64,000 nt of DNA, from assembly GCA_010015585.1 (NCBI GenBank), contig ML975150.1; one strand, given 5' to 3'. The DNA comes from Eremomyces bilateralis CBS 781.70 (Eukaryota). The notes under the pieces were generated by a model. That model was not told the origin of the DNA, did no database searches, and was given only the letters and a program-made list of their open reading frames with translations. The position numbers and the translations under genes were made by a program. Below, piece by piece: positions 1 through 64,000 of this stretch; positions within the stretch are counted from its first letter, which is position 1, and the number at the start of each line of letters is the position of its first letter.

Positions 1-1130
1 GCACCCCGAATAGATAGTGTTCAACTTTTTGCGCAGACTTTCCCAAACACGTTGCTGTATTCGCCTGCCCACTACATTCGTCGCCCACGATGCTACGTGG
101 TCTCTGGCAATCCAAATTAGCAGAGTCATAGATATATGACGGGAGATGGATGGCTTACTCTTTGACCTCGCAGGCGGATATGTATTTTCCATTGCTATAT
201 TTCCCTGCCACAGCCGCGTAAAGCAGATTCCGGCTACCCACCTCTGCAGATCTTGCCAGCAGTGTTCGCACGATAGCAATAATTAACCACTGTACCCATC
301 CCGCATTTCTACTCAGCTCGGTGTTGCAAAGTCCAGGATTGACGTAGTTGATGGCGACTCCAGTTTCGCGATATGGATGAAGGGATGCGAACTCTCGCAT
401 GGCATATAGGAGGAGCAGCTTAGAGATTTCGTACCTGTGTGTTCATCAGCGAGTCGCTCTCTTTATTTGAACACTCACATTCTAACAAACCTCTTTCCTG
501 GCATCGGGCTTTGGCTCACCCCATCAATTAGGTCTCCGTCTATCTTCTCGAGTTCGCCTTTAGCCTGGAATGCTACCTCACTCCCAACTAGTACCAAATG
601 TGGCACGATCCCAAACTTCCTAGCGCTCTCTTGCAATTTTGGAAGTACCAGGACGGCCAAAAGCATCGTGCTCACGACATTCACCGTCAAAGTAGACTCC
701 AGTCCTTCCGCGATTATGCTCTCTGCCATTGCGATACCGGCATTCTCGATGATGGCGTCGACCCGATCAAGTGTTTCCACCTTCTTTACGAACTCTTTGA
801 CAGAGTCGTAAGAACTGAGGTCGAGATGCCACACCTCTATAACACCTTTTCGACCTGTTTCAGCCTCAATTTTGGCCTTTGCTGCATCACCTCTGCTGAG
901 AAATCGGACGGCGATGATGACTTTATTTGCGGACAAGGCGATGAGGTGTTTTGCGCATTCGTAGCCGAGACCTTGGTTGGACCCTGTAATCTGCTGGTAG
1001 TCAGGGAGATGTGATGCTTGTTGATCAATGGGAAACCAACAATATACGTCCCACCTGTGCAGTCCTGAGTCGTCGGAATGAGAGGAAGCTTTTTATGCTG
1101 CTCTCGGACGAAAGTAGTGAAGCTGGCCAT
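1..1130 (-). CDS. Short-chain dehydrogenase/reductase (retinol dehydrogenase-like); multi-exon, 3' end runs off the window start
   Basis: Spliced reading MASFTTF...GTYI|VTGSNQGLG (TGxxxGxG), ENAG, YxxSK region, VNPGLC; GT-AG introns join ORFs 837-1130, 475-936 and 155-400. Confidence 0.9.
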
Positions 1131-1586
1131 TGTAATGGTGGGATTTTATTTTTCTTTAGTTTCGTTTTGTGGTGTAGATGGCGAATGAATTGGTTAATGG
1201 TTCCCGCAACTGATGGGTTTTCCGGACACGATAGAAGCAGGTTCTTTATACAGTTTAACTACGGACATAATCTCTACACCGCTCTACTTACGACCTTTAA
1301 AGCCGCTTAAACTCCATGTTACATTATAAAGCATATAAAAAGAAATTTGAAGGCTGAGGATTATGGACTGGAACGGGATATAGGAAAATTTGAACTTTGA
1401 AAATCACCTTTGATTGTTTTCCACTTTTGGAATCGCGGGGTGGTAATTAGTGCAGATGCAATTCAAGGTTCGGGCCTAGTCGCAACAAGGATTGTTATAG
1501 GGACGGTTACGAGGACTCCGATTGGCCCTCATCCATCTTTGCAGAGAACAAGCTGTGATGTGACGGCTACGAAGCACTGCCTCGTA

Positions 1587-2165
1587 CTAAAGCTTATCCC
1601 TATTCTTTCCCTTTTTAGGGGATAGATCACCATTGTAAACTATATAAAGTAGCTGCAGGAACAGCCTGTGTCGCAGGCCAAAGGGACCGTGATTACTGAT
1701 TACTCTGTATTCTAATCTTGCCTTTCTATAGTTATCCCAACAGAAGGAGTTTGATTCAGAGAAGCTTATGGTCCGTTTGTTCAATAGGAATTCTACGAAA
1801 ATAGGCTGTTCCTGCAGGCCTTTCCAACAATTCCTGCTCTTCAGGATCAAGGCAAATCTTTCTACACTCTTTTGGAATCTAATGGTGTTTTCCCACTGTA
1901 TCGCTGCACCAATCAACAGATTGAGCGAAACCGCTATTTATCTCACAAAATGCATGGGATAGGATCTGTTAATTCTCATCTCTACAAGGATGATGGGCCA
2001 AGCCTCATTCAGCATGTCTTGGCATGTGAAGCCATGCCAAGAGATGGTATGCAAACTTAAGTTACGCCTTGGAGCGTACGAATCAGAACTAAAGGACGGC
2101 CCGATCAAACGATGGTCTCCGAACACGGAAGTAGTTACGGCAACGATACAGTTCATCCAGGACAC
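1587..2165 (-). pseudogene. Degenerate ORF of unknown family
   Basis: ORFs 1938-2165 and 1587-1916 are in the same frame, separated by a single TAA; TpA-rich context. Confidence 0.3.
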
Positions 2166-2197
2166 TGGAAGACTAGACCCAGGAACATGACATCCCT

Positions 2198-2256
2198 CTA
2201 CACCTTCTCTCCTACACCTTCTCTCCTACACCTTCTCTCCTACACCTTCTCTCCTA
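2198..2256 (+). repeat. Perfect 14-bp tandem repeat (CTACACCTTCTCTC)x4
   Basis: Units read directly at 2198, 2212, 2226, 2240. Confidence 0.95.
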
Positions 2257-2618
2257 GTTATACATTCCCTTCTACTAACTATATGGTCTCAACCCTCCGA
2301 TCCGACGCTGTGCCCGAGTAAGAGCAGCGTCACTCTAGATCAGAACCTAGAAGAACAGAGGCATCCAGCAAACTGACCATCTTATTCCCTTAGCACACTT
2401 ATAATACTTCCCTATGTTAGACACAGATATAGAAGTCAGTAGAACGAAGATAGAAAATGGGGCACAAGGCCACAAGGCACCAATGTATGTAATTAGTCAG
2501 CCTAGGTAGTTCCCCACATGGGCCTCGCAGAGAGGCCTGACGGGCGTATGAATCTCTCTCTCTCACCATAACACACAGATCCATTCCACCCACTAAAAAA
2601 CTCGGCACAGTAGCCAAA

Positions 2619-2836
2619 AAAACAAAAACATACAGCAATAGGAGTTCCCACGTGGTCACCCACCGTAGTACTATTCCATCTCTAACCTGCTTGAGTACGG
2701 CAGAGCGGACGGGATGCCCTATATTCAGGTTGATATGGCCGTATGTAGTAGTAATTGAAACTTTTCACAATATCAACCTAGCAATCTGCAAAATTCAACC
2801 AAACAAAAACAAAAACATACAGCAATGGGAGTTGCC
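2619..2836 (+). repeat. ~30-bp dispersed direct repeat AAAACAAAAACATACAGCAATRGGAGTTSCC (copies at ~2619-2649 and ~2805-2836)
   Basis: Direct sequence comparison. Confidence 0.85.
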
Positions 2837-3136
2837 CTATACTCTCCCAGCGGTATAAACGAGGTTGAAAACAGAGGGTCAATACCGCCGAAAGACGAGG
2901 GCCCGTCGAAAATACTCCCTGGTAAGGATCGTAAAGGTGCTCTTTCTCGCACTCCGTCAGAAGTCCTGTTCGCGGTTCTACAGTCTCGCCCTCAGTCCTC
3001 AGCCCTGTTCGCAGTTCTGTTCGCAGTTCTTTAGTATTCTCAAGTTCCAGTCCCATCGGTTTCGGAGGTAGTCGACGCTATCAACACTCCAAGAAGCCAA
3101 AGTTCTCTACATTTATTCTAAGAAACGTCTTTGATT

Positions 3137-4199
3137 ATGACGCCACGACGCACTATTAAAAAGGGCGAAGCCGGAGAGCAAGAGGCAAAAGAGCTTCTAG
3201 CTAGCTTCCAGGGCAAGCCCCTCGACGATACGGTCCCAGTGTCGGACAGAACTATCTACAAGCGCAGCTACGCCATGTGACTCTTCAAGGAGTACGGAAC
3301 ACCTGGACTTATCATGCCTATGACCTACACTCACATCCTCTAGATACGTTTGCGACGTCCTACACCGCGAGCCGGACGATACCTGGGAGCTGGTTATCCC
3401 TTTGCAGCTCTTCACCAGTGGAGGTAGCCTCAGCCTAGGATACATGTTGTGCCATTCTCCAGACCTATGTCTCCGACTCTTGGGTCTCTCGGGTTGCGTT
3501 GGGAGATCAAGAATCCGACGAAGTCCGACAGGTTAATCGAGTATTAACCGTCCTGACTTTGTGGAGAGCTCTTGTGCAGGAAGGAGACTAAGCAGTTCTT
3601 ACACCTAAAAGAAGAGAGAATAGGCACGCCGCGAGGCAATGGAGACTCGCTAATCCAAGTGGAAAACTGATTTCAGGACCCGTGTGGGAGATTTCTAATA
3701 TGAGGTCTGCTCTCTATTTCTACGGAGAAGGATACTAACGTCTCTGTAGTGGATTGTCCACGACCTTCCTTTGCTTACCGGTATCTTTAACGAACTTAAG
3801 CGCCGAAAGTGGGCCGCGAATGCTCAGGATATAGTAGTCATTATGCAGGCTCTCCTGAATCGACACCGCGATATCCTCCACTCTACGGCATAACTTAGCG
3901 ACTTCGCCATGATCATGCTCTATATGGCAATTGGTGGATTCTGGACTGAATGTCCTAGAAACTTGAAATATATAGACGTCAGGATAGGACTCGCCAACGA
4001 TGGGGGGAAAACGAACGTGTTCGTACGAATCCGAATGGCAGAAAACAAACTGCGAGTAGCTTCCCTGAAGCCTGTGAGCCCTGCGCGCGAGTTCACGCAT
4101 GGAATTCTCACGGAAAAGCCTCAACCAGTGTTATTGACTTCCCAGAACAATGAGCAAGGACAATCAGAAGAGACAGAATCGGAAAACGAGATGCCCTAG
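3137..4199 (+). pseudogene. Decayed, truncated DUF3435-like tyrosine recombinase (Starship captain-like)
   Basis: Spliced reconstruction MTPRR...YAM*LFKE|YVCDVL...LQTYVSDS..RVALG..LWRALVQEGD*AVLTPKRR..WRL..GPVWEISN|WIVHDL..QDIVVIMQALLNR..MAIGGFWT..LKYIDVRIGL; introns 3292-3343 and 3700-3749 (second donor degenerate); stops at 3278, 3589, 3891. Confidence 0.6.
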
Positions 4200-4692
4200 C
4201 CGAAAGTCGGCGCCTAGGGCCTAAGGATAGGAAAGTCTATAGTTAACAAGTTGATAAATGAATGGAATTCATTTAACATGGAAGGAACACTTTTACCATC
4301 CCCGCATACGTGAACAAGCAACATAAGTACATAACGTCCTTACCCTGATCAATAATGGGTCGCAATCTTATAGACTGATCGAAGAAAGAATTACAAGGCG
4401 ATTAAAGCTTGACAGGTTTACCTTCCCTGAACCTATCAGGGTATCCGGATTCGAAGAATTATTAAAGAACAAGATCACAGAGTGTGCAATACTGGATTCA
4501 TTAGATATTAGAGGGTCTCAATCAGCACGAACACCATCGGGGAAGATTTTCCTTTACATTATCCCTAAGATAGTAGGAAAGCATCAGATGATCCTACTGT
4601 ACTACTAAACCAAAAGTCTGCGCACAGACCCCATTCTCAGCTGAATATCTCTACACCCACCCCTTACTTAGACAACCAATAACTTTACCAAA

Positions 4693-5780
4693 ATGAGGTC
4701 TTTTGGCACAAAAATAAGTGGTAATCGAGGGCTAATAAGGAGTTATCGGCCGCTCAAAGAGTTGGGATTTTTCAGGCTGCTGAAGATGGGAAACCAAAGA
4801 CTGAAATCGCGCGGAACTTTCGCGTCTCTCGAAGCGCGGTGTATGGGACTCTAGAGAGGTGGGAAGAACATCAAACCACCGTATCTTTACCCCGTGAAGG
4901 GTGTCCCCATAAGCTATCACGCCCTGACGAACGGCATATCGTCCAAATCACACGTCGATTTCCTAAAATGGAGTATGGAGAGCTCCTCGCAGGTATTTCA
5001 TACCTCCGCAATTCTAGGAAGACTATCTACCGAACCCTTAAGAAATATCACCTTACGAAATGGCGAGCGAAGAAGAGGCCTTACCTGAAGCCCCACCACG
5101 CAAAAGACCGCCTCCGATTTGCCCACGAATTCCTTGAATTCGACTTCTCCCGGACCCACTCCACGGACGAGTGCTCGTATGAGAAGGGGGCGGGCGGTAA
5201 GCAGGTATGGGTATGGCGACTGTACCACGAGGCATATGATCCGCAAATGGTAGAGCCTAAGACCTCTGGCAAGGCCATTTCACAGATGATATGGGGCTCA
5301 ATCTCGCGTGATGGGAGGTCAGGCCTGGTGATCATGGATCGCGACGAAACCTCCGCAAGACAGGGATATTCCGCGAAATCCTACATCGCTACGTTAGAGG
5401 AGGGACTTCTCCCTACGTACGAACCCGGGGATGTTGTTATCCAGGATAACGCAAGGATCCATACGGCTAAAATCACCCAAGAATGGCTGGAGACGCACGG
5501 CATTTGGGTCATCGATTGGCCGGCCAATTCNNNNNNNNNNNNNNNNNNNNNNNNNNNNNNNNNNNNNNNNNNNNNNNNNNNNNNNNNNNNNNNNNNNNNN
5601 NNNNNNNNNNNNNNNNNNNNNNNNNNNNNNNNNNNNNNNNNNNNNNNNNNNNNNNNNNNNNNNNNNNNNNNNNNNNNNNNNNNNNNNNNNNNNNNNNNNN
5701 NNNNNNNNNNNNNNNNNNNNNNNNNNNNNNNNNNNNNNNNGGCGGTAATCAAGGCAAAAGGGTGGCATACGAAATATTAG
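4693..5780 (+). pseudogene. Tc1-type DDE transposase, frameshifted near codon 13; partly covered by an assembly gap
   Basis: ATG 4693 (MRSFGTKISGNRG) is out of frame with NKELSAAQR...HTH...TDECSY...QDNARIH...WPAN...KGWHTKY*; in-frame TAA at 4722 upstream of the main frame. Confidence 0.85.
5531..5740. other. Assembly gap (210 N)
   Basis: Run of N. Confidence 1.
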
Positions 5781-6737
5781 ATATTTCCCAATTAAGAAAT
5801 CAAAAAAGTAGACTGAATTTGCATTTGTATGTGTTTTGCAGCGTATCTCAAGATACGGTGTATAGCGATTAGATTTGGTGATTTTCGGGGGTGTGTGCAG
5901 ACATTTGTCTACTTAGTACATGTCTAGCAACCCCAATTCTATACAATGGTGATTACATATCAATGGTCTAAACACCATTACACCGACCGACATTTCCGTT
6001 CATTTGTAATGGAGTTGAGGAACCAAATATTGGCCTGGGCCATTGATATACAAATTGACGTCATAGTGATTGGTTAATACTTGTACGGACGGGGTAATAC
6101 CGATCACATACTCAGGATCCATGGAAGCAGGGCGGTCCGAAGAAGTCACCGGCTTGCCCATTCAAGGTGGCTTGGGAATTGAAAGGGTTCAGATCGTAGT
6201 TCGGCGGTGCGTCTGTTTGACAGTTGCGATGTCAATACCGACTGGTGTGCACTGAAACGCACGCAAAATAGGGGGTGGATTTCCGTTGTGGGGACACCGA
6301 CGGAACCGATTCCGAAATTCTTGCAGAAAGGGGACAACGATAAAGCGAATCACGCATGTGTCGTTGATGGAAAATCGGAAGGGCACTAAGCTCGTACATC
6401 CCGTCGTGCATCAATTATAAATTCGATTCCAGGTAAATTATGAGATGCCATGAGCCGCAGGGATGGGATTACGTGCGATATCTTATGGTAATCAGCCACG
6501 ACACTTAATTCCTTCAGACCCAAAATCATAACTATGAATATCGAATAGGGTAACTACGCTAAAGTGATTTATAATACACCTGGATTCAACAATATCTCCT
6601 CGTCGCATCCAATGGGTGCCTATTCGCCTTCGCAGGTGCAAGCCCTTTCATGCCCGGAGGCAGTCATCAAGCATTCCGAACACCGGGGCATCCAAGCGCA
6701 TCCAAGCGCATCCTCGTTCTTCTCCCTAGTAGACACA

Positions 6738-9700
6738 TCAAAGAAAGATAGGGCTCTCGCTCTTCCACTTCGACTCCCCCGTCTTATCCCGCCGCTCATT
6801 CAAAAACCTCTCCGCGAGTCGCTGCCCACCAGTCGACGGGGTGGATGATTCCGCGAGGGGAGGCGACGAAATGGGCGCGCGCCGCTGATTTTCCTTTCCA
6901 AGACGGCTCGGGGTCTTAGTCCGCTCCATCCAACTCGGCGTATGCGCCGGAGAGTTCGCTCCATTGCGTCCGCTGTGCGGTGAGTCGTTGTCGTCTTTGG
7001 GCGACAATGCAGATGCGTATGGTCCCGCGCGGATCCGTGTTAGTGTCTCATCTTCCTCGTATACGTTGGACGTAGTCCGAGGTCGAAGGGCCTGAAGTGA
7101 CATTGGACGTCTGACGCCGGGCACAGCTTGAGGAAGCGCGAGGTGCCGATTGGGAGGTGCATTCTCCTTATCTCGTCCGGAAAAGATCCTCGTATCTGTC
7201 CTGCGGTCGGTGAGCATCGGCGTCTGGCTCCGAGAGGGAATCCGAGGAGAATTGGAGCTTCGTTCACCATTATTCCGTCCGGCCTCGAACATTGGAGAGC
7301 CTTCGTTTGTCCGGCTCGCAGATCGCTCCTGCAACCGGGGCCGAATTCGTTCGACACGAATGATGGACTCCCAGTTGCTGACTTGCTTCTCATCTTGAGT
7401 CGTGTCTGTTGGCGTCTCAGCCCCCGAAGTGATGTCGTCAAGAATGGTTGGCTCCTCTTCAACAATTTCAGCATGCTCCCGACGGTGACCTGCTCCGCGT
7501 GGTGGCAGGGAGTATCGCTCCCACTCTTCGACCGAGAGTCCTTCGTTCGGGCTAGAGCCCAGGTCGGCCACTTCCTTGGACAACCATGCTTTCCAGTCCC
7601 GGCTACCTTCAGTAGGAGTCCGCCTATGCGGTGATGTCCTGGAGCTGAGAGCAAATGACTTCACTGGGCTACTCTCCATGATTACTGCAGTTCCCGAATC
7701 CCCATCTCCCAAGGGAGTGTCCCTCCCGTCTTGAGAGTAGACGCTTGGAGACATCACCGTATTCCTCAAATCCAGGGACACTTCCTGCGCGGCCATGGAA
7801 GGCGGTGGATTCGCTTCAATGATTCGGTCAAGCTGGCATTCCACGCTCGAGCGGAAATTTCCATGAGAGGTTCGCGGAAAGAAGAAGCTGCGGTCCTCTT
7901 CCAATGGAGCCTGCCATCTGTTTCGGTTCCTCTCAACGCGGGATGCAATCAGGCTGGTCGTAGGAAGATCTGCTTGCTGAGGCGCTCCACCAACTTGACG
8001 ACTAGTCGAGAGTTCCTCACCAAGCGCGTCATCCAGTTTGGAGTCCGCATTGACATCTGTCTCCGGGGTAACTTTGGCATAGCCTAATCCTAGGTCACCC
8101 TGCTCGTCATTAGGATACAGGCCTTCTAGAGATGCCGTTGAGAAATTCATCGCAAGCTCAGGAGGGACGGCGCGAATGGTCACTTGGCTCGACCTTGAGG
8201 CCAAAGATGCATCCTGTGACTGGCAATTCCTAGACTTCTGGCTGGGTAGAACCACATCCTCCTCCTTTCCATCATAGGAGATCCTCCTGACATGCTCATG
8301 CGCGATTCCGAGAGAGCCGTAGGCGCAGCCTTCTTGGCCGCACTCTGGATGTGTTTCCGGAGCAGGGGGTTGCTGTTGGTTCTGGCGCTTGGCCTCCTTG
8401 TGCTTTGTCAATGACATCAACGTGTTGTAAAGACTTCGTCCTAACTGAGATGGTTGGCTTGGTGGATGAGATTCGGGGATCACGGACAGTGGCCCATGCA
8501 TGCCCGAGTGGAATGGCGCATCGCGGCCACCCAAGTTGTCAGTGGGGATTGCAGTATAAGTCGAATCCGCCCAGGAAGTCACCCGCGATTTTTCTCCAGT
8601 GTTGGATAACTCGCTCGAAGTTGATGAAAGCTTCCGATGAACTGACGGGGAACTCGGACAAGCAGTCTGCCATGTAAAGGAAGTCTCGCTCGGTTGCCTT
8701 GAGGTCCGACGGCTGGCGGCATCGACGGCGGGCGATACGATGTCAGAAAGCGACCCCGTTCCGTGCCCAGACACAGGGGAGCCGCCGAATGTAGTGGTCT
8801 GCACGAAGTCTCCGAAATATGTGCGTGACGCTGTAGCTTGTTGGATAGGTAGGTGGGTCGGTGGAGAAGACGCGATCGACATCAGAGAAGTTCTACGAAA
8901 AAGCTGTTTCATTTTCGACTTCAAGGTAGATGTCATTGACAGTCGTTTGCCCTTGGAATGAAAGAGGGAAGACGATGCGGCTTCCGAACCAAAACCTGTT
9001 GCTGGGGAGGCGGGTGAGAACGTGATATTGCTTGGGGTGCATTGGGACTGCTGCTGTTCCAAAGCATCCGGCATATCGGCCGCTTGATAGGCTCCAGAAG
9101 AGTTAGGGGTTTGCTCCACACGTTGGCGCCGTCGAGTCTCCTCAGCCCACCAAGATTCCGTGTGGTTCTCGGCACTGGGGCTGACATCGTTCGCGCCAAT
9201 GAAATTGGAGTATTCCTCGCTTTCTGGGGAGATATTTGCTTCATGAGCGTCGAACTCATCAGAAACAACAGCGCCTTCGACGGCGGCTTCAGTCGAATTG
9301 TTTTGCGAGTTATCGGCGCGAGGTGCGGTGACTTTTGAATGGTCCTCTGTCTGACTGCCATAGACACTGCATCCCTTCGCGTTCGAAAGGGACTTCGATC
9401 GCCGTAGTGCGGCAGTGACGTTGCTCGCTCGAGATTCACTCTCTAAATCCGCGCGACTCATTCGTGACAGTAAGCTCCGTGTCCGGGACAACGACTTGGC
9501 GATAATGGGCGACGAACGCGCACCAACGCCATCGCAAGTGTACCCATCACGATCACGTCGATTCGACGCTGCGAGAGAGGGATTCGCCGACTGCCACGAC
9601 TTCAACTCGAGCGGCCTCCGATCGTGCTTCTTGACGGTCTGCCGGCGCATTTGCATTTCCCGCTGCCGCTCCATCAAGGTAAGTCTTTGCGGGGTCCGCT

Positions 9701-9941
9701 TCTTACCCACATCGGCTCGAGGCGTATACGTGTCTCGTTCGGTCACCTGCGCTCGCTCGAAGGCCCGGGTAGCGGCTGCGAGTGCATGCTGTTGTCGTGA
9801 TTCGGGATCCTCATACTTCGACTGTATTAGGGAGTCCTGGAAGCTCCGGCGAGTGGATGGAGTGGACTTCGCACGTCGGAGTCGCGCGCCGGCGTCGCTG
9901 GATGATCGAGCGAGCATTGAAGTATGTAGATTACAAGGCAT
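6738..9941 (-). CDS. Hypothetical Ser/Arg/Pro-rich, probably disordered protein (~1067 aa, single exon)
   Basis: 3.2-kb uninterrupted ORF; no domain recognised. Confidence 0.8.
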   Translation of the reverse strand: MPCNLHTSMLARSSSDAGARLRRAKSTPSTRRSFQDSLIQSKYEDPESRQQHALAAATRAFERAQVTERDTYTPRADVGKKRTPQRLTLMERQREMQMRRQTVKKHDRRPLELKSWQSANPSLAASNRRDRDGYTCDGVGARSSPIIAKSLSRTRSLLSRMSRADLESESRASNVTAALRRSKSLSNAKGCSVYGSQTEDHSKVTAPRADNSQNNSTEAAVEGAVVSDEFDAHEANISPESEEYSNFIGANDVSPSAENHTESWWAEETRRRQRVEQTPNSSGAYQAADMPDALEQQQSQCTPSNITFSPASPATGFGSEAASSSLFHSKGKRLSMTSTLKSKMKQLFRRTSLMSIASSPPTHLPIQQATASRTYFGDFVQTTTFGGSPVSGHGTGSLSDIVSPAVDAASRRTSRQPSETSFTWQTACPSSPSVHRKLSSTSSELSNTGEKSRVTSWADSTYTAIPTDNLGGRDAPFHSGMHGPLSVIPESHPPSQPSQLGRSLYNTLMSLTKHKEAKRQNQQQPPAPETHPECGQEGCAYGSLGIAHEHVRRISYDGKEEDVVLPSQKSRNCQSQDASLASRSSQVTIRAVPPELAMNFSTASLEGLYPNDEQGDLGLGYAKVTPETDVNADSKLDDALGEELSTSRQVGGAPQQADLPTTSLIASRVERNRNRWQAPLEEDRSFFFPRTSHGNFRSSVECQLDRIIEANPPPSMAAQEVSLDLRNTVMSPSVYSQDGRDTPLGDGDSGTAVIMESSPVKSFALSSRTSPHRRTPTEGSRDWKAWLSKEVADLGSSPNEGLSVEEWERYSLPPRGAGHRREHAEIVEEEPTILDDITSGAETPTDTTQDEKQVSNWESIIRVERIRPRLQERSASRTNEGSPMFEAGRNNGERSSNSPRIPSRSQTPMLTDRRTDTRIFSGRDKENAPPNRHLALPQAVPGVRRPMSLQALRPRTTSNVYEEDETLTRIRAGPYASALSPKDDNDSPHSGRNGANSPAHTPSWMERTKTPSRLGKENQRRAPISSPPLAESSTPSTGGQRLAERFLNERRDKTGESKWKSESPIFL

Positions 9942-10408
9942 ATGAGAGTTGAGATGATCAGAATCATGCTCTAGAAACTACTGGTAGGTCTTTGTTTCAT
10001 GAGTAGTAAAAGTCATGATGAGAAGAGGTTCTTGTTGCTTCATCAGATATTGACCGCGATATGACACCCGGTTCCAGAACAAGGAAAGGGCGATTTCGCC
10101 GAAGTGGCGAGTGAGATCATGAAAGGGAAGTCGCGAATCTAAAACACCTGCCAATGGCAGTAGAATGTAAAGGAACGAGAGGCTATAAAATCCATGTCGA
10201 TAGGAAGAATATGTGTACAGCTGCCGTGAGAACAGAATCGATTCGCTTTTGAAGATACTGGCAATGCTCGGGAACTGCCAGAGGAAAATCGTTGATGTCA
10301 AGACGCTAGGGGCAAGAAACACTCGCAAGGCTGACAGGGACGCTAGTCATCGAATTTCCGGAAACAGAAGAATTGACTGGAAGTATAATAGTGCGAAACA
10401 GCGTCTCC

Positions 10409-11838
10409 CTAATCTCTCCCCAACATCTCCGCGACATCATCATCTAGCCCATCCATGACGCCTCCATCAGCGAACGCCGTGACCTCTTCCTCTTTCCAGT
10501 CTCCGCTCCCCACTCTCCGCTTCTTCGTAGCGGAGGCGCTCGCGTCATGTACGAAATCGCCGGTGACGGCCGAGATAGGTCGGGTCTGTCCCAGATGTTG
10601 CGCGATCTGAACGTCAGGGGCAGAATCGGCATCGTTCTGCTGCGTGTGATTTCCCGTTCCGTTGGATCCTCCAAACGGCATCGGCGGCGGAGTCCCCGTT
10701 GGCGTGAGAGATTCGACCGGTGGCGGCGTGATGGATTCGTACTTCGGTCTCCGCGGCTCGTCGACGCCCGGGGCCAGCGCGTCAAGGTCGGTCGGATTCT
10801 CTGCGTTCAACCCCCGCATGATACTGTCTTCCACCTCGCGCTTCTTTGCTTCGATCTGCTCCTTTCGGCCCTGGAGTTCGAATTTCCGCACCTCCTCGCT
10901 CGCAAGGGCGGCATTATTCGCCTCAACGATCTTCTCCAGGCCTTCGACGAGCGCCTTGCGTGCCTTGATGCTCGCGCTGACGGCGCCCTCGGCGGTTGCG
11001 AGCGTCTTCAGTAGCGAACTCAGCCGTGCAGCGTGGACGGGAGGTGTTGGCACCAGAGCGGACGGATCCGTCAGCTTTTCGAATTCGGCTTCAGAGTTGG
11101 TCAGGGCGGGTTTGGCGCTAGAGTCGGCCTTGGTGAGGACGTTGTGCAATGTCACCAACGGCTGCAGTTCTGGCGGCACACCACCGCTGGACGATGAAAG
11201 GAGCGAGCCGCCGAGTCCTTGTTTTCGTGCCGGGCCTTGCGATTTGTCGATGTCGTCCACTTTCGCTTCGATCGCGTCTTGTACGGGCGGGTCGAATATC
11301 GCCCGGCTTCTCCAGACCTCGATCACGCGCCGGATCTTCTGTCGTATGTCGTTCGTGGCACTTTTGTAGGCATTGGCGACCGCATCGCCGAGGATCTGTC
11401 AGAGCGTGTTAGCTGGGTCGAATAACAGGTCAGATGCTCAAACCTACCGGAGCGAACGCCAGGACAAATTCGTTTTTCTTGCGCGCCTTCGATTGTTGGA
11501 TAACTTCTGTAGCATTCGTTAGTTGACTGGTTCTCGAGCTGTTGTCCCAACACCGGGAAGAACCGTACCGTTTGCGAGGTATATAAGATTCAACCTCTTG
11601 CTCGACGTCGACTCGGATAGCCTCTGGGACCACAACTGGGCGGTCCTGTCGGCATGGCGTCTGCAAGTCACCACGATGTTAGTAATTTGCTTCTACGAGT
11701 TTGACACCACATGGGGTCGCGAATATCGACATAGGCATACCTATGGAACATAATCCACTGCGCGACGGTGACGATGCCCTCCTGCGTCTCATTTAGAGCG
11801 GAGAGCTTAGCCTTAACGGCATCATCGGTGTACGCCAT
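10409..11838 (-). CDS. RTT103: RNA pol II CTD-interacting domain protein, Rtt103/RPRD family
   Basis: MAYTDDAVKAKLSALNETQEGIVTVAQWIMFHR...KRLNLIYLANEVIQQSKARKK; multi-exon; coiled-coil C-terminal half. Confidence 0.9.
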
Positions 11839-12332
11839 CGGATCGCACTTGGAGAAGACGGATCACAAGATGGGATCTACGAGATATTCGGTCCTCCTTA
11901 TCACGCTGTCCACTTCCTCCGTTCTCTAGGTAATCCCAGATCTGTCTGCTGCTTCCCTCTGATGAGCTCAACAACGTGCAATGGCCTTTCAAAGCGATAT
12001 GAATGACTGAATGTTTTGATCCTGTGAAATGAAATCCAACATGAAGTTCCAGGGACTAGAGCTTCCGTCAAACACTTTAAGCGGAGCCATGAGGCTAAGC
12101 CCCTTTCGACTAGCGCTGTTCTGGTCACTCCTGGAGCCGCATCTCCAATTGCTATGGAACTCTCATAGAAGCATCAAACCAACACTCAACTAACACTTGG
12201 ACACTTCACACCACTCTGCCATCAGTGCAATCATTCTGTTGTAACAATCGAACCTCCAGATTCCTCTAAACTAGTCATCAACCTCTTGAACCCCATCCTC
12301 CCGCTTCTGGTCCAACGCTATTAAATTCCACC

Positions 12333-13186
12333 ATGGCTGACCGATTTCCCTCGCTAGAGGACCTCGATTCCGGTATGTCACACTCCCCAACCGACCCTGT
12401 CCCGTATACTGACTGCAGGACCAGCTCCGATCGGCGTTGCTCCCGCGGACTCGTCAGCGTCGAACTTCCTGGACCGCGAACGCGCCGCCCTCGGTGATGA
12501 TGCCGATCAGTTCGCATCTACAAACGACAACATCGCCACCGTCGAAGACGCCGGCGACGACGACCTCCTCGGCGGCGGCGACCACGCCTTTCCCACCGGC
12601 GTCGTCGCGGACGACATGTCTGGCTTCGAGAACAGCTTTCCTGCCATTGACACCACCAACGAGGTATGCTACCCCCAATACCGCCCTATGTTGTCCGCTG
12701 AAGGTCACTAACCGCCCGTCTCAGCACATGGCCCCTGGCGGCACAATCACCGGCACCACCGCCCCCTTCCTCCCCGGCGCCCCCGCCGTGAGCACTAGCA
12801 CCTTCACCGACGAGCCCGAGCCCGAGGTGATCCGCACGTGGCGCGAGACCCGCGACGCCCAAATCGCCAAACGCGACGCGATCTCCTCGGACCGCAAAGC
12901 CACGACCGTCCGCGACGCGCAGGTGTCGATCGACGAGTTCTACGAAAACTACAACACGAAGAAGGAGAAGGGCTTGGCGCAGACGCGGCGGGAGGCGGAG
13001 GAGTTCTTGGAGGGACGGGAGGATACGGCGGCGGGGGGGACGAGTTGGGAGCGGATTGCGAAGTTAGTGGATTTGAGTGGGAAGGGAACGGTAGGGGGAG
13101 CGGGGGGAAGTGGGAAGGAGAGGTTTCGGGAGTTGTTGGTAAGTTTGAGGAAGGATGAGAAGGCGCCGGGGGCGAGTGGGTATTAA
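12333..13186 (+). CDS. CLC1: Clathrin light chain
   Basis: MADRFPSLED...FLDRERAALGDDADQF...EPEVIRTWRE...GGTSWERIAKLVD...APGASGY*; two introns. Confidence 0.95.
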
Positions 13187-13412
13187 ATTCGGAGAGCGGA
13201 CGGGGTTCGAAGGGGAGCGAGAGGGATATGTGTGATATGAGCCGGAGAGACATGGCAATGGAGCGATCAAGGGCTGATTGTAATGTATTTCGTCACCTTT
13301 GTATATCACCGACGTGTCGAGGCGAACCGGTGCATGTGTGGATTTTACCGACGGGAATCGAAAAAGATAGTGTTTAAATTGGGCCTCAGACCGCTTGCTA
13401 CAATGTATATGG

Positions 13413-15386
13413 CTACCGCTTGAATGTCTGCAATGGATTACTTGTCCTCCCTCGCGCACCCGCCGCCTTCTTCGGGCCCCTCCTCCCAACCCTCTTACTC
13501 CTCCTCAGCTCCGACTCCGGCTTCCGCAACCCCACAAACCCAACATCCGCCCCCTGCCCCCGATTCATCCCCTTCGGCAGCAAATACTCCGGCACGTGCC
13601 GCAGATGCGCCTGCACCTTCGCCGGCCGCAACTCCCCATCATGCCTCAGCTGCCGCAGCTCCTCCGGATTCTCCTCGAAATGCCGCTTCAGCTTTTCTGA
13701 CTTCACGATCTCCGTCCGCAGCTCGCGCAGTCGCGCCTCTCGGATCGCCGTGCTGGTGACCGACCGGATCGCGTCCTGCAGCCGGTAGCGGAACCCCGAG
13801 AGCGCCGCCATGTCGAACTGGTAGGGGGAGACCGTCTTGCCCTTTTTCTCCTGGCTGGCGGTGATTTTTTCCAGGACCGCCTCGTCGTTCTCGCACCCGG
13901 CGAACGAGAGAGCTTTTGTCTTGCGGAAGTGTTCTTTCGGGACCACGAAGCTGAGGGCCATGCCGGTTTGGTTGGCGCGCCCGGTGCGGCCGATGCGGTG
14001 GGTGTAGGATTTGGAGGTGCTGGGCAGGTCGAAGTTCAGGACGCAGGCGACGTGCTTGAAGTCGATGCCGCGGGACACACCGTATTCCTTGTCGGACGGA
14101 TGCTTGCTCTTTCGCTTCTTCGACGGGCGGGCTTCGGTGGGTTTCTCACCCTCTGCAGGCTCTGATTTCTGCTCGGCGTCGCCGTTGGTTTCAGTCTCAG
14201 CCTCTTCATCGTCTTCCTTGCCCTTCTGCTTCTTCCTCCCTTCGTTTCCGATCACCTCGTTCTCATCGGCCGCGATGATGATGTCGTACACACCCTTGTT
14301 GAACTCTTCGACGACGTGGATCCGGGAGTTGACCGGCAGTTCCGAGTTCAAAATGCAGCTCTTGATCCCCACCTGCTCAAAGAAGAGCTTCAGACGGTAA
14401 CAGCGATCGATGTCGCCCACGAAGATGATGGACTTGCCCTTGAGGAGCTTCAGTTTGTAGATGGCGTAGGCCAGCAAAAACTTCTCGTCCTCGGCGGACT
14501 TCACCACGTACTGCTGCACCTTGTCCTCATCGTCTTTCTCTTGCTCCTCCAGGTCCAAGATGGCCGGTGCCGCGTTCTTGCAGAACAGTCCCTTCAGGCT
14601 CTCGACCTCCGTGTGGAGCGTGGCGCTCATCAAGAAGGTTTGGACGTCGGTAGGAAGGGTTTTGGAAATCGTCTCCAGATCGGCGCCATAATCATACGAT
14701 AGGATCAAATCCGCCTCGTCAATAACCAGGTGCTTCACTTCGCTGAGCGACAACGCCGAGCTATTGATATGCACCACCGCCCGCCCTGGGGTGGAGACGA
14801 CGATATCTGGCAAGGCCGCCAGACGAGCGCGTTGCACCTTATCATCTTCCTTTCGTGCGATGTTCTCCACGCGGAGAGACTGCGAGCAGAAAGAGGACAG
14901 CGCCAAAATGCACTTCGTCACTTGGGATGCCAGTTCTCTCGTGGGAACCAGGATCAGTGCGGCGGTGCATTTCGACGCGGTGGATGAGGTCGACGACTGT
15001 TTTCGGGCCAGGATGGATTGGAGAATGGGAAGGACGTATGCGGCCGTTTTTCCCGAACCGGTTTTGGATCGTGCTGGAGATTGTTAGCATCCGGACAGAC
15101 ACATGCGGGCAAGGAGTAGGGTACCTAGGATGTCTCGGCTCTGTAAAGCGAGTGGAATTGCGGTCGCCTGGATCGAAGTCGGGCTGGCGTATTTCTCATG
15201 AGCAATGCCCTTCAATAGTCGGGAATCGAAGTTAAACGAATCCCACGATGCAGGCGGAGCAGGCGTGGAGGCTTGGACGATTTCGGTTGCAACTTTCTCT
15301 TCTGACTCGAGATCGGATTGTGCTTCGGCCGGGATCTCCTCGGCGATCACCTCCGGGACGTCTTGTTCGTTGAGCTTCCGCTTCAT
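13413..15386 (-). CDS. DBP9: DEAD-box ATP-dependent RNA helicase Dbp9
   Basis: KTGSGKT, LVPTRELA, DEAD, SAT, HRIGRTGR motifs; Dbp9-like EYGVSRGIDF and HLRHVPEYLLP; one intron near 15080-15125. Confidence 0.95.
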
Positions 15387-16121
15387 GATTGCTTTGGAAC
15401 TCGATATCTCACAGTGGGGTGGTTGTATAATTCTGGTGTAGAAGAGCATTACAACCAAAACGAAATTTCAGATGGATAGGATATGCGCCAAGATTTCGGG
15501 GTCTTCTACTTCATGCCTTAGGTGTCAAGTCCTCCAGCAGGCAGTATCTTTTTCAGGCATCAACTATCCTTGCAATTAGCACGTGATTCCTCCTAGTCAC
15601 GGGGCCACTGTCGGGAGTCACGGTACCTTCGTTGTACCAGCAACTCAGAGTCTCAGGCAAGGCTGCAGCGGAGCGCTAAGGGCGGGGAATCCCGTGGATT
15701 TCAGGCCATTAGGCACCAAGGTCGATCTGTCAGCTGTCGAAATGGCGGCAACCAACCACCGATTGATGCGATGGACAGCAATGGACAGCAAAGGCCACCA
15801 AGGGATCCTCTCCCCCTCCAACTCCGCCTCCCGATAAGCTCCACTTCCTTGGTCCGTTGCTTCGTCAGTGCAGTCATCACCTGCCTTCCCCGTACTCTCT
15901 CTGCTACTTCGCCATCACTATCGACACTAAACTCCCCGTCATCTACTTAACTCGACTTCTCTTCCTCGAGTTCCATCTTCCTTTCTTCTTTAACGCTTGC
16001 CTATCTTCTATCCAACCTCTTTGTCACCTTCTCTTTGTCACTTTCGTTCGTATAGGACCCCCTGCGGTCTCATCCCGAGCTCCGTCGCTCAGCTTGCGTG
16101 GTCGCTACCACCACCAGCACT

Positions 16122-17976
16122 ATGAAGGTCGCTCTCCACCTCCTCCTTCCCCTCCTCGCTGCGGCTTCGCCCATCGTTAACGTCGAGATCGGCACCATCC
16201 ACAAAGATGCCGCTCCCGTGATCTCATCCGTTCATTCCCAGGAGATCCCGAACTCCTACATGGTCGTCTTCAAGAAGCACGTCAAGGAGGAGCATATCCA
16301 GGCACACCAGTCTTGGGTTCAAGGAATTCATACCAAGGGCGAGTCCACTCGCATGGAACTGAGGAAACGGTCCCAGTTGCCCATCGTTGACGAGGTGTTT
16401 GAGGGCTTGAAGCACACGTATAACATCCCCGGCAGCTTGCTCGGGTACTCGGGTCATTTCGACGATGAGGTGATCGAACAAGTCAGACGGCATCCGGATG
16501 TGAGTAACTCGTGCTTCCACAACGTCTCCGTGTTTCGATATCCCTATCTGCTCGTTTCATGTTGTTACTCTCCTGGTAGTCTTGCATGCGTATGGCGGGG
16601 AAGCCGAGCTTCGCCACCTAAGTCCGATAAGCTCCGCCAAGGCAGTCACGCAATCAAGAACCGGACATGGAATTACACCAGTAATAGACTTGGTAAACAT
16701 GTGCTGATCCGATGTTGTACAGGTCGAATATGTCGAGAAAGACTCGACCGTCCACACCATGGAGACCCAGCCGGAGATCGAGAAGAACGCTCCGTGGGGT
16801 CTCGCTCGTATCTCCCACCGTGACAGCTTAGGCTTTGGGAACTTCAACAAGTACCTCTACACCAAGAACGGTGGTGAGGGCGTCGATGTCTATGTCATTG
16901 ACACCGGCACCAACGTCGACCACGTCGACTTTGAGGGTCGTGCACACTGGGGCAAGACCATTCCTTCCGGTGATGACGACCGCGATGGCAATGGTCACGG
17001 AACTCATTGCTCCGGTACCGTCGCCGGCAAGAAATACGGCGTTGCCAAGAGTGCCAACGTCTACGCCATCAAGGTGCTTCGTTCCAACGGCTCCGGCAGC
17101 ATGTCCGACGTGGTCAAGGGTGTTGAGTTCGCTGCCGAGCAGCACCTCAAGCAACTCAAGGCCGCGAAGGATGGCAAGAAGAAGGGCTGGAAGGGCTCCG
17201 CCGCCAACATGAGCTTGGGCGGTGGCAAGTCCCCCACTCTCGACATGGCCGTCAACGCCGCCGTCGAGGCCGGCATCCATTTCGCCGTCGCCGCCGGAAA
17301 TGACAATGCCGACTCCTGCAACTACTCCCCCGCTGCCGCCAAGCTGGCCGTCACTGTCGGTGCCTCCACCCTCGCCGACGAGCGTGCGTACTTCTCCAAC
17401 TACGGCAAGTGCAACGACATCTTCGCTCCCGGCCTCAACATCCTCTCCACCTGGATCGGCAGCAAGTACGCCGTCAACACCATCTCCGGCACCTCCATGG
17501 CGTCTCCTCACATCGCCGGTCTCCTCGCCTACCTACTGTCTCTGCAGCCCAGCAGCGACTCCGGCTATGCCGTCGCGGCGATCACCCCCAAGCAGATGAA
17601 AGCTAACCTCATCTCTATCGCCACCGAAGGTGTCCTCGACGATGTCCCCAGCGACACCAAAAACGTAAGTACCCCCTTCCCCCATCCCATAACCGTCTAA
17701 CCCTCCTAGATCCTCGCCTGGAACGGCGGCGGTGCCTCCAACTACTCCGACATCATCGACGGCGGCGGCTACGACGCCCGCACCGCGTCCCTACCCACCG
17801 TGGGCTCCCTCCCCCCCTCCCACGGCCTCAATGCCGAGGCCGACGAATACCTCGATCTTCTCGGTCACCGCGTCTCCTCCGGCGTCACTGGGCTCGCCGA
17901 CCGGTTCGAGAAGCTGGGTGAGAAGATCGAGGGACTCGTCGAGGAGGAGCTGAGGGAGATCTTCAGCTCGCATTAA
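16122..17976 (+). CDS. PRB1: Vacuolar subtilisin-like serine protease (cerevisin/proteinase B, PepC/Alp2 type)
   Basis: Signal peptide, I9 propeptide, catalytic IDTG / HGTHC / GTSMAS; introns ~16500-16722 and ~17665-17709. Confidence 0.95.
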
Positions 17977-19360
17977 GGTGAAATTACTAGCATGTGCCGT
18001 ACATCGGTGTCGGATCGTCAATCGGGCTTGGTTCCGTGTGGAGCGACATCGATGAGATCTAGATACCATTTGCTGGACAATTGTCACCAAGCACAGCGTA
18101 CCAATCGGCGGTATTCCATATGAATAACACTTGATCAAAGTGCGTGTGTGGCGTATGAGGCCACAGGCTTCGGGAGGGAGTGCAGGTGTCGGTCATGAGG
18201 ATCATGGGGATCGCCATTTCCTTTCCATGTTGGGAGTCTTTTTGGGAGTCTTGGGTTTCGTATATCATCGCAATACAACTATGGCTTCTTGAAACATGTA
18301 TGCTTGCTTGCTCTTTATGCTGGTGATTTTCTAGGGACTTCCAGTTCTTGTCTACTTGGGCCACTTGCCCACTAAATCAAGGCACTTTGGTTAACATCTA
18401 GTATCTTAGACAAAACTTTGGGGTATGGTCAAACCAAGGTCCTTTTGATCCGCATATCTCATCATTCATGCAACCAACCATCCAATTCCAAGAGCGTGTC
18501 AGTGAGTTTGACTCCTTCGTTCCCCATACCTAAAAACCGCTTCAATCCGCCGTCCTGAATATTCATCCTTCACCCACATGCCACCCTCAACGCATCGCCC
18601 CCGACTTACTTCCATCCACCCGTCACACAGATGCAAACTTATTTTAACCTCCATCCAACCTATGCGAATTCTTGAGCCAATGCTGCTATTGTCCGTATCT
18701 TCACCGCCACTTCAGATCTTGTTTTTCAGTCCGATCAGTGCGATCCAATGCGGCAGACACCTGTATTTGCTACCATGTCATTCCCAATGAGGTCTGGCTG
18801 TCTTCCCATTGCAGATTTGCTTTCCGATGTCCCCAGTTTTCGCCTGGGGGTTCCTTGAGGTCGTGGCAAGGTCCTACCTATAGACTCATACGTAGAGGTC
18901 TGCTCATGCCTTTCATTTCCGTATCTAACACGGTTCATTCTGTCCCAAGGGGACTGGTTCCACTGGGCCGGAATCTACCCTCCAGTAGATCTCCCCGTAC
19001 CGATCAAGTGACCCTCCCAGTCCCATTGCCGGCTTGTGGATGATATGCTGTCTCCTTCTCTCATATTTCCCGGATGCTAGTGGAGAAGTCCTCCTCCACG
19101 AGGTGTATCCTCAGCACCCGGAATCCCGTTTCGACTGTCCCTCCCATCCCCCGCCCCTCCGCCATGCCATGCTCGGCCATCGTATAGCATGCGGGTACTC
19201 TGGCCCCTCACCCGGGTCCTCAACCCCTCCTACCCCCCTCAACTTCCTCTAGTGAATGGCTATAGCGACTTTGGCGCCCGCGGCTAACCGGGCAACATCA
19301 TGTGGCTTCCTCAAGGTTCCTATGTGTTGTAAATCATTGCCTAACACGCAACCGGGACCC

Positions 19361-19368
19361 TATAAATA
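19361..19368 (+). promoter_or_regulatory. TATA box (TATAAATA) followed by a CT-rich tract
   Basis: Consensus TATA upstream of a pyrimidine-rich leader and a run of spliceosomal introns. Confidence 0.55.
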
Positions 19369-19522
19369 TGACCCCCTCCCTTGTCTAAAAACAACCCTTA
19401 ACTTCCTTCTCACCACTTTCTCTTCTCCTCTCACTCTCCTCGCCCACCCACAAAGTCCGAAATTCATTCGACTTCCAACCGAAACCCATCATCGCCCCCC
19501 CTCTTCTTTATTCTGTTTATTC

Positions 19523-20230
19523 ATGCTCGCTGCTGCTAGATCTACTCCTCTCTCACGGTATGTATAGTGCTTGATGAACTGTGGTGCTGACTTCTACAAC
19601 AAAGACCCGTCCGTCCTCGCGCTGCCGGGGGCCCGTGTGCTCGTCCAGTCTTTCCCAAATCTTTGTACGATATAGGTGCCCATCAGGGTAAGTCACTTCC
19701 CCTTCCCCTTCTCCTTCCACTGTAATGAAATCTCATTCTTGTAACATTTGCTGATCGTGTGATGCGCAACAGAGCCTCGGAAAACCCACTGCAAGGGGAG
19801 ATTCGTCTCCCTAGCCGATAAAGGACTGGCCTTTGGGTCAGCCCATGATCCTCGGTGAGTGACTTTTGTCCCCTCTTCATTCCTCAAAATGCGTTGGACA
19901 TGACTGACTTCATTCGTTTGTTTGGCTTATCATATAGACCTCGTCGCCGCTGTCCTCATTTCCATCCTCCTCCTCCTCACCCACCCTCCCGGTAAGTTCT
20001 GAAATTTTCTTATTGCCTATGTTCCTTGCCCTCCAGCAGCAGTGAAGCCTGCCCTCGATCTCGATGAATTTTGAACTTGATGAATTTTCAAAGGTGAGTA
20101 TCCTCCATCTCCTCTACCTTTTCTACTGACACTGCTAGTATTCCACTTTCTTGCAGAATACTGACTTTGCATTGTGAGGAATTTTGGGGTGGGGTTCCTG
20201 GTTTCAGTGGTTTCAGCACATGGTGAGTTT
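19523..20230 (+). other. Predicted multi-intron transcript (small ~94-aa Arg/Pro-rich ORF or lncRNA)
   Basis: Six canonical donors (GTATGT 19558, GTAAGT 19688, GTGAGT 19855, GTAAGT 19992, GTGAGT 20094, GTGAGT 20223), most with branch sites and AG acceptors. Confidence 0.5.
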
Positions 20231-20705
20231 TGGGAAGCACCTGCGCTCCAGTTGATCTCTCACATCTCTTCACTGGTATATGTAGAAATCCTTCATAGCG
20301 GAATCTGAATTTAGAATCCCCTTTGATCTGACTCCTGAAATTTAAGTGACCCCGATGTATCAGTTGCGGAGGCGTTTGTTGCCCCAGTAGTGTGTTCTCG
20401 TTTGTCGTTCTGCAGGTATATCCATACTTGTTTGTCGTTATGATGACAAACCTCGTCGTGAGATCTTTTTGCACTTCAGCTTGCCCTCTCAAACGTATAA
20501 AATGATACAATTTGCCTTCAATCCAAAAGCGTTTTCTCCCAATGGCAAGTTCACCCACATCGGTGTGCGACTGCTGGCAGAGGACTGACAAAATGGAAGT
20601 TCGATGATGCCATGACCAAGGAGCATGACCAATCTGACAGCTGCTGGGGCCTGTCACGCTACACGGCCATGGAGAGAAGGGCACTCATCTCGCATGATGA
20701 TTGTT

Positions 20706-20960
20706 ATGGCCTCCTAGTCGTGGCGTATATGGATATGGTGGGTGGATTGGACAATCATAGCCTCCTAACCATGCAGTATAAGAACTCGGTGAGCAGACTT
20801 GTCAATTCATTTCGGTTCTATGCTGACCATGCCTAGCATAGGAGCCGGATGAACAGATTTGACATTTATAGCCTCCTATTCATGGCATGTCCGAACATCG
20901 TGAGTTGGCTTGTCAACGCATTTCAGTTACAGGCTGACCATGCCTGGAACATGAGTCTGG
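20706..20960 (+). repeat. Degenerate tandem repeat (51-bp partial unit plus two ~111-bp units)
   Basis: ATRGCCTCCTA starts at 20706, 20757 and 20868; shared GTGAG..CTTGTCAA..CATTTCRGTT..GCTGACCATGCCT in the last two units. Confidence 0.8.
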
Positions 20961-23630
20961 CTACTTCCGTTGAATCAATCTGGACCTCGCATGGGCGGGG
21001 GATTCATCGGGTTCAAAGTGTGGAGAGTCGCCAAGAATGCTTGAGATCAGGTTCTTTGTGGCGCGGGGATAAGTCGACTGGGAAGGGAGTTTGTGGAGGT
21101 ATACGCTATCCTCATGTGAAGAACTCGAAATCTTCGATAGCAGCTGCTTAGGAACAATCCCGTCCCCTCGAACGAGTCCCGTTCATCCACTGACGTGAAG
21201 GTCGCGAGCTATACCACCCAGTTCTGGATGATTCGAAGAGAATCGCATCCAGCGATAGCGGCTTTCTGGAGGAAAAGGTCCAGTTGCGAAGATGTCGAAG
21301 AAGCTAGCTGCGACACCCTTCATGCCCTCTACATTTTCATCTCCCCTCTTTCCGAAACCTTCGAATTGCTAACGCATTCCCTCGACCCATATTTGAGGCC
21401 CGACTCGCCCAGGATGCGTTCAGTCGTGCGGCCGAGCTGGACTGGACGAAGCTGACCAATTTTCACTATTGGGATGGTTCTAGCTAACTAGTCGCATGGG
21501 AAGTCGCCGATGCGCTACAATTAGCAAAATAGAAACTGGATGGGAAGAAATTCGATACCAACATTAAAGGGAAAAGAGACTAATCATGGATGATGAGGGT
21601 CCGGCTGTGAAGGTGGCGAGGAGGATATTTTCGATATCGACGAGAGACGCTTTCACGCGATTCGACCCGTCGCTGGGAGGAAACCCGTCTAGACCCCTTG
21701 GACAGTCTCCACGATCTGCGGCGGCCTATCGCGCATGCCACCGAGTAAGGAACCTCTCTTGGCTCCAGAGCTTGCAATTGACTGACTCCAATAAAAGCAA
21801 GGCCACGGTCGCGACAACAAGAGCAGATATAACCTTTTTTCCTAGCTCTTATCCTGTATCCGAACGAAGCAAGTTCACTTTGAACTTCATTTTCACCTCC
21901 ACGGTTTCCTATTCCAAACTCACTTCGCTCTTCTGAGACGTGCACCGACGGCGAGATGAGCGACGATGGTGACAACGCGAGCCGCATTCGCTTGGACAAT
22001 AACCTCAGCTACGACGGCACCACCGCAACCGGTCGATTCGAAGGCGAGTGGTAGTTCCTCAACGCACAAGCACAGCATCAAGACCAAAAAAGGATGTTGT
22101 TCCCTCGGTCGGTCAGTATGGCGTTCTCTGGTCGGCCCAATCAGACATGTCCGGGTGCCTTTTTCAAAATACCTCTAGAATTTTGACAGGATGATGGGTT
22201 CCGATTACAGAGAAGGGTTGTTACTTGTATATAAAACTAGAAAATCTGGAGAGCTGCCCACATGCATTGCCATTCTCGACGATGCGATCAATCAGTACGG
22301 CATCCGGTACGATCTCCCTCAGTGCCGTAGGTACCTCGTTTCCGCGATAGGACAAGGCGGGACCAACTTCCGCATATCCTGCCGCGTCTCAAGGCTATCC
22401 CGCCGGAGCTCATTGTAGCCACTTAAAGACACAAGTATATATCTCCCAGGGATTGGATAGACGAACTCATCGCAACAGAAGGCGCAAATGTATTTTCTGG
22501 GGAGACTTTGAATCATTTATAAACAGAAGAGCAAGAGACGCAGACGGAATAATGCGAGACAAGCAAGTATATTTAGGAACCGTTTCTCCCGGCCAAGCCC
22601 TTGGAGATGCGAATGCACTGTCGCTCCAAGTCTTGCCCATGCCGAGACGGGTCGAGTCCCGGGTCGATGGCCTTGTCCAACGAAATCTTAAATGGCAAAC
22701 TGGTCAGTCGTCGTGATCGGCGAAGAGACACGGTTGTCTCGATGGTCATGTATATTCTAGGTCTCACGAGCATGGCAATTCGGCATTCCTGCTACCGCTC
22801 GGGCGATGACAAGGCCTTTATTGTCATCGTAGGAATCGCTCTCACGAGTTGGAGCCATCGCGATTGTCTCCGGCTGGCGGTAAGATGTCGAAGAGGGATT
22901 GGGTGAATGTACAGGAGATGGGGTATGCTTCCTAAGAGATATGACGAGTGTCGAGTGGGAAAGATATATTTACAATATATACCATACTAGGCGATGGGAT
23001 GTACAGATTACATCGACTAGCTCTTATTGATGGGACTCGCGAACCATTCGCACGCCACCTATTTCAAATCTACCGAGATAGAGATATGTTTGTCGTTCCC
23101 TAACGTCTTCAGGACCTGCATTGGTATAGACAATCACATCAGAAAGAAGTGCTTCCCATGAACTTGCCGAGACAAAACGGTGAAGTCATGGACCAACTCA
23201 TTTATGATTGGAGGTTTGTAGAATTGCTCTAGCGAACTGAGAGGCGATACCGGAACCAATCCGGTCATTAATATCCACATCTGGGGAGAACGATAAGACC
23301 AGCCTCAAGGATTTGATTCCATAATCCGTGGAGTGGGGTTGTCGTTGTTGTGGAGATCCGATCTGCTAAAGAATTATTAGCGGTTTCCCCATCCGCCATC
23401 CCCCCATCCCCCCATCCCCCGCATACTATCTTCAAGCATTTCCCGGCATGACCGAGGGATGCCGCGTCGGATTAGCGAACGGATCGTCGTGCAGATGGAG
23501 GTAAGTGCCTGAGTAACTTCGTAGATTGATTTCTTTTTTCTTCCTCTACTTGTCTCTGTTCCGTTGAGTCCGTTTGACCAAGTATTTGTTCTTAAATTTG
23601 TGAATCTGTTCGCTTCAATTGCATACCAAA

Positions 23631-25522
23631 ATGGTCATATTCAAGTCAAAACAGCCGGAAGTCCATGGTACATGAAGCCTGCAGAGATTATTGTCGTCCC
23701 CTACAGCTCATATAGACTAACCATGTCTCTTGTGTAGTCCCGACGGATCTCACGACGTGGGACTGGTTGTTCGATTCCGAGTATTCTCCAATATTCCGGT
23801 ATCCTGCGTTCGAGCAAGCCGGATATCAGAATGCGGTCACAAAAGAGCGTGTATCATGGCAGGAGGTGAAGGATTACTCGACCTACGTATCAACCGCCTT
23901 GGTTAAGAAGTATGGGTTACAAGAAGGGAATACCGTTGCGTTGTTCAGCCAGAACAACGTCTGGTACCCGGTTGCAATGCATGGCGCGGTCCGCGCAGGT
24001 ACGCTTCCAGGCTCTCACCAATGTAGACTGCCACTGACTAGGTTGCAGGAGCCAAAGTCTCTGGTGCATCTCCGGCTTATAATGTAGAGGAGATGTCGTA
24101 CGCGCTGAAAATTGGGCAAGCCAAGTTCCTCATGACTGCTCCGTCATCGATGGAGGTAGCCGTAGCTGCCGCTAAGAACGCTGGCATCCCGAAGTCTCAC
24201 ATCTTCCTCCTTGAGGGGAATCTGGATGGATACTCAACCATACATGACTTGATCGCAATCGGCAAGAGTTATGGCGAGAATGGGCAAACTCCTGCGTTCA
24301 AAATCCCAGCCGGAAAGGAGAACAAGGATGTGTGCGCATTCTTGAGCTTCAGTTCTGGGACTACGGGATTGCCAAAAGCTGTAAGTCACAGCTATCCAAG
24401 GATGTGTGTCTGGAGTAGTACTGATTAAAGTAGGTTATGATTGCGCACCAGAACGTCATCGGACAATGTACGCAAATACAACAGATAACACCAGTGGATC
24501 AAAAGAAATCTCTTGCCATATTACCGCTCTTCCACAGTAAGATTCAGTTATTTCAGATATAAGAGTTCAAGCTAATCGTGTTAGTCACTGGTCTCGTTCA
24601 TGGCCTTCATCTTCCAGTGCTATTGAACGCAGAAGTCATTATGTGCCCAACGTTCACAATGGAAGCCATGCTCGATACTGTCGTCGAATACCACTTAAAG
24701 GAGCTTTTGCTAGTTCCACCTATCCTCATCCGCATGGTTCGAGATCCTATCGTGGACAAGTACGATCTGAGACACCTGACCCGCTTCTCCTCCGGCGCAG
24801 CGCCGCTCAGTGAAGAGATCATCCAACAACTGGCGAAGAAGTTCCCGGGAACAGGCTTCAAGCAAGGCTACGGCATGACCGAAAGTTGCTCGTGCATCAC
24901 AGCCCATCCCCCGGAGCTCTACGACTACAAGTACGCGCACACCGTCGGAACCATCGTCGCCAACACCGAGGTTAAGATCATCAAGGAGGACGGAACCGAA
25001 GCCACCTACAACGAACCGGGAGAGATCCTCGCTCGAGGCCCGCAGGTGGTCATGGGATATCTAGACAACCCCAATGCCACGGCCGAAACCTTCGACGCGG
25101 ATGGCTGGTTGCACACCGGCGACCAGGGCGCCATCAACGAGGAAGGGATCATTACGATCCTGGACCGCATCAAGGAAATGATCAAAGTGAAGGGAATCGG
25201 CGTTGCGCCGGCCGAGCTCGAGGATCTGTTGCTCGGCCATGAGAAGGTCGAGGACGTTGCCGTGCTTGGAATCCGCGACGACTATGCTGGCGAGCTGCCG
25301 AAGGCGTTCGTGGTGCCTAAGCCGGGCGTGAAGCCGTCACGGGAGCTGGCTCTGGAGTTGATGAAATATGTCAAGGACAACAAGGTCCGGTATAAGCAAG
25401 TCAAGGTGGTCGAGTTCACCGATGAGATTCCGAAGAGCGCCAGTGGGAAGATCTTGCGGAGAGTGCTGAGAGATGCGGGCGACAGGGGCTTGGTGGTCAA
25501 AGACGAGAAGGCTAGATTGTAA
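23631..25522 (+). CDS. Peroxisomal AMP-dependent acyl-CoA ligase (4-coumarate/phenylacetyl-CoA ligase-like)
   Basis: FSSGTTGLPK, QGYGMTE, LHTGD, PKSASGKILRR; C-terminal PTS1 ARL; four introns. Confidence 0.93.
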
Positions 25523-25757
25523 TGGACACGATCTTGTACGAATCATAGGAACCAAACCTTGGATTACAATCCCCTTTCCTAGCAGCTCCTTACGAAAGTC
25601 AATATTTCAATAGTTCATATTCGGTACATGGTCAGATGCTCGCTAATACCCAAACATCAAAACGCCTCGCGCAAGACTAGTTGTCTAATCGCCATGCCCC
25701 AGTTCGGCCTTTTTGAGCCCCATAAACGCCAGTGGTAGGAATGATCCAACGTCCGCC

Positions 25758-26548
25758 TCAAATCACCCACCGATAGCTAGCATATCGCCCGGCCGTCTCA
25801 CTCCTCCTGATGATCTTGACGACCTGCCCTCTCCTCAGCCCCATATACCTCGCCACTGGATCGTTCACCTGCATTCTCGGCAGCTGGCTCTCCTTCAACC
25901 GATACCGCTCCAACAACTTCGCCTTCTCCTCCCGGCTCAGCAGGATATGCTTCGGCACCAGCTCATGCTTCGTGATGTTCACGAGCAGATCTGTCTCCTT
26001 GAACAGCTCGATGATGTGCGGCAGCACCGTGGGGATCAGCTTCCGCGCCGACGGTGTCATGTCGACGCCATGCACCAGAATTCCTGTGTAGAAGTTGTTC
26101 TCCGTGATGGTGTGCGCGAACTGCCGCATTTGCTTGATCCCCAGGTTCTCGTCGTTGTTGAATTCCACGTACACGTTGCCGATCTGCGGCTCGACTTGTT
26201 GGTCCTTCTTCGGCGGGGGCATGTAGAGTTGGAGCATCTCTGCGCTGGGTTTGAGGTGGAATCGCATGCGACCACGGCTGTGATACGGTTAGTAAGCAAG
26301 AGCAATGCTTTTGGGAGAGGGATGGACGCACTCCGCGAAGCCTAATGGGTCGCCGTACTGGGCGCGAAAATCATCGAGAGAGATTTCGATTTCTTCGTCC
26401 GTGACTTCGTAACCCTGAACCGTTTAGCGTTTTCCTATGCTACCAAAGATATTCAATCACCTACCCTGTCGCGACACAATTCCTTGACGGTCTTGTATAT
26501 ACGCCACATCTTCACCAGATCTTTGCTTCCTTCGCCTGAGTCGTCCAT
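25758..26548 (-). CDS. RPB5: RNA polymerases I/II/III shared subunit RPABC1
   Basis: MDD...[19 protein letters not shown]...[14 protein letters not shown]...[16 protein letters not shown]. Confidence 0.97.
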
Positions 26549-27015
26549 GATGAAAGCCGCTGGATGAAACGATAGGATCCGGTTCTTATGCTCTGTCTGG
26601 GTAGACGAGGATGACGGACAGGATTATTGAAGGCTTATTCGTTATTGTCAAACTCCCACTGGTTATAGCAAGTTACTAGGTAAGTTGATGCTGTCGGAGT
26701 CTAACTTCAATTTGACTTTCGCGACTATCGCGACGACTGTTGAAGAATTTCTGGTCACGTGAAACGGGGTCCATACCTGGTTTCCTCAGCCAATCAATGC
26801 GCGTCGTTGCTCCAATATCATTCACAAGCAAAGTCGATGTTGAGGATGTTGATATGTGTGGATAACCAAAGTTGGCTGTAATGTTCTAAAATTCCATCCC
26901 CTAATGTCTTAATTCAACAAGAGATTTACAAGTACCATGAGCAACCTTCGAACATCTCCTGAGTCTTTCTCTCAAAAGACTGTCCCCGTTGGCTCCACCC
27001 ACTCCTCCACCTAAT

Positions 27016-28184
27016 ATGGCGTCTCCGAAGCTTCCAAACCTCCTTGATTCGCTCAAGTCGGGCTCGAGTGGCGCTCGCGGTCGCGGACGGGGACGAGGAG
27101 GTAGTTCCACTGGAAGTCGTGGCCTCACGAAAGATCGGGTTATTCAGCGGACCGATCAGGATGCGCTCCTGTCTCGACTGAGTGCCGTGAAGATCGGGTA
27201 CTTGGAAGATCGATTCGCGCATGCGTTCGTGGATGAGGAGCCGCCGAAGCGGTTCCCTATTATAAATCGAGGTAGTAAAGTCCCGAGGAATAGTCCGTAA
27301 TATAAGCTGATTATTCATCAGGGACCTATGTTCGATCTATGGCAATTGACCGACTTGTCCAATCATTTGTAAAAGTCTCTCCTGACCAGAAGAAGCAAAT
27401 CATTTCTCTTGGGGCTGGCTCTGACACTCGTTATTTCCGCTTAATCTTTTCCGACCCCTCTCTCAATCTGGTCTACCATGAACTGGACTTCAAGGAGAAC
27501 ACCCTGCCAAAGGTCTCTGCCATCCAGAAGAAACAGTCCTTGCTAAGTGCCATCACATCGCACAGGGACAACGCCACCACCGTTCGTATAGATGTCCACG
27601 AAGGGACGATCACTTCACAAGGCTATAATCTCCATGCCGTTGATCTTAGACAGTTCATAAACCCTTCAGATGCGCCCTCCCTTCCCAACCTTTCCCGAGA
27701 TTGTCCCACTCTTCTTCTCTCCGAGTGCTGTCTTGTCTACCTGCAACCTTCCGAAGTCTCCTCTATCATCACCACCTTCAGTCAGCATCTGATCCCTCCA
27801 CCTACTCCCATTTCTCTGGTTTTATATGAGCCGATCCGTCCGGATGACGCTTTCGGTCGCACCATGATTACAAACCTTGAGAACCGTGGCATCAGCATGC
27901 CTACTCTCACTGTATTCCCATCGCTGGCATCTCAGCGGGCACGGCTCGAAGAGGCAGGGTTCAACGGTGGCCAAAGTGCGGCGGATATTAAGTTCTTGTG
28001 GGAGCGATGGGTGGACGAGGGCGAGAAGGAGAGAGTCGCGGCACTGGAGATGATGGATGAAGTGGAGGAGTGGAACCTCCTGGCGCAGCATTACTGTGTC
28101 GCATGGGGTTGGAGATCGGCGGATAATGATCACGACGCATTCTTGCGCAGCTGGGGTAATCTTCCATTTCAGAACGACAAATGA
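27016..28184 (+). CDS. PPM1: Leucine carboxyl methyltransferase 1 (PP2A methyltransferase)
   Basis: IQRTDQDA..SRLSAV..GYL, PIINRG|TYVR, QIISLGAGSDTR, SECCLVY, EEWNLLAQHYC; one intron. Confidence 0.95.
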
Positions 28185-28243
28185 ATATTGATCCCAATCA
28201 TTTCCCTCATCAGTCATGACATTAATTCTCACATGTCTTCGGC

Positions 28244-29195
28244 TCAGTCCATCCATCGATCCTCCTCCCAATTCCCGTTCCTGTTTGAATGCTTGTCAGT
28301 ATGACTGGCAGCCTTTGAGGGTAATAATAGAGAGCACCAACCAGGTACCGTTCCTCCTGAAGTTCAAGTATCTATCCAGTAGGCCAACCAGGAGACCAAG
28401 CAGAAAGACGATGAACAGCACGAAGTCGTAGAATAGCAGTACGATCGTGATGCGATCCCAAGGTATGCTCTTTCGGTTGACCGTTAGCTATCGTCGGACC
28501 AGCGTTTCGCACCCTGAGAGTACCTCGTCCGAGAAATCCAAGCCCAAGTACGTATTCGACTCCCGTTCCGTTTCCGTTTCGTTGTCGGAATCCCTCTTGC
28601 CGAATCCATGTGCCGGCACCTTGCCGACATACATGCTGTTGTATTCCTTTACCGATTCCTGCCGGTATAATGCAACGACGGGGTCGACCAACCACCTCTT
28701 AGCTGCCCTAATCGGGTTAACAAGCGTATTCGCGCTGGATCGACCCGGCCCGGGTGGTCGCGCGACTTCCGCCCCCATCGTGACCCCGAGCGCGGTCTTT
28801 GTTGTCGTCGCCCTCCCTGTATCCTCGTCGTCCCACCAACACGACATGTCGTAGAGGACCATCATATCAGTGGCAACCGGCTCCCCATCCACCGTGACGC
28901 TCGAGATACTCCGTCGCTTGAGATCTCCCGCATCGTGTGCACTAAAAACGGCTTCTTCTTCGGAGGCAGGGTAGGTGGTGACGGCGACCTGCGTGCATGT
29001 TGGTCCGGAGCGGCTGAGGATCAGGCTCCCGAACTCATCGGTGCGGAAGACGGGGGGCGGGGCGGTGGTGATCGTGGTGAGGGTGGTCACCAGCGTGTAG
29101 GTGGCCGTGTAGATGACGACTTGAGCATCGGCGGCTTGGATCAAGGAGAGGATGATATAGAGCCATGTTCCGGCGTTCATCAGATGCCCAAGCAT
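28244..29195 (-). CDS. Hypothetical type I membrane protein (signal peptide, Thr-rich ectodomain, one TM helix, short tail)
   Basis: ORF 28488-29243 spliced via two GT-AG introns to SIPWDRITIVLLFYDFVLFIVFLLGLLVGLLDRY...W|NGNWEEDRWMD*. Confidence 0.65.
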
Positions 29196-29677
29196 TGTCC
29201 TGACGGTGGAGTGGCGAAGTGAAAGTGAGGGAGCTGGAACCAAAATTTAGGAATGGCGTGGAGGTGTGTTGTGTCGGGAATGGAAATCGTTGGGCAAGGT
29301 GAATGGCGAAGGAACGATGCAAGCAACTTGACGGACTGTTAGACTGGCGATCGGGACTTTAACGGGTTTAAATAAATGAACAACTCCATCATTCGGTACT
29401 CACAGAGGGCGCATGATGCAGAAGTTTCAGGAACGTTTGCAGTTCTTCATTCACGGTTCAGCGACGTGAAAGAGTGAAGTCTTAAAAGCATATATACAAA
29501 CCTGACCTTTGATCTCCAACGTCCCAGATCCATGAACCGTGACTCCTACATCATGTCAGCCGCCTTGTTGAAATTAACCGCCGACATCCCCGAACGGGCC
29601 GTCGCCACCCGATTTCATTCCTATCGCATCGTTCCAAAGCCATGATCTTCTGAACGTCACTCATATTCCCTTGAAGC

Positions 29678-31532
29678 TCATTTCCCCGGCTTTTCCCACA
29701 CCAACGCAAACGTGCCCACCCAGCTCTTCACCTCCTCCCTTAGCTGCACAATCTCATGGATCTCCTCTCCCTCTTTCAAATACTCCTTGAACGCCGCGAC
29801 GCTGCCGGGGTTCTTCCGGTTCCGCGCCTCCGCCGCCTCCTTGGCAGACTTGTCCACTTTCAGCGTGATGGAGACGGCGCGGTCGACGATCTCGGCCACG
29901 CGCGCGAAGTCGTCGGCGTCGAACCCGCGGGTCGTCATCGCGGGGGTCCCCATGCGGATACCACCCGGCTTCATGGCTGACTTGTCGCCTGGGACCGTGT
30001 TCTTGTTCGCGGCGACGCCAACGAGCTCGAGGACGCGTTCGACCCGGGCGCCGTCGACGCCCTTTTTCTTGAGATCGACGAGCACGAGATGGTTGTCCGT
30101 TCCGCCGGACACGATGTCGTAGCCTAACCCTCCCTGTTTCGTCGAGTCGCCCAGCCGGTCAGCGAGCGACTTGGCATTGCGAAGGACTTGCTCTTGATAG
30201 GTCTTGAACTCTGGCAGCTGCGCTTGCTTTAATGCCACAGCGAGGGCGGTGATGGTGTGGTTGTGCGGACCACCCTGGTGGCCAGGGAAGACCGAGGCGT
30301 TGATTTTCGACTCCAGATCCCACATGATCGGCTCCGAAGACTTGCCAGATTTGCTGGCCTTGGCCTCCGTCTTCACGCCTTTCCTGTAGAAGATCATGGC
30401 GCCTCGCGGACCCCGGAGGGACTTGTGGGTGGTCGTGGTGACGACGGCGGAATGAGCGAAGGGAGACGGAACCACACCCGCCGCGACCAACCCTGAGATA
30501 TGGGCCATGTCAGCTAGGAGAAGAGCACCGGCCTTCTCGGCGATTGCGGCCATGCGCGAATAATCAATCAGGCGAGAATAGGCGCTCGTTCCAGCAATGA
30601 TGATCTTGGGTCGATACAGCATGGCGTTCTCCTCGAGTTTATCGTAGTCGATCAGGCCCGTGGACTCATCCAGCCGGTAGGGAAAGGTCTCGAAGTACTT
30701 GGAGATCATCGAGATCTTCTTGCTAGGGATCTGATAGCCGTGCGAAAGGTGGCCACCATGGGGAAGGTCAAGTCCCATTATCCGGTCATGCGGCTCGAGC
30801 AGGGCAGAGTAAGCGTAGAGATTCGCCGGTGAGCCGGAAAGCGCTTTGGTTCACGGAATCAGCATATATCGTAGCCATTTCGGTCCAGTGTCCAATTGCT
30901 TACGCTGGACGTTAACTCCCCATTCATCCTCCTTCAAGCCAAAAGTCTCCAATGCTCTCCTCTGGCATAGCCTCTCGGCTTCATCGATAAACTCATTGCC
31001 ACCATAGTATCGTGCCCCGGGATAGCCTTCTGAGTATTTGTCTACAAAAATTCAGGGTTAGCCAAGCTTCTTGGAAGGGTTCCTTGCTCGTGCGAGAGCT
31101 CAACATAAGATTTCGTCCGGAGACGGAGACGGCCTTCGTACTTTGCATTACGCTTCCTAAAGCATCGAGCACGGCTTGTGAAGTGAAATTTTCCGACGGG
31201 ATAAGGTTGATGAAGTGCTTTTGTCTATCTCTCTCCTAGATAGCTGTAAGCTCATGCCTGGCGGAAGTCGAGCGCCAGTAGCTATACCTTCTGGACGATT
31301 TCGAAAACATCCGGATCGCCTTCTCGTAATGTCGCGGAGAGAACCTTTCAATTCGTAAGTGCCCATCCCACACGAATGCTTGCATCCTCCTCACCTTCTG
31401 CTGGCCCTCTGAGAATGTATGTCCCGCCCGACGATAGCTCGGCATCACGCCGCATTGCGAGGCAATTGGACGGCATCGTGGGCTGGAAAACAACGAGCGA
31501 GAAGCTCGACCGCATGTCCGAATCGACGCCAT
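29678..31532 (-). CDS. SHM1: Serine hydroxymethyltransferase, mitochondrial
   Basis: Arg/Ser-rich presequence; [41 protein letters not shown] (PLP lysine), FPGHQGGPH. Confidence 0.97.
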
Positions 31533-31937
31533 GACGGAAATGGCTTTTCGGTAGGAGAGGAGCGTGGGAGGTGAGGAAGTGAAGTCAATTCTCGGCAACC
31601 GATAGTATTAATTCGCATGCAGTTCAACACTCGTCACTCGCACGGGAGCATCAGATGTTGCTCAGGCCAGGCCATAACCCTAGTAAAATTATGTGGGGTG
31701 GCACTAAACGTCACCGCCCTCAGAACTGAACTGCACAAAGTAAACAATGGAATGTAGACAAAGGCAGCCATCACTACTGCGGTAGGTAGGTAGATGTGAA
31801 GAATAAATTGCAGATAATCTACGCGGATAATCTATACAAAGACGCTCGAATTCGAGGGTCATTGGTATCGCCCTATCCTGACGAGAATAGGTCACTATGG
31901 GCCCAGCCCTCTCATCTTGCCCGCATCCATACGACCG

Positions 31938-32509
31938 CTATTCCTTGATCTCCTGTTTATGGAAGACATCTATGTATATAGCCATCAGCGAATCCGAGGA
32001 TTTCCAAAGACTTGCTGTAATCGACCTACTCGGAATTTCTGGCATCCAACTCGCCCTTGACTTGCAGAAGAACTCGCCCTTCGGAGGGAGTGCTTCAGGG
32101 TCATCTAGACTACCAACACAGATGTATCGGAAACTCTGTTGGACTTGTTCCTGACAGCCGTTAGAATTGGATCCCGGAGATCATTTAGAAGAGATGATAC
32201 CCCGTATTCGAGGATATAACTCCCGCAGTGGTCGCAGAATTCCCGGGTGACTCCTGAGGCTTCATCCTTGAACTCTTTGGGGGTGCCTTTCGTATATTTG
32301 AAGGCGTCTTTAGCAACCTTCGAAGTCAAGCCATAGGTAGTTCCGAATGCTTTCTAGTAATCGTAAGGAAAGAACCACATTCTCAGTTCGAAGAGATAGA
32401 AGACCTTGCAGTTTTTACAATGGCAAACCGACGTTCGAGCATCGTCAGGCGAGTCCAGTTCCAGCTTGTAAGCCAAGCGACGGCAGAAGCAAGACCCAGT
32501 AAGCTCCAT
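31938..32509 (-). CDS. GFA/CENP-V (Mss4-like) zinc protein
   Basis: GSCFC...CHCKNCK...REFCDHCGS...PPKGEFFCKSRASW; four exons. Confidence 0.9.
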
Positions 32510-32910
32510 TTTTGCAAAATACAGGTGTCTACTAATATAAAAACTGCGAGCAGGCAGTCGACTAGATACGGATGCTTTTACAAAGCTCGCCGGCAAAGGA
32601 ATGGGATGTCGTATTGCAGGGTATAATTACGTCACTATTGCATGTTACTACTATACCAAGGTTCATGTAACTCAAGACGTGAATTCAGAGTCGGCTGAAT
32701 ATTGTAGAAATTACCGGAATTATATACAATCATGAACAATCCACCTTTATGTTTCCTCGCGGGCTAGGAGCGACTTGGTGGCTTTTGCAGCCATTGGACG
32801 TCATCTATCCCGGTTGTATCCCATCAAACGCCTCACAATATATCATACACATAACCGAGAGGTATCAACGTGAACGCGAAGCAAACTCGATCCAAAACGG
32901 GGCCACACAA

Positions 32911-35900
32911 TCAGAACCCTCGGAACGGATCACTCCCCTCAAACTCATCGGCGTACACTCCACCGACCCGCCTTGGGTCACTTCCACTGGCACTCCACTG
33001 ACTCCCATTCCTCCTGGTCCCCACTCCAATTCCCGTGCCCTTCCCCTTCCCGCCAAAATAGCCATTCATCCCATGCCCCCTTTCCGGGCCCCCAAGGAAC
33101 CTCCCACTCTCTTCACTCCCTCTTCCGCTCCACATCCCCCCTCCAGCACTCACCGTCCCCCTCCCCTCCACAAACGCCTCCATCCGCACCGTCCCCGGAT
33201 TCGGTCCGAGCGCCTCGAAGAAGTTGTTCGGCAGCATACTGCTGCGATTGCTACTCCCCTCGCTCGACCGCCCCGCTCCGCCGAACCCGGCGATCGACGG
33301 GCTCGCCAAGGCGCTGCTGGGCTGGCTGCCGCCGCCGAAGCTGGATGGCAGGGTATGGACGCCGTTCAGCGTCAGTGGGCCGGGTCGAGATGACCGGGAG
33401 GTCCGTCCGCTCGATGGCGCGTGCCAGGTGCCGTACTCTTTGGCCGAGGTGCTCGTGTTGAGGCGCCGGGAAGGAGGTGGCCCAGCTGCAGACATATTGA
33501 GAGCGTTGGTATTGCTGGCGCTTGGTGCGCTGCTGCCGACTTCTTCCGCTTTCAGAAACGGTGGTGCGTCGCAGTCCGATGCATTCGTAGGGACGGCCCA
33601 TGGAATGAACTTGTCGGGGGGGTTGCTGGTGGTCGGTGAAGGCGTGCCAGGCCCACCTCGCACGGTGGCACTGTACGACGGCCCACTGGATCCGGAATAC
33701 CCGGAATACCCGGAATACCCGGTTGTCGGCACTGGCCCGGGATTCGTGACGCTGCGCTCATACGAGCCCCAGCCACGGTTGACTGGCGGGATGCGAGGGC
33801 CCGTCATGCTGCGTTTGCGGCCGTGTCGCTCGGGTGCGTGCGTGTGAAACCGCGGGATGGTAGGAGCGTCGGCTGCATCGGAAATGAGTGCATCAGCAGT
33901 GGAAATGGGAGGCGGGGGAGCGGTTCCGGTGCCTTGCTGCTGTCGGGAACCGGGCATGGGGCGTTTGCCCTTGGCGAGGAGGACGCTGTCGCGGATAGGA
34001 CCGCCACGACGAAGGGATGGGGCGGGCCCCCGAGAAATAGGCGGCGGGGAAGCGGAAACGTCGTCATGGGTGTCTGGGATCTGGGGCATTGGCGGCGCTC
34101 CAGGGAAGCTGCCTGCTGCAGCTGAGCTTGGGAGGTTGTTGATGGCGAGGTTCAGGTTTGGTAGGTTTGCTAATTCGGGAGCGCCTGTGGCTGAATGAGA
34201 TAAGAACGATAGCGCAGTGAGCCATAAGTAATGTCGCTCTGACGTCGTAGCAGTGAACTTGAGAGCACGGGCGGGGGTGAGAATCAGGATCGAGCGGTTG
34301 AAGGGAACGCCGGTTGCACCCTTGGGAAGGGGGGTGTCATCCTTGACATCCAACACCGACTGAATGGTTACTGCTCGTTTGTTAGTCGTCCGGTTGGGGG
34401 GTGTACGGATGAGGATGGAACTTACATTTCCTCCCGCTCTTCCCCAGCAGCGCGTTTCCGCTGGTCGGCTGTTTGCTGCTCCACATGATCGCTCGCTCAT
34501 ATGGACTCAACCACACCCATCTTTTATGTCTCTGGCCCCCAGAGCCGCTCATCACGCCGCTCACAGCGCCGCCGTCCTCAATTCCGCGGACTTCTGCTAG
34601 CTCAGCTTGTGCCTGAGCTTGAGAGCTCGCGACGCCGAAGCTCTTTCGTCTGCGAACATATTTATACATCCACTCCCCCACCATTGTCTGTGCAATGGCC
34701 TCCACAACACTTGCTTGCCCTGCTGGGGTCTCGACGCCGGCACTGCCCTGCGGTGGATGCGTAGCCACTTCGTGATCTGTAGTTCGTAGCTGTTCTCGCG
34801 ATGGCCGAGCATCCCTCGCAGTTCTACGAGCCGACCCGTGTGTGAACTTGGAATGCTGATAGCTCGCCATATTGGATGGAAGAGGAGGTACTTGAGGAGT
34901 CAGTTCAACTGGACTGTCAAGCGGGCTGTGGGCGCCGCCTGAAAGAGGAGGAGATCGGCTGCGCGCTTGGTGCGAGCTCCCCACAGGCCGAGTCATATGA
35001 ACCGCGGAGCGGGTCTTCCTTAACGAGTCGCGCCGCTGCAGCGGACGAGGTGGCGCCGCACGACGTCCTGCGAACGAGGATGTCACACTACGGGGAGTAG
35101 GCGATTGAGAGCCTTCAGATTTGCTTTTGCCGCCGCTGAAGACCCGACGACTCGATCCACGATTGGGGACAGGGAACGGCGGTGGACGTGAGGCTCCTGC
35201 CATGGTTGTTGTTGTCGTCATCGTGGCCACAGAGCTGCTCGCGACACTCCCTATGCTGGGGGAGCGGCTACGGATATGCGCGTTAGTACCGGAGTGGATC
35301 ATTGCCGAACGACGGATGGATGGCTGCCGGGTTATCGAGCCTGAGGCAGACCGCATTGATTTCGCAACTTTGTTCGGCCGTTCAAACGATGATCTCGTCG
35401 ATGCAGAGAACGAGGGCCTCTCCGGCTGAGACGCTTCTGGATAAGTGCCATAGGAAGTCTCATCAAAGTCAGATTCATCATGCGATCGTGACAGGACTTC
35501 GTTCTCTTCAGGCACAGGCGTAGGGAAGTTCAGGGCGCGTGCAACTTTCCCTCGGCCTTGCGCGACAGGCGTCTGGTACTGCGATCTCTTTGGCGAATCG
35601 TCTTCGCTCAGCTCATTGTCTGATCGCGCCTCTGATTCATCATCGAGCCCGTTAAAACCAGCAAATAGGCTGCTGTCGCGGAAAGGTCGCCTGATAATGT
35701 CTCCTTTCACGGTCCGAGCAAGAGGACCGTTATCATTGTTACCTGGATAGCGGTCCTCAGTTTGAAGGTCATCGGGAATCCTTGGGACTGGTGGAGCATC
35801 GTCTTCAGATGTGTATACTGCTGCAGGCTTCTTTCCAGCGGCCACCGAACCAAATACGCGCCCACCGCTCTTGGCGAGTTCGGGTGTTGGTGGCTGGGAA

Positions 35901-38302
35901 GATATGGCAGAGGGAAGAAGATGAGCTGGGAGTCTTGCGAGTCTTTGGTCGATCCTGATGGGGTCGGTTTGCATTGAAACGGACATCATTGGAACGACAG
36001 TCTCGAACGTCGTCTGACAGCTCACGTTCTTCGTCCCAGGAGGCAAGACAACAGATTGCAGAGAGGTTGGCCTAGAGCCGTCCGGAGGATGGATGGCAAT
36101 TGCTGGGACGAACATCGGGGTGGGGACAGGAGGGGGAAGTCGAGTTGGCTCGGTGGGCATCCTTTCCTTTGCGATTTCTTCCACCTCGGTTTGGGTAGAC
36201 ATTGAAACCATTTCTGGCTTCGGTGGAGGCAGAGGTGGCAGTCGGGTCGGAGTCAGAGGGACAGCCTGCAGATCTGTAGGCTCTTCTACCTGTTCTTCGT
36301 GTTCGGGGATGGCGGCATGAGTCGGGCTAGGGGGTGGACTCAATTTCGGTGTAGCAGGTGGACTCAAAGGCTCCTCCAGAGTTTGAATGGCAGTGGAAAC
36401 CATTACAGGTGCCGGTTTCTGCGGCTCTGCCTCCGCGGTAGGTGTAGGAGAGGCGCTGTTCTCTTCAGCCACCGCCTTAGTGGGCTCACCATCCGCCACC
36501 ATGCCGAGTTCCAGGATATCGGTTGCTGTGGACTTTTCTTCGTCTATCCATCCGATTTTGGGAGATGGTGGAGGGGAGAATTGAGTGCTGGCTTCAACAT
36601 AATTTGTTGCCGGTGCTGGAACGTTCTGAAGCTCTTGTTGTGGCTCTTCCACAGGAGGTGCTTCAAAGACTGGTGGTCGGTTGCACGGCAGCCCGCAGGT
36701 CCTGCAGACGCCATCGTCAACACCATCGTCAACACCATCAACGTCAACGGGCTTCATTTCGCCCTCCAAGCGTTCTTGCTCGGAATCGGTGGTCTTCTGC
36801 ATGGATGTCGAATCGTCCACATTTCTGAGGAGGTCTAGTCTTGCCGACTCGCGCTTCTCGTGGACTGATCGTTTGGGGCGTACGCTCTCGATGGTAAATG
36901 TCGGGCTTGGAGTTGATCGTACCATCGTCTCAAACCGAGCGACTTCTTTAAGGACCCGACTATCGCGTTTTGTATGTCTACGCACGCTATCGCCTTCTTC
37001 TCCAGAAACCTCTTCTATTGACTCGATAGGATGCTCAGAGCCCCCTGTGTCGATTGAAAAGCCTCGCTCGTCGTCCCGCAGCGCTGGAAGAACCATGTCC
37101 TTCGGCAATGCGGTGTCACCATTCGATTCATGCGGGGCATTGTCATGATGTTGGGCCTCTTGCGTCATGTGTCCAATCGGAGATATCATCGAGTTCCTCG
37201 AAGGCATTTCGCCAGTAATGCCTAATATTCTTTTTGCCTTCTCGTCGACCCAGCCCATCATACTACTCATTCTGCTCTCTCTGGCCCTCTTAGCGCGGAG
37301 CTCCCGCAACTCCAATTCTGTGAACTCATCTTCATCCTCTTCAAGGTCGAGATCGGCATAATCTTCGTCTTCCTCGTCGAAGTTGTCCAGGTTCAGCTCG
37401 TCGGCTAAACTGAGACCGTTGGCGAGTTTCATTGAGGCGTTGGAAGTTGTCGAGAACCGATTTAATGCGGCCCTCAGACTTCGCTGGCTGGCAGATGACA
37501 TGTTCCGGGAGTGCTTTCTCTGTCTCTTCTTACTAGGACTCTGGCTTTTCACACTCATGCCATCGCTTTCGTTTCCGAGGCCGGAATCTCGGGTGTCCTC
37601 GTCCTCCGAGTCGGCGTGGCGTCCGTTGACGTTAACATCACCGTTACCAGCATGTGCAACAAGCTCGTCAAGGACGCTCCGCAGCCTACCTTCAGCCACA
37701 TGAGCACGTCGTTCAAGACGCTTCTGCTCGCCGGTCCATCCGCTCCTTTCACGCTGCAGCTCTGCAAACTCTCGTTGAAGGTCATCCTCGCGGTCCTTGT
37801 AGCGCTTGTTCGAATCCTCGAGCTTCGATTTTAAATCGCGGTTGGTATCTTTGAGCTCGTCGCGTTCCTTCACGAGTTCTTCTAGAGCAGATACGGTACT
37901 CTGTTCGATTTGTTGAAGCTGGCGTTTGACGTTGCGGTGATCCCGGCCTTGAGAGCTCAGTCGCTGACTCAATTGTTCATTGTCCGACTTGGAATCCGAT
38001 AAGGTAACTTCGAGATCGGTAATGAGAGCATCCCGTGCATCGACATCTCGGCGGAGAGAAAGGATCTCGGACACAAGCGACGCATGTAACGTTGGAGTGA
38101 ACCTCCGTGGGTCCAGAATCGATATTGACTCGTTAATCGTGGGGTAGCCGCCTTCCGTTGAGTTGGATGGCTGTAACGGAGGGGACGAGGGTGCCCCAGG
38201 CCCATGAGAGGAGATCATTGGAGTATCTCTAGATATCCCTTCTCTTTCGTATTCGTAAGAGTGTGAAGTAGTTCTTCCTCTTGAAGACCCGCTTACAGAC
38301 AT
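32911..38302 (-). CDS. Num1/ApsA/Mcp5-like cortical protein (N-terminal coiled coil, C-terminal Mcp5-type PH domain)
   Basis: Coiled coil after DPRRFTPTLHASLVSEILSLRR; GEWMYKYVRRR...RHKRWVWLSPYER..WSSKQP|...RSILILTPARALKFTA..RHYLWLTALSFL; one intron ~34370-34425; start could lie further upstream. Confidence 0.85.
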
Positions 38303-41300
38303 TTGATGCTGCTTGGCAGGCTTAAACGTTACAAACTTCTGCAATCAAAATGGATGGTGCGCATTCATTAGCGCCCGGTTGATTTGCACATCGCCTAACT
38401 ATTGTCTCGAACGGTTAGCATTGTACTTTCAAGGAGGGACAAATCCGACTTGAGCCCTTCCCAAGCCCTGATGTGACGATTTCCAACCGCATGCTCCAAA
38501 TGTACGCGAGGGGGTGGTACTGAGGAACCAACTAACATTCGCAATGATGATTTCTCACCAAGCATGCTGCAATATCACTACAACCGGGTAGAGCTTGGAA
38601 TGAGGTCCCTCAACATCCAAAGGTCTCAGTATTAGACACTTGGACGCGTGCCGAAATATCGAAGTATATGGTCGAAAGAAACTTTTTTTAGGGTTCGAGA
38701 GGGAACGATGGAACGATAATAGCTTCCGCTTCCTGTAACAATAGGCACGGCCAAGTCAGCTTCCAGGTACATCTCGTTAATTTTTGGAAAGCGGTGAAGT
38801 AGGTATTCTGAAGCAAATGAAGAGGGCATGCGGTGATAAGCGGAATTCTGATCCGCTTCGCAACATCTAACGCGACAATTCTTCGATTTGGACGAAGTTA
38901 AGGGCATCACATCATAATATGCGAAAAGAAAGCTGCGCACACCTTGGTTGTATCAATAACACGACTCTGGGGTTCTGGATTACTTCGAGAAGCGCTCCAA
39001 AGCTGGCTGGATCAATATGCCGTCTAGGACCCTGGTTTCCACAACGGCTGCTGTCCGACCCCGAAAAGGAAATGGAAAAAGCGTGGGACCGATCGAAAGT
39101 GAACCCGTCGTTGGTAGCCAAACGTGACAGCGCCTTGAAAAACAATGAAAGGATCGCGAAAGTGTCGACCAGCAATTGGACTCTATCGACAAGAAAGACC
39201 ACGGATGAGAAGGAGAAGAGATTCGCGCTCGTTCATGAACGACGTCTTTGGATGATCGATCCTTGACTCGGTCGGTCTAGCGTTATGCACGATCTCCCCA
39301 TAGCTAACATTCTTCCTGGGCGCTGTCCCTCCTCGAAAGTCCTCAAATCCTGAAGTCTAGCACCTAGCAGCTCGCGTCCAGAGTGCTCGTCCTCCCCGGG
39401 ACCCCGATACGTCGAGCAGCGCATCCCGCGTCGGCGCATTTTCCCTCCAATCCAACGAAACAGGGGGGAGGGATACACAGTGGGAACCGGAGGCGCCACA
39501 CCGGCAGGGCATGGGCTCCTGAGTCCTGCACGTTGCCTGGCTCTGGTTGCTGGGATTTGCCCCTGTCTATCTTCGTGGACACTCAAGTACTCGACAGGCT
39601 GCCAGATACGGCAGGCAGCACGCCTGCAGCAAAGTGCCCAGTTGGGTGAGGGGCCGGATAATGACATGGAGCACCAGATCGAAAATTGGCAAATCGGCCG
39701 TCAAGCCGTCAAAAGGAAATGAATGAGTGCCCCGCTGGCTCCATAATACCAATACCGATCCAACGCCTTGGGGCCACTAATCACTTGACACCGTCACGAA
39801 CCACAGCCGCGTTATTGGATCTTTGATGTGTTTCAAGTTTCAACAGCACAAGCCGCTCCAGTCATTGTCTTCGTCCCTTTCAGCCGTCAGACAGTCATGA
39901 AGAGCAGCGTGTTTCACTGTTTCTCATCAGTGTGGTGCGCCGTTCCAACCGTGATTGTCGTTCAACCTCTGACATGTAGTTATATTACCAGATACTGATA
40001 TTCGAAAATAGACGCAATCCAGAATCCGAGGACAAAACCCCCTTGATTTTTTTGAGGTACTGAAGCCTTCCATCCCAGTCAGGGGACCGTTCGTTAAGGG
40101 ATATTGCATGAATATCCTTTCCCGATTGATGATCAATTTCGAGACCGTGCTAAGGCCTAACGACTTTGGTTACTTATGACAAGGGCTGCCTTAGGGGACA
40201 AGGGGAGCAACAGCCCGAGTCGTCCGAGCTCTCCAGTCTAGGCGCCACCAAATTCGTCGCAAGGTTGAAGGGGAATCAGGGTGATCACTCGATCCGGCTC
40301 GAAGTTTCACCAGCTGCCACAAGTCAACGCAGGGGAGCCACTCGTTGCTTTGCAATTTAGAGATATTTCTCTCAACTTATAAGACTCGTTGAGACGAGAA
40401 ATAGTGTGCAAATCGGAGGAAGAATCCCATCCAGTCCCTGGCTTTTCGAAATATTCCGTAGAGGATGAGATTTCGAAGCATTGTTTGCGGGCGGGCCCAA
40501 CTATATGCTCGAGTCAAGAGATATCCAATGGTTACAAACCATCGGTTGGTGGCTGCCATTCTTGGAGAGCGCGGGTAACTCGCCATCTTCCGGCACAAGC
40601 TGCCACTGCGCCGGTGCCAACATGGCGTTGCTTCGCATCCTGGAAGCTGGATACTACATAGTAACGTAGTACTACGTAAGTTGCTAACGGTCGTGTTCGT
40701 TGGAATGGCGCTCGTGGTATCGGGAATGTATAAGGAATGCCGAATGAGGAGTGAGGACCGATGAAGTGAGGAAGTGATGGTGATGGGAGTGGCATCACAT
40801 CGGCCTGCCCACGACCTGCCATTCCCGATATCACCCCCCGGCGCCCACCATAACTGGTCAACGGATCACACGTGAGCCTGTCCGCATGGGATACAGTGAT
40901 CGCACACTCTCAGTGAGAACCATGGCCTAACAGGACTCAATTATAGGAGGGGTTAGTTGAAACCCCATGTAGCGGACACGGCCAAAGGAAATAAGCAAAA
41001 CAGATCGTCACAATGCATATGCAGGTTAGATGTGATCAGAACGTGATTGCCAGGCTTCGTTTTCAAATTCGACCAGGCCAGGGATTTAAACGAAGTCTCA
41101 GAGATCTAAAGACTCTAAACCCGACCCTGGAGAGGCTCAGCGGAGAGCCGTAGAGGACGCGAGCAACAGACTGGACTTCGCGATGGAGAGGCGTGATGAA
41201 CAGAACTTTGTTGAGTTGCTAACATTCCGGTGTCGACACTCGACATCGTCCACCCGCGAATTCAACCTGTTTGACTGCGTTGTTTGCTAACACTGTGACC

Positions 41301-41996
41301 AAGATCCATACATAGTAGTACATTTGGAAATAATGCCATTGTGCAGAAGCTCAAGACCTTGGTCAAGGGGTCGAGTGCATTCGATATATCGGATCGTAGG
41401 CTGGCCTGGGAGCATATGGACGGGAGTCGGGACCGGTCTGATAGAATGATGCACATTGCACAGTGCTCTGCAGGTCCCAACGGATGTCGGATAGGGCAAG
41501 CGAATAGAAGGGAGCATTAGGATATATGACAGTTGATTGAGACTTATATTTGGCTTTCCCATGCAAATAACATGTTCGGCAGTTCAGGCTTGTGCTTGTG
41601 ATCGCCAGCCTCTTCGACTTCATACGGGTAGTTTCACTTATCAGAGTGGCTTTAAGGTGTGGGAGTTCATCATTAGCTGAACAAGTAGAATAATTCCGAA
41701 TAATTCCGTCTCCTTGATTGACTTTTTAACACATCGCATGCCTGATGCCTCCCGTTGGCGGTCGCAGGCCCTGTAGCTGGGGTTTTGGAGATGTTGAAAT
41801 CCCTTATCGATAAGAATTTTTCATCCTCCCCAGTCCCCATCTGATTTCGGCTGGAACACATCAGAGTCTGTGAATACGAACACGCAAGATTGGAATTTGT
41901 TAGCCGCATGATTTTATGCATACGCAGTAGTCCTGGAAGACTTAATTCTCTTCTATTTCGTTTTATCTTCCCGCCTAACCCATACCGACCGGCGCA

Positions 41997-43388
41997 ATGA
42001 CATCATCAGAGGAAACATTGCCTGTTGCTGCGGTATCACTGAGAATCGATGAGGCCGCTGAGCGTGCAGCTCAAGGGGATGTGAAAGCAGAATTATCTTC
42101 TTCCGAAAGTCCTGAGCAATCCTCAAAGAGTCCAAATACCAAGGATGTTGACCGCGATGCCTTCGTTCCCGCCCTTCCACCGCTTCTGGCGGACGCTGGA
42201 GAGAAGTCCATCGACGAGCAGCTCAAAGACCTTCAGTCCCATCCTATGTTCATGAAATCCCTACCCAATGAACCCAATGAATTTGTCGAAGCTCTCCAGG
42301 CTATGGCCTACGAGGGCACTCGTGCCGAAGTCGCGGCCAACTTCCGGGAACAAGGCAATGATTGCTTCAAGACGGGCCACTGGCGGAATGCTGCGGAATT
42401 CTACACCAAGGCCATTGACCACCTGATAAATGGTACGAGTGAAGATGGCCAGAAGAGTGATGAAAAGGGCAATTCCGCACCACAGGAGGAGGAGGTAGAA
42501 GAAGCAGAGATCGAGCTTCCTCGTCTTGAAAACGGGGAGCCGGTACTATCACCTGAAGAGGAGAAGAAGGTCGAACATGCACATTTACTAGCTTGTTTAT
42601 TGAACCGGTCCTTATGCAATCTGAAGTTGCAGAACTTCCGATCGGCCTCATTGGATGCTAGACAAGCCCTTGTACTTGACCCATCCAGTCTCAAAGGCTA
42701 TTATCGGGTTGCATTGGCGCACTACCATCTTTCCGACCCGAACGGTCCTTCGGCTACTCCCCTAGATCATTTAAAGAGCTCCAAGGAGGCGGCGAATAAA
42801 GGGCTGAAGGTACATCCGAGCGACAGAGACCTGGTAGCCCTGTCCGAGAAGCTTCATGCACGCGAGAAACAGATGTATGACAAGGGGCAGAAGAAAATCC
42901 AACAGCAGCAGAAGAAGTTCACCAAAACCGCTATTCTCAAAGCTGCTCTCACTTCAAGAGGCTGGGTCATAGCGGATACGGGGCAAAGACACGGACGACC
43001 GGACCTTGAGGATGCAGAGATCCGTCTAGACGACCCCAACGACCCGAAAAGCGAGCTAAGCCTTCCATTGCTTGTGCTCTACCCATTAGCAGCGCAGTCG
43101 GACTTTTTGAAACAAGTGTCAGAAGCCACCAAGATCGGTGAAGTTATAGGTACTGTGCTTGAAGAGCGGCCGTTCTGGGATACCAACGCAGAGTACGCCC
43201 CCGAAGCCACTGAGTGTTATGCGGAGAGTGCCAAAGGGAGCATGCTGAAGTTGGGGAGGAAAGTGAAGTTGGAATCGGTGCTTGCTGGCGGAAAAGTGGT
43301 GTTGAAGGATGGGATGCTAACTCTTCATGTCGTCCCTAAATCCGGGGTTGACAGCTGGCTTGAAGAGATTAGAAAAAGACGACAATGA
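41997..43388 (+). CDS. CNS1: Hsp70/Hsp90 co-chaperone Cns1/TTC4 (TPR domain)
   Basis: HPMFM..ALQAMAYEGT..EVAANFREQGND, TPR repeats, LYPLAAQSDF C-terminal domain. Confidence 0.93.
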   Translation: MTSSEETLPVAAVSLRIDEAAERAAQGDVKAELSSSESPEQSSKSPNTKDVDRDAFVPALPPLLADAGEKSIDEQLKDLQSHPMFMKSLPNEPNEFVEALQAMAYEGTRAEVAANFREQGNDCFKTGHWRNAAEFYTKAIDHLINGTSEDGQKSDEKGNSAPQEEEVEEAEIELPRLENGEPVLSPEEEKKVEHAHLLACLLNRSLCNLKLQNFRSASLDARQALVLDPSSLKGYYRVALAHYHLSDPNGPSATPLDHLKSSKEAANKGLKVHPSDRDLVALSEKLHAREKQMYDKGQKKIQQQQKKFTKTAILKAALTSRGWVIADTGQRHGRPDLEDAEIRLDDPNDPKSELSLPLLVLYPLAAQSDFLKQVSEATKIGEVIGTVLEERPFWDTNAEYAPEATECYAESAKGSMLKLGRKVKLESVLAGGKVVLKDGMLTLHVVPKSGVDSWLEEIRKRRQ

Positions 43389-43834
43389 GCGTCTGCCTGA
43401 ATGTCTCTCAAGTGAGTCCGGGATGGGATTATCCTATATCCTCGCCGGGGATGATGAGAACATCTTCGCTGGCGCATACGTCCACCCTCATCTACCTTAC
43501 TCCACATCGATCTCGTACGTGTTGGGTTGACCTTCTGGTACAACATCCAACACTTATCAAAGACTAATTGTTGAGCATAAATGCTGCTTATCCCATTGCT
43601 GTATGGGTCAGCACAAAGCAATCTCAAGTATAAGGGCGGCTCTACGCTCTCTACGGACACGTTTGCCTTGATTCTCATTACACCATCATTCAGATCACTT
43701 TTGATAATTCCCCACGCCCGTCGCTCGACAGATCATTTCGCTACGCCCCGTCGCTATGCTCCTCTCCCTTGTCTATACCCGACTGCCTTAGTTGGATCTC
43801 CCTCCGCTCTACATCAATCCTCGAGACCCTCATA

Positions 43835-44090
43835 ATGGTGACGGGAAACAGGACACGCTCTCGCCCCAAAAAGCATACTTCGCGAGATTCCGCGTACTAC
43901 GAATCGCTCTATGCCGACGACCTGACCCTAGCGTTGCGCCCCATCACAGACGCGACCGAACAAGGAGTTCGCAAGGCGTGGAGGAAGTGGACAGAGTATG
44001 TGCTCTACGACAGGAATTCTCATGGTTCAACTACTTATCGCTCTGATCAGATATTGTTCACTCCGAGTCCTTGACCCGATCCTTATATGC
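43835..44090 (+). pseudogene. Truncated N-terminus of a possible DUF3435 captain recombinase
   Basis: MVTGNRTRSRPKK...ITDATEQGVRKAWRKWTE|YCSLRVLDP, intron 43996-44050 in the same E|Y position and phase as the 3137 relic; followed directly by LINE sequence. Confidence 0.4.
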
Positions 44091-45290
44091 AAGCAGAGAA
44101 CAAATCCCTCCAGAATGAAATACGCAAGCTTCAGGAAACCATCATCGACCTTTCTGAGCAGAGAGGCCAGAAATCGAGCCTAACATCATCGTCACCGCCT
44201 TCGACTGGTGCTCGGTCATAGTCCTCGTTATTCACGGGACGATCATCTATATCGCCGAACAGCTCAGCGTCGTAGCAGAGAATCGCAAATCCAAGTTAGC
44301 TACCCGGAGTGAAATCGATCTATCTCATTGCTATGGCCCGGTCCCCACGGAGGCATCGAAGATCAAGGAGCGGATGACAACAGCCTTGCATGCATACCAG
44401 GTGACCAAGGATGTACAGCCCGTAGCGATTATCAAAACCAATAGGGACCTTCACCGCGTCCGTGTGGTAGCACGGAATGAGCAAGACGGAGAACCCATCC
44501 GTGGAAACCCCCAATGGCTCGATAGTCATTTCGAAGGCGGGCGATTACGAGGAGAGCAATAGTACCCGGTAAAGGCGGACAGGGTGGACAAGCTCAAAAT
44601 CATGAATAAAATGCGAACGGCCCTCAAGGACGGCTTGGAACAAGAACTCAGTAAAGAAAACCAAGTGACGATCATGAGAATCGCTACACTCGGGAAACCA
44701 GCAGCACATAAGCTTTACTGCTCCATCGTGGTGTATGTCAAATATAAAGAGGAGGCCGAACGGCTCATCAGCGAGAAAATCATGATTATCTTTGCCGAAG
44801 CCGGATTCACGATCCGATACGAATACAGACCGAGGGTTACGCGCTGTTTCAAATGTGTCAGGAGTATGGACACCAAGCATACCGGTGTCAGAAAGCTCAA
44901 TGATGCCTAAACTGCTCGCAGGAAGGCCACCCGATGTGTATTGCGGACAGCCCACGATGCGTCTCATGCCGGGGCCCCCACAGGGCAGACGACAGAGGAT
45001 GCCCGGTATACCGTGAACAGCTAAGACGGTTATACCCAACCCATAAGTAGGCAGTTCGCCGTGCTGCAGCTCAATATCCAAAGGAGAAAGGAAACATTCT
45101 GGAGCGTTCTTAATGACGGAAAACTGAAGGAGTTCAGCGCGATTATTATATCAGAACCAAGCGTCTTTCTAGACAGCTCGGGTCGAATCGGCTCATCTCC
45201 GATATAGCACCCGGAATGGTTTCCGATTCTTCCAACGAACCCTTTGCAGGAGTGGCCTTATATCAGGAGCATGATCTTGGTTGATCGAAG
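44090..45290 (+). mobile_element. Degenerate Tad1-like LINE fragment: ORF1 (gag) plus start of ORF2 APE endonuclease
   Basis: Coiled coil, GEQ*YPVKADRV, three CCHC knuckles (CFKCQEYGHQAYRC, CLNCSQEGHPMC, CVSCRGPHRADDRGC), then VLQLNIQR..ND..IISEP; stops and frameshifts; no RT domain seen. Confidence 0.9.
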
Positions 45291-46016
45291 CAAGCCCTTC
45301 TGGACGGGTGGGACGACTACAAAGACAGGACAGGCAGACTGGTATATGGACCCAAAGAAAAGTGGAAGCCAGACACGGGCTCGTGGCACCAACCATTGCG
45401 TATGCCAAGGCCACCAAGAGACTGGATTATGAAAAGGATGTAGCATGACCTCAACGACGTGAGCCTCTATGTCTTTGGCGGTTATTTTCACGGCTTAGTG
45501 GTCGACTGCTGGAGAACTCTGCAAAGATCTACTCTTAGCAAGCCATTGTTGGCATACCAATAGGCTCGTGTGGTTCTCAGGACATCCGCGTTCCTAGTGC
45601 GAGATCCCTTAGACGTCAGGGTGTCATGGGAGATGTGCCCTAGGGATATCTTTGTTCAGCAGGTGTCCTTGAACAGCAAGTGTCATACTGCCGCAGGTGT
45701 CCTAGTACATCAGTCAGCCACTTTAGCACCAGGACCCATTTCTGGTGCCGTTCTCGTATCTTTAGAAATGACGTCGACGATGTATCTTTTGCATCCTGTT
45801 TCCCGGTGAACCCGTCCCAAAGGGTCCCAAAATTGGGTTCCCAGATTTCGGGAACCCAAAGCAGGCGCCGACCACTTCCTAAAATTAGCACCTTTCCCAT
45901 CCCCCCTCAAATCAGTCCCTCTTCACCTTGGGGACAGATATACTTACGAATCGTCCTGATCACACCCCCTTTTTGTGAGTTCTGCAAGAATTACGGAGTC
46001 AAATTGATGGTCGGTA

Positions 46017-46225
46017 TGGCCCGATCCATTGAGAAAGCGGCAAAACCAAAGCGCGATAGGACAAACGACAACTTTAAAAAAAGTGTAAATGGATTCCTTC
46101 TGCGAGGTGAAAAACTCCGAGAGAAGTATCATGCCGACGTCTATATTCTTATCCGTCGTGAGCGGGAGCTCTACACCTATAACTCCGGCAGCAGATGATG
46201 GGTTCTAACCAAATATGAAATGGTA
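46017..46225 (+). pseudogene. Small MADS-box (SRF-like) domain gene relic
   Basis: NFKKSVNGFLLRGEKLREKYHADVYILIRRERELYTYNS resembles the MADS core; TGA at 46196 before a GTAAGT donor. Confidence 0.55.
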
Positions 46226-46411
46226 AGTAATATCCCGACGGAACTAGTGACGATTGGACTTGATAACTGGGAATGGTTTTCTGTCAGGATTGCAGTTTGG
46301 GACATCTGCTGCTCGGCCATCAGACGCATCTGAAATGATGGCACACTTTCCTGGATCTACTCAACTTCCTGCGAAACCCCCGCGTCCATTCGATTCAATC
46401 AATCGAAGAGC

Positions 46412-47000
46412 ATGGAGAAAGTCAAGAAAGACGCGTCAAAATTCAGGCCAATCTTACAGGACCTGGACGCCAATCAGGTCTACCTCCTCCACGTTGACCG
46501 CCATCCGGTGCCACACAAAAAGATCATCTTCTTCACAGCGGTGCTCATCAATCTGACCGTCCTCGCACTGCTCATCGGACGTGTCGTCTACGTCTTCCCT
46601 CTGTACCGGGCCATTTTGCTTGGACGAGAGTGGGTACCGGACGCGCAATCGTCAACCACCTCCATCATCATTCGGCGGACCTTCTCCCTTCTCATCGACT
46701 CGCCGTTGATTCAATACGCCTGGCGATGGCCATACACCTTCTTCCTCGAACGATTGCATGGGCAATGGACCAACCCTGCAGCATGGCGCCTGGTTTCTGA
46801 CTTCCGCCTGTCGGAACTGGTTGTGCGCAAATCTCGAAACTGGGGTGCCAAAGACGTCAGAGCTTCTATTGATGAGAGCCCATTGTTCAAATCGCGGGTG
46901 TTCCCGTTTGCTTCGGATCGCTATTTGCGAGAGAAGACTGGATACTTGATGCAAGGGAAGGGTTAGGATCTGGATTACGCCACGATGATTTGGTCGACGC
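46412..47000 (+). pseudogene. Fungal membrane hypothetical protein, truncated
   Basis: YLLHVDRHP..KK.IF plus TM helix...KTGYLMQGKG*DLDY; TAG at 46964 where TGG (W) would fit; sequence diverges afterwards. Confidence 0.6.
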
Positions 47001-47706
47001 GGGCCAAGTTGGAGATGGATTCAGATCGGCCCGTCCTGCTGGTGCCTGACAGGAAGGGTGCATGGGCGGCGCATTCATTGGAGTAGCGCTGGCGGTTCCG
47101 ACACCTCAATTCCTTGTCCATTCACGCGTCAGCATCGTGGGCCGCGCAGATCAACTGGCCAGGCCTCCTTCGGTGCGTGTCCGCCGCATGATGAGATGGC
47201 CTTGATCTGGACGGCGCCGGCATCTTATGCATTCATGGTTAACCACGGCCCCTCGTTGGCCATGTCCGGTAGCCGAGGACCTTAAGGCAAGGAACGTGGT
47301 GCATGACATCAGGGGATAGCACTTCCAAGGTCGTCATGGGTGTTGGTCGGCGAGGTCTCGCCATGATCGCGCACAGGATGGGTGAGAGAGTCGACGCCGG
47401 ATACGAAGTTCACGATTGCAGTCATCAGCGGGAAACAACTCTAGTTTAAGAGGGTTTGTTCTCATGATTCTAATCGTAGCATTGGTATAATCGTAATGAA
47501 CCCCGTTGCTGAACCCCGACTACTCGTACATAGACACACCAGCCTGGAGTGATACAGCCGCGGCTCGTCCATCACTTTGGACAACATTTTGGCCTCCACG
47601 CCAGCTTCTGCATGGTTTGGCAAGAGCGACACACCAGCAGTGGAAGCCGCAATGTGCTGATCGGCCTTGCCGCTTCAAGGATACTGCTTGAGACTCTTCA
47701 CGAGTA

Positions 47707-50309
47707 TCACTCCAGCCGTTTCCAGAGCAGACTGCCCATGGCCAGGACCGAAACGCTCGAAAACGACATCAACGTGCCCGCCGTTGAGCTGTCCATGGTC
47801 AGCGATTGGAACTGGCTGCATGGTTGCGAGAACTTACGGCGTAATGACAATGTCAAATGGATGTAGAAGCCCCGATGCCAGTGCGAGGGCCACCACGTTG
47901 TACGCCATGGAATACCACACGTTGAACTTCGCTTGGGCGGTGACCTTCTTCGAAATTGAAAGCAGCTTGGGCAGCGCGTTGAGATCCGGCGACACGATCA
48001 TGGCGTCCGCAGCACCGGCGTTACTCGCCCAGCTGGACGCCAACAACACCCCCGCATCGGCGGCGGCCTGTGCCAGCGTATCGTTGATGCCGTCGCCGAC
48101 CATGACCACTTTGTGCCCTTTGGATTGCAGGTCGCGGACGCTAGCTTCTTTTTGGTGGGGAGCGGATCGGGCACCGAGGATGGGAATGTCGAGTTCCTTG
48201 GACACCCGTTGGGCTTCCTCGTCGACGTCGCCGGTGAGCTGTAGTCAAGTCAGGGGTGATAATGCTGCGAGATGGAGAACATACAATCAACACATGATAT
48301 CCACGGTTCTTCATCTCGGCAATCACACTCAATGCTTCGTCGCGAACAGTGTCCTGCTTGGTCAGCTCAGCCATCCAAAGCTCGTCAACGACATACCTGC
48401 AGCGCCATGAATCCACCAAACTCCGAGTTGATGGCAAAGTAGACCGCCGTTGTCCGTTCCGATGATGGAATGTCCGCGTCCATCGCGATGCCATGCTCCT
48501 GCAAGAACGCCTCACTCCCAACATGCACATTAACCTCCTCCCCGTCGACCTCCATCCGACACTGAATCCCCGAACTCACGACGGACCCGTTGGCGGCCCT
48601 CCCGCTAAAAGTTCGCTCTTCCATGTTCAGCTGCAGCAGGGAATATTGGAAGACGGCCTTCGCGATGGGATGTCGCTGAGCATGAGGAGCCTCGGCCGCG
48701 GCGAGCATTCGATACACTTGGTGGTTGGTCCATCGACGGTTCGGTTGGAAGTAGACGGAGGAGACCCGCACTTCACCGGTTGTCAGGGTCCCGGTCTTGT
48801 CGAGGACCACATGGGTGATGCCCGCCAATGCCGCCATGGTTCGTGCGCCACGAGAGATGATGACGCCGTTTCGCCAGCCGGCGTCTAGGAGCGTTAGCGA
48901 CGAAATGGCTGTGAGGAAGTGCTTACCGATTCCGATCATGACGGCCGAGGGAACCGCCAAACCCAAACCACACGGGCATGCCGACGCAAGAATGGCCGCC
49001 GACCGCTCCATGGCGTAGACAATCTGGTCCATGGAGAGATCTAAGGGGTGGAGGAGGAGGGACGCCATCGGAAGGGCCGCGATGAAGAGGACCGTCTTGA
49101 CGAAGACGGACAAAAACCATCCGATCCCATCCTCGCTTTCAGTCTTGTAGTCGATAGCCGTGGTGATGCCATTCACCAGCGACATCAGGAATGAATCCGT
49201 CTGTTTCTTGTAGACGATGGCGGTCAGCGGGCTCGACAGGTTCCTGGTACCTGACAGCAAGAAATCGCCCGGCTTCTTCACGATCCGGGCGGACTCCCCG
49301 GTGACCGATGACTCGTCCAGCAGCGATTCTCCATCGATGATGTAACAGTCACACGCAACCAGCGACCCCGGGCGAATCCGAACTCGATCACCCTGTTGCA
49401 AAAGGACCGCCGGCACATATTCCTAGTCGATGTCAGCCAAGCCCTTACAAACACGAGACGACGAACCCGAGATTCTTCCAACCACACCAACGAATCCTCC
49501 GCCTGCAGTCGGAAGAGCGACGTCAACGACGACTGACTCCGTCGGCGAAGAATGACGTGCACCAGACGCCCACCAGTCACGACGACAGCCAGGAAACAGG
49601 TCGACGTGAACCGGGAGCTTCCACCCAGACCGAACAACTTCAAGATCAACAGGGCGAATCCTAACAGGAGCGAAAGACTGATCAAGGCGTCCATGCTCCC
49701 CAGACGCAGCCGACCACGAGGCCACGCGCTCTTATGAATCCAAGCGGCGTCCTTGAACAGCACCCATGCCGTCAACCCCAAGAGGAGGAGCGTGGCGAAC
49801 GACTGGACGCCGTCGTACTGTCGCGCCGACCATGCCATGGCTTCGACGGTCGCAACGACTGACGACACGAACAGCGACGACATGAACCTCCCGCGCAGCA
49901 TCCGCAGCTCCTCCGTCCGTTCCAGCAGCTGAATATGCTGCTCCGGTGTCCCCTGCCCGTCGAGCGTGTCGTATCCCAGCTCTTCAATCGTCTTGCGAAC
50001 GGCGGGCGCGGTGATTTGTTCCGAATCGCAGAAAATGGACGCGCGGCTCAACGGGTACGACACCGAACATCGCAGAATGCCCGGAGTCTTGTGCAATGAG
50101 CTTTCAATATCTTGCGCACACGACACGCAGGTCATGCCCTGGATGTGCACTTTTATGCTCGACGACGACTCCATCTCCTGGTCCTCCGACCCGTCGAAAT
50201 AACCCCGATCAAAGACATTGTATTTGATATCGAATACCTTGATATCCAGATCATCGCACAATTGAATGAACCGATTCATGGCATACGCCATGAAGACGCA
50301 GCAAGCCAT
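47707..50309 (-). CDS. P1B-1 heavy-metal (Cu+/Ag+) transporting P-type ATPase, single HMA domain
   Basis: GMTCVSC, TGES, ACPC, DKTGT, HP, LTGD, GDGIND, YN and MSFSS; five GT-AG introns join ORFs 49278-50309, 48385-49416 and 47834-48205 to ...WKRLE*. Confidence 0.92.
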
Positions 50310-50833
50310 GACGATGGAAGCGCCTCCGGCTGGTGGTCGGACTTCCTGGAACGATTAAGGCTGGGGCAACCATGTTGAAGGTGACGGCTAAATCACGACA
50401 AAATGTTGATAACCAGCACCATGTCATAAAATCCTACTCGACTGCTGATGAGACGACAAATTCACTGTCACCGGCTATCGGAATAGCGGGGCGCAGGTGC
50501 CCATCCGCACGCGCCCATTGGCATGCGCGCCCTGACGCGTGAGGGAAACCTTTTCCCCGCAGTGGAGCCGTGGTGGAAGTGGACCTGGAACATCGCCTTC
50601 ACGGACGGATGGAGTGAAAATACTCAAGTCCAACGCTGCGCGAGCCATCTTGAGACGGCTATGCAGTGCGGGGATGTCGATGGCGCGAGTCATCATGTTG
50701 AGATGGGTTCGTATTTAGGTGGAGCGGTCCACCGCTGTTGGGGACGTTGTTCCCATCGATCCAGAGAATGAGGTTCGTGCTAGGAACGTCACATCATCGA
50801 GACATCCTTTGATAGGAGCGTGCGAATTTGGAG

Positions 50834-53005
50834 ATGGCTATTATCACGGTAGATCATTGTCACCAATGTCGGGGAACAGCCACTGACATCCTCAGACCAC
50901 CACCACGGTGAAGAGCGAGAAGCAGCTCGGAGCGCGAGCCTTGACGGGCACCTTCGACTGGAAGGGTAAGGATATCTCCGGCTTCAACATCCCACGCACT
51001 CACATCCACAGATGTCCTCATCCCCCGCGATGCCGGCACCGGTGTGACCAAATGGTACTACCAGCGCCGCACCATCTACCAGTACGCCCTGGTGGCGGGC
51101 CTGGGTCTTCTGACCTTCTACAATTCGGAGAACCCTCGCATGCGCGCGGCGGCGCTCGGCGTCCTCTTCCCCGGCGCCGGTTTCATCGCTGTCGGAACGA
51201 TCTGGTCCGTCCTCGCCTTCATCGTGTCCACCGCGCTGCTCCCGCTCCTCCTCTTCGCGTGGTTCGCGTCCGGCGGCGTCAGTCTGCCGCTGGCTCTGTA
51301 CCTGGGAGACATCCTCCTCGCCGCCGCCATGGCTGGCAAGCCCGTGCTGGAGCTGGCGGCACCCCTCTGGGTGACCATCGTGGCGGTCGGCATCTCGGTC
51401 ATCACCTTCCGCACCCTGAACGCCAACAACGAGGCCCGCGAGCGAGGCAAGAAGCGGAACGAGTACCTGATCTCGACCGTCCAGGAGATTCAGCAGCAGG
51501 GTGTGTCTTCCCAGGCCGCTCCCGGGACTCGGGAGATGGACCTCGACACTCTGCGATTCCTGCAGTGGACGCTGGAGATGGGCCTTGCTCCTCGGGACGA
51601 CTGGTCCTACCATGATGTGATTGATCAGTTCCAGACCTCCGCCATCCGCTACCAGTTGTACGGTGGTGGCTGGGATCTGGCCCTCTATCAGTCCATCTAC
51701 GCCCCCAACTTCCACGGCTACCTGTCCCTGGCACAGCGGAACCTCATCGAGAAGTCCCTGACCAAGAAGGTCATGAACTTCTGGCAGTGGGAGAGCCTCT
51801 TCGTAAGCATCGCGCCGTAATCACCACGTCCACGCTAACAATCGCAGGGCAAGTTCAAGACCATGGACATCGACCCCATCCGCAAGGACAACATCGTGCG
51901 TCCCCTGAGATGATAAATGACCCGGCTAACCTCCTCGCAGATGGTGTCCGGATATATCCTTTTGTCGTGCGCTCTCTACCAAGCCAACACGGGCGACAAC
52001 CGCTACACCAAGCCCGGCAGCCTCGCGTTCGAGGTCACCCACAACGACGTCTACAAGTACGACATCCAGAGCGTCGCCGAGCTCGTCTTCTTCAACATGG
52101 ACCAGAACCCGTACACCCTATACCCCTGCGAGCCCAACTGGGTCTACGCCATCTGCAACCTCATCGGCGTTATCGGTCTCCAGGCCTCCGACCGCGTTCT
52201 CGGCAACAAGTTCGCCGATCGTATTCGGGAACGGTTCGAGTCGGCTCTCGAGCGCGAGTTCAGCAACGCCGACGGCACCATCCTCCCCATCCGCAGCGAG
52301 CTGACCGGCTTCACCATCCCCGGCCTCGCCGGCACCATCTCCGACGCCAGCGTGTGTATGCAGGGCTCGCCGTACATCCCCGCCATCGCTCACCGCAACT
52401 GGGCCTTCATCAAGCGTGAGAACCTCAAGTACAACAAGGACGGCAAGCTGGAGCTCGTCGGCCTCATCGGTGCGGACAAACTCGACCCCGGCAACTACAA
52501 GGAGGGTGTCGGAGCCATCCGCGCCAACCTTGCCGCCGTGGCCGCCGAGTTCGGTGACGCGCAGATCGCCCACGATCTAGTCAAGCAGGTCGATGAGGAG
52601 TACCATCCCGTCAAGGAGACCAAGAGCGGCTCCCGCAAGAACCAGGGTCTGTCCACCATCCTCCACGGTTCCACCCTCCGCGCTCGCATGTCCGGTTTCC
52701 AGGATTGGTCCAACCTCGTCGGCAAGGGTATTCCGGAGATCACCCGCAGCGGCCCTATCCTCGAGGAGGTTACGTTCCCCGACGTCCTAGTCGCCAAGGC
52801 GTACTCCGTGGACGGCGAGTCCGTCGACCTGGTCCTCTACGACGGCAAGGCCCCGGGTCGCTTCCAGCTCGGCTTCACGCAGCTCCGCCCCGGCGCCACG
52901 TACTCGCTGGGAAAGCAGACCGCGACCGCCGACGAGGAGGGCCACGCCAGCTTTGAGCTGGAGATCCGCGGCCGCACGGCCGTGAAGCTGGAGCCCGTCG
53001 CGTAA
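50834..53005 (+). CDS. Membrane-anchored linalool dehydratase/isomerase-family protein (~662 aa)
   Basis: Exons 50834-50848, 50896-50965, 51012-51802, 51848-51895, 51941-53005; N-terminal hydrophobic helices; DQFQTSAIRYQL, DPIRKDNIMVSGY..LYQANTGDNRY, CEPNWVYAICN. Confidence 0.85.
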
Positions 53006-53222
53006 AAGCGCGGTGTTCTGGCAATGCGGAGTTTCACAGGGATGCATTTCTGTTCTTTGTCGTATGCGGCCTTGGTTTCTGCGGCATCCCGTGCGCGTTT
53101 TGCCTCCGCCTCTTCTCTTTGCCGCTCGAATACGGATTTCTTCGTAACGCATGCACAGCGGCTGCGTCAGTGTACATGGTGGGCTGTCGGATCGTTCCGA
53201 TTCCAAGTCTCCATACTATCTA

Positions 53223-54230
53223 TCAAACCCTAGCGTTCTTCACAAACTCCTTCCAAGTTGTAGGTTTATCCTCCAAAGCATCTAGGCTCTCCTGTAAGGA
53301 AATTCCGTCGAAGAGTCCTGGCTCCTCAATCAGCAAGTGGTTCTCTAGCATCTCCTGGGCCATCGAGTCCGGTAGGAAGCTCTTATACTGATCCGCGGTA
53401 ACTTGAGTGAACTGGATCTTCTTTCAGGTTACCTCTTCAAAGTCAGCGAGGATCTGTGTCACCGGATAGTAGTCGGTGGCTGCAAAGATCCGTTTGCCGT
53501 TGAATGCGTCTGGCTTCTTCAACGCGGGCTTCACAAATTTACCTAAGACGTGTCAGTGTTTCAGCTCTGCGGAAATGTATATAGGAATGCTCACCCATAT
53601 CCTGGACCGTTTCGACAAGGGGGAACTTTGCCTCCTTGCTGACTGGATATGCAAGGCTGTAGGAGCCGTCGTCGCGCTTCCGCAGCATCTGCAGGTAGTT
53701 GGACATGTAGTAACCTGCCACAACAAAAGTGGCTGGGATCCCCAAGGAGCGGATGTGTTCTTCGATTTCAGCCTTGCTGTCGAAGTGTTTCGCGTGTGAG
53801 AGTCGGCCGCTAGAGATTTGGGTCGCGTTCAGCAGAGATGAGAAAATGAGATGCTTGACTCCGACTTCTTTGGAAGCATCAGCGACGGTCTTCCCTTGGG
53901 CTTTCTCAACTTCAGGATCACCAGTCTCCCAGTAGTTAGTCACGAGAAAGGCGGTATCGGAACCCTTGATCGCAGAGATAATCGAGTCCTTGTGGTTCAT
54001 GTCCGCCTGTAACGAGATAACCACGGAGTTTTCCAACCTCGGGATTTTCGCCCATATTACCGTCACAATTTCAACGCCCTTTTTCGCCAGTGCCTGCGCC
54101 TTAGGCTTGGAAGCGTCGCGAGTCACGCCTCGAATGGAGTACTCTTTCGATAGTTGCATCGCCGAGGATCGCGTCGATCACTGAGCCTCCTTGGATGCCA
54201 GTGGCACCGAAGACCGTGAACTTTTGGCAT
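53223..54230 (-). pseudogene. NmrA/HSCARG-like NAD(P)-binding protein, disrupted
   Basis: VFGATGIQGGSVI, RGVTRD, FLVTNYWE, HFDSKAEIE; two frameshifts in the first ~25 codons and an in-frame TGA (EVT*KKI, ~53424). Confidence 0.85.
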
Positions 54231-54952
54231 CGTCGGAAAATTGGAGAGGTCAAACGCCTGGGATTTCTGGGATAGAATTTAATGTTGATCTCGGGATCGT
54301 GAGTGATGTGCAGTGGAAGGGAACGTCGACTCGTCGAGCACTTGATATAAGACCGCAGTGGAGAGGATGCCATTTCAAATCTGTGACGTCAATTCTTCAT
54401 TCAGCCGGCTCAGTCAGAAGAGCTTCTGTAGGAAGTAGTTCTAGCACGGAATACAACTATTCTTGGCCCTCGTCTTAATCGTTTGAGCAAACCTTTCCGC
54501 GTAGAATTCGTCCACATCTCCAAGTATAGCAAGCATAGGGTACCTCTGTGCTTATGGCCATATTCCATGCTTTAATCAGGTCTGTCGGGCCGTTTTCCTG
54601 TCCTTCTCGGCCAAAAAGTGAATCGATGAGTTGATGTTGCTACAGTCATGCCCGATATCGGCTAGGAATTCTTCCAACGCGGGAGGTTTCCAGATAGGCT
54701 GTTGATGAAATAGGGCTCTGGCAACAGACGGCAATGACAACTATGAAGAGGGAGGAGAAGAAGAAGTCATTTGAATTGGTGCGGGCGCTGGCAAGGATAC
54801 TGAAGTAGGTACAACAGTCGTGGCTGGTGTAGAAGTAGTCGGTATAAAGGGAGGTCGAGGGATTGATACATGCCACAGCAGCTTTTGCTTGGCTGGTAGG
54901 AGAACAAGAACCGTGATAACGACTAGGCTACAGATGGGTGCGTACCATTTCT

Positions 54953-55620
54953 TTAGTTCTTACTCCCGATAACAATGTCCTTTCCGCTGACCGGGTCTTC
55001 GGCATAGATTCGATGATAAACGAATTTCAGAGTGCTACGCGTCCTTCTCACGGCGTCGAGAAGTTCGATGGACAGGTCGTGAAATTCTTCAATTTCTTGA
55101 CGAAACTTGTAGTCGTCATATTGAAAATATCCTCCAACCATTGCTGCGGCGAACAACCGTCGTAATGGATGGGATTTCGGTAACTCTGCGGCGGAACGGA
55201 TGTGCTCGGACGTGAGGAATTTCGTGTTGGGTTCGGTCCTCGAGTTGGGTTCGGTCGTCGAGAATAAATCGTGATATTCGAACTGTTCAGAAGCGTTTTG
55301 ATACGATCTACCACTCGACCTTCCATCCCGGTGACGCTACAGTGGTCCGCAAGTCGGAGGAATTCGACCAGTGAACTGATGGCGTCCTGGGCCGGCAATG
55401 TCCCTAGGCTCACACGTCCCACATATAGCCATTGGAGAAGCATTTCGAAACTTCGAACGGACACCACGCCATCGATCTCGGCCAAGGTGGTCGACTGTTC
55501 GTGGGTCTCCCGAAAATCGCCGCCAAATGTGGCGGCGAAGTACGGTGACTGTTGGCAGATGAGTGCCTCCGTCACCAGGTACTCACGAGAAGATCCGATG
55601 CAAATCTTGACGCAGGCCTG
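54953..55620 (-). pseudogene. BTB/POZ-domain protein, frameshifted
   Basis: LICQQSPYFAATFGGDFRE..SFEMLLQWLY; C-terminal part continues in another frame (ORF 54953-55156). Confidence 0.75.
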
Positions 55621-55984
55621 AGTAGAGTGGAATCATCCTATCTCGATCAGCGACCGGTCATCGGAGAGTGGCGAAATGGCATACGATTTCGCGAAGACAG
55701 TGAAAGGCAAGCGATGGGCCTCCTCCGGACCTGAGCTCGACATATTGGAAGTTGGAAGTCTGAAAGGTGAGCTGGTCGTTCACTCTTGTACGGTCGTGAG
55801 TGTTTGTCACGGATCGAGATTTGGGCCTGGCTGATGGGTGCCTCTGGCACATTTGCAAGCCGGGGACGAGTTCCGCACGGCGGCCAGGCGCACCACGGTC
55901 TCCACTTGTCGAAATCCCGCAGGGGAAAAGAAGTCGTGGGGGAAGTCTGTTGGTTCCCTATTATTGGCCCATGGTGCCCCACGG

Positions 55985-56400
55985 GGTTTGCCCATGCGGC
56001 CACTGTTTGGGCTATTGTAGATTTCCCAGTGCCAGCCAAACCACTCAGCCAGAAGATGCGTTGTGAGGTTTCGCCATTGACCCAATTGTATATGGCGTGG
56101 AGGAGATCGGTACGGGTTCTGGGGAGACAGGTTGGTTCGTGCTCCCGCTTGCGTGTGCTAAACGGTGCGTCCGCAGCAATGGGTAGGATCTTCTGAAGTA
56201 AATCGTTGTGTTCTAATTATGCTTTCAGTTAATCTGTCATCATCGCAAGTTCTAATGCAGAATTACTCACTTGAAGTAGTCTCACTGGAGGCAAAAGTTA
56301 TACTTCCAAGGTTGATGCCAGCAAAGTTCTGGCCTCCATCGGTTCCGGAGTCCGGACGTGTTATGGATGGCAAGATGGTGGGGTAAAGGGCCGCTAGTCA
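55985..56400 (-). pseudogene. NACHT (HET-E-like NLR) N-terminal/P-loop fragment
   Basis: LPIAADAPFS..EHEPTCLPRTRTDLL..IYNW..RIFWLSGLAGTGKSTIAQTVA; similarity stops just after Walker A. Confidence 0.85.
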
Positions 56401-56694
56401 TGAGGGGCTATCACCGCCGTTGCTCTGTGACACTGAAGACATTCGGCGACAACCTGTTATTCTCTTTTCCGTTGATATTGGCATGTTCATTGAGCAAAAT
56501 CGTCGTCAGGCTGGCTGGACTGGCGGCGTCAAGATGCGCGCGATGGTTTGCCGCAACCCCTCTGCATCGTCTCAATGGAAGTGCAGCCATTCAGCCCCTA
56601 AATATAGATAGAGATCTCTTGCCTCTCCCCGTTCTCTCCTCCTGGTTTCAAATAGTCAATTCGCAATTCTTTTTGATATTTTCGTTTGAATAGG

Positions 56695-56847
56695 ATGGAT
56701 CCTCTCAGCATCACCGCCTCAGTAGTGGGAATCACCACAACAGTTCTCCAGAGTGTCCAGGTCCTCGCCAAGACCGTCGACAACCTTAAAGATGCTCCCA
56801 AAACTATACATGTGTTTCCCCTTTCCATGGTCACGTGTAATATTTAA
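56695..56847 (+). pseudogene. HeLo-like/SesA-type fungal NLR N-terminal domain fragment
   Basis: MDPLSITASVVGITTTVLQSVQVLAKTVDNLKDAPKTI then stop after 50 codons. Confidence 0.7.
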
Positions 56848-57416
56848 TGAGCGAGGTTGCTGTGCGTTGCTGGAGGTTCGAGCTAGACCAACGGTAATGC
56901 TATTCTCGCTATAATACGAGTATTAAGATCAATATTGAGTTCTAAGGGTTGCCACCTGTGAAGAGCTCCGATAGACGGCGCAAGGGCGCGATATGATAGT
57001 TGAATTATGTCATACACTGACGATACTACCCCACCATGAATGTCCTCAGGTGCTCAAGGATCCGCAATTCGGCAAAGGTATCTATTCCTGTGCGACTGAT
57101 TATCCGGCTCCCCAAACCAGTAATATCAGAGGTCTCGAATGGTTTTCAGGTCTCCCCGTTAAATTACCTGTATACCGCTGGAACACGTTGGTTTGCAAGG
57201 TTTCATGGACTGCAACTGTCCTTTGACAAGGTTTGACCGAATTCTTGAGAGCTCGCGCTAGACCCCGATAACAAGTAATAACCCCAAGCAGAACCTCCTA
57301 TCGACAGCGTTTAGAACCCTATCCTTTGGGCTTTGAGTCTTTACCCCGAGTCTATGGAGCGTGCATGATTTTCACAGAACACTAGAATCAAGAGTTGCGG
57401 CCAAAGTACTAGCAAC

Positions 57417-60400
57417 ATGCCTGAACGGGGGATCAGAATTGCTATTGACGTATGCCCTCACTTTCCCAGCCTTGTAGCAAATACTGACGAAAAACAGCGG
57501 GGTGGGACCTTCACTGACTGTGTTGGGAACCCCGGGACAGGGAGGATGGAAGACGATGTTGTAGTGAAGCTCTTATCTGTGGATCCAAGCAATTACGATG
57601 ATGCACCCTTGGAAGGGATTCGCAGATTATTGTCTAAGTTCACAGGAAAGGAAATCCCTCGTGGTGAGCCGCTGGATACCTCCAATATCGAGAGCATACG
57701 AATGGGAACGACGGTCGCAACCAATGCACTATTAGAGCGAAAGGGGGAGGACATCGCCCTGGTAGTGACCAAAGGCTTCAAAGACTGCTTAGAGATCGGC
57801 AATCAATCCCGCCCAAACATCTTCGATCTCGCCATCCGGAAACCGGAAGTACTCTACAAGCGAGTTGTCGAGATCGACGAAAGAGTGACTTTAGAAGACT
57901 ATGCGGAAGATCCGGAACGGACCAAGACAGAGTCCAAGCCGATTGAAGAGGCTGGAAAAGATGCTCAGCTTGTCCGTGGCCTTTCGGGCGAAGCAGTGCG
58001 AATTCTTAAACAGCCAGTTGAAGACGAGATACGGTCCCGGTTGAAGGAGGTATATGACTCTGGCTTGAGGAGTATAGCAGTCTGTTTGATGCATGGGTAC
58101 ACGTTCCCTCACCACGAGGCCCTCGTGGGTAAAATTGCCGAGGACATCGGGTTTGAGCATGTCAGTCTCAGTCATCAGCTCATGCCTATGATCAAACTAG
58201 TCCCTCGTGCAACGTCTGCCTGTGCCGACGCTTATCTTACCCCGGCAATCAAGAAGTACATCTCCGGATTCGCCGCAGGGTTTGCAGGAGGCATTGGCAC
58301 AGAAGCTGTCAAGAAGCAAGCGGGCGCGAAAGCTGCCAGGTGCGAATTCATGCAATCGGACGGTGGTCTAGTCGATGTCGACAAATTTTCTGGCTTGCGA
58401 GCTGTTCTATCCGGTCCGGCAGGAGGCGTCGTGGGCTACGCTTTGACATCGTACGATCGTAAAACCAACATTCCTGTCATCGGATTTGACATGGGGGGAA
58501 CGAGCACTGATGTCAGTCGTTACGGAGAGGGGAGATATGATCATGTTTTTGAAACCACGACTGCAGGAGTAACAATTCAGTCTCCTCAACTTGATATCAA
58601 TACGGTTGCGGCAGGCGGAGGCTCGCGGCTGTTCTTCAGGAATGGGCTCTTTGTGGTGGGCCCTGAGTCTGCGAGTGCCCATCCTGGACCCGCGTGCTAT
58701 AGGAAGGGCGGTCCCTTGACGATAACGGATGCAAATCTCTTCCTTGGACGTCTCCTGCCTGACTTCTTCCCAAAGATCTTCGGAAAGAATGAAGATGAGG
58801 GCCTTGATACGGAAGCCAGTGAGCAGTTGTTCAAACAGCTGACAGATGACATAAACTTGGAGGTTGCTGGAGATGACAAGTCTAAAGCGATGTCCATCGA
58901 TGAGGTCGCATTTGGATTTATCAAAATTGCAAACGAGACGATGACACGACCGATCCGTTCGCTGACAGAAGCCCGAGGGCACGATACATCGAGGCACCGA
59001 CTTGCTACTTTCGGAGGCGCTGGAGGGCAGCATGCCGTTGCAATTGCTGAAGCATTGGGTATCTCTCAGATCTTGATCCACCGATATTCTTCAGTGCTGT
59101 CGGCTTACGGCATGGCACTTGCCGATGTCGTAGATGAGAGACAAGAACCGGATTCAAAGGTGTGGTCCGATGATGATAAAGAGATTCGGGATTATTTGAA
59201 AAATAAAGTGGAAGATCTTAAAGCGAAGGCAAGGGCTGGACTCCGTGAGCAAGGCTTCTCAGTCGAGAATATCGTCTTTGAAGAATACCTCAATCTCCGA
59301 TACCGAGGAACGGAGTCAGCGCTCATGATCATCCGTCCCTCGAAAGAAGTCGCTGAGAAGGAGCATGGCGGCGATGACTGGGCGTTCGGAAATGCCTTTG
59401 TCAAGCAGCACGACCAGGAGTTTGGGTTCACTTTGCCTGACCGTGACATTATCGTAGATGATGTACGAGTACGTGGCATTGGAAAGACGTTTGAAGGCTT
59501 GGAACAGACCGTGGATGACCAGTTGAAGGAGATCAAGCCGAAAGACGTTAGCAGAGAAGAAAAGCGATACGGCGAGCGCAAAGTTTACTTCGAAGGGGGA
59601 AGACGCGACACACCCCTCTACAAGATCGAGGATCTCGAGATCGGAGACCGGGTCAAGGGTCCAGCCATACTCGCAGATGGAACCCAGACAATTGTTGTCA
59701 CTCCAGGGGCCAGTGCCCTTGTTATCAAGACTCACGTTATCATCAACATTGGAGAGAGTGAGTTCAAGGACGTGAAGGTCAACACTAAAGAAGTCGACCC
59801 GATCATGCTGAGCATCTTTGCGCACCGCTTCATGGCCATCGCGGAGCAAATGGGACGAGCGCTCCAGAAGACGAGCGTGAGCACCAATGTCAAAGAACGA
59901 TTGGATTACTCATGCGCGTTGTTTGACGAGGATGGTGCTTTGGTCGCAAATGGTATATACTGATGCCACAGAATCTTTGGTGCAACCGCTAACTGCAGCA
60001 GCTCCTCACCTGCCTGTCCATCTCGGGTCCATGTCAACCTGTGTCAAGAAGCAAGCAGCAATCTGGAAAGGCAAGCTGAAAAGAGGGGATGTTTTGGTCT
60101 CGAATCACCCGATGTTTGGTGGCACTCATCTTCCAGATATTACCGCGATAACGCCAGCTTTCAACGGAGACAAAATCGTGTTTTATGTTGCCTCGAGAGC
60201 CCATCATGCTGACATTGGGGGGATTCTCCCTGGTTCCATGCCTCCAAACTCGAGAGAACTGTACCAGGAGGGTGCAGCGATCAAGTCAGAGAAATTGGTA
60301 TCAGAAGGCAAGTTCAACGAGAAGCGAATGGTCGAGCTATTGTACGATGAACCAGCCCAATATCCTGGATGCAGTGGCTCGAGAAGTCTTGCGGACAACA

Positions 60401-61686
60401 TCAACGACTTGAAGGCCCAGGTGGCAGCAAACCAGAAAGGAATCAATTTGATCAGCACTCTGATTGAGGACTACGGCGAGGATGTGGTGAAGTTCTACAT
60501 GAAGAGCATCCAAGATAATGCGGAGATGAGCGTCAAAGCCCTTCTTAAGAATGTCTATAAGCGGTTCGAAGGCAAAGATCTATCAGCCACCGACTACATG
60601 GATGATGGAAGCCCTATCAAACTGAAAGTCAAGATTGATCGTGAGAAAGGAGAAGCTGAGTTCGACTTCACTGGAACTGGACCAGAAGTCTACGGTACGA
60701 GTTACTATATCATCATTTGAACAACACAACTAACACGATACTAGGCAATATCAACGCACCAGAGGCCATCACGTACTCTGCGATCATCTACTGTCTTCGT
60801 TGTCTGGTTTCTGAGGACATCCCCCTGAATCAAGGATGTCTGAAGCCAATTCATGTCAAGATCCCGAAGAAGTCCTTCCTTTCTCCCTCAGACAAAGCCG
60901 CTGTTGTAGGGGGCAACGTCCTCACGGTATGTTTGTCTACATGAATACCGCTGACATGTCGCTAACAGGACGCAGAGTCAGCGAGTCACCGATGTGGTAC
61001 TAAAAGCCTTCCAAGCCTGTGCAGCTTCTCAGGGTGACTGCAACAATTTGACCTTCGGCTTCGGTTCAAACGCAGTAGGGAAAGCCGCCGTGAAAGGCTT
61101 CGGATACTACGAGACCATTGCAGGCGGCTCCGGGGCAGGACCGACCTGGAATGGCACATCCGGAGTCCATGTACACATGACCAATACACGCATCACCGAT
61201 GCCGAGGTCTTTGAGCGTCGTTACCCCGTCATCCTACGCGAATTCAACCTTCGCGCTGGAAGCGGTGGGCGAGGACAACATCATGGAGGCGACGGAGTCA
61301 TCCGAGATATTGAATTCCGCATCCCAGTTCAAGTCAGCATCCTCAGCGAGCGCCGTGTTTACCATCCATACGGCCTGGAAGGAGGTGAAGACGCAGTTTG
61401 CGGGATGAACGTGTGGGTCCGAAAGGTGGAACGGAGCGACGAGAATTCCGACAGCGTCGCTTCAACGACCATCGTCGATGACGATGAGGTGAGGTATATC
61501 AACTTGGGCGGCAAGAACACGGCGGATATGAAACCGGGGGAGAGAATCATCGTTATGACGCCCGGAGGAGGTGGTTGGGGTCCGTTTGGCGAGGAGAGCA
61601 AGGCGCAGAAGCAAGCGGATCCGAAGCTGGCTTGGAGAAAGGGTAGTGTTGCGCTGCGCCAGGATATGGCGGAGGCATCCGCATGA
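57417..61686 (+). CDS. OXP1: 5-oxoprolinase (ATP-hydrolysing), fused hydantoinase A/B
   Basis: [56 protein letters not shown]; four introns. Confidence 0.97.
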
Positions 61687-64000
61687 ATGTCATGAATAGA
61701 TCTCGATATTCGGGACGATTCCGACTTCTAAGAGAGAATAGAATCCCTTCTTCCTCAGTTTTCTCCTATCTTCGGCTTCCAAACAAGGTGCTTTGCTGAA
61801 TCGACGTCTTCGTCCCATTCGACCTCACACCGCTAACAACAACGATCGGCGGGTGAGAAGGAACCAGCCGCATACCAACACCATGACAGAGTTGAGCTAT
61901 CCTGAAGGCATAAACAAGCTAAATTCGACTGCGGTCATCCTGTATACTAGCTACGATTCATGTAGCACAACCCCAAACTTACCCCTATCTTTACAATTTG
62001 GCTGGGCTGAACAGCCTCAAAGTCTGAGTCTTGCCTGCAACGCTTGCGGCTTGTCACTTGTGGCTTTGTGAAAAGTAAGCAGTGAGTAGTGAGCACTGAA
62101 CAGTACTATGTAAGCACATGCAATAATCTGCGCCCCAGTCGCCGTTGTACCTGACAAAGTGATGATCCCGATCGACAATATGCTCTGCTACCTACAGAGT
62201 ACTCCATCCAAGCTTCAGTGATCAGCAACGGCATTATCCACATTAGATATTAAGTACAGTTGCTTATTTTCAATAGTACATAACAAGAAGAAAGTCTCCG
62301 CTTGACTTTTCAATCGCCTCACTATCTCTGACGCTTCTGGCGCGATGCATTTGATGGCCCTGAGTCAGTGTAGTCCCGACATCGCGTTTCCCTGGTTTCG
62401 GCGCTCTGCTAAAATCGCAATGATCAGCGTCAGAGCCATGGCCTTGGATACAGGAACAAGATGGATGTTTCATACTACGATAAATTGGTACTGTAGCAGT
62501 CTCACACACGAAAGGTCAAAGGATGCTAGATGGAGCAAAACTCCTGACTCAGTCCGGGACTTCGGAATCGACAGCCATGGTTCCGTAAGCCAGAGTATCG
62601 GGAATGTACCTTATCATCCCACCCACTTTTACTTCATCACATCGCATACCCGGAATATTGCCAAGTTTAGAGCTTAGAGAATAAGAAAACGATGCACCAT
62701 ACTACATATTAACGTTCGTGGTGTGACAATCTCTGATTACCACCGTCTGCGGAGAGATAACTGCACCACTGTTGCTGTGGCCCGCTAGAGTCACGCAATG
62801 GCACCTGTACAACTTTGAAACCACTGCTATCAAATGTCAACCCACTAATATCAGACTGATAAACGAGACCCGTCGGAACGAATTCGCAGATTCCGAACTC
62901 TCGCCTGTTCGAATTGCACACTTATGAAGATTCAAGGGCACTCCACTGTCACGCTGAATGGTTTCGGTCCCATCAACGGCGGGAGGAACCTCAAGCCCAT
63001 GGCACTGTTTACTGAATATGGCTATGATTGTCCTCGCTTAGCACCAATGAATAGGCCATGTGTTGTCGGGAACTTTCGTCGTATTCGTACCCAGTGAGCT
63101 GAGTGAGGCCTTTTTTAACCTTGCAGGTACCTGCAGGAACCACTTCGACGGGCTCAAGATGGATCTTTTCCCTGACGAATCCCTTCTGAATCGTGATCCG
63201 GATCTCCAGAGTTCAGACAGTTCTTGCCGGACTGCCGGTCCGCTATATCAAGTTCATGACGCTATTGTACGCGCTGGAGGAGGATGATCATCGTTAGGGG
63301 GGATACTGACTGCCACCCGGTTCAACCTTCCTTCAAAGTCGGATTCGGAGCCTTTCCATTAGCCCTGGAAGGTCGAATTCAGACAGCTCCGCCTTGCCAG
63401 GAGTTGAATAACGTCGCATTAGCTCCGGCCAGTTCTCGGAACTTCTAGTTATACCTACAATCAGACACGATCACCGACGGCAGTACTTTTCGTCCAGGCG
63501 ATAGGATTCAATCACGCCACCAGCTCACCCTCGGGGAGTGACGAGGAAAATTCATTCCGTCTCCAGGCTGCTTCCCGAGTCCCGACACGATAATGATCTG
63601 GATCTTCGGATCGTCAAGGGGCGATAATGCGATGCGCCTTGGGGTTGAGGCGCAGGGGAGTGATCGAAAATCGTGCCATTCGCCAGGGCGTCGGTAATTA
63701 CTAAATCAAGAGATGGTGGAAATGGGACGACGTCACAACGATAACGCGACCTGGATTCAGAATGAAGGAAGTAGACCTTGTTGTTGTATTAGTATTGCCT
63801 TGAGTAATGATAGTGGCCGAAGGAGTGCTTGTTGAGCAAAGTATTCCGTCAACAGCAATTCAATATTACCTCAATCCTCCAAGAGCGGGATAATCAGGCT
63901 AGAGGACCAATTGAAATCGCCCAACTGTGAATATGTTCTATTATTGCATATCGCGAATTCGCGATATCAGGTTTGGTACCATAGTAATTCCTATCGACCC

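Follow-up and report, generated by a model that had tools for sequence, protein, structure and literature searches.

A possible degraded Starship-like region around an intact copper-type ATPase and Ldi-family gene pair in Eremomyces bilateralis

We suggest that a 13-kb island between the housekeeping genes CNS1 and OXP1 of Eremomyces bilateralis CBS 781.70 (contig ML975150.1; the 64-kb stretch that we analysed is called the window) may be a Starship-like region, degraded and immobile, that surrounds a gene pair which is older and still works. We find the evidence for this reading evenly poised; that the pair itself, a P1B ATPase and an Ldi-family gene, was cargo of the element we propose more tentatively. 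The left flank is CNS1 (41997-43388, plus strand; Pfam Wheel, E 3.8e-33, and TPR; start methionine checked) and the right flank the 5-oxoprolinase gene OXP1 (57417-61700, 3′ end approximate, plus strand; Pfam Hydantoinase_A, E 2.2e-101, and Hydantoinase A/B; start methionine present). A first-pass annotation made from the sequence had named a series of features here; their order holds from CNS1 through OXP1, one supposed MADS-like gene excepted, and the ATPase and Ldi genes are the sole intact genes of the island. RNA-derived contigs (X3) contained 11 spliced introns of 42-55 nt with GT..AG or CT..AC joints, including those of both intact genes, and none of the 11 joints was present in the DNA run from the same genome (X1). 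No part of the island carried a RIP signal. Thirteen kilobases is small for a Starship, and because gene order is poorly conserved in Dothideomycetes, housekeeping genes this far apart are not in themselves a sign of insertion.

CNS1 is followed first by the 5′ stump of a DUF3435/Starship-captain-family gene, its first ~83 codons (43835-44078, plus strand; 70-75% identity to the protein P0001), which reads inward into the island. The peptide from 43835-44071 matched one of 28 candidate proteins, P0001 (670 aa, PF11917), at 70% identity (E 8.5e-15), and a tblastn search of the whole 64 kb with P0001 recovered only residues 5-57 and 68-83, at 43847-44078. Full-length P0001 has its Pfam DUF3435 domain at residues 169-604, whereas the window copy corresponds to residues 5-83 only and ends before that domain; a Pfam search of the stump gave no family match and no DUF3435 domain, the catalytic domain being entirely absent. 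What had been annotated as a captain-like N-terminus is thus a real captain-family fragment, but one whose DUF3435 domain is gone, and the lack of DUF3435-family similarity at 43835 that would have spoken against the annotation did not occur. Because a recombinase domain is missing from the stump, nothing in the island is able to move by itself. Transcription of the stump persists, and an RNA-derived contig shows its intron (43996-44050) still being spliced; P0001 has an intron at the same position, with a gene model that reads through it.

P0001 and the window come from the same genome, in which a named protein is 100% identical to the window's Ldi protein. In the starfish survey, erebil1_192051, whose id number is that of P0001, is listed as ‘tyr’ and assigned to fam03, Tardis (PMC11162782 S3/S4, Table 1), and three more genes of this genome fall in its 50% cluster (PMC11162782). 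Consistent with a multicopy captain 5′ region, the depth of the own-genome DNA contigs at position 43963 reached 633 against a baseline of 157. Four separate contigs of a second organism, organism B (X4), matched 43771-44077 at roughly 85-92% identity, two of which stopped matching at 44072/44077, the breakpoint of the stump.

Reading in three frames revealed a LINE-like retroelement relic at 44079-45300 (plus strand), with ORF1 broken across frames, an ORF2-like start and the 3′ part missing. These features were read by eye: in ORF1 a coiled coil and, divided between two frames, knuckles of CCHC-like form, and after it the ORF2-like start. There was a weak zf-CCHC match (E 0.045) and an Atlas lead of 0.90-0.91 to clusters with PRE_C2HC/zf-CCHC. 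The LINE of the first-pass annotation is a candidate with ORF1-like features; a Pfam scan of the ORFs found no reverse transcriptase or endonuclease match. A 63-codon ORF at 46007-46198 (plus strand) had been called MADS-like, a label that we could not confirm: it matched no Pfam family at E<=0.001, nor did the longer ORF 45644-46198 at E<=0.01, and the SRF-TF profile was not matched. The supposed membrane-protein relic is a DUF8369-like membrane ORF (46412-47088, plus strand), recognised by its translation and by an Atlas score of 0.92 (206/256 features) to DUF8369 clusters of 230-371 aa. It encodes 184 aa over 46412-46963, or 186 aa with a start at 46406, before an in-frame TAG at 46964-46966, which is followed by 39 open codons (DLDY…HSLE), and so is truncated rather than wrecked.

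To the right of the intact pair lie four relics, all as previously annotated and all decayed. An NmrA-like pseudogene (53226-54388, minus strand) retains profile parts 1-22, 22-199 and 236-298 in three frames; frameshifts lie near 54160 and near 53545, a stop codon interrupts the frame at 53424-53426, and the RNA-derived contigs gave no evidence that it is spliced. A BTB pseudogene (54956-55743, minus strand; Pfam E 1.2e-6) has its exon-1 methionine near 55743 and a spliced intron at 55638-55684, with the BTB domain out of frame with this start, no in-frame start past the intron, and a second break near 55300. Next is a NACHT/NLR stump (55810-56216, minus strand; NPHP3_N, E 3.3e-6), limited to the Walker-A region (profile positions 12-45 of 164) before its frame breaks. 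On the opposite strand to the NACHT stump is a 39-residue SesA/Helo-like N-terminal stump (56695-56811, plus strand; PF17111, E 3.1e-6, positions 1-39 of 209), whose score of 27.2 bits is exactly the cut-off. Extra own-genome DNA depth of 285-450 across 53007-57008 indicates paralogs elsewhere in the genome, including paralogs of the NACHT stump; for the NmrA relic it was accompanied by paralog contigs carrying indels, and better-preserved paralogs of the NmrA, BTB and NLR pieces exist elsewhere in the same genome.

Starships are recognised by an inward 5′ DUF3435 captain, flanking target-site duplications (TSDs), often terminal inverted repeats (TIRs), and an empty site elsewhere, and a ‘Starship-like region’ by DUF3435 sequence with DUF3723, ferric reductase (FRE), patatin (PLP) and/or NLR genes, without a TSD (PMC9156397). 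Captains are the first gene, reading inward, and the type Starships span 76-195 kb (PMC9156397). Our stump has the position and orientation of a captain without its DUF3435 domain. Together with the NACHT and SesA-like pieces it makes the island Starship-like in the loosest sense, and only loosely because captain and NLR parts are both fragments. A Pfam scan of the island found no DUF3723, FRE or PLP genes. As the first-pass annotation had reported, the edges carried no direct repeats or TIRs: searching 43300-57500 yielded 14 direct and 20 inverted repeat families, all short and internal, with no direct pair joining 43.4-43.8 kb to 56.8-57.4 kb and none of the 20 inverted pairs joining the two edges, although the exact edges were not located and short TSDs could escape such a search. 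No tRNA, 5S or other Rfam match lay at the island edges, and none of the organism B contigs spans the CNS1-OXP1 site. Degraded Starships have been described, for example ‘Derelict’ of Macrophomina phaseolina (Gluck-Thaler et al. 2022, PMC9156397). The M. phaseolina elements and ‘Starship-like’ regions resemble the island in combining captain-family sequence with NLR pieces, in lacking TSDs, and in having decayed content with cargo that outlives the element. The island differs in its 83-codon stump without a recombinase domain, in the absence of DUF3723, FRE and PLP, in its size (13 kb against tens to hundreds of kb), and in that no population or sister genome attests its insertion.

Between these two sets of decayed material is the intact pair. 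The P1B heavy-metal ATPase (47707-50309, minus strand), annotated earlier as an intact copper-type pump, encodes 792 aa from the first methionine within a spliced open frame of 807 codons, with five introns (47789-47837, 48239-48284, 48353-48395, 48885-48926 and 49422-49465). One HMA, an E1-E2 and a Hydrolase (HAD) Pfam match lie within the single frame, and the best NCBIfam models were TIGR01525 and TIGR01511. The translation contains CPC, DKTGT and GDGIND motifs, from which, by motif rules that we take to apply here, Cu/Ag specificity is predicted. The Ldi-family gene (50834-53005, plus strand; four introns) is likewise intact: its CDS, assembled from RNA joints, translates into precisely the public protein P0122 (662 aa), within a spliced open frame of 668 codons, and PF18566 matched at E 6.9e-56 with 190.5 bits against a Pfam cut-off of 26.1. 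An N-terminal membrane part precedes the Ldi domain.

The two genes form a head-to-head pair, both expressed according to the RNA-derived contigs, with 524 bp between the divergent start codons (50310-50833). This spacer is presumably a shared promoter region, from which the two would be co-regulated; selection would have preserved both. A metagenome contig (L001) has the same layout (Ldi N-terminus, E 8e-40), the two Saxophila genes have adjacent locus tags on one contig (LTR77_009986 and LTR77_009987), and two further ATPase/Ldi pairs have a ‘longest contig’ length in common, an indirect indication. Since other fungi have these two genes paired as well, the module is older than this island. 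In organism B a 38-kb contig is colinear with DUF8369-ATPase-Ldi at about 84-87% nucleotide identity, including the DUF8369-like segment 46475-46594. In the Ldi tree the window protein stands beside a Pleosporales clade (support 98), inside Dothideomycetes, which fits ordinary descent within this class. The pair is an old module without sign of recent foreign origin; its age and the Ldi tree fit host-captured cargo and a resident cluster equally well.

How, then, did the island arise? We favour a sequence in which a Tardis-family Starship, or at least its captain end, was at one time located immediately downstream of CNS1, the captain facing inward; a LINE-type retroelement would have interrupted the captain after codon ~83, and a later deletion would have taken the remainder of both. 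Such a deletion is needed in any case, because target-primed reverse transcription starts with the 3′ end, and this end is missing from the LINE piece. The first-pass annotation went further, taking the whole 13 kb as one derelict Starship with the ATPase and Ldi genes as cargo retained by selection while the rest decayed. Of that immobilised Starship, the inward captain-family fragment, the NLR pieces and the two intact genes were found, but the DUF3435 domain, edge repeats, DUF3723, FRE and PLP were absent. We consider this fuller version unlikely: it accounts in one event for debris on both sides of the pair behind an inward captain stump, and organism B carries captain 5′ copies (four contigs) as well as the colinear block, but no boundaries, TSD or TIR were found at the edges, the module is old and its Ldi tree agrees with the class, and among the organism B contigs listed the long captain-bearing one (5691 nt) is not the one bearing the block. 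Metal-resistance cargo, known from Starships such as Hephaestus, also favours it.

The missing boundaries suit an origin with no Starship at all, in which a resident DUF8369-ATPase-Ldi cluster received the stump as a fragment, for example as filler DNA in a repair event or by 5′ transduction with the LINE copy, and the relics on the right are unrelated duplicates, now decayed. Stump and LINE-like 5′ end meet without an intervening base, and similarity to organism B begins ~40-65 nt upstream of the ATG (43771-43797), as for a transcript-derived copy. However, the stump retains its intron in DNA, which an RNA-derived copy would often lose, and upstream non-coding similarity would vanish anyway at this divergence; we regard this origin as improbable, and prefer a degraded Starship-like region around an older pair.

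If true, this preferred reading illustrates the last stage of a Starship insertion, in which a nested retroelement and a deletion destroy the recombinase, the passenger genes degenerate, and one useful module becomes a fixed part of a core region of the chromosome. Remains of this type easily escape notice: the published survey delimited no element in this genome (S8), and it placed none of its 19 ‘tyr’ rows on scaffold 2, which we guess to be the window's scaffold (PMC11162782). Both results also count against our reading. A bolder and improbable extension, prompted by the co-occurrence of captain copies and block in organism B, is that the DUF8369/short ATPase/Ldi-like block is a mobile metal-handling cassette of Tardis-family Starships, passed between fungal lineages and wrecked here after immobilisation, with the ATPase and Ldi protein forming a functional unit of an undescribed kind, in which the pump serves an Ldi-like membrane enzyme.

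Independently of any Starship, the conserved pairing of short pump and Ldi-like gene gives a testable clue to what two uncharacterised families do; our full-text literature search found no paper on fungal Ldi-family members. The window protein has the Ldi domain in common with the Castellaniella defragrans linalool dehydratase/isomerase (PDB 5HLR, 5G1U), but it is very distant in sequence (a weak direct match, E 5.7e-7, over residues 281-529) and carries ~290 additional residues at the N-terminus, which form a membrane part. Similarly, the ATPase shares HMA, E1-E2 and HAD domains with fungal CCC2-type and bacterial CopA-type Cu(I) P1B ATPases but differs from both in belonging to a separate, well-supported fungal clade of short, single-HMA pumps of ~820-840 aa (13 rows, support 100, stem 0.92). 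Within this clade it sits on a long branch, at 34-39% identity to the other members against ~28% to CCC2, and some members at least are paired with an Ldi-like gene.

The island lies in a gene-dense region of fungal chromosome with housekeeping genes throughout, including, by Pfam matches of large ORFs, a clathrin light chain, a DEAD helicase, a subtilase, SHMT and a Num1/Mcp5-like protein. Pfam also bears out the flanks proposed in the first-pass annotation, CNS1 on the left (ending at 43388; Wheel, E 3.8e-33) and OXP1 on the right (starting at 57417; Hydantoinase_A, E 2.2e-101). A first Pfam scan assigned families at E<=0.01 to 10 of 20 ORF translations (CNS1, three P-type ATPase pieces, two Ldi pieces, NmrA, BTB, NPHP3_N and OXP1). 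A second covered 123 of 204 ORFs of 45 aa or more, the other 81 having been scanned previously or being alternative frames within the ATPase and Ldi bodies; nine ORFs matched at E<=0.05, of which we kept the NmrA C-terminus, PigL_N and Hydrolase and took the other six as chance. Neither scan (20 + 123 ORFs) returned DUF3435, DUF3723, ferric reductase, patatin, RT or SRF-TF.

We aligned four sequencing runs to positions 41001-61000. Run X1, DNA of the genome itself, has a single-copy depth of 157 over most of this region, compared with 633 at 43963, in the captain stump, and 285-450 over 53007-57008; extra short contigs at the raised-depth stretches differ by substitutions and 1-nt indels, and we therefore place paralogs of the stump and of the right-hand relics elsewhere in the genome. 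Run X3 is tentatively taken as RNA-derived, none of the five runs being recorded as RNA; its spliced joints argue for this. These 11 joints, 42-55 nt long, bounded by GT..AG or CT..AC and absent from X1, fall in the stump (one), the ATPase (five), Ldi (four) and upstream of the BTB domain (one, 55638-55684). One 13.7-kb X3 contig (41885-55636) runs through CNS1, the stump, the LINE-like relic, DUF8369, the ATPase, Ldi, NmrA and BTB, the introns being spliced out on both strands; overlapping transcripts of neighbouring genes were assembled together, so that even relics are covered by RNA-derived sequence, and contig depths are not read as expression levels. Run X4 comes from a diverged organism; its lack of matches at >=80% over CNS1, OXP1 and most relics, like the lack of any match in run X5, is not evidence of absence.

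Two genes of the island are intact, as the first-pass annotation had it: a P1B heavy-metal ATPase (47707-50309, minus strand) and an Ldi-family gene (50834-53005, plus strand), which have open spliced frames where the other pieces show stops, frame breaks or truncation. The ATPase, seen by Pfam (E<=0.01) as three ORF pieces (HMA, E1-E2 and Hydrolase), becomes a single 807-codon open frame once the X3 introns are removed, or 792 aa from its first Met, which lines up with the first residue in related proteins. Its 42-nt intron at 48885-48926 is in frame and stop-free and therefore does not interrupt the unspliced ORF. Ldi, likewise detected in two ORF pieces (PF18566, E 1.4e-11 and 6.9e-56), yields after removal of the X3 introns from 50834-53005 exactly the public 662-aa protein of the Dothideomycete Eremomyces bilateralis CBS 781.70. 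A 38-kb X4 contig is colinear with 46475-46594, 47707-50316, 50447-50571 and 51010-53017, with 425 differences and 22 gaps in the 2610 nt of 47707-50316 and 261 differences and 13 gaps in the 2008 nt of 51010-53017.

The nearest relatives of the ATPase, at only 34-39% identity, number about a dozen, each roughly 820-840 aa long with a single HMA domain, the named sources including Saxophila tyrrhenica and Macrophomina phaseolina. In a tree of 43 of 121 rows, selected by us, they belong to a clade of 13 (SH-aLRT 100, stem 0.92) separate from fungal CCC2 (7 rows) and bacterial CopA-like proteins (23 rows). The Ldi family has 614 representatives at E<=0.001, and the best named relatives among the matches listed are 55-59% identical. 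In the Ldi tree, 50 rows of our selection from the 120 of 301 Ldi matches listed, the island protein is sister to a Pleosporales group (98), and the ATPase-linked Ldi proteins occupy a neighbouring subclade within the same 30-row clade (100); both trees were built by a quick LG+G4 method with SH-aLRT as the only support. This placement fits long residence in Dothideomycetes, and the 50-row tree gives no sign of a recent foreign origin of Ldi.

The two genes also appear to be paired elsewhere. In S. tyrrhenica the Ldi homolog LTR77_009986 and the ATPase LTR77_009987 have adjacent locus tags and contigs of equal length, and a metagenome search with P0006 gave 25 pattern matches, one of which was confirmed as a locus: contig L001 (10-3467), where an ATPase and an Ldi N-terminus (E 8e-40) are arranged head to head on opposite strands. 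Two further ATPase/Ldi pairs have a 'longest contig' length in common, an indirect sign of pairing, in a comparison that leaves out the other nine short-clade ATPases. Head-to-head pairing at 47707-53005, in L001 and, by adjacent tags, in S. tyrrhenica makes the pair an old module. Among the papers listed by full-text search for linalool dehydratase together with fungal copper pumps, none describes the pairing, and we regard the association of a short P1B clade with an Ldi-like membrane protein as the more original lead, outside the original finding.

Around this pair lie decayed pieces, and those called NmrA, BTB, NACHT and HeLo/SesA relics hold up as such. NmrA (minus strand, E 1.9e-41; C-terminus at 53226-53423, profile 236-298, from the second scan) needs two frame changes, contains an in-frame stop and has no spliced joint in X3. 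A 54-nt in-frame GT..AG stretch within it (53983-54036, minus strand) resembles a former intron and is unspliced in the X3 contig. Splicing leaves the BTB domain (E 1.2e-6) in a different frame from the exon-1 Met, and there is a second frame break near 55300. The NLR P-loop piece covers positions 12-45 of 164 of NPHP3_N and stops past the Walker A region, and a SesA/Helo-like N-terminus at 56695-56811 (plus strand) matches positions 1-39 of 209 of PF17111 (E 3.1e-6, exactly at the cut-off). The membrane-protein relic does have one in-frame TAG, followed by 39 open codons (DLDY…HSLE), and its identity becomes DUF8369-like (Atlas 0.92, a lead only). The LINE-like relic, which ends near 45300, retains an ORF2-like start, a coiled coil and, spread across two frames, CCHC-like knuckles, but no RT family in the Pfam scans; its identity as a LINE, from our own reading and an Atlas lead, is likewise a lead. 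The MADS-like label finds no support: that ORF matches no Pfam family, and SRF-TF came up in neither scan.

A captain-like start had been proposed at 43835. The peptide from 43835-44071 has one match among 28 longer candidates, P0001, a full-length 670-aa captain paralog of the same genome (PF11917, 70% identity, E 8.5e-15), and the resemblance therefore stands, but the DUF3435 domain itself is absent: the stump (43835-44078, plus strand) had no Pfam match in either scan because the domain sits at residues 169-604 of P0001, leaving only the part ahead of the recombinase domain. Searched against the whole window by tblastn, P0001 aligned only through residues 5-57 and 68-83, at 43847-44078, the remaining three alignments all having E >=2.8. 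The stump intron (43996-44050) is spliced in X3. Four separate X4 contigs match 43771-44077; in two of them the match breaks off at 44072 and 44077, at the transition of the window to LINE-like sequence. P0001 has the id number of erebil1_192051, entered in a starfish survey as a 'tyr' gene on scaffold3 in fam03; its 50% cluster holds three further genes of this genome, the four captains of the cluster being listed at scaffold3:974626, scaffold5:1105199, scaffold17:208026 and scaffold20:286362, family 3 is named Tardis in Table 1, and the supplement lists 15 captains and 0 delimited elements for E. bilateralis, with one genome for the species (PMC11162782).

Against the published criteria for a Starship and for a looser 'Starship-like' class (PMC9156397), the island falls short of a Starship proper, there being no intact captain, TSD, TIR or demonstrated insertion; it fits the looser class only through fragments. 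We found no direct or inverted repeats linking its two edges, in agreement with the first-pass annotation, and no tRNA, 5S or other Rfam family there; RIP indices are unremarkable in all parts. A former element is nonetheless favoured by the position and orientation of the stump, which fit a captain, by its membership of a multicopy Tardis-family cluster and by the decayed duplicates that flank the intact pair on both sides. A reading with no Starship here, in which the captain fragment came with the LINE or via repair, is improbable. A retroelement nested in the captain, followed by deletion, would account for the loss of the 3' part from the captain and from the LINE piece alike.

Whether the pair was cargo is a separate matter, on which the age of the module, the class-concordant Ldi tree and the lack of boundaries all weigh against. 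Extending the former element to the whole island as one Starship is rather unlikely, and we put at about an even chance an older module set in a degraded Starship-like region; on that reading, the chance that the pair was cargo falls somewhat short of even. Degraded Starships, and cargo outliving its element, are already known, and our literature search found no main text combining 'Eremomyces bilateralis' and 'Starship'; at best the island adds one new example, small and more worn than usual.

Elsewhere in the window, a 1079-codon open frame (6738-9977, minus strand) has no Pfam family at E<=0.001, and a Tc1/mariner-type transposase ORF at 4725-5780 (HTH_Tnp_Tc3_2, E 9.3e-13, with weak DDE_3) is broken by 210 N at 5531-5740.

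What the first reader, a model, noticed from the sequence alone, without database searches (positions are those of the whole stretch)
47707..53005. Head-to-head Cu-ATPase / LDI module sharing a ~525-bp promoter and a foreign-looking composition
Seen: the starts at 50309 (-) and 50834 (+) diverge across a short spacer. Both genes look more GC-rich than the flanking relics, and the LDI gene uses almost only C/G-ending codons. Inference: a co-transferred and possibly co-regulated two-gene unit coupling metal efflux with terpenoid chemistry, for example defence against combined copper and terpene stress. I know of no described pairing like this.
Basis: partly seen in the sequence, partly recalled or inferred. 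Interest (0 to 1): 0.75.

Follow-up and report, generated by a model that had tools for sequence, protein, structure and literature searches.

The report
Conserved copper-pump and isomerase gene pair
Two fungal genes sit head to head, one for a copper-type ion pump and one for a membrane-anchored relative of a bacterial terpene-alcohol isomerase; they are native rather than foreign DNA, and the same two genes lie together in several other fungi, so they probably work together in a way not yet known.

Summary
A 792-aa P1B heavy-metal ATPase (47707-50309, minus strand, 6 exons) and a 662-aa Ldi/Lis-type protein (50834-53005, plus strand, 5 exons) diverge across 524 bp. The Ldi/Lis-type protein is identical to an annotated Eremomyces bilateralis protein.

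The "foreign composition" reading fails:
- The extra GC sits only at third codon positions (GC3 0.73 and 0.88; other window genes 0.53-0.82).
- GC12 and intron GC are host-like, and codon choice tracks the host's high-GC3 genes (r 0.80-0.82).
- Both genes carry short fungal introns.
- In trees, neither gene nests within the sampled bacteria.
- None of 80 bacterial Lis-type loci has a P1B ATPase neighbour.

The pairing is real and recurrent. The ATPase belongs to a distinct short fungal clade with a conserved N-terminal MACC peptide. Of 19 clade sequences, 9 share a contig with an Ldi/Lis-type gene. These include adjacent locus tags in Saxophila tyrrhenica and contigs of only 6.5-13 kb.

My reading is a vertically co-inherited, probably co-expressed two-gene membrane module. 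Its biochemical logic is unproven; the pump may guard the enzyme's catalytic thiols. I found no paper describing the pairing.

The parts
47707..50309 (-). P1B-type heavy-metal ATPase gene, 792 aa. Exons: 50309-49467, 49422-48927, 48884-48397, 48353-48285, 48238-47838, 47788-47707. Five GT..AG introns of 42-49 nt.
   Evidence: The model was built by hand. Pfam finds HMA, E1-E2_ATPase and Hydrolase. It aligns from residue 1 to 790 with clade members. It keeps 47 of 49 family-invariant columns.
50166..50309 (-). Clade-specific N-terminal Cys-rich extension (residues 1-48, beginning MACC).
   Evidence: Found in 24 of the 150 best 50%-identity representatives. Coordinates.
49968..50150 (-). Single HMA metal-binding domain, with its CxxC motif at 50118-50138.
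   Evidence: Pfam PF00403, E 3.3e-12. Coordinates.
48970..48978 (-). CPC transport motif (CPCx6P) in the membrane.
   Evidence: The motif definition comes from PMC5924815.
48781..48801 (-). DKTGTLT phosphorylation motif.
47755..47905 (-). The last two membrane helices. They carry Nx6YN (47891-47905; the trailing Pro of the signature is Ala) and Px6MxxSS (47755-47769). The stretch spans intron 5.
50310..50833 (.). 524-bp divergent intergenic spacer, GC 0.555; presumed bidirectional promoter. It holds two Ace1/Cup2-like consensus matches (50324, 50355), one CCAAT (50517, minus strand) and one ACGCGT (50535).
   Evidence: Promoter function is inferred, not shown.
50834..53005 (+). Ldi/Lis-type gene, 662 aa. 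Exons: 50834-50848, 50896-50965, 51012-51802, 51848-51895, 51941-53005. Four introns of 45-47 nt.
   Evidence: My model is identical to the annotated protein P0001 of Eremomyces bilateralis CBS 781.70. Pfam Ldi PF18566, E 8e-56.
51044..51331 (+). N-terminal membrane-helix region (residues 40-135).
   Evidence: AlphaFold2 helices 40-66, 70-78, 84-89, 92-115 and 119-135. It aligns with the membrane part of bacterial Lis-type proteins.
51542..52747 (+). (alpha/alpha)6-barrel catalytic domain (residues 206-577; spans introns 3 and 4). The conserved Cys pair C371/C380 lies at 52124-52159.
52757..52996 (+). C-terminal beta-sandwich domain (residues 581-660).
   Evidence: Secondary structure of the model.

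Best explanation
This is a native, vertically inherited pair of fungal genes, transcribed divergently from a 524-bp spacer.

Gene 1 encodes a short, single-HMA P1B ATPase with the copper/silver-type transport residues. It belongs to a distinct, fast-evolving fungal clade marked by an N-terminal MACC peptide. By homology it pumps a thiophilic metal ion, most likely Cu(I), out of the cytosol.

Gene 2 encodes a Lis-type enzyme: membrane helices, then a cytosolic (alpha/alpha)6 barrel that keeps both catalytic cysteines of linalool dehydratase/isomerase, then a beta-sandwich. By homology it isomerises or (de)hydrates an allylic, terpenoid-like alcohol at the membrane.

The pair has been kept together across deep divergence, so the two products very probably act in one process and are co-expressed from the shared spacer.

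My preferred mechanism is inferred, not shown. The enzyme depends on reduced cysteines, and bacterial Lis needs a reductant. The pump would keep thiol-poisoning Cu(I) away from the enzyme in the same membrane. Alternatively, both genes answer one stress signal.

The high GC of the genes reflects host codon bias, not foreign origin.
For: Gene identity
- Pfam finds HMA, E1-E2_ATPase and Hydrolase in the ATPase, and Ldi (8e-56) in the second gene.
- The best solved relatives of the ATPase are the copper pumps CopA, HMA4 and LpCopA.
- The motifs GMTCxxC, TGES, CPCx6P, DKTGTLT, HP, GDGIND, Nx6YN and Px6MxxSS are all present, and 47 of 49 invariant columns are kept.
- The LDI model is identical to P0001.
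- It is 34% identical over 598 aa to the 644-aa ORF of Thauera linaloolentis 47Lol, the length published for Lis.
- The AlphaFold2 model has pLDDT 92, and its best PDB matches are Ldi chains (TM 0.70-0.77).
- Ldi Cys170/179 align with the invariant CEPx6CN motif.

Native origin
- There are 9 short GT..AG introns.
- GC12 is 0.51 for both genes, and their introns have GC 0.53.
- GC3 ranks 7th and 1st among 22 coding stretches.
- RSCU correlation with the host's high-GC3 genes is 0.80 and 0.82.
- The LDI's top codon equals the host's top codon for 15 of 18 amino acids.
- The 43 fungal Ldi/Lis-type rows form one clade against 15 bacterial rows, each with support 100.
- The ATPase clade is monophyletic (support 100) and lies outside the 27-30 sampled bacterial rows.

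Recurrence of the pair
- Saxophila tyrrhenica has adjacent locus tags LTR77_009986 and LTR77_009987 on a 472,007-bp contig.
- In total that is 9 of 19 clade sequences, or 7 of 13 clusters at 90% identity.
- All four paired LDIs placed on the tree fall in one 27-row subclade (support 99), and the ATPase and LDI groupings agree.

Family context: bacterial Lis-type genes sit among alcohol and aldehyde dehydrogenases, CoA ligases and enoyl-CoA hydratases.
Against: - No expression data exist, and no call shows promoter activity for the spacer.
- Outside the window I saw no DNA of any pair, so orientation and spacing elsewhere are unknown.
- Seven of the couples rest on equal contig lengths, which is indirect evidence.
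- Ten of 19 ATPase-clade sequences showed no LDI partner. Seven of these sit on contigs under 10 kb, but P0121 (1.95 Mb), P0246 (29 kb) and Macrophomina P0130 (99 kb) do not.
- No clade ATPase was listed for many named fungi that have close LDI relatives (Boeremia, Pleomassaria, Oleoguttula, Exophiala, Vermiconidia calcicola). The enzyme therefore does not need the pump. This absence is soft evidence, because the window's own ATPase was also missing from the protein database.
- The correlation of pairwise distances between the two families is only r 0.57, reached or exceeded by 59 of 720 permutations.
- Copper specificity is not shown. Relatives P0122 and P0129 pass only the general heavy-metal model TIGR01525 and fall below the cut-off of the copper model TIGR01511. 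The whole clade lacks the Pro of Nx6YNx4P.
- The His I recall as catalytic in Ldi is Tyr here.
- The two Ace1/Cup2-like sites lie within about 55 nt of the ATPase ATG. Two or more such sites arose in 15 of 300 shuffles.
Confidence: 0.6

Rival explanations
1. The pair would be a horizontally acquired, compositionally foreign two-gene island, co-transferred from one donor.
For: - The locus is GC-richer than its immediate flanks.
- The LDI has the highest GC3 of the window, 0.88.
- The Ldi/Lis family is mainly bacterial, and among eukaryotes I saw it only in ascomycete fungi.
- Named fungal proteomes almost never list the ATPase clade.
Against: - There are nine fungal-type introns.
- The GC excess is confined to third codon positions. 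GC12 is 0.51, and the introns have GC 0.53, close to background.
- Codon choice follows the host's high-GC3 genes (r 0.80-0.82). The two genes differ from each other (r 0.56; C-ending versus G-ending preference), so they share no common foreign signature.
- The fungal Ldi/Lis clade is separate from the bacterial one.
- The ATPase clade is not nested in the sampled bacteria.
- None of the 80 bacterial Lis-type loci (1.36 Mb) has a P1B ATPase. The single hit was a weak 110-aa match.
Confidence: 0.05
2. The adjacency would be neutral. It would be a remnant of ancestral gene order with no functional link, and the shared spacer would be simply one of many divergent intergenic regions.
For: - Divergent neighbours with spacers of about 500 bp are common in compact fungal genomes (my own knowledge).
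- Many LDI relatives have no listed ATPase partner.
- Co-divergence is not significant.
- No regulatory motif is convincing.
Against: - The linkage persists between lineages whose ATPases are only 35-53% identical and whose LDIs are 51-76% identical.
- It persists between different orders of Dothideomycetes, Eremomycetales and Mycosphaerellales.
- It recurs in 9 of 19 clade sequences, three of them on contigs of 6.5-13 kb.
Confidence: 0.2
3. The pair would be functionally linked but not through copper or terpene chemistry. The ATPase might move another thiophilic ion or act as a sensor. The Ldi/Lis-type protein might act on a non-terpenoid substrate, or the two might be part of a larger gene cluster.
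For: - The clade is very divergent, with a long stem and an end branch of 1.4.
- It lacks the Pro of the P1B-1 signature and scores below the copper-model cut-off.
- It carries an unexplained Cys-rich N-terminal peptide.
- No fungal Ldi/Lis-type protein came up as characterised in my searches.
- An NmrA-like reductase gene lies just downstream.
Against: - CPC, YN and MxxSS, the residues that define the Cu(I)/Ag(I) subgroup, are kept.
- The best solved relatives are copper pumps.
- Both catalytic cysteines and the Ldi fold are kept.
- Bacterial relatives sit in alcohol-to-acyl-CoA catabolic contexts.
Confidence: 0.15

Closest known systems
Linalool isomerase Lis of Thauera linaloolentis 47Lol (PMC4791888; passages read)
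   Same: The architecture matches: N-terminal membrane helices followed by a large soluble Ldi-like domain. The window protein is 34% identical over 598 aa to the 644-aa ORF of that genome. The CEPx6CN cysteine pair is invariant.
   Different: This protein is fungal and its gene is split by four introns. It sits in a separate fungal clade. Its activity is untested. It is paired with a P1B ATPase, which none of the 80 bacterial loci is.
Linalool dehydratase/isomerase Ldi of Castellaniella defragrans (PDB 5g1u, 5hlr and others)
   Same: The Pfam family is the same. The profile match has E 1.3e-22. Ldi is the best fold match, with TM 0.70-0.77. The catalytic Cys170/179 are conserved.
   Different: Identity is only 18-19%. 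Ldi is a soluble protein of about 370-400 aa without a membrane anchor or a C-terminal beta-sandwich. The residue aligned with the His of Ldi's NIMykGH motif is Tyr here. Whether the Cys48-Cys101 cap disulfide is kept was not assessed.
Fungal P1B-1 copper ATPases Ccc2 and CrpA/Crp1 (PMC5924815, passages read; PMC10581124, abstract only)
   Same: The core is the same: HMA CxxC, TGE, CPCx6P, DKTGT, HP, GDGxND, YN and MxxSS.
   Different: This ATPase has 792 aa and one HMA domain, against about 1100-1200 aa for the Ccc2-type hits. Identity to them is about 30%. It belongs to a separate clade on a long stem. It carries a clade-specific MACC N-terminal peptide, and the Pro of Nx6YNx4P is lost.
Bacterial and archaeal CopA (PDB 3j08/3j09, 3rfu)
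   Same: CopA is the best solved sequence relative of the core (E 2e-22), and it is of similar size.
   Different: The window's clade is not nested among the sampled bacterial sequences, and the gene contains introns.
Conserved divergent metabolic gene pairs of fungi, such as the nitrate-assimilation pair niiA-niaD (recalled; no call)
   Same: Two genes of one process are transcribed head to head from a short shared spacer, and their adjacency is kept across species.
   Different: Here the shared process is unknown, and co-regulation has not been shown.

Membership tests
P-type ATPase, P1B (heavy-metal) class | DKTGT phosphorylation site, TGE, GDGxND and the HP locus | tested here: met
   DKTGTLT, TGES, GDGIND and RHP are all present. 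Pfam finds E1-E2_ATPase (1e-32) and Hydrolase.
P-type ATPase, P1B (heavy-metal) class | CPCx6P in the membrane and an N-terminal HMA domain with CxxC | tested here: met
   CPCGLGLAVP is present. HMA PF00403 scores E 3.3e-12, with GMTCVSC.
P-type ATPase, P1B (heavy-metal) class | Curated NCBIfam model TIGR01525 reached above its cut-off | tested here: inconclusive
   Full-length clade relatives P0122 and P0129 pass (369 and 393 bits against a cut-off of 346). Only exon-sized pieces of the window protein could be scanned, and these score 191 and 102 bits.
P1B-1 subgroup (Cu+/Ag+ pumps) | Signature Nx6YNx4P in the last-but-one membrane helix (PMC5924815) | tested here: inconclusive
   Nx6YN is present, but the trailing Pro is Ala in the window protein and is absent in all 10 clade rows that cover it.
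P1B-1 subgroup (Cu+/Ag+ pumps) | Signature Px6MxxSSx5S in the last membrane helix | tested here: inconclusive
   Px6MxxSS is present (PSTAGTLMSFSS). The final Ser position reads Met.
P1B-1 subgroup (Cu+/Ag+ pumps) | Curated copper model TIGR01511 reached above its cut-off | tested here: not met
   P0122 scores 320 bits and P0129 334 bits against a cut-off of 397. The model was built for bacteria and archaea.
P1B-1 subgroup (Cu+/Ag+ pumps) | Cu(I)/Ag(I)-dependent ATPase activity or transport | not testable with these tools
   This needs yeast complementation or vesicle transport assays.
Ldi/Lis family (Pfam PF18566) | Match to the family profile above the gathering score | tested here: met
   190.3 bits against a cut-off of 26.1 for exon 5, and 44.5 bits for the end of exon 3.
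Ldi/Lis family (Pfam PF18566) | (alpha/alpha)6-barrel fold | tested here: met
   The model has pLDDT 92.2. The top PDB matches are Ldi chains, with TM 0.70-0.77 normalised by target length and E about 1e-10.
Ldi/Lis family (Pfam PF18566) | The two reduced catalytic cysteines (Cys170/179; PMC6600392 figure legend) | tested here: met
   C371 and C380 of the window protein align with them. The column is invariant in 27 and in 43 aligned sequences.
Ldi/Lis family (Pfam PF18566) | Active-site His following the NIM motif (His129; residue role recalled from memory) | tested here: not met
   Ldi NIMykGH aligns with NIMVSGY in the window protein. Fungal and bacterial Lis-type rows have Tyr, Trp or Phe at this position.
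Lis-type subfamily (membrane-anchored linalool isomerase) | N-terminal membrane helices plus a C-terminal Ldi-like domain, about 640 aa (PMC4791888) | tested here: met
   The protein has 662 aa. Helices lie between residues 40 and 135. It aligns end to end with bacterial proteins of about 639 aa and with the T. linaloolentis ORF.
Lis-type subfamily (membrane-anchored linalool isomerase) | Geraniol/linalool isomerase activity that depends on a reductant | not testable with these tools
   This needs an enzyme assay.
Horizontally transferred genomic island | Codon usage outside the host distribution | tested here: not met
   GC3 is 0.73 and 0.88 against 0.53-0.82 for 20 host coding stretches. RSCU correlation with the host's high-GC3 genes is 0.80-0.82. 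Only genes of this window served as the host sample.
Horizontally transferred genomic island | The genes nest inside a donor clade in trees | tested here: not met
   These were quick tree searches on a limited sample.
Conserved fungal gene pair or mini-cluster | The same two families are adjacent in other, distantly related genomes | tested here: met
   9 of 19 ATPase-clade sequences are co-located with an Ldi/Lis-type gene.
Conserved fungal gene pair or mini-cluster | Same head-to-head orientation elsewhere, and co-expression | not testable with these tools
   No fungal genome DNA or transcript data were within reach.

The most novel reading that the evidence does not exclude
The short MACC-type P1B ATPase would be a dedicated partner of a Lis-type enzyme. 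The two would form a two-protein membrane module, perhaps a physical complex, that couples export or sensing of a thiophilic metal with isomerisation of an allylic, terpenoid-like alcohol. For example, the pump could guard or switch the enzyme's catalytic thiols. That would be a kind of metal-metabolite coupling not described in fungi, kept in a set of Dothideomycete-like lineages.
Probability: 0.2. Interest if true: 0.75.

Novelty: new variant of a known kind. Interest (0 to 1): 0.5.

Why it matters
Fungal copper handling is usually described with two pump types: Ccc2 and CrpA/Pca1. This locus points to a third, short clade with its own N-terminal Cys-rich peptide. Named proteomes almost never list it, and the window's own copy seems to be unannotated.

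It also gives the uncharacterised fungal Ldi/Lis-type proteins their first genomic partner. A pair that stays together between proteins only 35-40% identical is a strong lead for a joint function. It supplies a concrete, cheap experiment: co-expression and mutant tests with Cu, Ag and geraniol or linalool.

As a control case, it shows that high GC3 next to GC-poor flanks is not evidence of foreign origin in this genome.

Tried and rejected
- Complex prediction of the LDI protein with exon 1 of the ATPase (alignments A3 and A4). The tool did not fold the pair, under its rule on pairing eukaryote and possibly microbial chains. There is no result, and I made no retry.
- Copper-regulator sites in the spacer. 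There were two Ace1/Cup2-like matches against 0.38 expected, and 15 of 300 shuffles reached two. Both lie within about 55 nt of the ATPase ATG. No Mac1-type site was found. This is too weak to use.
- Short repeats in the spacer. Only 10-16 nt imperfect matches appeared, which I did not interpret.
- A search for Cys, His or Met columns specific to the paired LDIs. None was found. A Gly/Ser signature before the first catalytic Cys marks the Saxophila-like subgroup but is absent from the window protein.
- Mirror-tree test on 6 lineages: r 0.57, reached by 59 of 720 permutations, so not significant.
- Bacterial origin of the pair. No real P1B neighbour appeared in any of the 80 loci.
- Literature. 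'linalool dehydratase' with 'P-type ATPase' gave 0 papers. With 'copper' it gave 5 papers, none relevant judging by title and abstract. 'PF18566' gave 0, and six locus tags gave 0. One search was badly designed and returned only unrelated papers. Supplementary tables of fungal transcriptome papers were not searched.
- I first took the 341-473 aa LDI pieces on unnamed contigs for last exons. One search shows that most are N-terminal pieces, so I dropped that claim.

Full report
WHAT IS THERE

The window is an ordinary stretch of a filamentous-ascomycete chromosome. It carries housekeeping genes: clathrin light chain, a DEAD-box helicase, a subtilase, Rpb5, SHMT, Cns1 and oxoprolinase.

At the given place two genes diverge. 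On the minus strand I built a six-exon model from 50309 down to 47707. It has five GT..AG introns of 42-49 nt with CTGAC/CTAAC-like branch sites and encodes 792 aa. On the plus strand a five-exon model runs from 50834 to 53005, with four introns of 45-47 nt, and encodes 662 aa.

The plus-strand model is letter for letter the annotated 'hypothetical protein P152DRAFT_121713' of Eremomyces bilateralis CBS 781.70. That names the organism. The spacer, 50310-50833, is 524 bp.

No identical full-length ATPase came back from the protein database. That model therefore rests on three things: splice consensus, frame continuity, and an end-to-end alignment with relatives covering residues 1-790.

WHAT THE TWO PROTEINS ARE

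The minus-strand protein has one HMA domain, an E1-E2 ATPase domain and a HAD hydrolase domain. Its best solved relatives are the copper pumps CopA, HMA4 and LpCopA.

It keeps GMTCxxC, TGES, CPCx6P, DKTGTLT, HP, GDGIND, Nx6YN and Px6MxxSS. It also keeps 47 of 49 columns that are invariant across 13 aligned ATPases. The signatures are as defined in PMC5924815 (passages read). The gene therefore looks functional and of the Cu(I)/Ag(I) kind.

Two reservations apply. The Pro of Nx6YNx4P is missing in the whole clade. Full-length relatives pass only the general heavy-metal model of NCBIfam, not the copper model.

The plus-strand protein matches Pfam Ldi (8e-56). It is 34% identical over 598 aa to the 644-aa ORF of Thauera linaloolentis 47Lol. 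That is the length and architecture published for the membrane-anchored linalool isomerase Lis: four membrane helices, a cytosolic domain, and a need for a reductant (PMC4791888, passages read).

An AlphaFold2 model (pLDDT 92.2, pTM 0.91) shows three parts: N-terminal helices, an alpha/alpha barrel and a C-terminal beta-sandwich. Its best PDB matches are Ldi chains, with TM 0.70-0.77.

The two catalytic cysteines of Ldi are named in the figure legend of PMC6600392. They align with an invariant CEPx6CN motif. The His that I recall as catalytic in Ldi is Tyr here.

IS THE COMPOSITION FOREIGN? NO

The locus is indeed GC-richer than its flanks, and the LDI gene has GC3 0.88. The excess, however, lies only in third codon positions.
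- GC12 is 0.51 for both genes, against 0.45-0.61 for host genes.
- Their introns have GC 0.53, against 0.48-0.52 for non-coding background.
- Among 22 coding stretches the ATPase ranks 7th (GC3 0.73) and the LDI gene 1st. Rpb5 stands at 0.82, and the helicase, subtilase, clathrin light chain and SHMT at 0.77-0.78.
- The subtilase shows the same strong C-ending bias (C3 0.60, Nc 32.4) as the LDI gene (C3 0.57, Nc 32.8).
- RSCU of each gene correlates with the pooled high-GC3 host genes at 0.80-0.82, but only at 0.56 with the other gene.
- The LDI gene's favourite codon is the host's favourite for 15 of 18 amino acids.

This is host-type codon bias. In such fungi that usually goes with high expression, which is my own knowledge and not a call result. 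The host sample is only this window.

WHERE DO THE GENES COME FROM?

In a tree of 58 Ldi/Lis-type proteins, the 43 fungal rows and the 15 bacterial rows are each one side of a branch (support 100).

In trees of 51 and 46 ATPases, the window protein falls in a clade of 13 (respectively 12) short proteins (support 100) on a long stem. That clade stands apart both from Ccc2-type fungal pumps and from the 27-30 bacterial or unnamed rows. With three groups this shows only that the clade is not nested among the sampled bacteria. It does not identify the clade's sister group.

A scan of one genome per bacterial and archaeal species found 347 Lis-type relatives. In the 80 best loci (1.36 Mb) there was no P1B ATPase, only one weak 110-aa match. 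So the pair is not a bacterial operon that moved into a fungus.

THE PAIRING IS RECURRENT

The ATPase's relatives of 34-40% identity are few and mostly unnamed. The named one, Saxophila tyrrhenica LTR77_009987, has the locus tag next to the Ldi/Lis-type protein LTR77_009986. Both are on a contig of 472,007 bp.

For the unnamed records I could compare only contig lengths. Seven further ATPase/LDI couples have identical lengths and the same source:

| Contig length (bp) | ATPase | LDI |
|---|---|---|
| 79763 | P0126 | P0261 |
| 301706 | P0132 | P0264 |
| 355954 | P0123 | P0340 |
| 105132 | P0241 | P0338 |
| 9785 | P0243+P0244 | P0337 |
| 12889 | P0245 | P0343 |
| 6482 | P0127 | P0344 |

. On the three short contigs the genes must be close neighbours.

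Counting the window, 9 of 19 clade sequences are co-located with an Ldi/Lis-type gene, or 7 of 13 clusters at 90% identity. The ten without a visible partner are:
- P0121, on a 1.95-Mb contig
- P0246, on 29 kb
- Macrophomina P0130, on 99 kb
- seven sequences on contigs under 10 kb

My view was limited to the best 120 rows of two searches and to the members of 20 LDI clusters, so 9 is a lower bound.

The paired LDIs that I placed on the tree (4 of 9) all lie in one 27-row subclade (support 99). Groupings agree between the two families. Correlation of pairwise identities over six lineages is r 0.57, which is not significant (59 of 720 permutations). The enzyme partner is much better conserved (51-76% identity) than the pump partner (35-53%).

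The reverse does not hold. For many named fungi with close LDI relatives, and for Vermiconidia calcicola, no clade ATPase was listed. That absence is soft evidence, because the window's own ATPase was missing from the database too.

A whole-library search with exon 1 found 44 proteins at E up to 1e-30. Of the 150 best representatives, 24 carry the N-terminal MACC peptide that marks the clade. The clade is therefore real and moderately diverse.

HOW IT MOST LIKELY WORKS

Shown: there are two intact, native genes; their families and motifs are as described; they lie head to head; and they are repeatedly co-located in other fungi.

Inferred:
- They are co-expressed from the 524-bp spacer.
- The pump exports Cu(I) or a similar thiophilic ion.
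- The enzyme acts on an allylic, terpenoid-like alcohol at the cytosolic face of a membrane.
- The two act in one process.

Bacterial relatives sit among Zn-dependent alcohol dehydrogenases, aldehyde dehydrogenases, CoA ligases, enoyl-CoA hydratases and a biotin carboxylase. That fits alcohol-to-acyl-CoA catabolism of acyclic terpenes.

My preferred link is that a cysteine-dependent, reductant-requiring enzyme benefits from a pump that removes thiol-binding Cu(I) from its surroundings. This is a hypothesis only. A common stress regulon or a physical complex would fit equally well.

Rivals:
- Recent foreign origin, about 0.05.
- Neutral linkage, about 0.2.
- A real link through other chemistry or a larger cluster, about 0.15.

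NOVELTY AND LIMITS

I found no paper on the pairing, on PF18566 in fungi, or on the locus tags. Supplementary files were not searched.

The component families are known. What appears new is the short MACC-type fungal ATPase clade and its recurrent linkage with a Lis-type gene.

No fungal genome DNA, transcript data or metagenome contigs were within reach. Orientation elsewhere, co-expression and activity therefore stay unchecked. The complex prediction was not run by the tool.

Noticed in passing
L014:8028-8594, L044:8000-8686, L048:about 12039-12458, L069:271-660: A SCO1/SenC gene (copper-binding, thioredoxin fold) lies within 2.5 kb of the bacterial Lis-type gene in 3 of 80 loci, twice directly beside a Zn-dependent alcohol dehydrogenase. 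One further locus has it at about 9.5 kb. This is a second, independent hint of a copper or thiol link for this enzyme family.
   Followed up: partly
window 50166-50309 (-): The ATPase clade has a conserved N-terminal peptide before the HMA domain, MACC..A...MNR.I..C[ED].L[DN]...YN, with three conserved cysteines. Of the 150 best representatives, 24 carry it. Its function is unknown; it could bind metal or carry a lipid modification.
   Followed up: partly
window 47707-50309 (-): No identical full-length protein for the ATPase was returned from the 5.8-billion-protein set, although the neighbouring LDI protein is there. The ATPase may be unannotated or mis-modelled in the public annotation. 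A 286-aa protein 90% identical to exon 1 exists in the representative library (P0355).
   Followed up: partly
window 46412-46963 (+): This is a real gene of the fungal DUF8369 family, and the Atlas holds the sequence letter for letter. It converges on the 3' end of the ATPase gene, so this flank is not a relic.
   Followed up: yes
window 55048-56216 (-): A BTB piece and a short NPHP3_N/NACHT P-loop piece lie in separate frames. Together they look like a broken NLR-type gene.
   Followed up: no
window 53539-54388 (-): An NmrA-like NAD(P)-binding gene in two exons converges on the 3' end of the LDI gene. Whether it belongs to the unit could not be tested.
   Followed up: no
window 5531-5740: A run of 210 N, which is an assembly gap.
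   Followed up: no
L001/L048 and L002/L003: Two Lis-type paralogues sit on the same bacterial contig, about 70 kb and about 20 kb apart.
   Followed up: no
L021:11879-14455 (-): In a Binataceae MAG, the gene next to the Lis-type gene fuses a UbiA prenyltransferase domain with an enolase-superfamily (MR_MLE) domain. Enolase-superfamily genes also flank the Lis-type gene in L024 and L029.
   Followed up: no
window 44563-44910 (+): An ORF with a Cys/His-rich stretch resembling a zinc knuckle. It may be a retroelement gag relic. It has no Pfam match.
   Followed up: no
pairs listed: Across the paired lineages the enzyme partner is far better conserved (51-76% identity) than the pump partner (35-53%). 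The window's ATPase has the longest end branch of its clade (1.4 changes per column).
   Followed up: partly

Follow-up and report, generated by a model that had tools for sequence, protein, structure and literature searches.

The sequence analysed here is a window of 64,000 nucleotides from contig ML975150.1 of the dothideomycete Eremomyces bilateralis CBS 781.70 (Eremomycetales), and all positions are those of the window. Between positions 50834 and 53005, on the plus strand, the window carries a gene of five exons whose four introns are removed by GT..AG joining. The spliced exons amount to 1989 nt, that is, 662 codons and a stop, in frame throughout, as the original prediction had proposed for a protein of about this length. 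The translation is identical at 662/662 residues to a deposited protein, P0001 ('hypothetical protein P152DRAFT_121713 [Eremomyces bilateralis CBS 781.70]'). The parts of the gene are given below, X1 to X4 being public runs whose contigs were compared with the window.

50834..50848, plus strand: exon 1, start codon and residues 1-5; first in-frame ATG past a stop, border backed by spliced contigs
50849..50895, plus strand: intron 1, 47 nt, GT..AG; absent from the contigs of X1, X2, X3 and X4
50896..50965, plus strand: exon 2, residues 6-28 and base 1 of codon 29; borders fit the spliced contigs
50966..51011, plus strand: intron 2, 46 nt, GT..AG; absent from the contigs of X1, X2 and X4
51012..51802, plus strand: exon 3, residues 29-292; transmembrane module, linker helix and start of the barrel
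51803..51847, plus strand: intron 3, 45 nt, GT..AG, with a CTAAC branch-point-like motif; absent from the contigs of X1-X4
51848..51895, plus strand: exon 4, residues 293-308; the D-N-I of the DNIM motif lies at its end
51896..51940, plus strand: intron 4, 45 nt, GT..AG, with a CTAAC branch-point-like motif; absent from the contigs of X1 and X2
51941..53005, plus strand: exon 5, residues 309-662 and stop; bulk of the barrel and C-terminal beta domain, Pfam Ldi match at E 8e-56

A search of public runs found 85% of the sampled words in X1 and four runs from a second organism, with X2, X3 and X4 among those compared. The X1 contig (13.7 kb, depth 289) extends beyond the linalool-isomerase-like gene, is 100% identical to the window and lacks all four introns at the exact predicted borders. 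Contigs from the second organism (95-99% identity to the window) lack four introns in X2, three in X4 and two in X3, again at the predicted borders. The contigs carry neither transcript ends nor expression levels, and the runs are read as RNA-derived on the sole basis that their contigs skip GT..AG introns, the 'RNA' label of the runs being a guess. The gene is real, expressed and correctly spliced, and the splicing that had been predicted is borne out at all four introns by both X1 and X2.

The product is a member of the linalool dehydratase/isomerase (Ldi) family. Two stretches match the Pfam Ldi profile (PF18566, 318 positions): exon 5 over profile positions 75-305 (E 8e-56, 190.3 bits) and, over positions 1-51, the end of exon 3 (E 1.9e-11, 44.5 bits); both matches exceed the gathering cut-off of 26.1 bits and lie far beyond chance. 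No family other than Ldi was matched in the Pfam scan of the gene, and P0001 has a precomputed PF18566 label. When PDB sequences were searched, the single sequence of exon 5 recovered LinD, the Ldi of Castellaniella defragrans, at E 0.011, and a profile of 35 homologs recovered it at E 3e-22. An AlphaFold2 model built with the alignment of the 35 homologs (pLDDT 91.7, pTM 0.90) divides the part of the chain behind the membrane module into two domains.

51512..52747, plus strand: predicted (alpha/alpha)6 barrel, the catalytic domain; residues 196-577, across introns 3 and 4
52757..52996, plus strand: C-terminal beta-sandwich domain; residues 581-660, eight predicted strands (secondary structure of the model)

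The predicted barrel can be superposed on LinD. Membership in the Ldi family, with a LinD-type (alpha/alpha)6 barrel, is thus fully supported by profile and model alike, as had been expected of a LinD homolog. When two copies of residues 196-662 were modelled with the homolog alignment, the oligomer score was 0.00, a result that is neutral as to oligomerisation. Other (alpha/alpha)6 barrels, namely the unsaturated glycosyl hydrolases GH105/GH88, GH76, cellobiose 2-epimerase and GH127, are 6-12% identical to the Eremomyces protein, have no Pfam match and score well under LinD; they are not functional relatives. A glycoside-hydrolase-like reading (GH127, GH105) was set aside, the similarity being at the level of the fold only.

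The three motifs that had been pointed out in the reading frame (DNIM, LYQxxTGxxRY and C-E-P-x6-C-N) are all present and align with LinD counterparts.

52127..52159, plus strand: C371-E-P-N-W-V-Y-A-I-C380-N381, residues 371-381; counterpart of LinD CEPDNYFVQCN (C171-E172...C180-N)
51974..52006, plus strand: LYQANTGDNRY, residues 320-330; counterpart of LinD LYQLVTGSRRY

The third motif, D-N-I-M (residues 306-309), is interrupted by intron 4 and aligns with LinD ENIM, which contains M125. The LinD residues mapped onto the Eremomyces protein are C101, G107, M125, H129, C171, E172 and C180 (LinD numbering per the 5g1u chain). The profile alignment begins at LinD residue 96 in the 5hlr chain and 97 in the 5g1u chain, so that C48 lies outside. 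D39 and Y45, which are assumed here to be LinD residues near the N-terminus, also lie before its start. The LinD structures are reportedly described by Nestl (2017) and Weidenweber (2016), and the titles of PDB entries name the LinD variants C171A, C171S, C180A, M125A and G107T. The catalytic cysteine pair is intact: C371 and C380 align with LinD C171 and C180 and, like E372, P373, N381, I308 and M309, are invariant in 35/35 aligned fungal and bacterial long forms. Within LYQANTGDNRY, D327 is kept in 35/35 homologs, Y321 in 34/35 and Y330 in 32/35. Apart from the C371/C380 pair, the only cysteines of the Eremomyces protein are C318 and C447. In LinD, two reduced cysteines are described as catalytic and C48-C101 as a disulfide that caps the active site, according to an excerpt of PMC6600392. 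The C101 column holds Thr both in the profile consensus and in P0001, and the C48-C101 cap therefore cannot form in the Eremomyces protein.

Ahead of the barrel lie the N-terminal hydrophobic helices that had been noticed at the outset, four to five of them within residues 40-165 as judged from hydropathy and the model.

51044..51421, plus strand: transmembrane module; residues 40-165, four to five hydrophobic helices

The helices of the model span residues 40-66, 70-89 (broken at a PGAG motif), 92-115 and 119-135, followed by a long helix at 144-194, and the N-terminus of the Eremomyces protein is a multi-helix membrane module rather than a cleavable signal peptide. The motifs LFPGAGF and FAWFxxGG of this module are common to fungi and bacteria, and 33-35 of the 35 homologs retain R48, P82, G83, G85, W112, G116 and P121. 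Both flanks of the module are rich in lysine and arginine, with four such residues in 30-48 and five in 166-185. By the positive-inside rule, under which positively charged flanks tend to remain on the inner side of a membrane, the chain would cross the membrane an even number of times and leave its catalytic domain in the cytosol. The barrel and the C-terminal beta domain are most likely cytosolic, as predicted for the linalool isomerase (Lis) of Thauera. Were all five hydrophobic segments to span the membrane, the catalytic domain would lie on its opposite side.

Although the Eremomyces protein shares family, barrel and cysteine pair with LinD, as the original prediction had it, its full-length match is Lis. 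Thauera Lis (ENO87364) is 34% identical to it over 598 residues (E 5e-114), whereas C. defragrans LinD (PDB 5g1u, 5hlr, 5i3t and others) is 18-19% identical. The alignment with Lis joins Eremomyces residues 73-660 to Lis residues 56-645 and runs from the second hydrophobic helix through the last beta strand, while that with LinD stops at residue 577; the C-terminal beta domain is found in Lis and has no LinD counterpart. LinD also lacks the transmembrane module, and its active site sits at a subunit interface. The lengths are alike (644-647 aa for Lis, 662 aa for the Eremomyces protein), and the two proteins share the order of their parts, namely an N-terminal transmembrane bundle, the Ldi barrel and the C-terminal beta domain, as well as CEPNWVYxxCN and KDNIM motifs. 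In the published account of Lis (PMC4791888), the enzyme has 644 aa and shares 20% identity with Ldi; four transmembrane helices are predicted within residues 1-139, ahead of a cytosolic domain, and geraniol and linalool are isomerised in the presence of a reductant. In excerpts of a second paper, LinD is a soluble periplasmic homopentamer with a signal peptide, and Lis is stated to catalyse no (de)hydration (PMC6013536). By its sequence, the Eremomyces protein is a Lis-type long form and not a LinD-type short form. The Eremomyces gene differs from Thauera lis in having a eukaryotic host, four spliceosomal introns and a clade of fungal relatives.

When the matches to the Eremomyces protein are ranked, those at ranks 1-48 are eukaryotic and, from rank 49, they are bacterial metagenome-assembled genomes or unlabelled. 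Forty-six of the 48 are named, and all of these (46/46) belong to Ascomycota: Dothideomycetes, Chaetothyriales, Sordariomycetes, Leotiomycetes, a lichen fungus, Aspergillus and Penicillium, with class membership judged by name and two species looked up. Several of these relatives come from what are presumably rock-inhabiting or dung fungi. Such origins are no obvious fit to the detoxification of plant terpenes. The bacterial hosts include Binataceae, sphingomonads, Steroidobacter, Parvibaculum, mycobacteria and Nocardia, and, given this wide range, the family is not confined to anaerobic denitrifiers. The long form is the common form, since 122 of the best 150 of 867 representatives (E<=0.001) have at least 580 aa; CEPx6CN is present in 118 of these 122, and at least three hydrophobic peaks in the first 200 residues in 104.

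A bacterial genome scan with the homolog alignment confirmed 433 loci among 458 pattern matches and retained 80 for analysis; one of them (L054), in Thauera linaloolentis 47Lol, holds the 647-aa ORF of Lis. A FastTree phylogeny was built from 131 rows, made up of 70 bacterial ORFs, 52 fungal-labelled sequences and nine unlabelled ones; 10 of the 80 bacterial loci were omitted for want of a 560-760-aa ORF with the motifs. In this unrooted tree, all fungal rows, together with the unlabelled P0122 and P0125, fall on one side of a branch with a support of 99. A quick IQ-TREE run on 43 rows, also unrooted, places 17 fungal rows and P0122 in a clade with a support of 100, and the P0125 group adjoins the split between fungi and bacteria. 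The closest named relatives of that group are Binataceae (47% identity), and 914 proteins match P0125 at E<=1e-40. Against the bacteria, the fungal members thus form one clade in these unrooted trees. The fungal sequences divide further into at least three clades; the Eremomyces protein groups with Dothideomycetes and Chaetothyriales, and copies from Exophiala spinifera fall in two of the fungal clades. The fungi fall in a single clade, every name among the eukaryotic matches is that of an ascomycete, and the bacterial radiation is very large; this distribution is consistent with a single old transfer, whose direction, from bacteria to fungi, is likewise suggested by the distribution. A fungal clade set against so large a bacterial radiation offers a clean case in which to study a probable old gene transfer between domains.

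In bacteria, the neighbours of the homologs are partly catabolic. Twenty of the 80 loci were hand-picked for taxonomic spread, and 107 neighbouring ORFs within 4.5 kb were scanned. At least one neighbour of a catabolic type was present at 12/20 loci, a raw count for families that are common generally and one with no background control. Beside the homolog lie an aldehyde dehydrogenase (6/20 loci), an alcohol dehydrogenase or SDR (5/20), an acyl-CoA ligase (5/20), an enoyl-CoA hydratase (3/20), a CoA transferase (2/20) or a biotin carboxylase (2/20, both Thauera). This fits an isomerase that passes a primary allylic alcohol to oxidation and CoA activation. Thauera lis itself is preceded by genes for a biotin carboxylase and an enoyl-CoA hydratase, whereas the Eremomyces gene has no neighbours of the Atu/Liu type.

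The preferred reading, to which a probability of about 0.6 is assigned, is that the Eremomyces protein, by cofactor-free thiol chemistry at the membrane surface, moves the hydroxyl of lipophilic allylic isoprenoid alcohols in a 1,3-shift. The bundle of four (possibly five) N-terminal hydrophobic helices would anchor the protein in the membrane, and the barrel would work without a cofactor, in line with the mechanism put forward for LinD and Lis. Protonation of the substrate hydroxyl, on an allylic isoprenoid alcohol, would fall to the reduced C371/C380 pair, close to which lie E372 and M309. Water would then re-add at the far end of the allyl cation, and the net result would be a 1,3-hydroxyl shift of the type that links geraniol and linalool; longer homologs, such as farnesol and nerolidol, may be interconverted as well. 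The expected outcome would be isomerisation and not a diene-forming dehydration, the position of LinD His129 being occupied by an aromatic residue as in Lis. Physiologically, the enzyme may serve the turnover or detoxification of lipophilic terpenoid alcohols. On the other side, no activity of a fungal member was found in print, an identity of 34% to Lis leaves room for a different substrate, and the Eremomyces gene is without the catabolic neighbours seen in bacteria.

One alternative keeps the barrel and its thiol chemistry and changes the lipophilic substrate, which could be an endogenous isoprenoid or sterol intermediate of the membrane or some other alcohol, allylic or tertiary; the transmembrane module would then bring it in from the bilayer instead of serving as an anchor alone. 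Between fungi and bacteria this module is as conserved as the barrel, as the seven residues kept in 33-35 of 35 homologs indicate, and the whole-chain pTM of 0.90 suggests that the bundle is packed against the barrel in a fixed position. The occurrence of at least three paralog clades in Ascomycota and, at one bacterial locus (L008), of a UbiA prenyltransferase adjoining the homolog would also suit such a role. However, the sole characterised long-form member uses C10 alcohols, and the genes beside the bacterial homologs encode catabolic dehydrogenases and CoA ligases, not proteins of sterol or quinone metabolism. A different substrate of this kind is unlikely, although it is the likeliest of the alternatives.

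A second alternative would extend the 1,3-hydroxyl shift to LinD-like bifunctionality, in which the enzyme would also hydrate and dehydrate, interconverting linalool and dienes of the myrcene type. The fold and the cysteine pair are shared with LinD, and E372 and M309 are conserved. LinD His129 is taken here to be catalytic and needed for dehydration. In the profile alignment its column corresponds to Y313 of the Eremomyces protein and to W in Lis, both aromatic; among the 35 homologs the column holds Y, F or W, and His in 0/35. The same holds for the 117 sequences bearing [DEN]N[IV]MxxG among the best 150 of 867 representatives, in which F occurs 49 times, Y 35 times, W 31 times, N and I once each, and His never. 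Two features of LinD, His129 and the Cys101 of the capping disulfide, are thus replaced by Tyr and Thr in the Eremomyces protein, and the latter replacement precludes the C48-C101 cap. The protein is, in addition, far nearer to Lis, an isomerase that reportedly does not dehydrate. Because Lis is closer and because His129 gives way to an aromatic residue as in this non-dehydrating enzyme, isomerase is favoured over dehydratase. Of the hydratase/isomerase activity that was originally suggested, the isomerase part is therefore the likelier candidate function and the hydratase/dehydratase part the less likely one; going by residue identities, dehydratase activity seems less likely, and a fully bifunctional enzyme is rather improbable.

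A third alternative sees a tailoring enzyme of a fungal secondary-metabolite gene cluster for terpenoids or meroterpenoids, for which a terpenoid-modifying chemistry would be suitable. The nearest neighbours of the gene were identified by Pfam scan.

Ends at about 50354, minus strand: Cu P-type ATPase (HMA and E1-E2 ATPase domains), upstream and divergent
53223-54177, minus strand: NmrA-like NAD(P)-binding gene, 217 bp downstream and convergent

The NmrA-like gene would suit a cluster by its proximity. Beyond it lie a BTB protein, an NPHP3_N/NACHT-like piece and then an oxoprolinase. Among 29 ORFs scanned with Pfam over the whole 64 kb, however, there was no terpene synthase, prenyltransferase, P450, PKS or NRPS, and the only family of a biosynthetic type is that of an AMP-binding ORF at 24563-25519, about 25 kb off. 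With no core biosynthetic family in the window, the gene is therefore not part of a biosynthetic cluster. The other window genes are of a housekeeping kind (Cu-ATPase, oxoprolinase, SHMT, clathrin light chain), and a role in a cluster is very improbable. The neighbours in the window give no pointer to sterol substrates or to the detoxification of plant terpenes. A decayed, non-catalytic relic or an annotation artefact is effectively refuted by the intact frame, the exact splicing in contigs of two organisms, the 43 columns, catalytic motif included, that are invariant across 35 homologs, and the high-confidence model.

Of the cofactor-free enzymes of this family, which shift or remove hydroxyls on unactivated allylic alcohols, only LinD and Lis have been characterised. 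No functional study of a fungal Ldi-family member was found in the literature, a provisional result in that most subscription journals lay outside the search. Anwar et al. (2019) are reported to have carried out an in-silico docking of an Aspergillus niger 'linalool dehydratase-isomerase'. The claim that the fungal gene has no known function holds to the extent that no fungal activity was seen in print; in UniRef, however, the Eremomyces protein and dozens of ascomycete orthologs are already named by domain ('Linalool dehydratase/isomerase domain-containing protein'). The Ldi domain in fungi is thus part of public annotation, and the value here lies in function rather than in discovery of the domain. 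According to PMC6013536, the chemistry of LinD and Lis attracts industrial interest as a source of dienes and chiral terpene alcohols.

A 2018 review describes the conversion of geraniol to linalool by yeasts and states that the yeast and fungal enzymes responsible had not been identified (PMC6524682). Monoterpene-transforming fungi are listed in a further review, of which part was available (PMC4097962). A 'geraniol isomerase' appears in a pathway scheme for Meyerozyma guilliermondii as a pentamer of ~44 kDa, with no assay in the passages concerned (PMC7789178). The Eremomyces gene and its many ascomycete orthologs are candidates for the fungal geraniol-to-linalool activity. If active, they would give the family its first eukaryotic members of assigned function, and proteins native to an aerobic eukaryote could be of benefit in biocatalysis. 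As a wider and decidedly tentative proposal, ascomycete Lis-type proteins could be the enzymes behind the long-known fungal interconversion of geraniol, nerol and linalool, perhaps also of farnesol and nerolidol; they would have descended from one ancient bacterial transfer into at least three paralog clades, and the transmembrane module would act as a functional gate for lipophilic substrates from the bilayer rather than as a plain anchor. The Lipomycetales yeast Kockiozyma suomiensis carries a homolog.

The Ldi-family gene (50834-53005), which encodes the homolog of Lis-type linalool isomerase, lies between a copper-transporting ATPase gene and a gene for an NmrA-like protein. The features around it, and those found elsewhere in the window, are as follows.

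4725-5777 (+), Tc1/mariner-like transposase ORF (HTH_Tnp_Tc3_2; weak DDE_3 match, below the cut-off)
46300-50354 (-), copper-transporting P-type ATPase gene (HMA and E1-E2 ATPase domains, Pfam scan)
50703-50771, upstream ORF 1 in the leader of the Ldi-family gene (ATG at 50703, stop at 50769-50771)
ending at 50812, upstream ORF 2 in the same leader, a short ORF
53223-54177 (-), gene for an NmrA-like NAD(P)-binding protein (two ORF pieces, Pfam scan)
55051-56216 (-) and 57369-61683 (+), BTB-domain ORF, NPHP3_N (NACHT-associated) ORF and 5-oxoprolinase gene (Pfam scan)

The NmrA-like gene, whose two ORF pieces are probably separated by one intron, is convergent with the Ldi-family gene, and the two stop codons are 217 bp apart. 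In the contigs from the second organism (X2-X4), the match to the window ends at 53059/53060, 54 nt past the stop codon of the Ldi-family gene; beyond this point, the contigs run on, with unrelated sequence to both sides. The 3' flank of the Ldi-family gene is thus structurally different in the window organism and the second organism. Further downstream, the 5-oxoprolinase gene is divided by introns into at least three ORF pieces.

On the upstream side, the Ldi-family gene and the copper ATPase gene are divergently transcribed from a common intergenic region of 479 bp (50355-50833). Two short upstream ORFs (50703-50812) are found in the leader of the Ldi-family gene, and the leader with both of them is covered without a break by the contig of public run X1, which is identical to the window.

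The GC3 of the Ldi-family coding sequence is 0.88, compared with 0.54-0.77 in five neighboring ORFs (overall GC of the entire window, 0.526), and may reflect the codon bias of a well-expressed gene.

Several bacteria carry paired long-form genes of the Ldi family 3-20 kb apart: at the homolog loci L052 (10050-12137) and L074 (10323-12269), and at L001 and L002, which share a contig. In a Binataceae MAG (L008, 9906-12482, minus strand), the ORF directly after the Ldi homolog carries both UbiA prenyltransferase and enolase-superfamily domains. This UbiA neighbor, seen in only one of the 20 loci scanned, points to a possible link of the Ldi homolog to prenyl-lipid metabolism.
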